Part shown: one piece after another, positions 1 through 64,000 of the stretch
How positions within the stretch are numbered: position 1 is the stretch's first letter
Layout of the letters: each line of letters opens with the position of its first letter
Origin: Azolla caroliniana
Lineage: Eukaryota; Plantae; Polypodiophyta
Length of the DNA stretch: 64,000 bases
Direction: 5' to 3'
Assembly: GCA_043228905.1 (NCBI GenBank)
Contig: JBHGNT010000017.1
Span: forward strand, 13,640,001-13,704,000
Notes under the pieces: model-generated
Seen by the model: only the letters and a program-made list of their open reading frames with translations
Database searches by the model: none
Told to the model about the DNA's origin: nothing
Translations under genes and position numbers: made by a program

Positions 1-179
1 ATCATTAATTGTGAGAATGATTTCTAAACATATGGGAAACTTGTTAGTAAGACAAACTTTAAAATAAAAAAGTAAAGAGATTATGAGAAATCCTTCTTGC
101 ATATCTCCTTTGGATCCACCAATATAACAAGTAGGTGTTAATGGTACGACACTTGTTAGTGGTTGCACTAGAAGGATCT

Positions 180-700
180 ATACAAATTTTACTTGATATG
201 TTTGAGAAGTTCAAATATCAGTATTTTATTCAGAATTTATATGAAATATATAGCATCCATGTAGTCAAATCGTTCTTTGAGAAACAAGAGGATTGGAAGA
301 TACTTAACACAAAGTCTCAAGGTATAGGCATCGACTAAATACTATGGGTGAGAAAAAAAGAAGACATGATGTTGAAACAACTAAACCATTCTTAAGGGAA
401 CTGAGTGACATAGCAGATATTAGGCTGACGCATAACATGTTGTAACATTTTCAATAGAATATCTACTTTCGTAATGGCAATGGCACACTTTATGGGATAC
501 TTTAGAAAAGAAAGCCTAATGTCACGATCCTTGAATTATATGATAGTTGTCTTTGCTACTTTCATGTGGACGATTGGTTGTGAAAAAAGCTAGATGCCAA
601 AACCATAGAAATGAATTTTTCTAGGAGATTGATACAACAAAAAAATGTAAAGATAATACGATCAAAAGTTTATTCCATGATGTGAATGAACCGTATTACT
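180..700 (+). mobile_element. Highly decayed Ty1/Copia integrase C-terminal remnant
   Basis: Manual translation near 506-620 gives KRKPNVTILELYDSCLCYFHVDDWL*KKLDAKTIEMNF, resembling the Copia motif GKKPNVSHLRVFGC..YVHVP...KKLDAKA..CIF; contains stops; boundaries approximate. Confidence 0.55.
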
Positions 701-2319
701 GTCGAACATTGGGAATCGTGAAAACCAACTTTCAAAAGAACATGAGTCGTCGACATCAAAATGTTAGAACAAACACACAAAAATAATCAACAAGGCATTC
801 CATGTCAAAGCACAATAGAGAATAATTCTCTTTATAGTAGTATATACATCATGTATAAGATAATAAGCATGCTCGCCAACTACAACATGACTACTTGTAG
901 GTTCATATGCTCAAATTTTTCCTCGGTTTAAACATATTGTAGGTTCAATTCTTGTTCAATGGTTTCGATATTTTGTCTGCTATAAAATTTCTTCATGGTT
1001 TCTATGGGCACTACTTGTTTATTCCTAATAATATTTCTTTTCAATTCACATTGGTCTACCAAGGGTCGAAAAATACCATTCTCTTTAGCAAGTAATAACC
1101 AATGTTAATCATGTGAAGTTCATGCCCAAATCATGTACGATTAAAAATGTAAAACAACTAATAAGTGACTTTTGATACATTTTTAAGTCAACATTTATGT
1201 GTATGTAAAAAGATTAAAAAAACTCAACATTCTTGCTATGAGAATACAAATGATTTTGTGAATGCATTATAGAAGGAGAGCTCACAACTACTGTTCATGC
1301 CTAAATATAGGAAATGTTTTGGTTGTAAGGGCTTAAAAGAGCCGGAAGAAAAGAAGATTGGCCCAAGTGTTTTGGGTTCTAAGACTTTTCATGAAAATCA
1401 CACCTACATAATATATTTGCTTGAGAAATGTCATGTTCAAACATATGCCATGTATAAATTGGTAAAATGTGGAGAATGAAATTCCAAAACACTATAATAG
1501 GATGGAGATAATCCTACTATACTATGTGTTTAAAACAATGTGAGTCATTATGGGAGAAAATGGAACCCCCATAGAACTTGTTATCCCCTTGGCTAGAATA
1601 TGGACATACATGTATGTATGTATGTAATAATGTATGTATGGGGTGTAGGCATGTGTATTCAATGTAATTTGTATGTAGTATACATGAACATATGGAATCA
1701 TTGGAAAGTATCGAAATATATTCATATTTGATCATCCAAGACTCTAAACACTTAAACTCTTCGACCTTATGTGCACGAGCATCGATAAAACACCCTTCAA
1801 CGCTTGGCATGGGTAGATTCAATAGAGGTGCATGTCACATCCTTGACATTAGAATATGCCATTTGATTCCATCATACTCTAGAACTTTCCAAGAGTGCCA
1901 AAACAATAACTTGACCATACCAAATACCAACACAATAATGTGCTCTGACATTTGGAGCTAAGTTGACAATCCCAACTGAGAAGAATCAAATTCAAATTTC
2001 TTTCTACTATTCAAAGCAACAAGAAGAACAAATTAACAACTAATTTTCTCGATCGGCGCCATCAAATGTGGTATTGGAATGGTGAAATCATATGGTTTAG
2101 TTGGATTATCAAACCCAAAAGAAAATGGTATCCTATTAAAGCAATCTCCAAGGACTTGAATGTTGTTGTCAGTGCCAAAGCAAAGACATGATAGATGTCA
2201 TGGGATGTAGTTTGGTGTCATGTCTTGTTGAAGACAAGCTCAATACAGCTACAAGCAAGGACTTAGGATCCCATGCAATTTTTTGAAAGCTAAACAGATG
2301 TGAACATACATACATATAT

Positions 2320-3200
2320 TGTTATGAGATAGTATTCAATATTCCATTGTACTCAAAAATCTTTGGAACTTTGTGTGTGTGTATTCTGCATGCTAATTAG
2401 CGTTGGAAGTTATTATTCCAAGGTCTTTGTGTGCTATCTTAATCTTCATGACTTTGTACACGTTGTGAGAGCATTCTATGTGCGTTGAAGTTTTTCCAGC
2501 CTTTGGTCTTTTCTAACATTGGAGTGTTGAGCTAGACACTTGAAACCTCCTACATAGCATTAGAGCAAGGTCTAGTGAAGACCTAACGTAAAACTTATTT
2601 CTGAAGAAAAGGTTGAGGAAGAACTTGAATAGGGAATGCTTGAGCCATGTTTGTTACTCGAAAGGATTCAGCAAGTTTCGAAGGCTACAAAATGAGTGTA
2701 GACATGCATGTCAAGATCTTAGTTGTTGTAAACACTATAACAGTTTTCATCGTAAACCAATTAGTGAACTGGCTAATGTAATAGAGAAAGACCCAAAAGA
2801 ACCCATTGGAAGTGGGCTACTTGCATAAGAACTTGAAGAAAGAATTACTTGTAGGATTGAGATTTAATCTAAAGAAAACCAAACTTATGGAGTATATATA
2901 ATTTCCTTCGTAGGCTTAAACATACAAAGGAGTTGAAATGAACTAAGATACATAAAACTCTCACACTTACAAAAAAGTAACATAAAAACAACTTTCATGC
3001 CTTGTAGTTTTAAGATGCAAAGATTCATTAACGGAAAGGAGTCTTGGATTATATACAAAAGTGAACATGAAAACCCTCTTAAGTCTAGGAAGAGATGCCA
3101 TATGTAGCATAAGTGATGGCACATTGAGAATGGGTCCAACCATGGAAACAAAGTCATGCATTTGATGAGCATGAGAATTCAAGACTCAATGGTTGGCCAT
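2320..3200 (+). mobile_element. Possible old Copia relic (LTR end, decayed PBS, gag debris)
   Basis: ...cctaca followed by TAGCATTAGAGC (2555-2566), resembling the tRNA-iMet PBS TGGTATCAGAGC; weak zinc-knuckle-like remnant near 3095; boundaries uncertain. Confidence 0.3.
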
Positions 3201-3588
3201 ATCATAATGCAAAGTTGCCGAAAGACTCATGAACTAATAATCTTGTGAATTTATTTTCAACCAACAACATAGCTTGTAAGTTAATAGTTAAACACAAAGC
3301 TATATATAAAAGAGAAGAGCACACCCATTAATGATTTATGAAGATAAAGAGTATCAATTTGTGATTTTGCTCACGTCAATTGACATCAACTTAGAGGATG
3401 ACTAGTGAAGTACCAAAGATTCCTTTGAGAGAAAGACACAAGAGAAGAGTATGGCTACATGTCTACAAACCCATTGACGATTTGATGCGAGGGCAATATA
3501 ACGATACTTGGAATATTAGAGCAAGTCCTTCTCTAAGGAAGGACGAGAAGTATGGTGAAAGAGACTACGAACACACAAGCGAGGGGAC

Positions 3589-3591
<3 letters not shown>

Positions 3592-3670
<79 letters not shown>
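3592..3670. repeat. Compound (TG)n(AG)n microsatellite
   Basis: Seen directly. Confidence 0.97.
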
Positions 3671-3672
<2 letters not shown>

Positions 3673-3683
3673 CACTAGCATAG

Positions 3684-3751
3684 ATGGATGTAGTTCAGTT
3701 GGTAAGGCCAATGCAGACTAGGCGGTCATGGGTTCAACCCCTACATTCCAC
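3684..3751 (+). other. tRNA/SINE-like Pol III promoter remnant
   Basis: A box TAGTTCAGTTGG (3691-3702), B box GGTTCAACCC (3731-3740), partial acceptor pairing TGGATG/CATTCCA; anticodon arm shortened. Confidence 0.45.
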
Positions 3752-4407
3752 AGTGGCATCTAGAGAATTAAGAGTATATGAAGTACATAATAGAGAGGCG
3801 AGGAAGTTGGGTTTCAAACCCATGACGCAGTGATTGTAGTGTTAACAATTTAACACTAGGGTAAGTAATTATGAGGAAAAACGAAGAGAGAGTCCACCAT
3901 AATGGAAAGAGGACATAGGCAATGCGACGAGTGTAAGGTGTATACAAAGAGAGATAGATTGAGATATATATATGGATGGATGTATAGATTTTATTATCGT
4001 CTTCGGAGGTCAAATATGACCAATGAGACCAAAACTATTACATTTCACGTAATACATGTGGACTTGAGTAGCGGCTCTCTATGTTCAAGAACTTGACCCA
4101 TGAATGTTGCGAACGGAGAGTGCAAGTCGTGACCTCTGAGAGAAATTTGTGCAAAAGGATTGAGGGTTTGGTTTCGAAGGCGTGTGGAAATCATAGACGA
4201 ATTATGATGAAAGGCCAAGAGTGCATCGCATCGCAAAGTGTGATACTGAGACTCCCGAACTTGATTCAGGCAGAGACAGACAGATAGAGAAAATGTGTGT
4301 GTGTGTGTACAATCGACTGCTCTCTCATTGCTTAGGGCCTAGTGCACCCTGTGTGTGTCTCAGATCGCAATGCGAGCTGCATCGCATGGGCTCATGGATG
4401 GACAGGG

Positions 4408-4432
4408 AACCCTAAACCCTAAACCCTAAACC
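4408..4432. promoter_or_regulatory. Telo-box / interstitial plant telomere repeat (AAACCCT)x3.5
   Basis: aaccctaaaccctaaaccctaaacc, about 800 bp upstream of the ATG at 5216; several more TTAGGG motifs between 4667 and 4970. Confidence 0.75.
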
Positions 4433-4507
4433 AGAGAAACCACAGATGGATGGCCATATTTATACAATCAGGTAGTGAGTCATGGATGAGGCCAAGAGAG
4501 ACTAGTC

Positions 4508-4510
<3 letters not shown>

Positions 4511-4547
<37 letters not shown>

Positions 4548-4554
4548 TCTCTTC

Positions 4555-4585
<31 letters not shown>

Positions 4586-4613
4586 TGTATATCCTTCTCA
4601 CATAAGGGCTCTC

Positions 4614-4646
<33 letters not shown>
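4511..4646. repeat. (GA)n, (TATG)n and (CT)n microsatellite cluster in promoter region
   Basis: Seen directly. Confidence 0.95.
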
Positions 4647-4650
<4 letters not shown>

Positions 4651-5215
4651 GTTCCTGTTCTTAAACTTTAGGGCAGAGCAATTTAAGGCTGTGGATTGAT
4701 TAGGTTCACACGAAATTTAGGGTTTCTAACCTTCTTATCTCTCCTCTCTTCTTCTTCTTCTTCTTCTATCTGGACAGGAAAAAATTTGGTCTGTTTTCCA
4801 CCCGCTCTGCTCTCTGAGACCATCAATTGGGAAGCCTTTCCTGCTTCCGGAAGAGATTAGGGCTTTTTCTTTTTGTTGTTGTTTACTCCTGCTTAACCGA
4901 CATAGCTAGGGCGTCTTCTTTGCGTCCCAGGAATTTTAGGGTTTCTGCTTCAGAGGAGATTAGGGGGTGTTTCTGCTTCAGAGAAATTTAGACTGCTCTT
5001 TTTTTATTTATTTCAGATTCTTCTGATACACATAAAATCAGTAGCACATCAGATTCTTGAAGGATTCAGGGGTTTTCATCTGCCAAGTAATAGCTGTACA
5101 AATCAGGGTTCCAACCTAGGAAGGAATAAGCAGGAAACCGTTGGACTGTATCTAAAATCCAGAGTTTGCTTGTACGGCTCGTGTCAGAGATCTTGTGTCA
5201 GAGATCGAGAGAGAA

Positions 5216-5623
5216 ATGGCGATGCTGAAGAAGGGATTATCGTATAGGAGGCAAGGGTCGTCAGGGCTGATATGGGCGGACAACATGATAGTGGCCGACG
5301 ATGGAACCCTAATTCTAAACAGACATAATAATGCAAGCAATAACCTGAATGTACATGGAGAGGGAGGATTCACAAAGACATCTGCAGCCCGAGGTTCGGA
5401 GGCATCAGAATTGTCGCAGATGATGATGATGAGCCGGAGCAAAAGCGTGGGAAGCAATAGTTCCATGGCAGCATCTGAGGCAATGTCTTCTTCAGCCCCA
5501 GTTCCTGTTCCAGCTCCGGCTATGGCTGCACCCCCTACCCCGACCACAGCTCCGGCTCGACATAAATCAAGCTTCCGAGTCATGAAATGGCTGAAGAAAG
5601 CCATCACTAAGATCAGAAGGTAG
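5216..5623 (+). CDS. MAPK kinase substrate At1g80180-like / MASS family protein (135 aa, intronless)
   Basis: N-terminal family motif LSYRRQGSSGLIWAD (cf. SFRRQGSSGxVWDD), central MSRSKS (cf. MERSRS), Pro-rich PPTP site and basic C-terminus; ATG in good context (gaaATGGc). Confidence 0.85.
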   Translation: MAMLKKGLSYRRQGSSGLIWADNMIVADDGTLILNRHNNASNNLNVHGEGGFTKTSAARGSEASELSQMMMMSRSKSVGSNSSMAASEAMSSSAPVPVPAPAMAAPPTPTTAPARHKSSFRVMKWLKKAITKIRR

Positions 5624-6098
5624 ACCTGTCTCTCTTTCCATTGCTCCATGCTTCCATCACTCCCCCCTCTGTTTCCTTTTTTTTTTGTTCGATCTAACCC
5701 TCAATTGGGCATCCCGAGTTCGAATCGGATTTTCATCATCACAACTTGATCCAAATCATGGGCATGTTATAATCCTCGATGGATGGATATTCATCTCCGA
5801 ATTGATCCATGATCCAAACCCGGCCTTTTGCTCTGCTCTCAAAGAGTGGCTTAATCCCAAGAGTATAGCATGTCGGAACTTTTTGTTGTACAAAAAGAAA
5901 ACACCTGCTTGCTTGTTCTGGCTACATACCGCCAGGATAAGATCTGGACTTTATTATTCTATCCTTCTTGTTTTTGTCTCTTATTCTGTTGAAATAGCAC
6001 ATGTAATAATATAATAGGCTTCAAGAACATAGGGTGTGTTAAGGTTTTCTTTTATTTGCTGTTCTGATCTTCATCGAAATGATATGGTGATGAATTTA

Positions 6099-6372
6099 TG
6101 TAGAAGGAATGCCGATTCAGTCTTTCTTCTATTTTGATTCCCATAAAATCATAAGAAAAGTATCATAAGCGCCGGTATACTTAATCTTTCACTCAAAAGA
6201 TCTGAGAAATCGCTAGCCTAATTAATATTTTACTCAAAAGATCTGAGAAATTGTAGAAGGAATGCTGATTCAGTCTTTCTCTTCTCTTTTGATTCCCATA
6301 AAATCATAAAAAAGTATCATAAGCACTGGCATAATCAATAATCTACTCAAAAGATCGGAGAAATTGTTAGCC
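6099..6372. repeat. Diverged direct duplication (~155 bp period)
   Basis: tgtagaaggaatgcYgattcagtcttt...ttttgattcccataaaatcataa...ctcaaaagatcKgagaaat occurs twice. Confidence 0.85.
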
Positions 6373-6985
6373 CATTCAGCAATATGAAATGTCTAGGGTT
6401 AAGCCATTCTACCCTCATCAGCTGGTTGGATTTCAAAAGACAGTGTATCCAAATAACTAGAATGCTGCCAGAGATATGGTCTATTTAAGCCTAAAACATG
6501 TTTCAAGGCCCCATGGCTATGAAGCAGCATCGATATGTTTTTGTTTAAAATTATTTACATAATTGAGAGGCCAATGACTCCAGATCCTGCATCAGAGGCA
6601 GGCATCAGATATGGTTGGTTGTCTGGCTATTATATTAATCTCTTGGAGAGGACATATGGCTTGACAGAGGCTGTTTTTCTTGATAATTATATGGTTAGAT
6701 GATTGGGAAGGCCATATCTGTAGGTTAAGGGGGCTGTTTTCTTAGACACAAACAAACATGGTTAGATGATATGATGATTAGAAAGCTGTTTTCTCAGAAC
6801 AAATTCGTCCGAGGAGGAGGATTACAAAAGAAAGAGTTGCTCACATTTTTTTTCCATAGATGTGAAATGGGATCGGCACTCCTGAGCTTTTAAGCAAAAT
6901 CGGGTTATAATCGGAAAATGCAATGGACACACATTGGAAAACATGATTACATGGAGATCCATGGTCATACTAAATAAAATAAGCG

Positions 6986-7180
6986 CAAATGAATTTATCC
7001 GTCATCATTCGAAGAGCTTCCATGCTGTCTAATATGTGCGCAAATTATATGCTTATCCGATAAAATCATTTGAAGAGCTTTCATGCTATATCTAAAACAT
7101 ATGAACAAATGAGCTTTATTTATTCATTCTCATTTGAAGAGCTTTTCATGCTATTGAAAACATGTACAAATGAGCTTCGA
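6986..7180. repeat. Degenerate tandem repeat, ~55-65 bp unit, 3+ copies
   Basis: Recurrent caaat...tcattYgaagagctt(t)catgct. Confidence 0.75.
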
Positions 7181-10100
7181 TCGGGCATTATTTTTGTACA
7201 TCACAGCTCGACTCATATCTGAGCACTCTCCATTCTTCCTTTGTGCAGTAGGGAGTTTTTTGGCTTACATTTCTTGCGTGTGATATGCTTGTGAAACCAT
7301 ATAGACGATTTCTTACCTCGTAGAAGTGTGCAGGTAGGCTTGATTGTGAAATGACAAATGGTTTCGTTATGGTGATGAAGTAGAGGACAATAATGACGAC
7401 GAGAGAAAGCATTACAAACAAGAGAAAGCATTACAACAAGAGAAAGCAACACTACATATGTTTGATTCCCTTGTTGGGCTATGATGAGTTCAAAGCTCAA
7501 CTATCAAGGGAAAATGAAATACTCATTACTTGGTGGCCATTGCTATTTTTGATTCCCCTTGCCTTCATTTTTTGGCTCTACATGATATGTAAAAAGTTCA
7601 CTTGTCGAAGGAAAACGGAATATTCTTCGAGACGTGACTAGCGTATATGTATACATTTGTTTGTATATAGTTTGCCCTTTGGATATTAAGAGGAAACCAA
7701 ACCCCAAGATAAAGGTAATCAGAGTTTTGAATTGATTTCTCGAAGCAATCCTACTGGATTTTCAAGTACTTGTTTCGATGATCCATACACGTCAATTATG
7801 TCGTAGGTGGTCCATCGTCCATCTTTTTGATCGACCATTCTGCATGTGCACAAGAATGAAAATATTGGATACCTACTTTATAGGATATTTCCATTGATAA
7901 GGTTTCCACGATAGAGTGAGTGATTGTTTTGAATAGGGATGTTGACTTTAAAGAACATTTGGAGAATAGTGGGTGGTTATACTATCATGATTATTCTTAT
8001 AATTAGTGTTTTCGACTAAAGTGCAATGCCATCGTTTTCATGCATCCCTGTAGTGGGGAACAATTGTCAAACTCTTCATCTATCTATATTCAAAGCACAT
8101 ATTATAGTGTGCATGAATTCAACCTAAAATCATGTAACGGTTGCGACGTGTGAACCCATGCACGCGAGTTTTACCACGACACCATGTTCATGTTTATAGT
8201 ATTACTATTTGTAAAGTTTTCGATGCATTACCTCGTGAACTGAGAAGCAATAATTTGTTGGTATATTGAAAGTCTCTGGTACTATGTATAAAGACAAATG
8301 TTTTTATCGTTTGCCTCAGGACATGATGTCTTGTTTGTTTTGTCCAAGCAAGTTTTGCATCGAGAATTGCCAAATTTGACATTACACAAATCGTAGAGGA
8401 ATATAATCCATACATGTGAGACTATCTCTAAAGATTTTTTGAAGCTTGTTTCTTTGATGTATTATCTTCCAAAGGATTCAAATCAAAGAATTTGAATTAA
8501 TTAATGCCATTACCCACATTTGTAAGGATCCCTTTGACAACTATATAAGCATGATGCATGTGTTTGGATTTTGATGAATACAGTAAGTATGAGTACTTCA
8601 ATAGTTCTTGTCCATGGGTACCCCCTAAAAATTGGTCCACCACTAGTAACATCGAAATCTAATGGTGAAGATTGTCCTCCCTAAACCTTGATTAGTTTTT
8701 CCAAGCACAAAAACATACATATTCCATTATGATTTCAAAGTGATTAGGTCTAAATATATTTGCATTGTCCTTATTGGGACTCATCAAACATCGTTGCAAT
8801 TTCTATGTCTTAAATGATAGGCAACTCACTGTGAAGTAAGAAACTATAGCTATATGTAACTCCAAAAATATCCACATATTTGTAATGTAAGAAAGTTAAT
8901 GAACAATCATGTAAGCATCACTTACTATTAGGACCACCTCATTGTACAAAACATCTACAAATTTGTCATGTAGTCTTTGAATGTGAATGAACTTTACTCA
9001 TGCACATACAAGACAAGACAAGACCTATAGATCCATACACGGCATGCACATACAAGACAAGACCTATATATCCACGAGCATGCGAGATGAATTAATATGT
9101 ATCAAGGTAATTTGATTGCGCACGAGAAAAAAAAACTTGTGTCTACCTTATATTGTTGTTCTATTAAAGCAGCATAAGATGTAAACCAGGATTAGCACAA
9201 AACAAACAATAGTTGATTTCTAGAATTGCGTTCCTTGTTTTCTTCCGACAAGCAAGTGGATGGTGAGCAAATGTCTCATTATGGAAAGGTCCTATTCCTT
9301 TAGGCGAGCAAGTGGATGGAAAGCCTTTGACTCATTTTCAAAAGGCCTTGCTTCTTTTGAGCAGTTTGTAGATGGGGAACACCTCATTTTTTTGGTTAAA
9401 TCATATGGTTGTTTTTATGCATGATGGCAAACTTTTGAGAATGTGTTCCTTTTAAGGGATGATCATCACCTAGACATGCACCCCGCAGTCCATGACCCAT
9501 GCATGATGTATGCGAAATTAATTTCATATTGTATTACTAAATTATCCATATATAAAATTTTATCATAATTATTGCATTTGTATTGTTATTGTATATTTTA
9601 GTTTTAATGAATATTTAAATGTAAGAATTGATACATACATACAATGCTTTGTTTTCCCCAAAAACAATACAATGCTTTTTACTTTTACTATTGTTTCTTA
9701 TGTGTAAATTTTGTATTTTTGAGATTTAGTGAATATAAGCATTAAGAAGTAGATTTTAGACCAATGCACCTCTAAAATACCCTTGCTTTTTTCATTGTTT
9801 CCTTGGATGTTGGTAAATCCTTGAAATTAGAGTGGTCACATGTGCTATTTGATCAATTATTACATGGTGATCTTGTTAAAGAAGAACCCTCAACTTCTTT
9901 CTTCTCTACTTCATCCCGTGTTGCAAAACTGGGAGAATATTTTCGTAATACTCAATGTGAGCACAAACAAGTTAGGGAGAATCTAAGGATGTCAATAAGT
10001 AGACTCAACTAAGCTAAGCTATTACCCCAAAACTTTTGAAGGGATAAAACCTAAAAATATGAACATTATGTTAGGCTATCCTCCTCTCTGCCAATTTATT

Positions 10101-10435
10101 TATCAGATAATAGATACCCTTATTTGTTATTCCTTCCATTTCTTCCTTTACTCACATAAGCTATACATGTGATGACTCCATCTTCTCATGATTTTTCTCC
10201 AAATAAGGATGATTTATAATACATTGATAAAATTCTCTCTATATATATACAACTTGAAAATACGAAAAAACATTACTTTCATACATAAAAACATGAAGCC
10301 AAGATAAGTCGTAGATCCACAAGTCACATTATATACAACTTCAAAATTTAAAGCGACATTAAATTCAACCTTAAATTATGAAGCAAATAGTCTAACCTAT
10401 CGCGATCCAACAACATAAGGATGTCTATAAGTAAT

Positions 10436-11410
10436 TGTTGAAATATCAAGCTCAACTAGGTTTAGCTATTTTGTAATGTGTAACTTAGTAGTTACATACG
10501 TAGGATCTAGTTAGTGTGTTGATTTCAAAGCCTTAAATAGGATTTTATACTTGTACTTAAGAATAGATACATTCTAGATCCTCCACTACCAAGTAGATTT
10601 AATATAGGGCTTACATCCTTGTACCTATATTCCCTCACACATGTGCACCCTTGCACATGAGTCTATGTATATATATCTCATGGTGGATATTTTTGTAATT
10701 TGATGTTTTTTTAATATAAGTAAGGGTTCCTTGAGCTACACTTGTATTAATAATCCCTCATCTTGTCTTAATATTTCTAAGTGTACTTCCTCTTGTTCTC
10801 TCATACATCTACACACACTCATATCACATAATCTTTCGCTACTTAATCACGTACGTGTTTAACTACTCACATAATTAGACACTAATTAACCCTAAATTAA
10901 TTACCTAATTATTTACATGGTATCAGAGCGTGTGGTTTAGCATATCCACTAAGCCCACCTGATTCATAGTGAGTGTATAGTTGAGACACCGACTCCGGCT
11001 ATTTGCTATCGTAGTGCCGTTACGTAGTAAGCTTACGTGATCGAATAATGAAAAGTCGAAAGAGAAGACACTATATCAACATGAAGACACAAATGGGTAG
11101 CTCGATCCCTAGTGAAAAGCTAGACTGGAGCAATTTCTCATCTTGGGAGTACAAGATGAACCAATACCTAGTCGCCCAAGGATATTTGAGCTACATCAAA
11201 GACACCCTTGAAAACAAACTCGACATTACAAACGCCAACTACCCAACATGGGAGCAAGGAGTGAGTCAGGTAATGTATTGTTTAGCAACATGTGTCCACG
11301 ATCACATACTCTATCACATTCGAGATGCGAAGACGCCTAAAGAAGCGTGGGAGAACTTGAAGAAAATATTCGTTGTCAACACGACCGCCCGCAAACTTCA
11401 GCTTTGGCAA
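10436..11410 (+). mobile_element. Truncated Copia (family F-like): 5' LTR ~10436-10917, PBS 10918-10929, gag fragment
   Basis: TG...CA, PBS TGGTATCAGAGC (tRNA-iMet), gag SEKLDWSNFSSWEYKMNQYL...DAKTPKEAWENLKK. Confidence 0.85.
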
Positions 11411-11951
11411 GGGCTCGACCAAAATCAAGTTTCACAATGCAAATGGAAGATTAAACAAAAAGCAACGATGTACTTACACAGACAATTGAGACGACACTAG
11501 ATGTTTACGTGGAAAACCTGAGAGGCAAAACCACGAGAGTTCTGTAACTCCAAACTGAAGGGTACAAATGAGGGACTCAGAGGCAACAACCTTGAGCTTT
11601 GTATCCTCGCCAACCAACGGTTACAACAGAAACAACTTTCTGTATCTCTGTGTGTGTGTGTGTGTGTACAACAACACAACAATAAACACATAGTTCATTT
11701 GCCCTAGTTATATTTATACTAATATAACTTACGGGCTATTTATGTGGCCTCAACGGCTCATAAGAAACATATTTACAAATCCGTCTCTTTCCACGGCTCG
11801 TACCAGATCTGGCTGAACTCCTTCCGGATCCATCCGGTCTGGCTTTCGGATATCCTTCCAGATCCATCCGATTTGGCTTCCTCCTTAGGATCCCTAGATC
11901 CGGCTCGACCGGTCCCCATCCAGAGGACCGATATCTCAACAATCTCCCCCT
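11411..11951 (-). mobile_element. 3' LTR with PPT of a Copia related to family C
   Basis: Minus strand AGGGGGAGAT (PPT) followed by TGTTGAGATATC; internal motifs (gatgtttacgtggaaaacc, aaaaccacg, cggttacaacaga) shared with LTRs at 22869, 56616 and 60302. Confidence 0.75.
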
Positions 11952-12827
11952 TCACACGATGGCTTATCGGTCCACTTTTTATTGGCCCAAAAAATTTCTC
12001 ATAGAATAAACCATCTCCCTCTGGCTTATGGGTTCAACACTAGCCCGAAGGAAGAGGCAAACCACCATCAAGATTGAGGATAACAAAGAAAATGTCACAC
12101 ACCTGTGATGCCAAAAATTAGTGCGAAGGAACCTTTCAAATGAATTATTCAGGAAAAATTTCTAAAACTTTCTTACCTTTAATGAGTTGATACATGTAAC
12201 ACTTGATACACTCTTCTAGTACATAGGTCCTGTGATCCCTAATCATCTCATATATATTCCTGTCCATTAGCTCAAATACTAGCGCAAGCTTGCCAATAGG
12301 TTCATCACTGTAGAGACGTAGGTCAACAATGAGACACTAAATTTTGTCTGAACTTTTTCATCAAATATACTTAAATTAGTTGTGTAAAAATTGCAGCTTA
12401 ATTAATGTAATGTAAAGAAATAAGAGCCGCACTATAAAACTTCCAAAAGCTTGATTATGTTGGCATGAGGAGAAAGCCTTTGTAAAGCCAGAATCTCCCG
12501 AAGGTTTGTCACCTCACGAGGAATAACTACCGCACATTATTTCAACATTCACAAAAACAATGCATCAATTCATTTCTCAAATAACGGAATTTATCTTTTG
12601 TAAGAACTTGATCTACACTGTTGAATGTGTTCTTCATGCATTTGATGGCAACATATTTGCTTGCTTTGGGGCATTGTGCTTTAAGGACTTCTGAAAAAGT
12701 ACCTTTTCCTTTTTTGGCTATGATCCGATACTCCGAACTGGATTGCAGAAATAAGGACCTCTTCAAGGTTCATTTCATGTAAATGCATGAGTAATAAAGA
12801 TCTATGTAGAAAGTTCACAATTTATAC

Positions 12828-15800
12828 TGTGGAAAATATTAAGCAAAAATTAATATATAAATATATATTAATAGTTAGTACTTCTTATGAATACGGTTTC
12901 CTTCATGAGAAGGAAACCGTAAGTGTATTGGTGGTGCTCTATATAAAGCCACCACCAACGTTGTAACTATTAGGGCGTTTTAATATAATAAACGATTTAC
13001 ACTTTCCCTCATCTCTCTCTCTCTCTCTCTCATCTTTCTATCTCTCTTTTTCTCTCTTTCTCTTCTTTCCCAACATGGTATCAGAGCCAAACGACCTAAT
13101 AGCCTTATAGCCTATGCCTTTCTAAAATTACAAAACACGTGCCCTTACCATAATTTAACTTTCATGCCCATACAAAAATAATTATATTCATAGTGTCCAA
13201 GATCGTCAAATAACGAATGACAATTTTGTGTTTGCCGTGCGCTGATCCGGATAGCCCTCTGCAATAATGGCACAATCTATGTTGTCGTCGCAACTCAACA
13301 TGTGAAAATTCACAATCGAGAAATTATCGGACACAAATTATCGAATTTGGAAGGCAAGATTAGAATTACTTTTTAAATATAATAAAGTATGGGACCTAAT
13401 TTCAGGATCATTGACAAAACCTGAAAAAGGCGAAGAACTTGAAGAATATGAAGAAAAAGACTTGTGTGCAAGAATGGAATTTCTAATGCACGTAAGTGAT
13501 GGCACCGGAGAAACATTGCAAAAAATGGAGATGGCGCATGAAATGTGGAAGCACTTACAAACTATCTACGAGCCGAAAAACGATGCCCAACAAGCGCATA
13601 CAATTCAAGAGCTTGTTAATTACAAAATGAATGACGAACAAATGGTTGGTGAATTTCTATTAATATGGCAAAAGAAATTAGATGATGTGTTAACTTTTGG
13701 ATTAGAAATCCATGATAAATTACAAAAGATTCTCCTTCTTGGTGCTCTTCCTCACTCGTGGTCCACTTTTAGAACCACCCAAAACTCTATAAATTGTCCA
13801 ACTCTAATTGATCTTCTTGCAAACATTAGACAGGAGGAAACAATGCGTTCACAAAGGTCTTCAAATTCAACTCCAAGTGTGGCAATGGTAGCATACAAGA
13901 ACAAAAGGTTCACCCAAAGAGGAGAAAGCTCGAAGCCGTGGATAAAGAAAGATCAATACACAAAACAAGGAGGAATGTGGTTCAACAATACCTATTGTAA
14001 AATATGCAAACGTACAAATCATGCAACCAAAGATCGTCGCGCAAAGTCACATTTCAAGAGTTATCAACCATGGAAGCGTGTACAAGCCCATCTTGTTGAA
14101 GAAGAGATGGATGATGAAAAAGTCATAGGAGATGGATATGAAAATGGCGACAAGTATGACGATGTCCTTCAAGCATTCATTGTTGAATCACTTTCCGCGA
14201 CGATTCCAAACCCAAGTAATGTAAATGACATATGGTATCTCGACACTGGTTCTACTAACCACTTAACTAATAGAAAAGATTGGTTATGTAACTATAAGGA
14301 TGTTGAACCTCCTATCATTGTAAGATTTGGAAATAATGGGACTAAACAAGCTACTGGCAAGAGTGATATTACTTTTGAAGTCACAGGAGGAAGACATTTC
14401 ACAATCAATGAAGTTCTCTATGTCCCGGGCATCACCAAACATTTGCTATTGGTTACTCAAGCAACGACAAATGGTACTATCATTGAATTTCATCCTAACC
14501 ATGCTATTATTAAACATAAAGCCTCAGGTGGAGAACTTATTAGAACATGTTGTAAACGAGAAGGAGGCTTATATCCCATAAAATGTATTCATACATCTCT
14601 TATTTTAGAAGCACATCATACTACCCCAATACAATCCTCCATATCTTTAACCAATCTTCATTCTCCTTCTTCTCTTTGGCACTTTCGTCTAGGTCATATG
14701 CATTTCAATGCTCTAAAAACACTACAATGTAATAATCTAGTCCATGGTTTGCCAAAAGAACCTTTCAAGCCCATCTCTTTGTGTGAAAGTTGTATCTTTG
14801 GGAAAATGCCCCCATTCCCAAAGCATAGATCTAGAGCCACTACCCCTCTTGCAGTAGTACATAGTGATCTATGTGGACCTTTTCCAACCCCTTCTCTTAG
14901 TGGAGCCAAATATTTCATTAGCTTTATAGATGACTTTAGTTGATTTACAATATTGCATTTTCTCAAGTACAAAAGTCAAGCTTATCAAGCATTCAAAGAA
15001 TACAAGGCTCAAGTTGAAGTGCAAACATCATCAAAGATTAAAAGTCTTCAAACCGATGGTGGTGGTGAGTATATGTCTCATGAATTTCAAAGTTTATATC
15101 AAAATGAAGGCATACATCATAGAATATCAACATCACACACACCGCAACAAAATGGTGTATCCGAAAGGAAGAATAGATCACTTCTCAATATGGTTCGAAG
15201 TATGTTACAATTTGCTCACTTAAATTTTGGGAGGAAGTGGTTGGCACCGCTTGCTATATTCAAAATCGAGGATTTCATAGATCCTTGGGCCTCCAAACCC
15301 CTTATGAACTATGACATGGTCACAAACCTAACTTAAGTAACCTTCGTATTTTTGGTTGTGATGCTTATGCATTTGTGCCAAATGTTCAAAGAAATAAGCT
15401 AGAGCCAAGGGCTACAAAATCAATTTTCATCGGATATGGAGAAGCTTCGGGATACAAGGTGTACACGCTCCACAATCCACAAAAACAAAGAATATTCTTT
15501 AGTCGTAATGTGATATTCCAAGAAAATGGGCCTTCTACAAAGGTTTCTTCTTCACTCTCTTCTAATCTACCTCCCTTATTACCTACCCCTACCCACTTAC
15601 AACCATCTTCCTCAACCATCTCTAATATTAATAGCTCTCATATTGAAGGAGCCAACATTAGCTCATCCTCTACTTCCACTATTTGTGTTGGTCTTCCATC
15701 TATTCACAAGGCAAAGGTCAATCCTACTCAACCAACTAATTCTTCTTCTCATCTTCCCTCATTCCAAGCTCTAGATGATTCTCTTCCTCATGCTCCTTTA

Positions 15801-17901
15801 AATACACATTGTTTAACTCCCTCAAATAATACAAATAATGTTATCTTCTCCACTCCCTCTCCTAATCCTTCATTCCAAGCGTCATCACCAACTTCTCCAC
15901 CAAACTCTCCACCTCCAAAGTATAGATCTCTAAGTAGTATTTATGAACAACTTGATCAAATGGAAGCACATTTCGTGGACTTGGACCATGAAGCTTATAT
16001 ACAAGAAGAAGATATTCCAACCCTTAGTGATGACACAAATCTATCGGCCAAAGATACACTTTCCGGATCAAATTCTATCAAATGGAGAAAGGCTATGGAA
16101 GAAGAAATGAAGGCTTTACTTAAAAATGGTACGTGGACCCTTGTTGAGCCTCCAAAAGATCGACAAATAATTGGTTCTAAATGGGTCTTACGCATAAAGT
16201 GAGATAGTAATGGCAATCCAATTCGCTTCAAGGCTCGTGTAGTTGCTCGAGGATTTTCTCAAGTACCAGGTATTGATTTTCAAGATACATTTAGTCCAAT
16301 GCTAAAAATATGTGGTTTTCGAATGCTCGTTGCTCTTGCCGCGCAACATGATCTAGAATTGCATCACTTGGATGTACAAACGGCTTTTCTTCATGGAGAT
16401 TTAGATGAAGAACTTTAGATTCTACAACAACCACAATTTTTTGAAGATCCAAGTCATCCGACACATGTTTGTCGACTTTGTAAATCTATTTACAGTCTTA
16501 AGCAATCTCCACGCATATGGTGTCACAAACTACACTCTTTTCTTATAAAAGTTGGATATCATCGTCTAAACAATGAGCCAAATATCTATGTTAGAAAAGC
16601 CAAATCCAATTTTGTTATCATAGGTGTCTATGTTGATGATTTGCCCTTGATCTCTAACTCTAAATCTTATCTAACTATTGCAAAGAAGGAACTTGCATGT
16701 CTTTCCTATTACCAATTTAGGCCCTATGACCCATTTTCTAGGCATCAAAGTAACTCAAAACAGAACAAATCAAATTATATTAATTCCATCCTCCAAAGAT
16801 TTGATATGCTCCGTAGTAAGCCTATTAGTACTCCTCTTACCTCTCCATGTAAACTTTCAAATGATGATTCCCCAAAAAATGAATGAGAAATTTCTGAAAT
16901 GAAGGATGTACCCTATAAACAAATCCTTGTGTGTATAAGATATCTAGTAAGTTGCACACGTCCCGATATTTGCTTTGCCGCCGGTTTTCTTTCTTGTTTC
17001 ATGGCTAATCCAGGACCAAAACATTGGATCGCGCTCAAAAGATTACTATGCTACTTGAAGCATACTCAACATTATGCGTTGACTTACTCCGCCACACAAT
17101 CTGAGTCAACCACACTTGTGCAAGGATGGACAAATTCCTCTGGCCAACTAATTGGTTGGTCAGACTCAGATTGGGGGGAGATGTGGACGATCACAAGTCA
17201 ACAGGTGGATATGTTTACACACTAGCCGACACTGCAATTTCGTGGAAGTTGAAGAAACAAACTATCGTAGCATTGTCATCCACCGAAGCTGAATATGTTG
17301 CCGCGGCTTTTGCGGCTAAAGAAGGCATATGGATTAAAGCTATGCTCGAAGAATTTAAACTATTTACTATTCCAACAGTGACTTTGTTTTGCGATAATCA
17401 ATCTTGCATCAAGTTAGCCAACAATCCGAAGATGAGTGACAATATACGTCATGTGGACTTAAAACATTATCTTCTTCGCGATCTCATTGAAACAAAGAAG
17501 ATAGAGTTAAAGTTTGCTCCCACTCATCAAATGTGGGTTGATTTTCTAACGAAACCTCTTCAACATTCTAAGCACATTATTTGTTGCAAGCAAGTTGGAT
17601 TAATTGATGTAATCGAAGATAAAGATGAAAACCTACACTTCTAGAAACTTTCGCTTAGGGAGGAGTGTGGAAAATATTAAGCAAAAATTAATATATTAAT
17701 ATATATTAATAATTAGTACTTCTTATGAATACGGTTTCCTTCTCGTAAGTGTATTGGTGGTGGTCTATATAAAGCCACCACCAACTTTGTAACTATTAGG
17801 GCGTTTTAATATAATAAACGATTTACACTTTCCCTCATCTCTCTCTCTCTCTCTCTCTTCTTTCTATCTCTCTTTTTCTCTCTTTCTCTTCGTTCCCAAC
17901 A
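12828..17901 (+). mobile_element. Full-length decayed Ty1/Copia LTR retrotransposon
   Basis: LTRs 12828-13075 and 17666-17901 (TG..CA), 5-bp TSD TATAC (12823-12827 / 17902-17906), PBS TGGTATCAGAGC at 13076, PPT AGGGAGGAG at 17657. Confidence 0.97.
13268..17644 (+). pseudogene. Copia gag-pol (gag, protease, integrase, RT, RNase H) with stops and frameshifts
   Basis: WYLDTGST protease, LWHFRLGH...C..C, VHSDLCGP, QQNGVSERKN integrase, YVDD RT, SSTEAEY RNase H across several broken ORFs. Confidence 0.95.
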
Positions 17902-18369
17902 TATACAAGACCTCTTCACGATTTATGAAAAAAGAGTGGGTTTTGATGTTTGGGACAGAAAGGGTTCATTACATCATGTAATCCTTGGAGCATAACTTTG
18001 AAAAGACCAATTTGCCATTTCCGCACTACTTTCTTAGTTTTGGGATCTACCAGACACCACAAGTCATTATTTTCTCTCAATAAAAGCATGATCAAGAGAT
18101 TCCACAACAATTTCATATGACTAATTTTTGGCACAATCTCTGCTCCTCACCCCATGTTGCAAAAATGATACATCCACACATCAACTAGAAATTCTTTCAT
18201 CAAACAAGTGGGCTGCTCAATCTGGCTTACATATTACCTACCAAACATTTTTTTGCACAGTCAATTAACTTGGCTCTTTTGCTGCCAAGTCTTGTCAAGC
18301 TGTTGCATACTGTGCATTGTGGTATCAACCCAACACATTCATGCATCACATTCTATATGGTCATGATAT

Positions 18370-18580
18370 TGGGTTCACCTACTGGACTGTGAGATTCCGA
18401 TCGTATTGGAAATCCTAACACTTACCACTCAACTACTCGGGTAGCTTTAAACTTTAGTTCGGGGCCTATATTATGTAGCAGAGTCTGTCAGCCAATGGAT
18501 GAGGTTGAAAACCATGCCACTTGTTACACTCCATGTGAGGCAATTTGGCTACATCTCCAAAGAGAATTAGATGTGTTTGC
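18370..18580 (+). mobile_element. Degenerate Copia RNase H fragment
   Basis: Remnants resembling DSD..GNP...ST.G and CEAIWL. Confidence 0.45.
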
Positions 18581-18934
18581 AACTTGGGCCACTATTGCAA
18601 TAACTAAAGTTGCATTTCTACTGACAGAGTTCAGTATTTCATGCCAACCAAGCATATTGAAATACAATACACTTATATTTGGGGATGTGTGATGATTGGA
18701 GACCTCACATATTGTCCCGCTTTTGATAATGCCGCTGATCAATTTGCCTGGCAGTAAAATTCATGTACTAAGAGGCGCATCTTGAACTTCTTTTGCTTTA
18801 TACTATCTTTATTGCTGTAGAGAATGTTGGCAACCTCACTGTCACATCAACATGACAGATCTTGAATTATAAATCCTTTGCGAACTTTATCTATAATGCT
18901 CCCTTATGTTTTCATGCAAATCTTCACCTATCTC

Positions 18935-19311
18935 TAACAATCGGCAACGGTTCGAGAGGGCCAAAACCGAACCGTTTACAATTTCTGAAACTTAGACCGA
19001 ACCCAACCGACCGAACCACGAAACCGTTAAAACGAACCATTAATTAATATTTTTCAAACCATTAAGTCATTAAACTGGTAAAACCGCGGTTTCGTGGTTC
19101 AATTTCAGTTTTCAACTTCGGTCAAAATTCAAATTTGAAAATTTTCCAAAATGTGAGAATAAGGCATGAAAATGAAAAGATTATTTAAAAACAATTTTTT
19201 TTAATTAAAAAAAAACCATTAAATCGTTTAAACGATCGTTTCTGGTTGTTGAAACAGAACCGAACCGTTTAATAAAATCCGAACTTGAACCGAACCGTTT
19301 GCCGATTGTTA
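18935..19311. mobile_element. Non-autonomous hAT-type MITE
   Basis: TIRs TAACAATCGGCAA(A)CGGTTCG, 8-bp TSD CCTATCTC (18927-18934 / 19312-19319), many subterminal AACCG motifs. Confidence 0.9.
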
Positions 19312-21072
19312 CCTATCTCTATGCCAAATCAGCAAAACCCTTCATAAGAGTCATGGACATATTTTTGTTGTATAAATAGAGGCACATCCTTCTGCTATTA
19401 ATCAATTACACATCTCTTTTTGGATATAGATAAACTCTCCATTCATTTTGTAATGTCTGATATCTTATATTTTCATAATTTTCATGGACTGTTCTGAAGT
19501 TTCATTTCAACTTACATTTGCTTCAAGTTGCAATGGGTGGACCAACTGCCTGCAAGGGACAAAGTAATCTTCACGCCAGGAGGGATGTTACAACTGACAA
19601 AGATGCCGGTCCCCACTAACATTTTTCTTTAGCATGTTTGTTTTGGTTAAGAGACAGGTAAAGGTTTATAGGCAATAAGCCCATGTGAGTGGTGATAGAA
19701 ACATGCACTTGAGTTTCCTTCAAACAAAAACTTGTGTCAAGTCCTTTCAAGTATCGAGAAATTTTGGAGCACTCAAAATCTCTTCCATACGAACAAGGGA
19801 AATATGATTACCATTATGTCATATAGCATAATGGAAAGAAGATCCCTCTATGTTCAGGCAACAACATAAGGTTCAAAAAAATTGCCCTGTGGCCTAATTC
19901 TAAATGAAGCACAAACTATAGTTACAAGAAATTATGTGAAACTGTAGAAAATGAACTAGAAAGAACCTAGTCACATCGTTTGTTTTCCGGACAGGTTGAT
20001 AAGTTAGAAAACACATTGGCAGAGAGTGAGAAGCAACTTCGATGAGTTGCAAGAACTAGGCACATGGTTTAGATAGCTTGGACTAATAATTGCCATTTTT
20101 AGAATTTGAGAATGTGATTTTTGGGTGTTATCAAAGAAAGAACTCAAAATCTGCTTAAACAACCATATTTCCTTCATGAACGAATTTATTGCCATTGTTA
20201 GCATTTCATACACAAGTTCACATACATACCGTGAGGCCAATAATCAGTCCTTAAGTAACAATCTTAAAGGGAAACAATGCAAAATAGGCAGTGAAGTGAT
20301 AAGGAAATGGCCATACAGGCAACAAATACACATCAATTTATTATCCTCATCTAAAGACAATACATATGCACACATTCCACAAATTACTTACAAAAACGGA
20401 TAAGAGAATTGAATTTTCCAATATAGAAAGCATCGAGAAATGAACTATAGTAGATCAACATAAGGCAAAACCATAGGCTTATTATGTTGCATCCAAAAAA
20501 ATACTTATAACAAGGATTTTTTCCATGCTATTTAAAAGTTTTCATATTGCTCAAGGAAATGGTGCAAGGACTTTCATTCATATGGTAGCTAAATCGTTAA
20601 ATCGACAAAGACTCGAACTGAACCAAGCCAAGATCCCCCAAAGCAGAACCGAACCATTCACACCCAATTTCTCAACTTGAAACGATCCCATTTAAGCAGT
20701 CAAGCCACAATTATTTGCATTTCGGCTCGGTTGAGCTGATGGGTGTCATGGTGTCATGCAAAAATGAGTGAATGAGCGGACACAGGTCTCGAGAACAACA
20801 AAGAAGACCTTAGGTTTAGTTACTGGAAAAACAATGTATTATTACGAATGCATCCACATTGACCAACCATCTCCATGGATTTTGTTTGGATTTATATAGC
20901 ATAAATTTGTTTCCGATGCCCCTAATATGTGGAGGTGAGCTAATTAAGCCTCTCTCAAACACATGACCTCTTCCCTTGACATGAGCTAATTAACCATGAT
21001 TAATGGCTGAACTCTCTTGTCGATGGTTCCTAATCCTCCCCCCTAATCTAGGAAGGTGAGCTAATTAAGCCT

Positions 21073-22540
21073 TTATCATCGTCATCTTCATGATATGCAA
21101 TTTTGTCTTCATTTTTAAAAGTTTCTTGTTCTTGTTCTTCTTACTTTGATCTTTTTAATATCAACCTCCGTTTAATCTTACAACTTCTTCTTCTTGCTTT
21201 GCTCTTTGTATTCTCGGCCTCCTCCGTTTAATGTCACTACTTCTTCTCTTGCTTTGCTCTGTGTATTCCCAACATCCTCCGTTTAATGTCACTACTTCTG
21301 AATCTCTTGCATTTGCTTTGTGTATTCTCAACCTTCTCCGTTTCATCATAATCTTATTCTTCTTCTTTCTGTGACTTCATCATCGTCATCTTCATGATCT
21401 GCAATTTTGTCTTCATTTTTAAATGTTTCTTGTTCTTCTTGCTTTGCTCTATGTATTCTCAGCCTCCTCCGTTTCATCATAATCTTATTCTTTGTCTTTC
21501 TTTGACTTTATCATCGTCATTTTCATGATCTGCAATTTTGTCTTCATTTTTAAAAGTTTCTTCTTCTTCTTCTTGCTTTGCTCTATGTATTCTCAGACTC
21601 CTCCATTTAATCTCACTACTTCTTCTCTTGCTTTGCTCTGTGCATTCTCAACCATCTTTGTTTAATATGACTACTTCTTCTCTTGGTTTGTTCTATTTAT
21701 TCTCAACCTAGTCCATTTCAGCATAATCTTATTCTTCTTCTTTCTGTGATTTCATCATCGTGATCATCATGATCTCCAAATTTGTCTTCATTTTTAAATA
21801 TTTCTTCTTCTTCTTCTTGCTTTGCTCTATGTATTCTCAGCCTCCTCTGTTTAATCTCACTACTTCTTCTCTTGCTTTGCCCTGCATATTCTCAGATTCC
21901 TCCGTTTAATCTAACTACTTCTCTTGCTTTGCTCTATGTATTCTCAGGCTCCTTCATTTCATCATAATCTTATTCTTCTTCTTTTTGTGAAGTCTTCATC
22001 ATCGTTATCTTTGTGATCTCCAATTTTGTCTTCATTTTTAAACATTTCTTCTTCTTGCTTTGCTCTGTGTATTCTTAGATTCCTCCGTTTCATCATAATC
22101 TTATTTTTCTTCTTTTTGTGACTTCATCATCGTCATCTTCATGATCTGTAATTTTGTGTTCATTTTTAAACGTTTCTTGTTCTTGTTCTTGTTCTTGTTC
22201 TTCTTGCTTTGCTGTGTGTATTCTCAGCCCCCTACGTTTCATCATAGTCTTATTATTCTTCTTTCCTTGACTTCATCATCGTCATCTTCATGATATGCAA
22301 TTTTGTCTTTATTTTTAAACGTTTCTTCTTCTTGATTTGCTCTATGTATTCTCAGATTCCTCTGTTTTATCATAATCTTATTCTTCTTCTTTTTGTGACT
22401 TCATCATCGTCATCTTCATGATCAACAATTTTGTTTTCATTTTTAAACGTTTCTTCTTCTTTTGCTTCTTCTCTTGCTTTGCTCTGTGTATTCTCAGTCT
22501 CCTCCGTTTAATCTCACTACTTCTTCTCTTGCTTTGCTCT
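21073..22540. repeat. Composite pyrimidine-rich satellite (~50 bp and ~120 bp related units)
   Basis: Repeated ttcttgctttgctctRtgtattctcag..cctccgttt followed by either aatctcactac or catcataatcttattcttc...catcatcgtcatcttcatgat..gcaattttgtcttcatttttaaa. Confidence 0.93.
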
Positions 22541-22868
22541 TGTCATAGACTCGAAGCTGTGACCTATAGCACACCCAATACTTAATATGAGATATAAATC
22601 ATTTGGAAACCCTTAAGTTATATGTAAATTGTATATGGTTAATATTGTATAGTCTAGCATATAGAATATTGTAGTGTTTAGTATATTCTAGAAATGTTCT
22701 ATGCTATATTCTAGAGATATTTCTCGGGTATATTCTTGAGATATTCAATCTTAGAACTTGTATAAATATGTGTGTTCACCTAGATTACAATCAGGGTGAA
22801 CAACACAAGTTATGGATTCTTTCAATTAATCAACTCATCCCTTTGATTATCTTTAGACTACCCTATTA

Positions 22869-25092
22869 TGTTGGGAGATAGGTCCCTCCGGATGGGAAGA
22901 GAGAAGAACAGAGAACTGGATGAGGAGTACCCGGCTATGGAGAGCCGGATGATGCAGACCCGGTGAGAACCGGATGAGGAGTACCCGGCTACGGAGAGCC
23001 GGATGACGCAGACCCGGTGAGAACCGGATGAGGAGTACCCAGCTATGGAGAGCCGGATGGTGCAGACCCGGTGAGATTCGGATGAGGAGTACTCGGCTAT
23101 GGAGAGCCGGATGGTGCAGACCCGGTGAGAACCGGATGAAGAGACATATTCGTAAATATGTTTCTGAGAGTCCATGGAGGCTATATTTGTAAATAGCCGA
23201 AAAGTCATATTAGTATAAATATGACTTAGGGCAAACTTGTTGTTTGGTTGTTGTCATTCTTGTTGGTGCAAGAATAGATAGAGCGCGTAACTGTGTACAC
23301 AGAGAGAGAGAGAGAGAAAGAGGTCGTTGCATCTGTTGTAATTGCCGCCTGTGGCGAGGATCGTGAGCACGAGGTCGTTGCCTCCGTGAACTCACTGCTG
23401 TACATACTAACCTAGTGATAGTTTGCAGCATGTGGGTTGCCGTGGTTTTTTCCCTAGTTTGGGGTTTTCCACGTTAAACATCCTGCGTACTCTTCTCTTC
23501 CATTGTGTCGTTCTTTATTTCCCGTTTTTCTGTGTATGATTCTAAGCTCGGTTGTGGCCGAACGTTGTGCATAAGGAGCGTTGAGTTCCCGACAAGTGGT
23601 ATCAGAGCGAAACGACACAGAAAATGGACGAATCGCTGGGCAGCATGTTCAAGCTCACCGACTCCAACTATTCAGTGTGGAAGTCGAAGATGAGGGATAT
23701 GCTCGTGGTAAAAGATCTTTGGTTACCGGTTCAGTTTGGGGACAAGAGACCGGACAAAATCGACGCCGTAATATGGGAGGTGATGCACATGAAGACAACG
23801 ACGTACATACGGTGCTTCATCGACATGAGCCTGTACAACAACTTCACTGAAGAGAGCAAGGCTCATGAGCTCTGGGAGAAGATCGGCATAATGTTTCAGA
23901 ACAAAAATGCTATTAATTAGGTTTCGGTATTCCAGAAGCTAGTAAGACTCCGGTACCAAGATGGCTCCAGCATGGCGGGGCACATGAATGCCGTCCAAGG
24001 GCTGATACACCAGGCAACTTCATTGGAAGTACCTCTCGCCGATGAGATACTAGCGCTACTCCTGCTCGGTTCCCTCCCGGATAGCTGGGAGACGTTGGTT
24101 GTCACTTTGGGCAACGCCTGGCCGGAAGGAAAACGGTTATCCCTAGCAAGAGTGGAGTTGAGCCTGCTAGATGAGGAGGCGCGTCGGAAAGACAAAGATA
24201 CAAGCTCCGACTCCAAAGCGCTCCTTACCGAATCGGAACGCGGAAGACAGAGAAACCGCAGTCCCCAGAACCGGGAGAAGTCGGGGACACGGTCAAAGTC
24301 AAGGGGGAGGCCTACTTGCTTCTATTGCGGCAAGCCGGGACACCTCCAAAAGAACTGTCGGCATTTCCGTAAAGACAAGGAAACCGACGGTACCGATTCG
24401 AAGCGGACCCCGGACCGGAACGACAAAGACCGGAGGGGAACGGACCGGAAGGGAACGACGACAATCGTGGCAAGTGAAGAAGAGTTGATGCTCATCACCG
24501 AGGAGAGTGAGATAAACCTTGCCGGCTACGAGATGACCTGGGTGGTAGACTCCGGAGCGTCGTTCCACCTTACCCCGGACCGAAAATGCTTCTCATCCTA
24601 CTCAGCCGGTGATCACGATTGTGTCCGGATGGGGAATGAAGGTACATGCCGAATTGTCAACACCAACTGGATGCAAGTTGCTACTGAGGGATGTCCGACA
24701 CGTTCCGGAGGTTCGACTGAACCTGATATCAGCCGGTCGGCTAGATGATGAAGGCTACACTGGTAGCATCCGGAACGGTGTCATGAAGTTCAGCAAAGGG
24801 AGCCTGATTGTGGCTCGGGCCCGGAAGGTCAACACACTGTACCTGATGAATGCTCGGTTATGTCCGGAAGAAGTGAACGTGGCATCCGACATTGCCGATG
24901 AGCTGTGGCATAAGAGGCTATGTCATATGAGCGAGAAGGGGATGAAGAGGCTTGCAGACGACAACCTCATTCCAGTGAAGAACGTGCACTTGGAGAAGTG
25001 CACTGATTGTCTGGCCGGTAAGCAAAACCGGACCTCCTTCCGACCAAGGCCACCGATGAGACGTAATGCACCACTAGAGTTGGTGCATACGG
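22869..25092 (+). mobile_element. Copia family C 5' part: LTR 22869-23594, PBS 23597-23608, disrupted gag-protease-integrase N-terminus
   Basis: TGTTGGGAG...CCCGACA, TGGTATCAGAGC, CFYCGKPGHLQKNC, WVVDSGAS, LWHKRLCH; premature stop at 23920; cut at ELVHT by a Gypsy LTR. Confidence 0.93.
22911..23140. repeat. 54-bp tandem repeat (~4 copies) in U3 of Copia C LTR
   Basis: gagaaccggatgaggagtacccggctatggagagccggatgRtgcagacccggt repeated. Confidence 0.95.
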
Positions 25093-27925
25093 TGTCGTGC
25101 CTTTCGGCTTCGGATCGTTGCGTGAGTCGGGTGGGAACCACAGAGGTCTTGGACTAGGAGAAAGAAGTTCGTGAGATAGAGATTAATTATGAGTAAATAG
25201 CAAAGAGAAAGACAAGAAACTCGTGAATCACACGAGTATACTATATTAATTGGTACTTAGGGTGTTAAGAGAGAAGTAGATGTATAAATCGTGAATCCCA
25301 CGAATAATTTTTATATTGATTAATACTTAATCCAAATAATCAACAACAACTACAATGTGCTCCCCATCCTTATATAGTGATGGGAGAGACTAAGCATAGC
25401 TACATGCTTTTTCTCATATGTTCATGCACACTAAATGTGCATGTGATGCTTTTTATTTTATTTTATTTCCTAAGTATAGGGCTCATGCACGCTAGATGTG
25501 CATGAGTTATTTTTAGTGTCTCGTGTTTTTTCTTTTTCATATATTAAAGAAATACACGATTTACCTTTTAATAAAGGTATGCATAAATAAAGGTCTTATA
25601 CATATTAAATCTATATTTAAAACACTTAAGATAATTTAATGTAATGGTAAGGTTGGGGTTTGTCAACGTGGAGGTGCAGAGTTTGAATCACGCCTTGCGC
25701 AGTAGTGAGTATTTCCTTTCTTTTTACATTTATGTCTCTTTATCCGGCTCTTCCTTGCCGGTATGCCGTTTTCTTCCTTGCCGGTATGCCGTTTTCCTCC
25801 TTGCCGGTATGCCGTTTTCTTCCGGTTCTCACCGAGCACTCCATTCTCTATCCGGAGGGACAAAAATATAATTTCCACATAGTGTGCAACCTACACTACG
25901 ACACTCGCCCCCTCCAAACCCGCACATCCTCCGGTATGTGCCGAAGTTCTTGATTCTTCGTATCCGTCTTCATCCGAAGCTTCCTCCGATTCTCCCCTTA
26001 TGTCGACTATGAGTTGTAATCCACTTTCTTCGCTTCCCGCATCATTGTGGTCTTCGTCCGATTGCTCCTCGTTGTCGGCCTCGACTTGGATCACATAAGG
26101 TTTGTCGTCGGTCCGCTTCTTGAAAATCTTCACCCGTTTCCCGGCTATAGGCACTCGTAGTATTGTTCCATCCAACTCGGACAGTCGGTACGTCCCGTTG
26201 TCGAAGACCTTCCGAACCTCGTACGGCCCGAACCACCTTTTCGCGAATTTCCGCATCGTTGTATGTTGATGGTCCAAGCTACTATCATAGACGATCACCC
26301 AATCTCCTTCTTCAATCCTCCTCGGTCGTAGTCGGTGCTTTGTGTCGAACCGGCTTTTGTTCCGGAACCGTGCTTCTTGTTGTCGGCGTGACGCTTCCGC
26401 TACATCTTTCGGTCTTCCCTCCAGTTGTCGTATCCGGACCGCTAGTAGTTCTTCCCGGCTCATCTCTTCCTTCCACGGTAGTATTGTCCATGTCGCGATT
26501 GCGGTTTCCGTTGGCATTACCGGTGCTTGTCCGGTCATGAGTTCTGCCGGCATGTAACCGGTCACGGAGCTATGCGTCGTCCGATCCGCCCATAGTGCAT
26601 ACGGAAGCATTTGTGGCCAATCCTTCACCCTTCCGTCGCATGCCTTCGCAAGTGCTTTCACGATCGGACTATGTCCTCGTTCGATCTTTCCGTTGGCCTC
26701 CGGATTGTAGGCCGTTGTCAACGTTAACCGAACTCCATGTTTGGCGAAGAATCCCCTAGCTTTGTCCGAGTCGAGTTCTCCCCGGTCCGCAATCACTTGT
26801 CCTACGCAGCCGTACCTACAAAACACTTCTTCCAAAAGAAATTGGCACACCGCGGCACACGTTTTCCTCCGAAGCGCTCGACCTTCAACTTGGTTTGTGA
26901 GATCTTCTCGAGCTAACACCAAGTATTTCTTTTGTCCAATCCCGGTCGGCATAGCTACAATGTCGACCATCCACTTGAAGTTGATTGTCGGTGAGAATGT
27001 CGGATGCAGCTCATCTCGGTGTCGGACCCCGGAGTAGACTTGACATTTCTCGCAGCTTTCTGTGAACTCCGCGACATCTTTATACATGTTCTTCCACCAA
27101 TATCTTTGCTTGATTTTCACAAAAGTTGCCCATGTTCCTCGATGTCCAGCCCAATCGGATTCGTGGAACTCGGACATTATCCGGTTTCGTTGCTCTTTCG
27201 TCCCGACTACTCGAAGTGGTATCCCATCCGGTCTTTTCGGCGTCCTCCATATTAAACCGTTTTCCAAGAAGAACTTTTGGACTTGCCTCTTCTTCCTTCG
27301 GATCTCGGCTCTCCTTTCTTTATCATTGGTTGAATCCTCGACCTCTTGTAGCATCTTCCCGATCATCAAGGTTTCCCCCTCGTATTCTTCTTCCCGGAAT
27401 TCTCGGATCACGTTCACTCGGCATATGTGTTCTGACGTGAAGTAATCTTCGGAAACTTCTTCATTATCTGATTCGGTTATGTCGTCTTCAAACCGCGCCC
27501 TCGATAACATGTCCGCTACCGCGTTGTCCTTCCCCGAGATGTGTCGAACCTCCGGATTAAGTGACTTGACATATGCAATCCACCTTAGCATAGCCACATC
27601 CGGTATCGTACAACACCGCATCATCCCGAGTATCGGAAGACAATCCGTCTCGATCACCACTTCAGCTCCGATCAAATAATCCCGATCCGATTTTATCGCC
27701 GACACGACTCCCCACAACTCTCTTTTGACTTGTGCATATCCGCGTTGCCTTTCGTTGAGGACCTTTGCTCCAAATCGGATCGGATACCGCGAACCATCCG
27801 AGTCGGCTTGATTGATGACCCACCCGATACCGGTTGGACTTGTATCAACCGTTACTATGATTGGCCGCTCGTAGCTTGGCTTCTTAAGTGATTCCGCCCT
27901 CCATAGTGTCTTCTTGAGCTTCCTC
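25093..27925 (-). mobile_element. Gypsy family A 3' fragment: RNase H-integrase, PPT and 3' LTR (25093-25903)
   Basis: ORF 25891-27717 with HESDWAGH..C..C, WMVD, IADRG, NGKIE, WFGPY; PPT GGAGGGGGCGAG; appears identical to 33232-36064 (offset 8139). Confidence 0.93.
25630..25701 (+). other. 72-nt tRNA-shaped Pol III-like module in Gypsy A/B LTR (also 33769-33840 +, 36973-37044 -, 43110-43181 +, 46361-46432 -)
   Basis: A box TAATGTAATGG, 7-nt loop TTGTCAA, variable region AGGTG, B box GTTYGAATC, T-run about 20 nt downstream; stems decayed. Confidence 0.6.
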
Positions 27926-27934
27926 CATAGTGTC

Positions 27935-30322
27935 TTCTAAAGTCTCAAGAAGCCAACCCATTGTGGTCGAAGAAACAATTAAATGAATTTCGAAGACGAG
28001 CATTCAAGTTTTTTTTACATGAAGGGCATTTATGGAGGCGTCCAAAAAGGCCAACCGAAAATCCTCTTCGATTCATTTGTAAGGATGACATTAAGAGAAA
28101 ATTAATTAATGAATTCCATGATAGTTTGTGGGTAGGGCATAGAGGCATATGGGCGACATTTATGAAGTTGAAAGAAAAGTATTGGTGGTCACATATGTAT
28201 AAATATGTAACGAAACTTGTGGAAACCTGTGAGGTTTGTTAGAGGTATTCAACCATCATCAATGCCTTATAAATGGATGGTCGATCTAGTGACAATGCCA
28301 CTTGGGGAAGGTCAAATGCGATACTTAGTACTAGCAAGAGAAGACCTTACAAACCAAGTAGAAGGAAGACCACTACGACAAAAAACAACTAGAGCTGTAT
28401 GTAAATTTTTGTTAGAAGACGTAATATGTCGTTACGGGTGTGTTGGTAAAATAATTGCAGATAGAGGAGAACTTGACTCTGATGAAGCTAGAGAATTCTT
28501 CAGCCGAATAGGGGTCAAATTATCACTTACAACTGCGTATAATCCAAAAGCCAATGGAAAGATTGAAAGAGGAAATAGCCCAATAGTTAAGGCGATCGTG
28601 AAAAGCTGTAAAGATAAAATAAGAGATTGGCCACGCATGCTACCTTATGCAATATGGGCGGATCGAACAACGCATAGTTCGGTAACAGGATACATGGCAG
28701 TTGAATTAATACTTGGCCAAAAGTGCATCATGCCGATATAAGAATCAATTATGTCATGGATATCTATTCCATGGAGAGAGGAGGTGAGTAGAGAAGAATT
28801 GCTTGCTTTGCGAATTCAACAATTAGAGCGTCGACCTGAAGATATAGAATTAGCAGCCCAACGATTGAAGGAGGCTCGACTAAAGAATAAAATTCATTTT
28901 GATCAAACTCACAGAATTCAGCCAAAGAAAATAGAAGAAGGGGATTGGGTACTCGTGTATGATAGCAATTTAGATAATAAACATAGCATCGTCCGCAAGT
29001 TTGCTGAAAGATGGTTTGGGCCTTACATAGTGGAAAAAGTATATGATAACTTTACCTATAACCTTAGTGAATTGGATGGGACACTAATCCTAAATGTGGT
29101 AGCAGGAAAGAGTATAAAAGTATTTAAGAAAAGGCTCGAGCTTGAACCTCCACTAATAGATCAACATGAAGAAGAAAGATAGTGGCACATGTCGAAGGAC
29201 GTGCAAGTCTAGAGGGGGTGGATGTCGTGAAGTATGAAAGCTTCACATCAAAAGTCTACAATAAGATAAATACATAACTAAAATAAAAAGAATCTTGTTA
29301 GTGTTTTATATAATATTATACATTATATAGGTGAATAAAGTAAAACCCTACATTATGAGGACAAGAGAGGACTTGAACTAATAACCTTCACCTTATGAGC
29401 CTCACATGTTACCAATTAGCAAACATTCATGATATATAAACTATATAAATATTATAGTACATTATATACGGCGGCTATAGAAAGAAAAAGAATTGTATTA
29501 CATGCGCTAGAGAGGACTCAAACCCACAACCTCAATATTATAGTACATTATATACGAAGACTATAGAAAGAAAAAGAATTGTATTACATGCACTATAGAG
29601 GACTCAAACCCACAACCTCAACTTTGAAAGCCTCAATCACTACCACTTAGTCAATACTCACAACATGGCAAAAGCCTACGTGTTGTATTATTTGAACTTG
29701 CATTAAATAGTGTCAACATTGAAATGTATTACATGTGCACCATATATCACACATGCAAGAGCCTATTTGCATGTGCGCCAGATGTACCACATGCAAGATT
29801 ATCCCTTTGCTATAAAAGGAGAAGGGGATGTAGTCATAAAGATACCAAGAAATAAGATTGAATCAAATTATATTGGATCAAGAGAGAATTATAATAGATC
29901 ATAATAGACAAAGGGGGAGAGAGAGGTATCTTCAAAAGACTAGAGGAGAACTAGCTTGGCGGTTGTGGTCCTCAACTCGCAACGGAAGGGCGGTGAGTCT
30001 TATCCTCGTCAAAAGATCCTTGAAGGGAAGATTATGGTTTACTATCAATGAAGGGAAGAGCGGCTACTTTGTGAGACGAAAATCGAAGGTCCAACGACGC
30101 TCGCAGCCATTTTGTAACTCTTTCATGATAATGATTATAAATTTCCTACATTTTCTCAAATATCATTTTATATCTTATCTTGCCATATCTCATATTTCTT
30201 AAAAATCCTACCTTGCCATATCCTATTGATGTCTATTCACTTCATATATACTCTTTCGTCTCTTCCGTCCATAATCCCAGTGATTCCTTCCTCACTTTCA
30301 CGTTATCTTTGTCTGTGCAACA
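27935..30322 (+). mobile_element. Old Gypsy family E 3' end (decayed integrase, PPT, 3' LTR 29223-30322), left-arm copy
   Basis: LVLAREDLTNQVEGR, IIADRGE, WFGPY; PPT AGAGGGGGTGGA followed by TGTCGTG...GCAACA. Confidence 0.88.
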
Positions 30323-30493
30323 TCCTTTGGTGTCTTGGCATCCCGAATGTAGCTCAAGAACTGATCGCTCACACAGGATGCAAGGTAGTATAGAACTCTG
30401 CTTGCCGCTTGTTCCCAAGTCAGGAAATCTCTGTGTGTAGATTCGGGTGCTGTGTCGTTAGCTCCATCGACATAACTCCGGTAGCCGTGCCCG
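30323..30493 (-). mobile_element. Short Copia (family F-like) gag fragment hosting the E and D insertions (mirror 49722-49892 +)
   Basis: GHGYRSYVDGANDTAPESTHRDFLTWEQAASRVLYYLASCVSDQFLSYIRDAKTPK, homologous to the gag at 11081. Confidence 0.75.
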
Positions 30494-33231
30494 TGTCGAA
30501 TACAAGTGTATAATGGACGTATTCACACTATCCCTTTGTATAGCCCATCTTTGGGGCATTTGTGTAATTAGCATAAAGGGTAGTTGCCCTAAGTCGGTCA
30601 CTATATATAGTGACCTTGTAACCCTTTTGTAAGGTTGGGTGTTGTATTATTGTTTCTATTGAATAGAAAGTCTTTTGTGCCTCTCTCTCTCTCTCTCTCT
30701 GTGCAACGAACGAGAGACTGTCATACGCAGGTACAGAACAGAATCGAATGCTTCTTGATCTTCCGCATAGACGACATTGTCTCCAACATCTGGTATCAGA
30801 GCCTGCACAGTATTCGGTCCTTCAATCCACTGTCGGCCGTCGTCTCAGCCTGCACAGCATTCGGTTTCCTGCGTCATTCGAAGAAGAGAGAAGAAGAAGA
30901 AAAACGAGGCTTGCATCTCATCGCGTTAGATCATCTTCACTTGGAGTAAACCAGCCGGTTGTACTCTGTTCCTTGTGATCGTAACCGCTCGAGGTGAAAT
31001 CCCCTTGTGCAACATTGACACGATCGTGCTCCACTCGGTTAAACGGCATCCGAAGAGGTCATCAAACTCTGCTCGCCGCTCATTGTAACCACTCGGTGCA
31101 GATCAGTCTCAAGACAACAACCCCAATTCGTGCTTCATTCGGCTGATCGACATTCGGGAGGATCAGTTGGATCCGTCTCTCTCGTCGCTGCAGTCACCCG
31201 AAGCAGAATCGGTCCAGACAATCGGTTTCAATAATCGGCATCTGGCATATATAATCGGAAGCGAACCGGGCTCACTCCGACTCGGCAACATTCGGGAAGA
31301 CCAGTCGGTTCTGTCCCTCAAGTTACCGGAGTCAATTCGAGCAAGTTCAACAATACATATATCCGAAGCCGAACCGACTCGGGTTCAAATCCGACTAGAA
31401 CGATATCGGGTGAGCCAACCGGCTGCACTCCAACAAGGTTCGTAGTCAACTCCGAACCGAGCTTCGTCAACCGAAACCAAATTTGATGGCATCAACATCC
31501 GGCTCGTCAGAAATGAGTCTACGAAAGTTCGATGGATCGAACTTCAACTTCTGGAAGGAGCAAATGCAGGACTATCTCATAGTCAAGGGGCAAATCGATC
31601 CCATCGAAAATGAAGAACCTCCAGAAGGATACAAACCAATTGAGTGGCAGAAGCTGGACAGAATCGTCCGCGCCACGATTCGGATGCACCTATCGGAATC
31701 GGTATACTTTACGGTGCAATCGTGTACGACAGCATTCGAACTGTGGAAAACACTGTCGGACACCTACGAAAAGAAGGTCGCTGCAACGAAGATGTTTCTG
31801 ATCCGGCGCCTCTACAACTTGCGGATGAAAGAATCCGATTCGGTTCAAGCACATCTCAATGAGTACGAAAGCATAAGCTCCCAAATCTCATCTCAGGGGA
31901 CGGCAATCGAGGATGAACTCAGAGCAATGATACTCATGAGTAGCCTTCCCTCATCATGGGAAACTTTCGTCACAACCGTGTGCAACGCGTCAACCACGGC
32001 TGTCAAATACTCCGAAGTCACGAGCGCAATCCTGACCGAAGCAGCTCGGAGAAAGTCTTTCGCCAAAGACTCAACAGACGACGCTTATGTAGTACAAGGT
32101 TCGACAGACCGATCGAACATACGAGGAAGAGATTCCTCACGACCGCCGAACAATCAGCGAAGACGGAGCCAGTCACGGGATAACCGAATCTGCAACTACT
32201 GCAAGAAACCCGGACACATCAAAGCCGACTGCCGCGCACTCAAGAACAAGTCTCAGAAATCAGACAAGAAGAGTGGCCGGCATGAGGAGATCAATTACGT
32301 CAGCTTCTCAGCTGATGTGCTACCAAACGACCCGAATATACTATCAATCGAAAATCCAGTCGGATCAGAAGTTCTGCTCACGACTGAAGAATCGAGCACA
32401 TGGCTCTTAGATTCGGGCGCGTCATTTCACGTGACTCCTCATCGATCCCAATTTCGGCAATATACGATCCGTCACTCCGACTCAGTTCGAGTCGGCAACT
32501 CGCAACACTGTGACATCATTGGAATCGGCACAGTAGAGCTCAACCTTGCAGGTGGCTCTACACTTGTACTTCACAATGTCCGACATGTACCCGAGCTCTC
32601 AAGGCCATTGATCTCAGTCGGACAACTAGATGAAGACGGCATTCGTGCCGGTTTTTCTTCGGGAGGGTGGACACTCCACAGGGGGAACCTCCTGCTTGCT
32701 AGAGGACCCAAGATACACTCACTGTATCCGTTACATGTTACGCTCAGAGAGGGTAACCTGTTTTTGGTGGATATTCCTGTGTCATCACTATGGCACAGAA
32801 GATTAGGACACCTCAGCAAGGCCGGCATCACGCACCTATCTAGAGCCGGGTACATCCCCAAACTCTCCTTCTCGGACCATCAATTCTGCGAGCATTGCCA
32901 GTATGGCAAACAAGCAGCCGCATCACACCCGACATCAGCACCAAGAGAAACGAGACCTCTCGACTTAGTCCACTCGGACGTCTGTGGCCCAATGCCGCAT
33001 CAGTCTCTTGGCGGTGCCTCTTACTTCGTCAGTTTTATTGACGATTCGACTCGAAAGGTGTGGGCTTATCCAATTCGCACCAAAGATCGTGTCTTCTCGA
33101 TCTTCTCCGATTGGCTCGCTATGGTAGAAAATCAAACCGGCCGAAAACTGAAATGCTTTCGGACCGACAATGGGGGAGAGTTCAAATCCGAAGAATTCGT
33201 CAAATTCTGCCGACAACGCGGCATCCGACGT
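30494..33231 (+). mobile_element. Young Copia family D 5' part: LTR 30494-30788, PBS 30791-30802, open gag-protease-integrase from 31486
   Basis: CNYCKKPGHIKADC, WLLDSGAS, LWHRRLGH, VHSDVCGP, RTDNGGEF; cut by Gypsy A LTR at 33232. Confidence 0.95.
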
Positions 33232-36200
33232 TGTCGTGCCTTTCGGCTTCGGATCGTTGCGTGAGTCGGGTGGGAACCACAGAGGTCTTGGACTAGGAGA
33301 AAGAAGTTCGTGAGATAGAGATTAATTATGAGTAAATAGCAAAGAGAAAGACAAGAAACTCGTGAATCACACGAGTATACTATATTAATTGGTACTTAGG
33401 GTGTTAAGAGAGAAGTAGATGTATAAATCGTGAATCCCACGAATAATTTTTATATTGATTAATACTTAATCCAAATAATCAACAACAACTACAATGTGCT
33501 CCCCATCCTTATATAGTGATGGGAGAGACTAAGCATAGCTACATGCTTTTTCTCATATGTTCATGCACACTAAATGTGCATGTGATGCTTTTTATTTTAT
33601 TTTATTTCCTAAGTATAGGGCTCATGCACGCTAGATGTGCATGAGTTATTTTTAGTGTCTCGTGTTTTTTCTTTTTCATATATTAAAGAAATACACGATT
33701 TACCTTTTAATAAAGGTATGCATAAATAAAGGTCTTATACATATTAAATCTATATTTAAAACACTTAAGATAATTTAATGTAATGGTAAGGTTGGGGTTT
33801 GTCAACGTGGAGGTGCAGAGTTTGAATCACGCCTTGCGCAGTAGTGAGTATTTCCTTTCTTTTTACATTTATGTCTCTTTATCCGGCTCTTCCTTGCCGG
33901 TATGCCGTTTTCTTCCTTGCCGGTATGCCGTTTTCCTCCTTGCCGGTATGCCGTTTTCTTCCGGTTCTCACCGAGCACTCCATTCTCTATCCGGAGGGAC
34001 AAAAATATAATTTCCACATAGTGTGCAACCTACACTACGACACTCGCCCCCTCCAAACCCGCACATCCTCCGGTATGTGCCGAAGTTCTTGATTCTTCGT
34101 ATCCGTCTTCATCCGAAGCTTCCTCCGATTCTCCCCTTATGTCGACTATGAGTTGTAATCCACTTTCTTCGCTTCCCGCATCATTGTGGTCTTCGTCCGA
34201 TTGCTCCTCGTTGTCGGCCTCGACTTGGATCACATAAGGTTTGTCGTCGGTCCGCTTCTTGAAAATCTTCACCCGTTTCCCGGCTATAGGCACTCGTAGT
34301 ATTGTTCCATCCAACTCGGACAGTCGGTACGTCCCGTTGTCGAAGACCTTCCGAACCTCGTACGGCCCGAACCACCTTTTCGCGAATTTCCGCATCGTTG
34401 TATGTTGATGGTCCAAGCTACTATCATAGACGATCACCCAATCTCCTTCTTCAATCCTCCTCGGTCGTAGTCGGTGCTTTGTGTCGAACCGGCTTTTGTT
34501 CCGGAACCGTGCTTCTTGTTGTCGGCGTGACGCTTCCGCTACATCTTTCGGTCTTCCCTCCAGTTGTCGTATCCGGACCGCTAGTAGTTCTTCCCGGCTC
34601 ATCTCTTCCTTCCACGGTAGTATTGTCCATGTCGCGATTGCGGTTTCCGTTGGCATTACCGGTGCTTGTCCGGTCATGAGTTCTGCCGGCATGTAACCGG
34701 TCACGGAGCTATGCGTCGTCCGATCCGCCCATAGTGCATACGGAAGCATTTGTGGCCAATCCTTCACCCTTCCGTCGCATGCCTTCGCAAGTGCTTTCAC
34801 GATCGGACTATGTCCTCGTTCGATCTTTCCGTTGGCCTCCGGATTGTAGGCCGTTGTCAACGTTAACCGAACTCCATGTTTGGCGAAGAATCCCCTAGCT
34901 TTGTCCGAGTCGAGTTCTCCCCGGTCCGCAATCACTTGTCCTACGCAGCCGTACCTACAAAACACTTCTTCCAAAAGAAATTGGCACACCGCGGCACACG
35001 TTTTCCTCCGAAGCGCTCGACCTTCAACTTGGTTTGTGAGATCTTCTCGAGCTAACACCAAGTATTTCTTTTGTCCAATCCCGGTCGGCATAGCTACAAT
35101 GTCGACCATCCACTTGAAGTTGATTGTCGGTGAGAATGTCGGATGCAGCTCATCTCGGTGTCGGACCCCGGAGTAGACTTGACATTTCTCGCAGCTTTCT
35201 GTGAACTCCGCGACATCTTTATACATGTTCTTCCACCAATATCTTTGCTTGATTTTCACAAAAGTTGCCCATGTTCCTCGATGTCCAGCCCAATCGGATT
35301 CGTGGAACTCGGACATTATCCGGTTTCGTTGCTCTTTCGTCCCGACTACTCGAAGTGGTATCCCATCCGGTCTTTTCGGCGTCCTCCATATTAAACCGTT
35401 TTCCAAGAAGAACTTTTGGACTTGCCTCTTCTTCCTTCGGATCTCGGCTCTCCTTTCTTTATCATTGGTTGAATCCTCGACCTCTTGTAGCATCTTCCCG
35501 ATCATCAAGGTTTCCCCCTCGTATTCTTCTTCCCGGAATTCTCGGATCACGTTCACTCGGCATATGTGTTCTGACGTGAAGTAATCTTCGGAAACTTCTT
35601 CATTATCTGATTCGGTTATGTCGTCTTCAAACCGCGCCCTCGATAACATGTCCGCTACCGCGTTGTCCTTCCCCGAGATGTGTCGAACCTCCGGATTAAG
35701 TGACTTGACATATGCAATCCACCTTAGCATAGCCACATCCGGTATCGTACAACACCGCATCATCCCGAGTATCGGAAGACAATCCGTCTCGATCACCACT
35801 TCAGCTCCGATCAAATAATCCCGATCCGATTTTATCGCCGACACGACTCCCCACAACTCTCTTTTGACTTGTGCATATCCGCGTTGCCTTTCGTTGAGGA
35901 CCTTTGCTCCAAATCGGATCGGATACCGCGAACCATCCGAGTCGGCTTGATTGATGACCCACCCGATACCGGTTGGACTTGTATCAACCGTTACTATGAT
36001 TGGCCGCTCGTAGCTTGGCTTCTTAAGTGATTCCGCCCTCCATAGTGTCTTCTTGAGCTTCCTCATGGCTTTAGTGTGTTCCGGTTTCCACTCGAATTTC
36101 TTACCTTTCCGCAACAAGTGATAGAGCGGGTCCGCTATATGTGCATAGTGCGGAATCCATATGTGATAGAATGCACACGCACCCAGAAACCTTCGGACTT

Positions 36201-36745
36201 CCGATGTTGACTCACATACTTCCTTCATAGCTTGAATCGCATCGATCTTTGTTGGTGACGGTCTTCGGCCGTAGGGTCCACATAGATGTCCGACCACCAA
36301 TATTTCTTCTTGCCCGAATGCCGATTTCTCCCCGGAAAGTGTTAGGTGCACATCTTCTAGCTTTCGCAACACTTTCTCGCAATCATGAATATGGTCGACC
36401 ACGAACTTTCGGCATCCCCGATCATCCATAGTCTCATCTTTTTCTTCCACCGCGCATCCTTTCATCGGAATGTCATCTAGAAACGGCATCGTTATCTCCG
36501 GAATGCAATCTCGAAGCACCTTGTTCATCGCGTTCATCATATGTGCAACCGAGTTTGTCGCTCCTTGTGGTAGTGTGCACATTCGAACTAGTCCTATCGG
36601 TGTCCGCATGGTAGTGATGTCTCGGCTCTCCACGGCTAGTTGGAATTGGTCATACCCCGAGTATAGGTCCCCGATGGAGTATATCGCACGTCCGGCAAAA
36701 GCTTCCGCGAATTCGTCCACTATCGGATCGACTCCCGAGTTCCGG
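33232..36745 (-). mobile_element. Gypsy family A 3' part: RT-RNase H-integrase (34030-36745), PPT and 3' LTR 33232-34042
   Basis: DLYSGYDQ, LPQGATNS, PFLDDI, TVDTSPTG, HH-CC and DDE motifs in an open frame; 5' part displaced by element B. Confidence 0.96.
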
Positions 36746-37571
36746 TGTCGTAGTGGAGGTTGCACACTATGTGGAAATTATATTTTTGTCCCTCCGGATA
36801 GAGAATGGAGTGCTCGGTGAGAACCGGAAGAAAACAGCATACCGGCAAGGAGGAAAACGGCATACCGGCAAGGAGGAAAAACGGCATACCGGCAAGGAAG
36901 AAAACGGCATACCGGCAAGGAAGAGCCGGATAAAGAGACATAAATGTAAAAGAAAAAGGAAATAGTCACTACTGCGCAGGGCGTGATTCGAACTCTACAC
37001 CTCCACGTTGACAAACCCCAACCTTACCATTACATTAACTTATCTTAAGTGTTTTAAATATAGATTTAATACGTATAAGACCTTTATTTATGCATACCTT
37101 TATTAAAAGGTAAATCGTGTATTTTTTATATGAAAAAGACGAGACACTAAAAAATAACTCATGCACATCTAGCGTGCATGAGCCCTATACTTAGGGAATA
37201 AAAAAGAATCACATGCACATTTAGTGGACATGAACACTTTTTATAAAAAAAAAACAGGAAGCCATGCTTAGCTCTCCCTTCCTTATATAAGGAGGAGAGA
37301 AATATGTAAAGGGTTGTTGATTATTTGGATTAAGTATTAATCAATACAAAAATTATTCGTGGGATTCACGATTTATACGTCTACTTCTCTCTTAACACCC
37401 TAAGTACCAATTAATATAGTATACTCGTGTGATTCACGAGTTTCTTATCTTTCTCTTTGCTATTTACTCATAATTAATCTCTATCTCACGAACTTCTTTC
37501 TCCTAGTCCAAGACCTCTGTGGTCCCCACCCGACTCACGCAACGATCCGGAGCCGAAAGGCACGACACAGT

Positions 37572-37589
37572 TGGTGAACCCGACGTGAA
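37572..37589 (+). promoter_or_regulatory. Primer binding site complementary to tRNA-Trp 3' end (mirror 42565-42582)
   Basis: TGGTGAACCCGACGTGAA is the reverse complement of TTCACGTCGGGTTCACCA, the plant cytosolic tRNA-Trp 3' end as recalled; 4-nt spacer after the LTR. Confidence 0.85.
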
Positions 37590-40283
37590 GACGGGTGGCA
37601 AGGAGATGGAGGCTCAACAAGCTAACAATATGATGGCGATGTTCGAACGGATGCTTCAAGAACAACGCACGATGTCGGAGATTTCGGCATCAGTAGAGCG
37701 GCTCGTGCAACGCAACGGGCAATTTAATGGTAAGGATGTGTCGCGACATTTGCAGGACTACAAGGCGGAGATGCTCCGGTGCCGGGCTTCGGAAGGACTG
37801 CAAGTGACATCCTTTAACCGGGTGGCGACCGACGGGCTTCAAGGGAGTATCCACGGGTTGCAACAACAAAATCCGATGTGGGAAGCATTCGAAGAGGCGT
37901 TAAAGACCACGTTTGCCATCGAGGACTCCTCCAAGGCAACGCGGAGGGGATTCGAGGATTGGGTGGAAACGTCAGGTAAGGGGCTGAAGGTCCTCGAAGT
38001 GTTTTCGACATTCGAAAGTCGGTTCGGGAGGTTGTCCGCGAGAGATCAAACTATTCTTGCACCGGACAAAGTCATCATGTTTTTGCGAGCTGTGGACGTC
38101 CGGGACCGGAAAGATCTCGGAGTGCTTCTTGAGGACACGACCACCGAAAGCGGCCTCACCGAAACATGGGAAAGCGTGCGGGATATCGTCGCGCGGTACA
38201 CGAAGAGGGGGCAATGGCTTGCCAACGAAGAAAAGAGGGTTTCGGAACCGATTCCGAAACCGAGAACGGGACTGGAAGACCATCAACCAAGGGCTCGGGA
38301 GATTACGGCCGAGAAGGGAGTCGACGCGTCTACGGTGGAGCAGCTGCTGAAGGAGATGGAGAATATAAAGATCGCGATGGTGAAGAAGTCGGATGACCGT
38401 CCCACAAGCTCCAAATATACGGATCGACGGTGCATATGGTGCGATAGCGCCGAACACGATCGGAGGGATTGCGACGACCATAAGGAGGCGCTACGACGGG
38501 ATCTCATCTACTACGAGGGAAACCGGATTCATTCGATGGACTCTCGGAAGCCACTCCGACCGAACTTCCGGAAAGGCGGCATGAAGAAGGTGCTCGAGGA
38601 GGAGTTAGCGGCAAGAAGCAACTATGCGACAACCGCGGGAATATGTGTCGGGGAGTCAACGGGAGCGAAGGCGTCTTTCTGGCCGGAGGTGCTAGGAAAC
38701 ACCGAGAAAACCGACTCCAACGATATCCGAAACACCGCGGAAGGCGTCCGGGAAGCTACGGGATGGGAGTGCCCCGTCGACAAGAATAGCATATACGCCC
38801 TGTGTCAATTACATGAGGTGTATGTGGACGAGAAACGACGGCGCACGGAGGATGCGGCCGGACCATCGAAGATACCGGAAAGCTGGAACTCCGGAGGTAA
38901 GGGAAAAGAAAAGGCGACTAAGAACAACAAACCGACTTGAAAAGAGTGTTCGAGGAAAGAATCTTGGATAGCCGGGTCGATTTTTCGCTGCGGGAACTAC
39001 TCGGAATAGCGAAGAAGGAGTTTTACGATCTTCTCGTGGATCTTGTGAAAAGGAAGAGACAAAGTACGGAGGGAAAATGCTCCAAGGGTGAATGCAAATA
39101 CCGTTTCAATGAACGACACCGAAGTGGAAGGCGAAATTCCGAACTCCCACTATACAAGGCCACACTGGGCACGTGCGACTACGGAGACTCCGGTCCGAAT
39201 CGGCAACATCAAAGAACCCGTGCTAGCATTGATTGATCACGGATCGGAGATCAACTTGATGTCCAAGGAGTTCTACCGAAAGGGGAAGTGGCCTATAAAC
39301 ACCAACCATGGATGGAAGATTCGGGCAGCCACGAAAACGACAGAAGACCTATTTGCGGCTTGTCCGGATGTGACGGTAAAGATCGGGGATGTAGAAATTG
39401 ACCAAAATTTCTTTGTGCAGGATGAGGTTTCACATTCTGTCATCCTTGGCCAATCCTTTATCACGGCTTCACGGATGGAGACGAAGGTGCTCGATAGTGG
39501 TGCGGCTTTTGCGCGAATTCGGAGCCAAAATGGAGGGAAATCCGTCCAATTCCTAACGGTGCCGGCAAATCACGAAAGGAACAAGAGGGAACTCTTGTCC
39601 CAAGTGAGAATGGATTTTTAAAGCGGACTGTTGCGGAGTGGGGAAGTGATAGTCCGAGAAGCCCTGATACCCCACACAGAAGAAAACTCTCGGAGCAAAA
39701 CAAGTACGAATCGGGCCGGATGGGGCATCTACGTACACGGCCGTAACCGGAGGAATGAAGAAACAATACCGACAAGTGGAGGATAAGTTACGGTCGGCAT
39801 CAATAATAAAAGAAGACGAAGAAATCGTGGGAGTAATCGAGGAAGTGTTCTATGGGAATACACTACAACGGCTTGAAGAGCTTGCGGAAGATAAAAGCCA
39901 AGGGGAACCGGGTAGTCCCGGTGGAATCGGTCGAGATGTACGAGATCGTTGCGAAAATGGGGCCGGATGCGCTCCGCAAAGAAGAAGCAATGGTAAGTAC
40001 GAAATACAGACCGTGGAGAAGAAGGTGAAACCGGCCGCGGGACCACTACCCGCCGATAGCGAACAAAAGAAGAAAGAAGTCTCGGGAGATCCGACACTTC
40101 GGAAGTCCGTGGATATCGGACATGCCTTCACAGATGAGACCCGGAAGAAACTTCGGATCGGTGGAGGTGGGTTCCTCTTACAAGAAGAAGAAAAACGGTT
40201 TCGAGAGATGTTGGAGCAACATGGCAAAGCATTCGCGTTCACATCGAGGGAGATCGGATGCATTGATCCAAAGATAGTGGAGC

Positions 40284-40383
40284 NNNNNNNNNNNNNNNNN
40301 NNNNNNNNNNNNNNNNNNNNNNNNNNNNNNNNNNNNNNNNNNNNNNNNNNNNNNNNNNNNNNNNNNNNNNNNNNNNNNNNNNN
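40284..40383. other. Assembly gap (100 N) within the RT of element B
   Basis: Run of N; both flanks are plus-strand pol of the same family. Confidence 0.99.
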
Positions 40384-40626
40384 AATCGGGGATGCCGAAA
40401 GTTCGTGGTCGACCATATTCATGATTGCGAGAAAGTGTTGCGAAAGCTAGAAGATGTGCACCTAACACTTTCCGGGGAGAAATCGGCATTCGGGCAAGAA
40501 GAAATATTGGTGGTCGGACATCTATGTGGACCCTACGGCCGAAGACCGTCACCAACAAAGATCGATGCGATTCAAGCTATGAAGGAAGTATGTGAGTCAA
40601 CATCGGAAGTCCGAAGGTTTCTGGGT

Positions 40627-43408
40627 GCACCACTATCGAGCACCTTCGTCTCCATCCGTGAAGCCGTGATAAAGGATTGGCCGAGGATGACAGAATGTGA
40701 AACCTCATCCTGCACAAAGAAATTTTGGTCAATTTCTACATCCCCGATCTTTACCGTCACATCCGGACAAGCCGCAAATAGGTCTTCTGTCGTTTTCGTG
40801 GCTGCCCGAATCTTCCATCCATGGTTGGTGTTTATAGGCCACTTCCCCTTTCGGTAGAACTCCTTGGACATCAAGTTGATCTCCGATCCGTGATCAATCA
40901 ATGCTAGCACGGGTTCTTTGATGTTGCCGATTCGGACCGGAGTCTCCGTAGTCGCACGTGCCCAGTGTGGCCTTGTATAGTGGGAGTTCGGAATTTCGCC
41001 TTCCACTTCGGTGTCGTTCATTGAAACGGTATTTGCATTCACCCTTGGAGCATTTTCCTCCGTACTTTGTCTCTTCCTTTTCACAAGATCCACGAGAAGA
41101 TCGTAAAACTCCTTCTTCGCTATTCCGAGTAGTTCCCGCAGCGAAAAATCGACCCGGCTATCCAAGATTCTTTCCTCGAACACTCTTTTCAAGTCGGTTT
41201 GTTGTTCTATGTCCGAGGCGAGCTTGAATGCCGGAGTCGCCTTTTCTTTTCCCTTACCTCCGGAGTTCCAGCTTTCCGGTATCTTCGATGGTCCGGCCGC
41301 ATCCTCCGTGCGCCGTCGTTTCTCGTCCACATACACCTCATGTAATTGACACAGGGCGTATATGCTATTCTTGTCGACGGGGCACTCCCATCCCGTAGCT
41401 TCCCGGACGCCTTCCGCGGTGTTTCGGATATCGTTGGAGTCGGTTTTCTCGGTGTTTCCTAGCACCTCCGGCCAGAAAGACGCCTTCGCTCCCGTTGACT
41501 CCCCGACACATATTCCCGCGGTTGTCGCATAGTTGCTTCTTGCCGCTAACTCCTCCTCGAGCACCTTCTTCATGCCGCCTTTCCGGAAGTTCGGTCGGAG
41601 TGGCTTCCGAGAGTCCATCGAATGAATCCGGTTTCCCTCGTAGTAGATGAGATCCCGTCGTAGCGCCTCCTTATGGTCGTCGCAATCCCTCTGATCGTGT
41701 TCGGCGCTATCGCACCATATGCACCGTCGATCCGTATATTTGGAGCTTGTGGGACGGTCATCCGACTTCTTCACCATCGCGATCTTTATATTCTCCATCT
41801 CCTTCAGCAGCTGCTCCACCGTAGACGCGTCGACTCCCTTCTCGGCCGTAATCTCCCGAGCCCTTGGTTGATGGTCTTCCAGTCCCGTTCTCGGTTTCGG
41901 AATCGGTTCCGAAACCCTCTTTTCTTCGTTGGCAAGCCATTGCCCCCTCTTCGTGTACCGCGCGACGATATCCCGCACGCTTTCCCATGTTTCGGTGAGG
42001 CCGCTTTCGGTGGTCGTGTCCTCAAGAAGCACTCCGAGATCTTTCCGGTCCCGGACGTCCACAGCTCGCAAAAACATGATGACTTTGTCCGGTGCAAGAA
42101 TAGTTTGATCTCTCGCGGACAACCTCCCGAACCGACTTTCGAATGTCGAAAACACTTCGAGGACCTTCAGCCCCTTACCTGACGTTTCCACCCAATCCTC
42201 GAATCCCCTCCGCGTTGCCTTGGAGGAGTCCTCGATGGCAAACGTGGTCTTTAACGCCTCTTCGAATGCTTCCCACATCGGATTTTGTTGTTGCAACCCG
42301 TGGATACTCCCTTGAAGCCCGTCGGTCGCCACCCGGTTAAAGGATGTCACTTGCAGTCCTTCCGAAGCCCGGCACCGGAGCATCTCCGCCTTGTAGTCCT
42401 GCAAATATCGCGACACATCCTTACCATTAAATTGCCCGTTGCGTTGCACAAGCCGCTCTACTGATGCCGAAATCTCCGACATCGTGCGTTGTTCTTGAAG
42501 CATCCGTTCGAACATCGCCATCATATTGTTAGCTTGTTGAGCCTCCATCTCCTTGCCACCCGTCTTCACGTCGGGTTCACCAACTGTGTCGTGCCTTTCG
42601 GCTCCGGATCGTTGCGTGAGTCGGGTGGGGACCACAGAGGTCTTGGACTAGGAGAAAGAAGTCCGTGAGATAGAGATTAATTATGAGTAAATAGCAAAGA
42701 GAAAGATAAGAAACTCGTGAATCACACGAGTATACTATATTAATTGGTACTTAGGGTGTTAAGAGAGAAGTAGACGTATAAATCGTGAATCCCACGAATA
42801 ATTTTTGTATTGATTAATACTTAATCCAAATAATCAACAACCCTTTACATATTTCTCTCCTCCTTATATAAGGAAGGAAGAGCTAAGCATGGCTTCCTGT
42901 TTTTTTTTTATAAAAAGTGTTCATGTCCACTAAATGTGCATGTGATGCTTTTTTATTCCCTAAGTATAGGGCTCATGCACGCTAGATGTGCATGAGTTAT
43001 TTTTTAGTGTCTCGTCTTTTTCATATAAAAAATACACGATTTACCTTTTAATAAAGGTATGCATAAATAAAGGTCTTATACGTATTAAATCTATATTTAA
43101 AACACTTAAGATAAGTTAATGTAATGGTAAGGTTGGGGTTTGTCAACGTGGAGGTGTAGAGTTCGAATCACGCCCTGCGCAGTAGTGACTATTTCCTTTT
43201 TCTTTTACATTTATGTCTCTTTATCCGGCTCTTCCTTGCCGGTATGCCGTTTTCTTCCTTGCCGGTATGCCGTTTTTCCTCCTTGCCGGTATGCCGTTTT
43301 CCTCCTTGCCGGTATGCCGTTTTCTTCCGGTTCTCACCGAGCACTCCATTCTCTATCCGGAGGGACAAAAATATAATTTCCACATAGTGTGCAACCTCCA
43401 CTACGACA
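40627..43408 (-). mobile_element. Gypsy B mirror copy: LTR 42587-43408, PBS, open gag-protease truncated at the fold-back junction
   Basis: ORF 40572-42635; its last residues derive from antisense RT. Confidence 0.94.
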
Positions 43409-46400
43409 CCGGAACTCGGGAGTCGATCCGATAGTGGACGAATTCGCGGAAGCTTTTGCCGGACGTGCGATATACTCCATCGGGGACCTATACTCGGGGT
43501 ATGACCAATTCCAACTAGCCGTGGAGAGCCGAGACATCACTACCATGCGGACACCGATAGGACTAGTTCGAATGTGCACACTACCACAAGGAGCGACAAA
43601 CTCGGTTGCACATATGATGAACGCGATGAACAAGGTGCTTCGAGATTGCATTCCGGAGATAACGATGCCGTTTCTAGATGACATTCCGATGAAAGGATGC
43701 GCGGTGGAAGAAAAAGATGAGACTATGGATGATCGGGGATGCCGAAAGTTCGTGGTCGACCATATTCATGATTGCGAGAAAGTGTTGCGAAAGCTAGAAG
43801 ATGTGCACCTAACACTTTCCGGGGAGAAATCGGCATTCGGGCAAGAAGAAATATTGGTGGTCGGACATCTATGTGGACCCTACGGCCGAAGACCGTCACC
43901 AACAAAGATCGATGCGATTCAAGCTATGAAGGAAGTATGTGAGTCAACATCGGAAGTCCGAAGGTTTCTGGGTGCGTGTGCATTCTATCACATATGGATT
44001 CCGCACTATGCACATATAGCGGACCCGCTCTATCACTTGTTGCGGAAAGGTAAGAAATTCGAGTGGAAACCGGAACACACTAAAGCCATGAGGAAGCTCA
44101 AGAAGACACTATGGAGGGCGGAATCACTTAAGAAGCCAAGCTACGAGCGGCCAATCATAGTAACGGTTGATACAAGTCCAACCGGTATCGGGTGGGTCAT
44201 CAATCAAGCCGACTCGGATGGTTCGCGGTATCCGATCCGATTTGGAGCAAAGGTCCTCAACGAAAGGCAACGCGGATATGCACAAGTCAAAAGAGAATTG
44301 TGGGGAGTCGTGTCGGCGATAAAATCGGATCGGGATTATTTGATCGGAGCTGAAGTGGTGATCGAGACGGATTGTCTTCCGATACTCGGGATGATGCGGT
44401 GTTGTACGATACCGGATGTGGCTATGCTAAGGTGGATTGCATATGTCAAGTCACTTAATCCGGAGGTTCGACACATCTCGGGGAAGGACAACGCGGTAGC
44501 GGACATGTTATCGAGGGCGCGGTTTGAAGACGACATAACCGAATCAGATAATGAAGAAGTTTCCGAAGACTACTTCACGTCAGAACACATATGCCGAGTG
44601 AACGTGATCCGAGAATTCCGGGAAGAAGAATACGAGGGGGAAACCTTGATGATCGGGAAGATGCTACAAGAGGTCGAGGATTCAACCAATGATAAAGAAA
44701 GGAGAGCCGAGATCCGAAGGAAGAAGAGGCAAGTCCAAAAGTTCTTCTTGGAAAACGGTTTAATATGGAGGACGCCGAAAAGACCGGATGGGATACCACT
44801 TCGAGTAGTCGGGACGAAAGAGCAACGAAACCGGATAATGTCCGAGTTCCACGAATCCGATTGGGCTGGACATCGAGGAACATGGGCAACTTTTGTGAAA
44901 ATCAAGCAAAGATATTGGTGGAAGAACATGTATAAAGATGTCGCGGAGTTCACAGAAAGCTGCGAGAAATGTCAAGTCTACTCCGGGGTCCGACACCGAG
45001 ATGAGCTGCATCCGACATTCTCACCGACAATCAACTTCAAGTGGATGGTCGACATTGTAGCTATGCCGACCGGGATTGGACAAAAGAAATACTTGGTGTT
45101 AGCTCGAGAAGATCTCACAAACCAAGTTGAAGGTCGAGCGCTTCGGAGGAAAACGTGTGCCGCGGTGTGCCAATTTCTTTTGGAAGAAGTGTTTTGTAGG
45201 TACGGCTGCGTAGGACAAGTGATTGCGGACCGGGGAGAACTCGACTCGGACAAAGCTAGGGGATTCTTCGCCAAACATGGAGTTCGGTTAACGTTGACAA
45301 CGGCCTACAATCCGGAGGCCAACGGGAAGATCGAACGAGGACATAGTCCGATCGTGAAAGCACTTGCGAAGGCATGCGACGGAAGGGTGAAGGATTGGCC
45401 ACAAATGCTTCCGTATGCACTATGGGCGGATCGGACGACGCATAGCTCCGTGACCGGTTACATGCCGGCAGAACTCATGACCGGACAAGCACCGGTAATG
45501 CCAACGGAAACCGCAATCGCGACATGGACAATACTACCGTGGAAGGAAGAGATGAGCCGGGAAGAACTACTAGCGGTCCGGATACGACACCTGGAGGGAA
45601 GACCGAAAGATGTAGCGGAAGCGTCACGCCGACAACAAGAAGCACGGTTCCGGAACAAAAGCCGGTTCGACACAAAGCACCGACTACGACCGAGGAGGAT
45701 TGAAGAAGGAGATTGGGTGATCGTCTATGATAGTAGCTTGGACCATCAACATACAACGATGCGGAAATTCGCGAAAAGGTGGTTCGGGCCGTACGAGGTT
45801 TGGAAGGTCTTCGACAACGGGACGTACCGACTGTCCGAGTTGGATGGAACAATACTACGAGTGCCTATAGCCGGGAAACGGGTGAAGATTTTCAAGAAGC
45901 GGACCGACGACAAACCTTATGTGATCCAAGTCGAGGCCGACAACGAGGAGCAATCGGACGAAGACCACAATGATGCGGGAAGCGAAGAAAGTGGATTACA
46001 ACTCATAGTCGACATAAGGGGAGAATCGGAGGAAGCTTCGGATGAAGACGGATACGAAGAATCAAGAACTTCGGCACATACCGGAGGATGTGCGGGTTTG
46101 GAGGGGGCGAGTGTCGTAGTGTAGGTTGCACACTATGTGGAAATTATATTTTTGTCCCTCCGGATAGAGAATGGGGTGCTCGGTGAGAACCGGAAGAAAA
46201 CGGCATACCGGCAAGGAGGAAAACGGCATACCGGCAAGGAGGAAAAACGGCATACCGGCAAGGAGGAAAACGGCATACCGGCAAGGAAGAAAACGGCATA
46301 CCGGCAAGGAAGAGCCGGATAAAGAGACATAAATGTAAAAAGAAAGGAAATACTCACTACTGCACAAGGCGTGATTCGAACTCTGCACCTCCACGTTGAC

Positions 46401-46969
46401 AAACCCCAACCTTACCATTACATTAAATTATCTTAAGTGTTTTAAATATAGATTTAATATGTATAAGACCTTTATTTATGCATACCTTTATTAAAAGGTA
46501 AATCGTGTATTTCTTTAATATATGAAAAAGAAAAAACACGAGACACTAAAAATAACTCATGCACATCTAGCGTGCATGAGCCCTATACTTAGGAAATAAA
46601 ATAAAATAAAAAGCATCACATGCACATTTAGTGTGCATGAACATATGAGAAAAAGCATGTAGCTATGCTTAGTCTCTCCCATCACTATATAAGGATGGGG
46701 AGCACATTGTAGTTGTGGTTGATTATTTGGATTAAGTATTAATCAATATAAAAATTATTCGTGGGATTCACGATTTATACATCTACTTCTCTCTTAACAC
46801 CCTAAGTACCAATTAATATAGTATACTCGTGTGATTCACGAGTTTCTTGTCTTTCTCTTTGCTATTTACTCATAATTAATCTCTATCTCACGAACTTCTT
46901 TCTCCTAGTCCAAGACCTCTGTGGTTCCCACCCGACTCACGCAACGATCCGAAGCCGAAAGGCACGACA
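43409..46969 (+). mobile_element. Gypsy A mirror copy: RT-RNase H-integrase to 46124, 3' LTR 46112-46969
   Basis: Open pol; LTR has 5 copies of the 23-nt repeat versus 3 in the left arm. Confidence 0.96.
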
Positions 46970-49500
46970 ACGTCGGATGCCGCGTTGTCGGCAGAATTTG
47001 ACGAATTCTTCGGATTTGAACTCTCCCCCATTGTCGGTCCGAAAGCATTTCAGTTTTCGGCCGGTTTGATTTTCTACCATAGCGAGCCAATCGGAGAAGA
47101 TCGAGAAGACACGATCTTTGGTGCGAATTGGATAAGCCCACACCTTTCGAGTCGAATCGTCAATAAAACTGACGAAGTAAGAGGCACCGCCAAGAGACTG
47201 ATGCGGCATTGGGCCACAGACGTCCGAGTGGACTAAGTCGAGAGGTCTTGTTTCTCTTGGTGCTGATGTCGGGTGTGATGCGGCTGCTTGTTTGCCATAC
47301 TGGCAATGCTCACAGAATTGATGGTCCGAGAAGGAGAGTTTGGGGATGTACCCGGCTCTAGATAGGTGCGTGATGCCGGCCTTGCTGAGGTGTCCTAATC
47401 TTCTGTGCCATAGTGATGACACAGGAATATCCACCAAAAACAGGTTACCCTCTCTGAGCGTAACATGTAACGGATACAGTGAGTGTATCTTGGGTCCTCT
47501 AGCAAGCAGGAGGTTCCCCCTGTGGAGTGTCCACCCTCCCGAAGAAAAACCGGCACGAATGCCGTCTTCATCTAGTTGTCCGACTGAGATCAATGGCCTT
47601 GAGAGCTCGGGTACATGTCGGACATTGTGAAGTACAAGTGTAGAGCCACCTGCAAGGTTGAGCTCTACTGTGCCGATTCCAATGATGTCACAGTGTTGCG
47701 AGTTGCCGACTCGAACTGAGTCGGAGTGACGGATCGTATATTGCCGAAATTGGGATCGATGAGGAGTCACGTGAAATGACGCGCCCGAATCTAAGAGCCA
47801 TGTGCTCGATTCTTCAGTCGTGAGCAGAACTTCTGATCCGACTGGATTTTCGATTGATAGTATATTCGGGTCGTTTGGTAGCACATCAGCTGAGAAGCTG
47901 ACGTAATTGATCTCCTCATGCCGGCCACTCTTCTTGTCTGATTTCTGAGACTTGTTCTTGAGTGCGCGGCAGTCGGCTTTGATGTGTCCGGGTTTCTTGC
48001 AGTAGTTGCAGATTCGGTTATCCCGTGACTGGCTCCGTCTTCGCTGATTGTTCGGCGGTCGTGAGGAATCTCTTCCTCGTATGTTCGATCAGTCTGTCGA
48101 ACCTTGTACTACATAAGCGTCGTCTGTTGAGTCTTTGGCGAAAGACTTTCTCCGAGCTGCTTCGGTCAGGATTGCGCTCGTGACTTCGGAGTATTTGACA
48201 GCCGTGGTTGACGCGTTGCACACGGTTGTGACGAAAGTTTCCCATGATGAGGGAAGGCTACTCATGAGTATCATTGCTCTGAGTTCATCCTCGATTGCCG
48301 TCCCCTGAGATGAGATTTGGGAGCTTATGCTTTCGTACTCATTGAGATGTGCTTGAACCGAATCGGATTCTTTCATCCGCAAGTTGTAGAGACGCCGGAT
48401 CAGAAACATCTTCGTTGCAGCGACCTTCTTTTCGTAGGTGTCCGACAGTGTTTTCCACAGTTCGAATGCTGTCGTACACGATTGCACCGTAAAGTATACC
48501 GATTCCGATAGGTGCATCCGAATCGTGGCGCGGACGATTCTGTCCAGCTTCTGCCACTCAATTGGTTTGTATCCTTCTGGAGGTTCTTCATTTTCGATGG
48601 GATCGATTTGCCCCTTGACTATGAGATAGTCCTGCATTTGCTCCTTCCAGAAGTTGAAGTTCGATCCATCGAACTTTCGTAGACTCATTTCTGACGAGCC
48701 GGATGTTGATGCCATCAAATTTGGTTTCGGTTGACGAAGCTCGGTTCGGAGTTGACTACGAACCTTGTTGGAGTGCAGCCGGTTGGCTCACCCGATATCG
48801 TTCTAGTCGGATTTGAACCCGAGTCGGTTCGGCTTCGGATATATGTATTGTTGAACTTGCTCGAATTGACTCCGGTAACTTGAGGGACAGAACCGACTGG
48901 TCTTCCCGAATGTTGCCGAGTCGGAGTGAGCCCGGTTCGCTTCCGATTATATATGCCAGATGCCGATTATTGAAACCGATTGTCTGGACCGATTCTGCTT
49001 CGGGTGACTGCAGCGACGAGAGAGACGGATCCAACTGATCCTCCCGAATGTCGATCAGCCGAATGAAGCACGAATTGGGGTTGTTGTCTTGAGACTGATC
49101 TGCACCGAGTGGTTACAATGAGCGGCGAGCAGAGTTTGATGACCTCTTCGGATGCCGTTTAACCGAGTGGAGCACGATCGTGTCAATGTTGCACAAGGGG
49201 ATTTCACCTCGAGCGGTTACGATCACAAGGAACAGAGTACAACCGGCTGGTTTACTCCAAGTGAAGATGATCTAACGCGATGAGATGCAAGCCTCGTTTT
49301 TCTTCTTCTTCTCTCTTCTTCGAATGACGCAGGAAACCGAATGTTGTGCAGGCTGAGACGACGGCCGACAGCGGATTGAAGGACCGAATACTGTGCAGGC
49401 TCTGATACCAGATGTTGGAGACAATGTCGTCTATGCGGAAGATCAAGAAGCATTCGATTCTGTTCTGTACCTGCGTATGACAGTCTCTCGTTCGTTGCAC

Positions 49501-49534
<34 letters not shown>

Positions 49535-49721
49535 GCACAAAAGACTTTCTATTCAATAGAAACAATAATACAACACCCAACCTTACAAAAGGGTTACAAG
49601 GTCACTATATATAGTGACCGACTTAGGGCAACTACCCTTTATGCTAATTACACAAATGCCCCAAAGATGGGCTATACAAAGGGATAGTGTGAATACGTCC
49701 ATTATACACTTGTATTCGACA
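46970..49721 (-). mobile_element. Copia D mirror copy (LTR 49413-49721), gag with premature stop at 48089-48091
   Basis: Mirror of 30494-33231; CGA>TGA change splits the ORF. Confidence 0.95.
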
Positions 49722-49892
49722 CGGGCACGGCTACCGGAGTTATGTCGATGGAGCTAACGACACAGCACCCGAATCTACACACAGAGATTTCCTGACTTGG
49801 GAACAAGCGGCAAGCAGAGTTCTATACTACCTTGCATCCTGTGTGAGCGATCAGTTCTTGAGCTACATTCGGGATGCCAAGACACCAAAGGA

Positions 49893-52800
49893 TGTTGCAC
49901 AGACAAAGATAACGTGAAAGTGAGGAAGGAATCACTGGGATTATGGACGGAAGAGACGAAAGAGTATATATGAAGTGAATAGACATCAATAGGATATGGC
50001 AAGGTAGGATTTTTAAGAAATATGAGATATGGCAAGATAAGATATAAAATGATATTTGAGAAAATGTAGGAAATTTATAATCATTATCATGAAAGAGTTA
50101 CAAAATGGCTGCGAGCGTCGTTGGACCTTCGATTTTCGTCTCACAAAGTAGCCGCTCTTCCCTTCATTGATAGTAAACCATAATCTTCCCTTCAAGGATC
50201 TTTTGACGAGGATAAGACTCACCGCCCTTCCGTTGCGAGTTGAGGACCACAACCGCCAAGCTAGTTCTCCTCTAGTCTTTTGAAGATACCTCTCTCTCCC
50301 CCTTTGTCTATTATGATCTATTATAATTCTCTCTTGATCCAATATAATTTGATTCAATCTTATTTCTTGGTATCTTTATGACTACATCCCCTTCTCCTTT
50401 TATAGCAAAGGGATAATCTTGCATGTGGTACATCTGGCGCACATGCAAATAGGCTCTTGCATGTGTGATATATGGTGCACATGTAATACATTTCAATGTT
50501 GACACTATTTAATGCAAGTTCAAATAATACAACACGTAGGCTTTTGCCATGTTGTGAGTATTGACTAAGTGGTAGTGATTGAGGCTTTCAAAGTTGAGGT
50601 TGTGGGTTTGAGTCCTCTATAGTGCATGTAATACAATTCTTTTTCTTTCTATAGTCTTCGTATATAATGTACTATAATATTGAGGTTGTGGGTTTGAGTC
50701 CTCTCTAGCGCATGTAATACAATTCTTTTTCTTTCTATAGCCGCCGTATATAATGTACTATAATATTTATATAGTTTATATATCATGAATGTTTGCTAAT
50801 TGGTAACATGTGAGGCTCATAAGGTGAAGGTTATTAGTTCAAGTCCTCTCTTGTCCTCATAATGTAGGGTTTTACTTTATTCACCTATATAATGTATAAT
50901 ATTATATAAAACACTAACAAGATTCTTTTTATTTTAGTTATGTATTTATCTTATTGTAGACTTTTGATGTGAAGCTTTCATACTTCACGACATCCACCCC
51001 CTCTAGACTTGCACGTCCTTCGACATGTGCCACTATCTTTCTTCTTCATGTTGATCTATTAGTGGAGGTTCAAGCTCGAGCCTTTTCTTAAATACTTTTA
51101 TACTCTTTCCTGCTACCACATTTAGGATTAGTGTCCCATCCAATTCACTAAGGTTATAGGTAAAGTTATCATATACTTTTTCCACTATGTAAGGCCCAAA
51201 CCATCTTTCAGCAAACTTGCGGACGATGCTATGTTTATTATCTAAATTGCTATCATACACGAGTACCCAATCCCCTTCTTCTATTTTCTTTGGCTGAATT
51301 CTGTGAGTTTGATCAAAATGAATTTTATTCTTTAGTCGAGCCTCCTTCAATCGTTGGGCTGCTAATTCTATATCTTCAGGTCGACGCTCTAATTGTTGAA
51401 TTCGCAAAGCAAGCAATTCTTCTCTACTCACCTCCTCTCTCCATGGAATAGATATCCATGACATAATTGATTCTTATATCGGCATGATGCACTTTTGGCC
51501 AAGTATTAATTCAACTGCCATGTATCCTGTTACCGAACTATGCGTTGTTCGATCCGCCCATATTGCATAAGGTAGCATGCGTGGCCAATCTCTTATTTTA
51601 TCTTTACAGCTTTTCACGATCGCCTTAACTATTGGGCTATTTCCTCTTTCAATCTTTCCATTGGCTTTTGGATTATACGCAGTTGTAAGTGATAATTTGA
51701 CCCCTATTCGGCTGAAGAATTCTCTAGCTTCATCAGAGTCAAGTTCTCCTCTATCTGCAATTATTTTACCAACACACCCGTAACGACATATTACGTCTTC
51801 TAACAAAAATTTACATACAGCTCTAGTTGTTTTTTGTCGTAGTGGTCTTCCTTCTACTTGGTTTGTAAGGTCTTCTCTTGCTAGTACTAAGTATCGCATT
51901 TGACCTTCCCCAAGTGGCATTGTCACTAGATCGACCATCCATTTATAAGGCATTGATGATGGTTGAATACCTCTAACAAACCTCACAGGTTTCCACAAGT
52001 TTCGTTACATATTTATACATATGTGACCACCAATACTTTTCTTTCAACTTCATAAATGTCGCCCATATGCCTCTATGCCCTACCCACAAACTATCATGGA
52101 ATTCATTAATTAATTTTCTCTTAATGTCATCCTTACAAATGAATCGAAGAGGATTTTCGGTTGGCCTTTTTGGACGCCTCCATAAATGCCCTTCATGTAA
52201 AAAAAACTTGAATGCTCGTCTTCGAAATTCATTTAATTGTTTCTTCGACCACAATGGGTTGGCTTCTTGAGACTTTAGAAAATTTCCTATTTCTAACCAT
52301 TGACCTTCATACTCTGTGTCTTCGACCATTATGCTTACATTAAACTCATCATGAGGCTTAATAGATACTTGATGGCTTGTAGTTGCCCAATTCTTATCTT
52401 CAGCTTGCATCACCCTTTCATTTATGAACCTTGCTCTTGACAATATATCTGTGACTGGGTTCTCTTTGCCCTTTATATGCCATAATTATGGGTTCATGGT
52501 TCTGATGTATGCAATCCACCGAAGCATTGCAATATCTGGTGTGGTGCAACTTGCTATCATTCCAATGAGTGGCAAACAATCTATTTCAACCACTACATCT
52601 GCTCCAATCAAGTAATCTCTATCTGTTTTTAATGCAGTAAGCAAACCCCACAATTCTCGTTTAACTTGTGCATAATTTCTTTGTCTTTCACTTAATATCT
52701 TTGCTCCAAATATGATAGCATATCGATGTTGGTCTTCATCTTCTTGGTTGATAACCCAACCGATCCCAATTGGGCTAGTAACAATTGTCACTATAATTGG

Positions 52801-55665
52801 GCTTTCACCTTTGTAGTCTGGTTGACAAAGAACTGGAGCTTTCAATAATGCTTCTTTCAATTGTTGAACAACTTGTGTATGTTCATCAGTCCAAATAAAC
52901 TTCCTCCCTTTTCTTAAAAGTTGGTAGAGAGGATCTGATACATGTGCAAAGTGTGGTAACCAAATATGATAAAACACACATGCACCTAAAAATCTTCTCA
53001 CCTCTGTTACCGATTCGCAAACCTCCTTCATATTTTGTATTGCATTAATTTTGATCGGTGATGGCTTCCTCCCATACCAGCCACACATATGACCAACTAT
53101 CAAAACTTCGTTTTGCCCAAAGCTTGACTTTGTTCCTGATAGTGTCAAATGTACCTGCTCAAGCTTATTTAAAATACTTTCACAATCATTAATGTGATCC
53201 ATCACAAACTATCTGCAACCATTTCCAACCATAGTCTCATCATTCTCTCTTTCTAAGCATCCTTTAATAGGAATATCATCTAAAAATGGCATAGTTACCT
53301 TTGGAATGTATTCATGTAGAACTTTGTTCATTGCATTCATCATATGAGCAACCGAATTCGTCGCTCCTTGAGGTAGAGTGCACATTCGAACCAACCCAAT
53401 TGGTTGTATCCTAAATATAGGTCTCCCACAGAGTAAATCGCTCTCCTAGCAAAAGCTTCTTTAAATTCATCAACAATCGGCCCGATTCCTGCATTTCGGA
53501 TTGTGACTTTGTTGACTGGTTGTAGATCTTGAATGAATCTTAGAGAACCATCTTTCTTTGGAATTGTGAACTATCTATTGGAGTATGGTGCATTTGAAGG
53601 CTCTAAAATCTTCATCTTGACTTTATCCTTCAGCAACACCAACAATTGAGGTAATCGAGCTCTCAGTATTGCAATAGGTTTAAAATTCCAAGGAATATGA
53701 GGGATAGTAAATATTACCATTGGCATCACCACCTTTGGATCTACACAACCAATCTCCTCAACTTTGAATGCGAACGCTTTCCTAACATGCCTAAAGATCA
53801 TTTCTTTGAAAGTCGCGATCTCTGATTGCAGAAGAAATATTTATTGTCTCCGAAGTGAAGTGATGTCTGATCTTCTCTATTGTTCGAAGCATAAGCTTGG
53901 TTGTTGTTGCTTCCATCTTCTCTTCACTACCAATAGGTAATGGTACTGCAACAGGTTTGACCTTTTTATCTATTGTTTTGTATTTTGTATTACATAAACT
54001 TTCTACTTCTTCATATTTACAATTATACCTATCAATCTCATAATACATATCAATTGAGTTTACATGTATCTTTCGAACACTCTCATCATCTTCTTTCAAA
54101 TACATTTCTAACTCTTCTATAGTATTTGCAAAAGAAATTTCTTCCATAACACTTTCAATGTGCTCTTCCATTTCAAGTACTCCATTATCTTTCAATGCCT
54201 GTTGAAACAAATTAGCATTCTTTTTCAAGTTCCTCTTGCATTCATACATCCTAGTCACACATATAGCACCACTTTTAGAAACATGAAATGACTTATTCAT
54301 ATGTTGTAATGCCCTACGTGAGGGTCTTTTAATAATGAGACTATTGCAACCCTCATTTGCAACAGTACTAGTCAAAAAGCTAATCATCAAAATCATAACA
54401 TTCCTATGGTATCGAATGATCACAAAGTTCTTGCTTATTCCTCTCATGATTTGGGCAAACTGTCATAAATTGTACAGTTCCTTGTCCATCTTGGCTTCGA
54501 ATCTTCGCATAGGGAGAACCATTGTCAAGGACTTTGATCTCCATCCGTACTGTTGTGATGTATGGTTGCCTCAAGATTATTGGATAGGTAGATCCTTCCT
54601 GCACAAAGAAATGTTGATCCACCTCTATATTACCAATAGTAACCTTTACATTTGGGCATGCACCAAATAAATCTTCAATGACTGATGTGGCCGCTTTTAC
54701 GTGGCAACAAGGTTGAGTATCAATTGGCCATCTACCTTTCCTGTAAAAATGAGCACTCATTATATTTATTTCAAAACCATGATCAATAAGTGCCATCACC
54801 GGGTCTGGAACATTTCCAATCTTCACATGATGCGAAGTAGTGGCACTTGCCCAACATTTGCGAGAGTAGTGGCTTCTTGTCTCTGTTGAACTTATCATTG
54901 AGGTTGATGCATGTTGAGAGTCAACAATGTTATTGTTCGACTCGTTGCTTACCACTTCATATGCCACCTTCGGATTTGTCTCTTTAACCTGCTCATTTAC
55001 TTGCTTCTTTCTTCGCACAATATCAATTATTTCATCATGAAATTCCTTTATTGCAATTCTTAACACTTCTCTTAATGTAAATTCTACTCGACTGTCTAGT
55101 ATTCTTGTTTCTAAAATTCTCTTTAAATCTATATCCTTTTCAATATCAGGCATTAATTTGAATGATGGACCAAATATACCTTTTTCAACTTTTGTGTCCA
55201 TCTCTTTTCTTTTGCTTTCTCTTGTTTCATGCTTTTCTGTTGACCCAATCTCATCATCCAACCTTTTCCTTTTTTCTTCCACTATCACCTCATGCTCTTT
55301 GTGTTCTACCATCTGAGCATAGACTGTCATAGCATCTATTGGAACATCCCATCCAGTGTTTTTGCTTACAAAATCTCCAGCAACACGAAGGTCTTCCATC
55401 TTCCGATTTTGCTTTTGTGCAGAACTTACAACCTTCTCCCAGAATGATGATCGGTATGGTGTGTCATCAAGACGCATTCCTACTGTTTCCAATTAGTACA
55501 TTGTAGAAGCCTTCTTTGCTTCAACTTCTTCAAACATAACCTTAACACCACCATCACCAAAGTTCTTTGTAAGTGGACTTCTAGTTTCAGTTAAGTAAAT
55601 GCTACCATTTTTCCAGTAGACCAAGTCTTGATTTTCCATGTCTTTATATTCCGTACAATCACGTA
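49893..55665 (-). mobile_element. Old Gypsy family E: 3' LTR 49893-50992, decayed gag C-terminus, protease, RT, RNase H, integrase
   Basis: ALIDHGFEIN, LPQGATNSVAH, PFLDDIPIKG, LAREDLTNQVEG; many stops; homologous to A/B but AT-rich. Confidence 0.93.
50555..50857 (+). other. Array of tRNA-shaped modules in E LTR: 50555-50626, partial ~50680-50712, 50786-50857 (mirror 29358-29660 -)
   Basis: A boxes TGACTAAGTGG and TTGCTAATTGG; loops CTTTCAA and CTCATAA; AGGTT; B boxes GTTTGAGTC and GTTCAAGTC; each full unit 72 nt. Confidence 0.65.
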
Positions 55666-55875
55666 ATTGATGTTTGAGGGCGATAGCTAGATGAGAGATT
55701 ACAAGTGACCTTAAGCATTTTGAAGAGATGCTTCCAGAATTTCGACACGAATTGAGGTCCACGGTCATTGATGATACTATCTGGGAGGTCATGGTGCCGA
55801 AATACCTCACGTATGACAACTTCAGCGGTTTCTTCACTAGTGATTGCCTTAGTACAAGGCAGGAAATGTGGTGTC
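55666..55875 (-). mobile_element. Integrase core fragment of a different (chromovirus-like) Gypsy
   Basis: HFLPCTKAITSEETAEV..REVFRHHDLPDSIINDRGPQFVSKFWKHLF...LSSSYRPQT. Confidence 0.75.
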
Positions 55876-56073
55876 CTCTTGAGTATTACAAGTATAATCA
55901 TAGGGAATAACTTCAGAGGCAACAAGATTATCATCTCTTTTCATTAATCCATGCATGACAACAAGGTTTTATTGTTTACAGGTACAGAAGCATTTTATGC
56001 TGATGTGGGACACTTTTCTGTATTGTTTGTTCAGGTTCACAATGGCATATTAACATGCATATATACTGCACAA

Positions 56074-57140
56074 CTATTTTCCTTCCGGCCCAGCGTTGCC
56101 TAACGTGACAACTAACGTCTCCCAACTGTCGGGGAGGGAACCGAGCATGAGTAATGCGAGTACCTCATCGGCGAGAGGTACTTCCAACGAGGTGGCTTGG
56201 TGTATTAGCCCCTGGAAAGCATTCATGTGCTCCGCCATACTGGAGTCGTCCTGGTATCGGAGCCTCACATGCTTCCGGAATACCGAAACCTGATTAACGA
56301 CATTCTTGTTCTGGAACATGATGTCGATCTTCTCCTAGAGTTCATGAGCCTTGCTCTCTTCATTGAAGTTGTTGTACAGGCTCATGTCGATGGAGCACCG
56401 GATGTATGTCGTTGTCTTCATGTGCATCACCTCCCACACTATGGCGTCGATCTTATCCAGTCTCTTGTCCCCGAACTAAACCGGCAACCAAAGATCTTTA
56501 ACCACAATCATATCCCTCATCTTCGACTTCCACACTGAGTAATTGGAGCCGGTGAGCTTGAACATGTTGCCGAATGATTCTTCCATTTCCTGTGTTGTTT
56601 GCTCTAATACCAGTTTGTGGAGAATAGCACGGAAAATTGCTCGGCCACAACCGAGTCTTGAATCACTTCAATGAGAATGAAACACATAAATGGGAAGTAG
56701 AGAGTACATAGAATGGTGGAAAACCCTAATGGGAAAAACCACGGGAGCCCACAGACTCCGAACTTTCACTATATGAGAGGAAATACAAAGTGGAGACACA
56801 AAGGCAACGACCTCGTGCTCGCGATCTTCGCCAACCAGCGGTTACAACAGAGTATAACTCTGTATCTCCTCTCTCTCTATACAACCATTTTTCAACAATA
56901 ATATGGCAACAACCTACAACTCCATAAAGTGATTGCCCTAAGTCATATTTATACTTATATGAACTTAGGGCTATTTACAAATATAGCCTCAATAGGCTTA
57001 CTCAAAACATATTTATAAATATGTCTCCTCTTTTGGTTCTCACCGGGTCTATCCGATCCGGTTTCCGAATCTCTTCTGGTTCTCACCGGGTCCACTTCAT
57101 CCATAACCGAATCCCATCAGAAGGGACCGATTTCCCAACA
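56074..57140 (-). mobile_element. Copia C-related 5' fragment: LTR 56616-57140, PBS, truncated gag
   Basis: TGGTATTAGAGC at 56601-56612; LLMLGSLPDSWETLVVTL. Confidence 0.88.
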
Positions 57141-58617
57141 AGACCATGTCTGGGTCTTGGCCTTCTCCTTCCGGTCGACTCTGTCCTTCTTGACTCTGTC
57201 ACCATTGCCACTCGCACCGACTTATTTGGATGTGCCGACTTCCTTCGTCGACTCAACTTCCTTTTTCCTCTTGTCTCCCCCTTTGTTGGTTCTTCCCTTT
57301 CTGGTTCCTTGTCCGATGCCGTCAGCAATTTCTTTGCCTTTGCTCGTTATGGCATCCGTTTCTTTGCCTTTGCTCATTCTCCCCCTCAAGTGCGGCACGT
57401 CGAGATGCTGAACACCAAGCATTTCGATGAAGTGTTGCAACTTGTCCGATCCTAGCAGTTTGGTGAAGATGTCAGAAACCTGTCGATCCGTCTGAACATA
57501 CCGAAGTTCGACTTCACCGCTCAGGACCTTCTCATGCACGAAGTGATAATGCACTTCTATGTGCTTTGTTCGAGCATGGAATGCGGGGTTCTTGGCGAGT
57601 TGTATGTTGTTCATGGTGTCGCAGTAGATCGGGATTGGGATCGGCACCTCGATCCAGAGGTCTCGCAGTAGTCGCCGAAGCTAGATGGCTTCACAGGTGG
57701 CAATGGTAGCGCCCCGGTATTCAGCCTCAATGCTCGACCGAGGCACTGTTGGATGCTTTTTGTTGCTCCATGCAACGACCGCGCTACCAAGAGAAAACAT
57801 GTAACCGGAGGTGGATCGGCAATCCAATGCATCACCAGCCCAGTCGGCATCGGTATATCCGACTAGCTTCCCAGCTATAGTGTGTCGGTATAACAATCCT
57901 CGGTCCTTCGTGCCGCTAACATACCAAAGTATCCGGTGTGCGCACTAAAGGTGCTCGACGGTCGGCTTCTACATGAACTGGCTGATCACTCCAACTAGTT
58001 AACTGATTTCGGGTTGAGTGATTGTCAAGTATATGAGGCTTCCGACAATTTGTCGTAACCGTTTCTCATCGCAAGCCGGTCCGAAGTTGGTGCGGAGCTT
58101 TTGGTTCCAGTCCAGGGGTGTGGAGACTTGTACAGCATATTCAATACATAGTGTCGTTGTGAGAGCAATATGATGTCGGGGGTTCGGATCACCTCGATCC
58201 CAAGGAAATAATGAAGGTCCCCCAAGTCCTTCATCTCAAATGCGTCCGACAGCTAGGCCTTGACACGGTCGATTTCATTGAGTCTGGGTCCGGTGATGAC
58301 TAAATCATCTACATAAAGTAAGATGCAAACCGGACCACCCAAACGTTGTTGGATGAACAACGATGAGTTGGATTTAGAGGTCACAAACCCCATCTTACGC
58401 AACCAGTGCCTGATCTTTGCTTTCCAAGCTTGGGGGGCTTGTTTCAGACAGTAAAGTGACTTCTTAAGCCGGCACACCGCCGACTTATTCATCTCCGACT
58501 GAAAACCAGGAGGTTGGATCATATAGACCCGTTCTTCAAGGTCACCTTGAAGAAACACATTCTTCACGTCCATCTGGCGAAGATGCCACCCCCTTGCCGC
58601 AGCAACCGCCAATACCA
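57141..58617 (-). mobile_element. Decayed Copia RT-RNase H
   Basis: QMDVKNVFLQG, LLYVDDL, GYTDADWAG, HARTKHIEVHYHF. Confidence 0.9.
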
Positions 58618-60886
58618 TCCGGCCGGTTTCTCTTTCCACTCTCGTGTGGAGCTCCTTGAAGACATATAACACTTGATCCTTCGTCTTCAATGGTGAGACA
58701 CATAGCTTTCGGTTGTGGTCGTATATGAACGTCACGAAGTACTACGATCCGACATGTGACTTCGTGTCCACTTGACACACATCAGTATGCACCAGCTCCA
58801 GTGGTGCATTCCGTCTCATTGGTGGTCTTGACCGGAAGGAGGTTCGGTTTTGCTTGCCGGTCAAGCAATCGGTGCAGTTCTCAAGTTGCACGTCCTTCAC
58901 CGGAATGAGATTGTCTTTGTCAAGCCTCTTCATCCCCTTCTCACTCATGTGACACAACCTCTTGTTCCACAGCTCACCGACAGTGTCGGATGCTACATTC
59001 ACTTCTTCCCGGCATATCCGGGCATGCATAAAGTACAACGCGTTGACCTTCCGAGCTCGAGCCACTATTAGACTCCCTTTTTTGAACTTCATGACTCCGT
59101 TCCGGATGTTACCCGTGTAAATCTAGTCGACCGGCTGATATCAGGTTCAATCGAACCTCCGGAACATGTCGAACATCCTTTAGTAGCAACTTGCATCCGG
59201 TTGATGTCGTCAACGACACATCTCCTATGCCGACAATTCGGCATGTCCCTTCATTCCCCATCCGGACACAACCGTGATCTCCGGCTGTGTAGGATGAGAA
59301 GCATCTCAGGTCCGGTGTCAGGTGGAACAATGCTCCGGAATCGACAACCCACATTGTCTCGTCGCCGACAAGGTTTAACTCATTCTCCTCGGTAATGAGC
59401 ATCAGTTCTTCTTCACTTGTCGCGATCGCCAACGTTCCCTTCCGATCCGAGCCTCTCCGGTCTGAACTGTTTCGGTCCAAAATCTTCTTCGAATCGGTGG
59501 TGTCGGTTCCTTTCTCTTTCCGGAAATACCGACAGTTCTTCTGGAAGTGCCCCAGCTTCCCACAGTAGAAGCAAGTAGGTCTCCCCCTTGACTTCGACCT
59601 TGTCCCCGATTTGTCCCGGTTTTGGGAACTCCGATACCGGCCTCTTCCCCGGTTGTGGTCATCTTCGGTAACCAAGGCCTTTGGATCGGTTCCGGACTCC
59701 TGATCCTTCCGGTGAGCTTCTTCATCTAGCAAGCTTGAGTTTACCCTAGCTAGGGACAATTGTTTTCCTTTCGGCCCGGCGTTGCCCAACGTGACAATTA
59801 GCGTCTCCCAACTATCTGGGAGGGAACCGAGGAGAAGCAATGCAAGTACCTCATCGGCAAAAGGTACTTCCAACGAGGTTGCTTGGTGTATTAGCCCCTG
59901 GAAGGCATTCATGTGCTCCATCATGTTGGAGCCATCCTAGTACCGGAGCCTCACTAGCTTCCGGAATACCTAAAGCCGATTAACAACATTCTTGTTCTGG
60001 AACATGATGTCGATCTTCTCCCAGAGTTCATGAGCCTTGCTCTCTTCATTGAAGTTGTTGTACAGGCTCATGTCGATGAAGCACCGGATGTATGTCGTCG
60101 TCTTCATGTGCATCACCTCCCACACTGTGGCATCGATCTTATCTGGTCTCTTGTCCCCGAATTGAACCAGCAACCAAAGATCTTTAACCACCAGCATATC
60201 CTTCATCTTCGACTTCCACACTGAGTAGTTGGAGCCGGTGAGCTTGAACATGCCGCCGAACGATTCTGCCATTTACTGTGTTGTTCGCTCTTATGCCAAA
60301 TTGTAAAGTAAGGCGCAGAATATTGTTCGGCCACAACCAAGTCTTGAATCACTTCGACGAGAATGAAACACAGAAATGGGAAATGGAGAGTACACAAGGA
60401 AATACACAGGATGTTTATGTGCAAAACCCTAATAGGGAAAAACCACAGGAGCCCACAGACTCCAAACTATCACTATGTGAGAAAGGTACAATTAGAGCCT
60501 CGGAGGCAATGACCTCGTGCTTTGTATCTCCGCCAACCCGCGGTTACAACAGAGTATCACAATGTATCTCACACACTCTCTCTCTGTCGCTCTTTGTACA
60601 ACAATTATCACTGAACAACAATACGGTAACAACCAAAAGTGATTTCCCTAAGTCATATTTATACTTAGGGCTATATTTATACTTAAGTGATCTTAGGGCT
60701 ATTTACAAATATAACCTCAATAGGCTTACTCAAAACATATTTACAAATATGTCTTCTCATCCGGTTCTCACCGGGTCTATTCGATCTTGTTTCCGGTCCA
60801 ATCCTATTTTAGGATCTCTCTTCCGGTTCTCACCGGGTCCACTTCATTCATACCGAATCCCATCCGAAGGGACCGATTTCCCAACA
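58618..60886 (-). mobile_element. Copia C-related 5' part: LTR 60302-60886, decayed PBS, gag-protease-integrase with stops
   Basis: CFYCGKLGHFQKNC, WVVDSGA, ELVHTDVC; homologous to 22869-25092. Confidence 0.92.
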
Positions 60887-60928
60887 CATCGCACCATCTC
60901 CACCTTGTAGTCACATAGTGTCACAAAA

Positions 60929-61000
60929 TGTGAATATCAAGGTTTGCACTTGTGACCTTCAAACAATGGTCTTACACTTTAACCATTGCACCAACTCATT
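60929..61000 (-). other. 72-nt tRNA-shaped module in a probable Gypsy LTR fragment
   Basis: Consensus A box TGGTGCAATGG, AGGTC, T arm ACAAG-TGCAAAC-CTTGA, immediately followed by TTTT. Confidence 0.55.
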
Positions 61001-61334
61001 TTAATTAATAAATACATTTTCATATTATTATTATTCAAGAACTATAGAGCACTAGACACATTAGATGACCGCCAAATGGCATGCACCCTATACACCAAGT
61101 GGCACACAACATGTATGCCAAATGGCGATCATGCACATTCTGATGTACAGTATATAAGTCGAAGATCTGCTTAGTGTTGAACCGGAATGGTTCAACACCA
61201 GTCTTCAGCAACCTTGTAATCTCAGTTTCTGATAATAGAAATTCTTGTATTTTTGTCTTGTAAACGTCTTCTCGTTTGTTATTATCTTCTTTTCTTCCAA
61301 TCAACCTCGTCTTCGAAGCTTGGGTCGCGACACA

Positions 61335-62272
61335 TAGATAGCGTGACCCATCATTTCCGTTGAATTGCCTGTTTCTTTGCACAAGCCGCTCTATTGCCGA
61401 CTTGATCTCTGACATCGCGTGTTGTTCTTGCAGTATCCAGTTGAACATCAGCATCATCATGTTCATCGCCACTTGTTGATTCTCCATCTCCTTGCCACCC
61501 ACTTTCACGCCGAGTATACCAAATGTGTCGTGCCTTTTGGCGCCGGATCGTTGCATGAGTCGGGTGGGAACCGTTGGGGTTTTGGACTAGGAGGAGGAAG
61601 AATTTGAGACGATTCTAGTTATTAATAGATTATAAGAAAGAGAGATAGAAAACTTGTGAGTCCCACAAGTATAATGTATTTTATTAATGAATATTTAGGT
61701 AAGAATATGAATTTAGATTGAAAGAGAAGGATATAGAAACCTCGTGAATCACATCAGTATAGTTTATTAATCGGTATTTAGAATCATATTCAATTTCCAA
61801 AGATTCCACCCCCCCTATTTCATCTTTCTCCCATCCTTATATAGTGATGGGAGAGGCTTAGCAATTCATGCTTTTTCGATGGACTCCAGGCTTTTGCTAT
61901 CTATAGACTATATACTTTCTCTAACATGATTCTTCTAAAAGTGATCATGCTTTTTCTAACCTCATGCGTTTGTTTTATAAACTATAGTGTTCATGCACAC
62001 TAGATGTGCATGTGTAGCTTTTTTCTATCATGTGTTTTTCTTCTAACTAAAGCTTTTCCTAGAAAATATGCATGAAGTAACCTTTCTATGTGGGATATTT
62101 TTTAACGTTCATAATGTGTTAGATAATGGCAAGGTTCCAAATTATTAACATTGAGGTACAAGGTTTGAATCTTGCCCTATGCATGTAAAATATTTTTCTT
62201 CTATTTCCGTATATTTTATTGAGTCGGGTACTCCATACGTTTTTCACGTAGTGTACGAAATACACTACGACA
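61335..62272 (-). mobile_element. Older A/B-related Gypsy 5' end: LTR 61526-62272, decayed tRNA-Trp PBS, gag start
   Basis: Same LTR termini; TGGTATACTCGGCGTGAA; ILQEQHAMSEIKSAIERLVQRNRQFNG; tRNA-like module at 62112-62183. Confidence 0.88.
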
Positions 62273-63630
62273 ACGTGAGTCCAACTCATCGATATTGCTC
62301 TCCGAATTTGACTCTCTGATCCGGCTCTGGCTTACTCAGCCGATACGGATCTGGTTGAGCTTGTCCGCTCAACAACGTCGTATTCTAGCATCTTCTTCTT
62401 TCCCTTCACTTTACACATGAACCGTCTCCTTGGTTTGTTGCGCGGGGATAACACGACCGAGTCTCCATTACTCACTAGTTCTTCATCCGGCTGGTCATTC
62501 TGACTTAGTCTTTCATTCAACCCACTTAGTCGGAATGAAATCAGACTCTTTTTTAGAGTGCCGAACTCTTCTTCCTCTTTTGCCCAGATCATTTTGGGCT
62601 CATTGGCCTCATCCTAAGTAATCGTGTGTTCGGTGTGGTCAAGTGTTGGAGTTGGAGTCGGTAAGGAGTACCATGATGCTAACTAGTCAAATTCGACATC
62701 TCAATGTACTCAAACTTCTTTGGTGCGAGGATTATAACACTTATACCCCTTCTGTTCGTGTGAGTAGTTGACTAGAATACACTTCTCAAACTTCGGGTCC
62801 AGCTTTTTCCGCTTCTCATCCGGTACATGCACATAGCCAATGCTACCAAATACCCTAAGGTGTCTTAAGTTTGGCTTCCGCCTGAAATACAACTCTATGC
62901 TGACACCTTCTCCCCGATCCGATTTTGGATGTAAACGGTCGTCCAGATTGCCTCGGCCCAATAGAATTTGGGCATGCTCTTCTCCTCCATCATTGCCCAT
63001 GCCGCTTCCACAATTGGACAATTCTTCCTTTCGGCTACGCCGTTTTATTCCGGCGTATATTTGAAGCTGAATTCTCTCCGAATTCCCTTCTACTGTAAAT
63101 AACAAATGAATTGGCTAGAAAAGTATTATTTTTCGCCATCTGACTGCGAGCACTTTATCTTCTTCTCGATTTCCCTTTCGACGAAACTTTGAAGGTTCCG
63201 AAAATTGTCGAAGACTTCATTCTTCTTTACGATGAGGTAGATCCATGTGTGTTGGCTATAGTCGTTGATGAAGGAGTTCCGACCACTAAATCTTGGCAAG
63301 CCGAATACTACTTGTTTTGACTGCAAATCCAGAAGCCTTTGGTAGTTGACATGACCGTGACCGATCCGCTTGTGCCATAAGTCGATATCCGACTCAACTT
63401 TTTGTCCTTTGGCGAATAGAGTGGTGCCAATGTTATTGGTGTCGAGGATAAACATCCTCTCGTCCCGGCGCCCTTGTGCAATGATCTAACCCTCTTCCTT
63501 GATGAAGCACCCAAGGTGGCTGAATCGAACTTGCATTCCAGCTCATCGATCCGGGTCTTGGCTTATTCAGCCGATCTGGATCAGCTTGTCCGCTCAACAG
63601 CCATTGTAGGAACCTTTTCGCCAACATCAT
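62273..63630 (-). mobile_element. Decayed Copia integrase region
   Basis: LWHKRIGH, KPNLRHLRVFGSIGYVHVPDEKRKKLDPK, GYKCYNP. Confidence 0.88.
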
Positions 63631-64000
63631 GTGTTCTTTGGTTCAAATCTCTTGCAAACCTGTTCGTGTAGTATGCACTTTGATGTGACAACAACCTTAC
63701 TACATTTAGGAGATCATATGGTTTCTCCAATATTAAACCTCTTAAAAGGTATACACAATATGGGCACTTAACCTTGGGTAGAAATAAGTTGTCATTTTGG
63801 GCAAAAGGTGAGTATATACCATGGAAAAACATGAATCTGAGCTTCGTGGTGGCATGTTGTTAATATTATGTGGGCATTTAAATGTTCAAAATTTATTATG
63901 GTTCAACAATTGGTGCTCTCTTGGCAACAACAATGCTTGAAATTGTTCAACTAGAAAGCCCTTGAGTGTAGAAAAGATAGTAATTCCTTGGCAATAGAAA

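What the first reader, a model, noticed from the sequence alone, without database searches (positions are those of the whole stretch)
25630..25730. Autonomous-type Gypsy LTRs carry an antisense 72-nt tRNA-shaped Pol III module
Seen: GATAATT-TA-ATGT-AATGGTA-AGGT-T-GGGGT-TTGTCAA-CGTGG-AGGTG-CAGAG-TTYGAAT-CACGC-CTTGCGC-A followed by a T-run. It aligns without gaps to a 72-nt tRNA, keeping the A box, B box and spacing while the stems have decayed. It resembles recalled plant tRNA-Trp (AATGGTA, AGGT, GTTCGA.TCACG), which is the element's own primer, and lies in the primer's orientation. It is present in all five A/B LTRs and in the much older LTR (62112-62183). Established: Cassandra TRIMs carry 5S-derived Pol III promoters in their LTRs, and TFIIIC-bound A/B boxes can act as chromatin barriers. 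Inference: captured tDNA kept as a TFIIIC insulator or anti-silencing site, or as an antisense Pol III unit in U3 of a protein-coding element. This is the best candidate for an undescribed system here.
Basis: partly seen in the sequence, partly recalled or inferred. Interest (0 to 1): 0.82.

Follow-up and report, generated by a model that had tools for sequence, protein, structure and literature searches.

The report
tRNA-gene promoter kept in retrotransposon ends
Many distantly related families of a plant jumping gene carry, next to their own promoter, the remains of a tRNA gene that has lost its RNA shape but keeps the promoter letters and their spacing, which likely lets it recruit the RNA polymerase III machinery and would help keep the jumping gene's promoter open in silenced DNA.

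Summary
The module is real and more general than reported. The element is a Phygy-lineage Gypsy (NCGN target site, Trp-type primer site) of a seed-free plant. The module is not a tRNA: ARAGORN and Rfam find nothing, and stems pair at chance (42-49% vs 93-99% in real tRNAs). It is not specifically Trp-derived. What is kept is the DNA promoter: A box, B box, the modal 32-bp gap and positions 44-47, which yeast TFIIIC contacts. It occurs in 9 of 19 scorable integrase clusters (65-76% amino-acid identity), with everything between the boxes at chance identity. It lies mostly antisense, 150-275 bp upstream of the Pol II TATA, sometimes doubled or on both sides, and moves between families by U3 exchange. 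Best reading: a minimal Pol III unit selected for TFIIIC/TFIIIB assembly, likely shielding the LTR promoter (function untested, about 0.5). Against: 10 of 19 clusters lack it, the flagged copy has a damaged B box, and there is no expression data. The five A/B LTRs are about three independent copies. Closest known: Helenus TRIMs and foamy-virus LTR Pol III units. This scan noted tRNA-like LTR units before in fungal and animal genomes, not this sequence.

The parts
25630..25701 (+). tRNA-gene-derived Pol III promoter module (positions 1-73), antisense in U3 of LTR A1
25637..25647 (+). A box (11-bp type; departs from consensus at position 10)
25672..25675 (+). Positions 44-47, third conserved patch; contacted by TFIIIC in yeast (PMC11724288)
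25680..25689 (+). B box (this copy has the minority T at position 56)
25721..25725 (+). T5 run, predicted Pol III terminator (predicted RNA about 100 nt)
25370..25377 (-). Pol II TATA box of the LTR, 260 bp from the A box, facing the other way
25093..25903 (-). 3' LTR A1 of a Phygy-type Gypsy element, inserted at an NCGN site inside a Copia integrase ORF
25904..25915 (-). Polypurine tract
25891..27936 (-). pol fragment (RNase H-integrase) of the same element, 681 codons open
33769..33840 (+). Module in LTR A2 (33232-34042), identical to that of A1
46361..46432 (-). Module in LTR A3 (46112-46969), mirror arm of A2; has C56
36973..37044 (-). Module in 5' LTR B1 (36746-37567), mirror of B2
43110..43181 (+). 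Module in 5' LTR B2 (42587-43408); canonical B-box core
42565..42582 (-). Primer-binding site after LTR B2; the same motif follows LTRs across the related loci; Phygy uses tRNA-Trp (PMC6317226 supplement)
62112..62183 (+). Degenerate module in LTR C (61526-62272), a diverged subfamily
29589..29660 (-). Module 1 in U3 of a second Phygy family LTR (D, starts 29223, + strand), 157 bp upstream of its TATA; mirror copy near 50555-50626
29358..29429 (-). Module 2 in the same D LTR; a duplicated B-box half lies at 29507-29549 and a degenerate sense module at 29947-29993
60929..61000 (-). Box pair in an orphan U3 fragment resembling L034/L035 LTRs by eye (no BLAST hit at E<=1e-6)

Best explanation
The module is a tRNA-gene remnant in the LTR that keeps the A box, B box, their spacing and positions 44-47 but no RNA fold, and it likely assembles TFIIIC and TFIIIB beside the LTR's Pol II promoter, where it would act in cis as an open-chromatin anchor and barrier against silencing. 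SHOWN: anatomy, spacing, loss of stems, conservation across families, place relative to the TATA box, both orientations, exchange of module-bearing U3 between families, insertion of these elements at CG-centred sites inside other retroelements. INFERRED (strong, about 0.85): origin from a tRNA gene or tRNA-derived repeat, and selection at the DNA level for TFIIIC binding. INFERRED (moderate): TFIIIB loading and a short, unstructured Pol III transcript of about 90-105 nt ending at a T run. INFERRED (weak, from yeast): the benefit is to keep the Pol II promoter 150-275 bp away accessible, and to shield it from flanking chromatin or read-in transcription. The cassette is optional.
For: Box pairs at 43/44: 11 of 13 in LTRs, 0 in coding DNA, shuffles mean 0.04. 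9 of 19 scorable clusters carry it; integrases 65-76% identical to L001; 12 of 17 module-bearing loci checked hold both a gag-size (>=700) and a pol-size (>=1000 codon) open frame (L001 712 + 1241). In 9 related U3s: boxes 0.78/0.84 vs flanks 0.49/0.35, block null p=0.0008. Across 10 module clusters at 0.28 identity in free positions, positions 44-47, not used in the scan, score 0.74 vs at most 0.40 for any other non-box 4-mer. Of 23 B-box cores in LTRs, 10 of 10 with an A box have at least 3 of 4 matches at 44-47, vs 1 of 11 without and 2 of 24 in coding DNA (p=3e-5, rows not fully independent). Yeast TFIIIC contacts base 47, 44-47 modulate binding, 32 bp is the commonest A-B gap, and the A box is needed for TFIIIB loading (PMC11724288 passages). 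Stems at chance against 93-99% in 120 viral pattern hits, 119 called tRNA. T4 within 36 nt in at least one member of 6 of 7 U3 clusters vs 28-35% background. AT content 0.79-0.85 just upstream vs 0.59 LTR mean. Modules flank the TATA, pointing outward, in L019, L021, L034. A yeast tDNA barrier needs TFIIIC and Pol III and works in either orientation (PMC2040200 abstract). All 4 window flanks are NCGN; 3 of 4 lie in retroelement coding DNA.
Against: 10 of 19 clusters lack it, as do sisters at 93-95% integrase identity (L025, L041), so it is dispensable. 0 of 4 scorable loci from other assemblies (L030, L037, L060, L067) have it. 5 of 32 modules have T56, including assembled family contigs L003 and L010 and the flagged copy. 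In the young A/B family the A-box G10 is a minority (28, 13, 1 and 6% of depth in 4 runs). Module-bearing LTRs are more CpG-poor than module-free ones (0.54 vs 0.88, 8 vs 11 clusters, p=0.026), not what protection from DNA methylation predicts. Positions 62-73 are as conserved as the boxes in the window's clade (0.86), which may reflect another factor's site. The barrier review cites TFIIIC barriers for yeast and animals only (PMC9540200 passages). A Pol III complex in the 3' LTR could obstruct the element's own Pol II transcript (by analogy to PMC4228148 abstract). No binding, chromatin or expression data exist here.
Confidence: 0.5

Rival explanations
1. Captured passenger: the modules are inserts of tRNA-derived SINEs or Helenus-like TRIMs. 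The boxes look conserved because selection acted in the donors, and they now decay inside the LTR.
For: Patchy on the integrase tree (10 changes for 17 antisense rows). At least 10 unrelated module sequences. A separate tRNA-like repeat occurs in this genome (3691-3863, similar to L036). Damaged boxes in young copies. Kojima proposes SINE insertion into LTRs as the origin of Helenus.
Against: Within one U3 lineage flanks have drifted to 35-49% identity while boxes stay near 80%, so selection acted in place. No shared body or A-tail follows position 73. Distance to the TATA is narrow: 152-166 bp in 7 modules, 190-197 in 2, 242-275 in 6, plus 3 second copies at 299-388. Common family variants at positions 10 and 52 go toward the consensus, and no variant >=5% is listed at 53-61.
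Confidence: 0.15
2. The product matters: Pol III makes a short RNA, antisense to U3 of the genomic RNA, that tunes silencing or copy number, as foamy-virus LTR units make miRNAs.
For: Full unit with AT-rich upstream and T run. Antisense is the commonest orientation (9 of 11 strict pairs). SFV LTR miRNAs depend on A and B boxes (PMC3993851 passages).
Against: No conserved sequence between boxes and no conserved fold: 3 of 24 predicted transcripts have z<-2, mean -0.35. Sense modules exist in U3 and R/U5.
Confidence: 0.15
3. Pol II traffic control rather than chromatin barrier: bound TFIIIC/TFIIIB blocks read-in transcription from the host element, fixes the start site, or damps the LTR promoter.
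For: Pol III complexes block read-through and repress neighbours in yeast (PMC4228148 abstract). These elements sit inside other retroelements' ORFs. Does not need CpG protection.
Against: The same roadblock in the 3' LTR would hinder the element's own transcript. No direct test here; overlaps with the best explanation.
Confidence: 0.13
4. Landing pad: the module attracts Pol III-targeting retroelements, or the element's own integrase.
For: Lead from earlier AI notes on fungal genomes; Ty3 precedent (search listing only).
Against: Visible insertion sites are CG-centred and in coding DNA or unrelated flanks. No insertion junction seen just upstream of the modules printed; no pile-up of contig ends in 5 runs.
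Confidence: 0.04

Closest known systems
Helenus TRIMs / TRIMp3 (Kojima 2024, PMC10886601; parts 1-4 of 6 of the main text read, supplements not seen)
   Same: [quoted passage not shown]
   Different: Helenus is non-coding and 311-1263 bp, and its Pol III promoter is proposed to transcribe the element. Here the carriers have gag and pol, about 6 kb inside, a Pol II TATA, and mostly antisense modules, some doubled or on both sides of the TATA. The paper notes that 'not a few' Repbase LTRs resemble tRNA but studied only TRIMs; its only plant case is Selaginella.
Cassandra TRIM (as described in PMC10886601; PMC7215508 seen as listing only)
   Same: Pol III internal promoter in the LTRs of a plant retroelement.
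   Different: 5S-derived type 1 promoter, sense, drives the element's RNA, non-autonomous. Here type 2 (tRNA) boxes; the L001 sense strand has 17 T4+ runs, so Pol III could not make the genomic RNA.
Foamy-virus LTR Pol III miRNA units (PMC3993851, passages)
   Same: A/B-box Pol III units with T terminators inside the LTR of an autonomous retroelement.
   Different: Those make hairpin pri-miRNAs; here no conserved hairpin, tRNA-gene geometry, plant Gypsy.
tDNA chromatin barriers and extra-transcriptional Pol III effects in yeasts (PMC2040200, PMC4228148, abstracts)
   Same: What it most likely works like: an assembled Pol III complex, orientation-independent, acting on neighbouring chromatin and Pol II transcription.
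   Different: Those are host tRNA genes or ETC sites with experimental proof; here it is mobile, cannot fold as tRNA, is in a plant and is untested.
Phygy lineage of Ty3/Gypsy (Neumann 2019, PMC6317226; passages and one supplement row)
   Same: 4-bp NCGN target, tRNA-Trp PBS, short internal region filled by gag-pol, no chromodomain found.
   Different: Described from Physcomitrella; no Pol III module is mentioned in the passages seen.

Membership tests
Phygy (Ty3/Gypsy) | RT-RNase H-integrase order, no chromodomain or extra domain | tested here: met
   Pfam on the 915-aa ORF: RVT_1, RT_RNaseH, Integrase_H2C2, rve only
Phygy (Ty3/Gypsy) | NCGN target site | tested here: met
   4 of 4 window flanks and 6 of 6 visible 5' flanks in loci are NCGN; paired duplications not checked
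Phygy (Ty3/Gypsy) | PBS for tRNA-Trp | tested here: inconclusive
   One conserved PBS motif across loci; its Trp identity is recalled and fits; no host tRNA-Trp gene could be fetched (0 hits)
Phygy (Ty3/Gypsy) | Groups with REXdb Phygy references in a tree | not testable with these tools
   No labelled references held; nearest named proteins are Riccia (61%) and Adiantum
tRNA gene (RF00005) | Cloverleaf stems and model score | tested here: not met
   stems 42-49% paired, not above null
Type 2 Pol III promoter | A box and B box at tRNA spacing | tested here: met
   the flagged copy is degenerate at positions 10, 52, 56
Type 2 Pol III promoter | AT-rich upstream region and T-run terminator | tested here: met
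   for U3 modules; not met for R/U5 sense modules (T4 at 89-111 nt or none); features per PMC13578239 section 20
Type 2 Pol III promoter | TFIIIC binding and Pol III transcription | not testable with these tools
   No raw RNA reads or ChIP data
Helenus / TRIMp3 | tRNA-derived sequence in LTR | tested here: met
Helenus / TRIMp3 | Short non-coding element (about 1.3 kb or less) | tested here: not met
   L001 has 712- and 1241-codon ORFs; other carriers likewise
tRNA-derived SINE insertion | Shared body and tail after the tRNA head; target duplication | tested here: not met
   Similarity ends at position 73, no body or A-tail; target duplications not searched systematically
Foamy-virus-type Pol III miRNA cassette | Stable hairpin transcript | tested here: not met
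   3 of 24 with z<-2, mean z -0.35
tDNA barrier | Blocks spread of silencing in a box-dependent way | not testable with these tools
   Needs a reporter assay

The most novel reading that the evidence does not exclude
Autonomous plant Gypsy elements carry a swappable self-insulating cassette: a tRNA gene pared down to the TFIIIC contact map, placed upstream of or on both sides of the LTR's Pol II promoter and traded between families by U3 recombination, as a Pol III-based defence against silencing. It would be a natural TFIIIC barrier in plants and a class of transposon anti-silencing that needs no transposon protein.
Probability: 0.4. Interest if true: 0.85.

Novelty: new variant of a known kind. 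Interest (0 to 1): 0.68.

Why it matters
How LTR elements stay transcribable after landing in silenced, transposon-rich DNA is an open question, and TFIIIC barriers are cited for yeast and animals but not plants in the review checked. This lineage gives a natural experiment: close sister families with and without the module, and an evolutionary footprint that matches the yeast TFIIIC contact positions, including 44-47. It also extends small-RNA-gene capture from non-coding TRIMs to protein-coding elements, where the captured promoter cannot serve to transcribe the element. Practically, such modules may be miscounted as tRNA genes by permissive settings (13 of 30 sequences called at ARAGORN -ps80, 0 at default; no shuffle control).

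Tried and rejected
No genome is held for this window, so no genome-wide count was possible. ARAGORN on the window and on 60 of 80 loci: 0 genes. Rfam: no tRNA hit. Cloverleaf pairing: not above strand-swap null in any of 4 stems, 22 dereplicated of 32 modules. Trp origin or use as primer: rejected. Donor isotype: best identity to 120 viral tRNA-pattern hits only 26-47% in free positions, no consistent isotype. No host tRNA-Trp gene found in viral or prokaryotic collections. No integrase relatives in viral contigs; one in genome contigs (L081), no module. No RNA holder listed; X19 proved probably DNA; contigs cannot show strand or start. Pol III transcription of the whole element: rejected, 17 T4+ runs. 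Copia LTRs of the window (4.6 kb): 0 modules. Host species not established. The tree is the quick method only; the careful search did not finish. Three seeds (L036, L046, L071) were left out of the profile and module tallies as outside or uncertainly inside an LTR. disagree on the share of T56 (7-25% non-C vs under 5%), probably from reference bias.

Full report
OBSERVATION. The 72-nt stretch is at 25630-25701 (+). It lies in an LTR (25093-25903) whose polypurine tract and integrase ORF show that the element runs on the - strand. The module is therefore antisense, in U3, its A box 260 bp upstream of the Pol II TATA. It is in A1, A2, A3, B1, B2 and C. However, 27935-39503 and 40627-52280 are a 99% mirror around a 100-N gap, probably an assembly artefact, so there are about three independent A/B copies. 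ARAGORN and Rfam see no tRNA. The flagged copy is imperfect at tRNA positions 10, 52 and 56; C56 is the family majority in four runs (75-93% of depth).

THE ELEMENT. Pfam gives RT, RNase H and integrase, no chromodomain. All four window flanks are NCGN and one PBS motif recurs across relatives. Neumann 2019 gives NCGN and tRNA-Trp (81%) for Phygy. Named homologues are from Riccia and Adiantum, so the host is likely a seed-free plant; the species is not established. L001, 100% identical in the integrase query, holds open frames of 712 and 1241 codons, so the family has full coding capacity. Three of four window insertions lie in other retroelements' coding DNA.

IS IT CHANCE? From 80 related loci (the best 80 of 159), 47 had at least 350 nt of 3' LTR; 30 represent 90% integrase clusters. 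With textbook boxes (recalled), at most 2 mismatches and free spacing 30-60, 11 of 13 pairs fell at 43/44 (9 antisense, 2 sense). Coding DNA gave 1 pair (spacing 59); 100 shuffles gave a mean of 0.04 at 43/44. The same signature in viral contigs returned real tRNA genes in 119 of 120 hits, so the geometry is that of a tRNA gene.

WHAT IS CONSERVED. In 9 related U3s (7 chosen by integrase cluster or LTR homology, 2 by module BLAST) box positions average 0.78 and 0.84, flanks 0.49 and 0.35 (block null p=0.0008); positions 62-73 also score 0.86 in this clade. Across all 32 modules, 10 clusters share only 0.28 identity in free positions. They keep the boxes (partly by construction) and positions 44-47 (0.74; not used in the scan; best other 4-mer 0.40), plus A38. 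Starting from B-box cores alone, 10 of 10 with an A box have the 44-47 patch vs 1 of 11 without. Stems pair at 42-49%, equal to null, vs 93-99% in real tRNAs. Predicted transcripts have no shared fold. The yeast TFIIIC-tRNA gene structure reports a base contact at 47, effects of 44-47 on binding and transcription, 32 bp as the commonest A-B gap, and an A-box requirement for TFIIIB loading (PMC11724288 passages). The conserved letters thus match a protein-DNA contact map, not an RNA fold. U3 modules also have an AT-rich upstream zone and usually a nearby T run; R/U5 modules lack the near T run.

DISTRIBUTION. 9 of 19 scorable integrase clusters (80% nucleotide; 6 of 25 not scorable) carry it; 2 are mixed. 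It is scattered over the tree (quick method). All carriers come from one series of assemblies; 0 of 4 scorable loci from elsewhere have it. U3 moves between families: L027 starts like its module-free sister L041, then matches the module-bearing U3 of L035; L034 shares U3 with L035 (67% integrase identity) while its 93% sister L025 has none; L004, L028 and L042 share U3 at about 70% integrase identity. Antisense modules lie 152-275 bp upstream of the TATA (15 cases), second copies at 299-388; sense modules occur in U3 (3 cases) and 74-167 bp downstream of the TATA (5 cases). A second family in the window (LTR D, from 29223) has two antisense modules.

ORIGIN. A tRNA gene or tRNA-derived repeat, captured more than once or long ago. 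The Trp resemblance is confined to the young A/B copies (6 of 11 at 62-72; 1-5 elsewhere), and no isotype can be assigned.

MECHANISM. Most likely TFIIIC binds, loads TFIIIB between the module and the Pol II promoter, and Pol III makes a short unstructured RNA. The benefit is inferred to be in cis: an open, barrier-like site protecting the LTR promoter in silenced surroundings, as for yeast tDNA barriers that need TFIIIC and Pol III and work in either orientation (PMC2040200 abstract). Both orientations and the unconstrained body favour this over an RNA product. Against: the module is optional; 5 of 32 have T56; G10 is a minority in the youngest family; carriers are more CpG-poor, not less; TFIIIC barriers were cited only for yeast and animals in the plant review checked; and there are no expression or binding data. 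Confidence is about 0.85 for selection on TFIIIC binding and 0.5 for the barrier role.

COMPARISON. It resembles Helenus in LTR content but fails its defining feature, being a coding element of about 7-8 kb. It resembles foamy-virus LTR Pol III units in placement but has no hairpin. It is not a tRNA, not Cassandra, and shows no SINE body. Searches listed no paper describing such modules in coding plant Gypsy LTRs; the library lacks most subscription papers and Repbase, and Kojima remarks that tRNA-like LTRs are not rare there. Earlier AI notes of this scan report tRNA-like LTR units in fungal and animal genomes and nothing similar in sequence.

VERDICT. Real, conserved across a lineage, apparently undescribed in this setting, function untested. 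New variant of a known kind; interest 0.68.

Noticed in passing
window 27935-39503 and 40627-52280: 11.6-kb mirror duplication (99%) around a 100-N gap; probably an assembly artefact that doubles element counts.
   Followed up: partly
window 3691-3863; L036 3075-3219: Convergent pair of A/B-box-like units between microsatellites, 78% like a stretch of L036; a separate tRNA-related repeat without the 44-47 patch.
   Followed up: partly
L027 7015-7270; L034; L004/L028/L042: U3 segments are exchanged between Phygy families whose integrases are only 67-73% identical.
   Followed up: yes
window 25480-25515 and related LTRs: A palindromic motif rich in CATG is conserved between module and TATA in several families; it resembles an RY/B3-type site (recalled).
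   Followed up: no
L023 about 3040-3093, L036, L046, L057: Module-free, GC-rich LTRs share a B-box-like core close to the U5 end; no A box at tRNA spacing in the strict scan.
   Followed up: no
window 12542-12769 (-): Short kinase-like ORF fragment amid Copia remnants; looks MOK-like (recalled), a kinase linked to flagella.
   Followed up: no
literature, PMC13578239: The review states that the fern Azolla filiculoides has over 7500 annotated tRNA genes. If a fern with such LTRs is the host (not established), LTR modules might inflate counts; default ARAGORN does not call them.
   Followed up: partly
L081: A Phygy-like integrase (61%) in a contig labelled as a cyanobacterial genome; likely plant contamination.
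   Followed up: no
window 21040-23180: Arrays of about 110-245 bp and 54 bp tandem repeats.
   Followed up: no

Follow-up and report, generated by a model that had tools for sequence, protein, structure and literature searches.

The window analyzed here, a whole stretch of 64,000 nucleotides, is occupied by nested LTR retrotransposons of the copia and gypsy types. A gypsy element of family E lies on its minus strand. The 3' LTR of this element occupies positions 49894..50992, with U3 starting at 50992 behind a polypurine tract (50993..51002, minus strand) and with about 30 nt of the U5 end absent in this copy. A broken RT-RNaseH-integrase (51057..53537, minus strand) is 59-62% identical to the pol of family A and gave no match to a chromodomain. 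A predicted TATA-like Pol II core promoter of the LTR is located at 50397..50405 (minus strand).

Two full tRNA-like units of 72 nt, predicted to be Pol III promoter units, lie on the plus strand of this LTR and are thus antisense in the U3 of the minus-strand element. Unit E1 (50555..50626) consists of an A box (50562-50574), a conserved AGGT (50597-50600) and a B box (50605-50615), and is followed by a run of five T (50640..50644) that may be a Pol III terminator. In unit E2 (50786..50857) the A box is at 50793-50805, the AGGT at 50828-50831 and the B box, with an intact GTTCAA core, at 50836-50846; a run of four T follows at 50870-50873. The initial annotation had described both units, their orientation, the T runs and the stretches TGAGGCT and AGTCCTCT that E1 and E2 have in common, and all of these were recovered. 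Using a matrix of A and B boxes built from host tRNA genes only, E1 scored 29.6, whereas the best of 40 shuffles reached 17.1. A third unit, overlooked before, is found in sense orientation in R/U5 (approximately 50204..50270, minus strand; A box 50263-50251). It is downstream of the TATA-like box, which therefore lies between antisense and sense units. In the window copy 5 nt of its B box are deleted, while the GTTCRA core is intact in 14 of the 24 family rows covering the site.

The initial annotation had also counted a 3' half unit. It is indeed present in the sequence from 50680, but is not a trait of the family, being part of an 86-nt tandem duplicate (50680..50765, plus strand) of 50594-50679 that includes a second 3' half of E1. 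This duplication was detected only in the window copy and its inverted duplicate. None of the remaining 26 loci in the alignment has it, and 19 of these extend across the site. The inverted LTR copy (29223..30321, plus strand) is 100% identical and lies inside an 11.6-kb inverted duplication, and it was therefore not treated as independent evidence. The inverted duplication (27935-39503 versus 40627-52280, 99-100% identical) flanks a gap of 100 N (40284-40383), is accompanied by a 2.8-kb direct repeat (25089-27925 and 33228-36064), and represents either a recent palindrome or an assembly artefact. Other repeats of the window are tandem arrays at 21041-23180, with units of 128-149 nt and 54 nt, and a (GA)n/(CT)n inverted microsatellite hairpin at 4486-4668 with sub-threshold Rfam miRNA matches, which are likely due to chance.

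A search for family E in the 523-Mb plant assembly gave 341 candidates, 40 of which were scored, yielding 30 loci. The unit was found within the same LTR at the same place in 27 of 28 distinct E loci, which argues against independent SINE insertions with target site duplications. The usual state of the family is two U3 units, and no SINE-like tail was seen at the E loci. One lone 70-nt copy of E2 (L026:1501-1570) was identified outside any E LTR; it either arose by retroposition of a Pol III transcript or is what a deletion left behind.

Outside the boxes E1 and E2 are 69% identical, compared with 14-49% between unrelated unit types, in agreement with the duplication within family E proposed earlier; both are 71-73% identical to a third relative. 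Related subfamilies display CATA-type loops in one or both units. These loops, together with the 69% non-box identity, indicate that E1 and E2 descend from one ancestor and that the "Glu" loop arose by drift. The loop letters reported before are present (CTTTCAA at 50585-50591 in E1 and CTCATAA at 50816-50822 in E2), but the significance given to Glu-, Met- and Asp-like loops was not supported, as identity between families at the anticodon positions is only 0.32. Drift at the anticodon and the common descent of E1 and E2 rule out that the loops are anticodons of different captured tRNAs. ARAGORN and Rfam called no tRNA at the E units and folding of these units was no better than that of shuffles (z -0.59 to +1.35). 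Together with mostly unpaired stems, these results rule out a folded tRNA or an expressed tRNA gene.

Conservation within the units

Eight unit types (A, C, E1, E2, F1, H, L179 and L184), all from LTRs that had been collected by homology or by their primer site without using the boxes, were compared in an ungapped tRNA register; unit F2 and an H subfamily with a spacing of 44 were left out of these statistics. Between-family identity was 0.86 in the A box, 0.91 in the B box and 0.94 at tRNA positions 44-47. The corresponding values were low in the acceptor (0.42), the anticodon arm (0.40), the anticodon (0.32), the T stem (0.43) and the flanks (0.37-0.39). Since the flanks were not gap-aligned, the stretch between the boxes is the fair comparison, and within it positions 44-47 formed the highest 4-nt window. 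Units were located by the box matrix, which favours the A and B boxes, but positions 44-47 and the fixed spacing are outside the matrix. The A-B spacing was nearly constant (43-44) even in LTRs rich in indels. The conservation picture was the same whether the five most distant types or the full set of 17 was compared; the unit families are related and are therefore not independent samples.

Pairing of the acceptor (0.36) and the anticodon stem (0.43) was close to that of slid controls (0.39 for both). The D stem (0.59 versus 0.44) and the T stem (0.72 versus 0.49) paired somewhat more than the controls, but far less than those of host tRNA-Trp, in which pairing is 1.0. The pattern of conservation between families suggests selection on the boxes and not on a folded tRNA, as the initial annotation had argued, and the units very probably are real promoter boxes maintained by selection. 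In yeast, tauB of TFIIIC is described to touch the DNA just ahead of the B box, and mutating +44 to +47 affects either binding or transcription; the role of the A box is to position TFIIIB, not to bind TFIIIC (PMC11724288). Retention of the A box, the B box and positions 44-47 together fits a DNA-bound complex of TFIIIC and TFIIIB. Because the conserved set matches the contacts of tauB and the requirements of TFIIIB placement, the units may be read as DNA on which TFIIIC and TFIIIB are loaded, rather than as tRNA.

Capture of the primer tRNA-Trp of the elements themselves was considered as the source of the units and rejected: the spacing (43) and the D loop match, but the non-box identity of 16-39% is background, in a comparison that covered part of the host tRNA set. 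A possible common descent of the units of Tcn1-like and Phygy-like elements was weighed by their non-box identity, which was 18-41%.

Distribution among gypsy lineages

Families A, C, E, F, G and J fit Phygy by their termini, NCGN duplication, primer site and domain layout. The A/C-type LTRs have the termini TGTCGT...ACGACA. A 4-bp target duplication with a preference for NCGN was observed in the flanks of A, C and G copies and of several E copies. In families A, C, F, G and J, the primer site agrees with the 3' terminus of tRNA-Trp from the host (no E 5' junction was seen). According to the ORF map, the polyprotein fills most of the internal region, and Pfam did not identify a chromodomain in the A, E, G and J proteins. 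One antisense unit was present in all 30 loci of family A (2,611 candidates) and likewise in all 30 of family C (2,206 candidates). In the window, the family A LTR at 42587-43409 carries a single antisense unit with an intact B box (43110..43181, plus strand), further A/B copies have A boxes starting at 37037 and 46425 (minus), and the family C LTR at 61525-62275 carries a single antisense unit at 62113..62183 (plus strand). By BLASTN at 1e-6 the E LTR had no match to the A or C LTR; retention of the units across deep LTR divergence, as first proposed, was thus borne out.

For sampling without the boxes, 60 LTRs were taken by their tRNA-Trp primer site. On the antisense strand 12 of them beat their own 40 shuffles, ten with a spacing of 43 and a recognisable unit, one of which (L189) is probably a nested A-type piece. 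Another 12 of 60 beat the shuffles on the sense strand, six of these representing the sense unit of family F. About 50 of the 60 loci were without a unit. An RT tree was built from 20 rows, and on it the units occurred in J, E/F, A/C and G and were absent from one clade of eight (bootstrap 100) and from L291; this tree omitted 28 of 43 fetched elements, which had fewer than 290 aligned residues, and its root is weak. The GC content was 0.32-0.42 in unit-bearing LTRs (n=9) and 0.44-0.58 in unit-less LTRs (n=6), as if AT-rich and GC-rich LTRs followed two promoter strategies.

The unit-less clade was also examined for a B box standing alone in U5, and 14 of 50 loci scored at least 10 at 49-60 nt before the LTR end. 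It was not counted, because T55 and A58 vary freely and the site lies within a conserved hairpin-like motif. The unit-less loci L142-L200 of this GC-rich clade share a T-loop-like and hairpin motif 49-62 nt before the U5 end, which may function at the RNA level in priming or packaging.

The units are not always antisense. A sense unit in R/U5 is kept in E, F and J, and sense units in U3 were detected in relatives from other public assemblies. Among 80 such loci related to the A integrase, seven had an antisense LTR unit and six a sense U3 unit, the latter including L330, L344 and L351. The LTR of L330 has only its last 80 nt in common with the window genome. In the integrase tree, from which L405 was dropped and whose root is weak, the sense and antisense forms were sister lineages. 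Within the unit-bearing part of this tree, no clear unit was found in L339, L341, L357 and L363, and the units of L336 and L342 were weak. Scans of viral contigs revealed no relatives.

The exact pattern A box-N30-B box matched the genome 5,243 times, compared with none for the reversed control. Among the first 30 of these matches, 25 were in gypsy LTR families, nine of them in family H, while three resembled host tRNA genes and two were unassigned. Family H is a 5.2-kb element with LTRs of 432 bp, intact gag and pol, a chromodomain (Chromo E 2.7e-14) and a 5-bp target duplication in its flanks, and its pol is only 22-23% identical to Phygy-like pol. No tRNA primer site was identified; the sequence after the LTR is, by eye, complementary to the predicted start of R, which is of the self-priming type. 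These features fit a Tcn1 chromovirus. By the lineage descriptions in PMC6317226, the presence of Phygy- and Tcn1-type elements suggests a seed-free plant as host. H LTRs were fetched by their TATA/R/U5 part (2,371 candidates), and a full antisense unit was present in 28 of 30; the remaining two, from one element, had lost the A box alone. The B box of family H is located about 10 nt from the LTR end. In the Selaginella SM-Tcn1 LTR (PMC2864245 supplement), no such unit was seen by eye.

Some further tRNA-like sequences were noted. A solo LTR with a 5-bp target duplication and Tcn1-like ends (L292:2220-2678) carries an antisense unit that retains a fully paired acceptor-like stem and is possibly a younger capture nearer its source tRNA. 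A small repeat beside (GA)n runs contains two convergent tRNA-like A+B units (window 3650-3889; L099:6686-6917; L092:6420-6890). In L215 and L216 (around position 1500), two tRNA-like units lie outside recognised LTRs; their loop is CCA and their ends are short and inverted.

Possible role of the units near the Pol II promoter

The distance between unit and TATA-like box was 115-390 nt overall, namely about 115 nt in H, 140-390 in E, 190-215 in L330 and L344, and 250-280 in A and C. In E, F and J, units were located on both sides of the TATA box, pointing outward. Judging from their sequences, protein-coding gypsy elements thus appear to maintain under selection a type-2 Pol III promoter at 115-390 nt from the predicted Pol II TATA box.

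The unit can be described as a tRNA-type (type 2) internal promoter reduced to the A box, the B box and positions 44-47. Such units would load TFIIIC and TFIIIB, and the assembled Pol III complex would exclude nucleosomes and spreading silencing from the Pol II promoter, leaving an open, silencing-resistant patch of chromatin near the TATA box of the element. The outward units on both sides of the TATA box in E, F and J would fence the promoter, and a short Pol III RNA, if any, would be a by-product. The units may have originated from captured tRNA-derived repeats that were then duplicated and replaced. With doubt and confidence in roughly equal parts, we read the units as loading TFIIIC/TFIIIB to act as a chromatin barrier or opener near the Pol II promoter. 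The observations behind this reading are the position of the units, the pattern of conservation, the lost tRNA structure, the turnover of number, source and orientation, and the occurrence in two distant gypsy lineages. As the boxes were kept while the tRNA shape decayed, the elements likely borrow the machinery of host tRNA genes against silencing. In fission yeast, a tDNA barrier is reported to need TFIIIC and Pol III and to work independently of orientation (PMC2040200). It is a more tentative proposal, in which our confidence falls somewhat short of our doubt, that minimal promoters of tRNA genes were captured repeatedly by autonomous gypsy elements of seed-free plants, in two lineages, and that these elements fence their Pol II promoter with them, as with an insulator against silencing that travels with the element.

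Several observations speak against a barrier. The CpG of the B box was changed in 8 of 30 family A copies, compared with 13 of 823 at 28 other LTR CpGs, although one other site reached 7/30 and shared descent of the changes is possible. This contrast suggests that the B-box CpG of family A is methylated, and not protected, in many genomic copies. The same change occurred in 3 of 30 H copies, and family E displayed no contrast. C56 is T in window E1, in most E1 copies and also in most C copies, the searches having been seeded with such copies. The D and T stems pair somewhat above the slid controls. Finally, the prevalence of unit-less LTRs among those primed by tRNA-Trp indicates that the lineage thrives without the unit.

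The units could instead be real Pol III genes whose short RNA matters, either as a small-RNA precursor, as in foamy virus LTRs, or as a decoy for factors of silencing or tRNA processing. We regard this as rather unlikely, though the retained A box, needed for TFIIIB and transcription, and the nearly fixed A-B spacing would both be expected of it. A run of four T was found within 30 nt of 8 of 12 Phygy-type unit representatives, compared with 21% of nearby 30-nt windows, and the lone E2 copy could be a retroposed transcript. However, neither RNA sequence nor pairing is conserved outside the boxes, and unit orientation flips. In family H only about 10 nt separate the end of the unit from the edge of the LTR, and the LTR contains no terminator there; no near T run follows the G and sense units.

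It is improbable that the boxes act on cDNA or at integration, by tethering through TFIIIC/TFIIIB to Pol III-rich or open sites or by attracting nested insertions. The position of the H B box near the LTR end and the use of TFIIIB described for Ty3 integrase are in line with this, but units lie anywhere between about 10 and more than 600 nt from the LTR end, while their distance to the TATA box stays within its narrower range, and Phygy-like insertions follow the NCGN target. Transcription of the element itself by Pol III, as in Cassandra and as proposed for Helenus, would account for the conserved sense R/U5 unit of E, F and J and the sense U3 units of L330, L344 and L351; it is very improbable for elements of 5-7 kb with gag-pol and a TATA box, in which the majority of units either have antisense orientation or precede the predicted start, and T runs follow soon after. 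Equally little credence can be given to neutral relics of tRNA-derived SINE insertions, passively inherited and with box matches as a search artefact, since this explanation, in spite of other tRNA-derived small repeats in the genome, the box matrix used to locate the units and the many B boxes hit by CpG decay, is largely refuted by an interior at background beside three short blocks at 0.86-0.94 (one outside the matrix), by preserved spacing in indel-rich LTRs, by the constant place of the unit in the E loci and by the mutable B-box CpG kept in young families.

Relation to known systems

The closest known kin of the units are the non-coding Helenus TRIMs. In Helenus/TRIMp3, tRNA-derived LTR sequence is likewise conserved around boxes A and B only, with no functional tRNA (Kojima 2024, PMC10886601), and an origin by SINE capture was proposed. 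Helenus is non-coding and 311-1263 bp in size (PMC10886601), whereas elements of the type in the window are 5-7 kb with gag and pol ORFs. The Pol III promoter of Helenus was proposed to drive the element, whereas here the TATA box is kept and one to three, mostly antisense, units are present. The same study argues that autonomous partners must use Pol II, followed up only TRIMs below 1 kb, and mentions that "not a few" Repbase LTRs contain tRNA-like pieces (PMC10886601). The unit-bearing gypsy elements fall outside Helenus by size and coding capacity, yet have the same principle. Cassandra TRIMs are similar in carrying a host Pol III promoter in plant LTRs with boxes under selection, but theirs is of the 5S kind (type 1) and takes the place of Pol II, the element being non-coding (10.1101/2023.07.14.548913). 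In foamy viruses, Pol III units are also situated in the LTR of a protein-coding retroelement and their product is a hairpin miRNA (PMC7693620, PMC7104284), whereas RNA sequence and structure of the gypsy units are not conserved. The yeast tDNA/TFIIIC barriers (PMC2040200, PMC13578239) resemble the action proposed here, with an assembled Pol III complex working in either orientation, but they are host genes at heterochromatin borders, while the present units are transposon-borne. A 2026 review gives Pol III barriers as not described in plants (PMC13578239).

The available parts of the descriptions of Phygy and Tcn1 (Neumann 2019, PMC6317226) mention no Pol III boxes in the LTRs. No report of such boxes in LTRs of autonomous plant gypsy elements was found in the openly searchable literature; the mere presence of the boxes may already be on record in Repbase or in papers behind subscription. 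Capture of Pol III promoters, so far a matter of very small non-coding TRIMs, is extended to protein-coding retrotransposons that are large and abundant, and in which a captured promoter is unlikely simply to drive the element. The units also represent a natural mutagenesis of a plant type-2 promoter, with the A box, the B box and positions 44-47 kept and the rest free, a pattern in agreement with recent TFIIIC structures. They raise the testable question whether Pol III complexes serve as plant chromatin barriers that are exploited by transposons. If the units do insulate, mobile Pol III barriers would exist here by the thousand, a kind of barrier new to plants, and transposons would have made a counter-defence from host housekeeping machinery.

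With more than 5,000 box pairs intact, the units could sequester TFIIIC and also lead to overestimates of tRNA gene number in such genomes. For some ferns very high numbers of tRNA genes are reported (PMC13578239), which LTR units could inflate. Host tRNA genes were also observed in long tandem arrays of a single isotype, namely Lys, Ile, Arg and Trp (L031-L060 and L201-L206).
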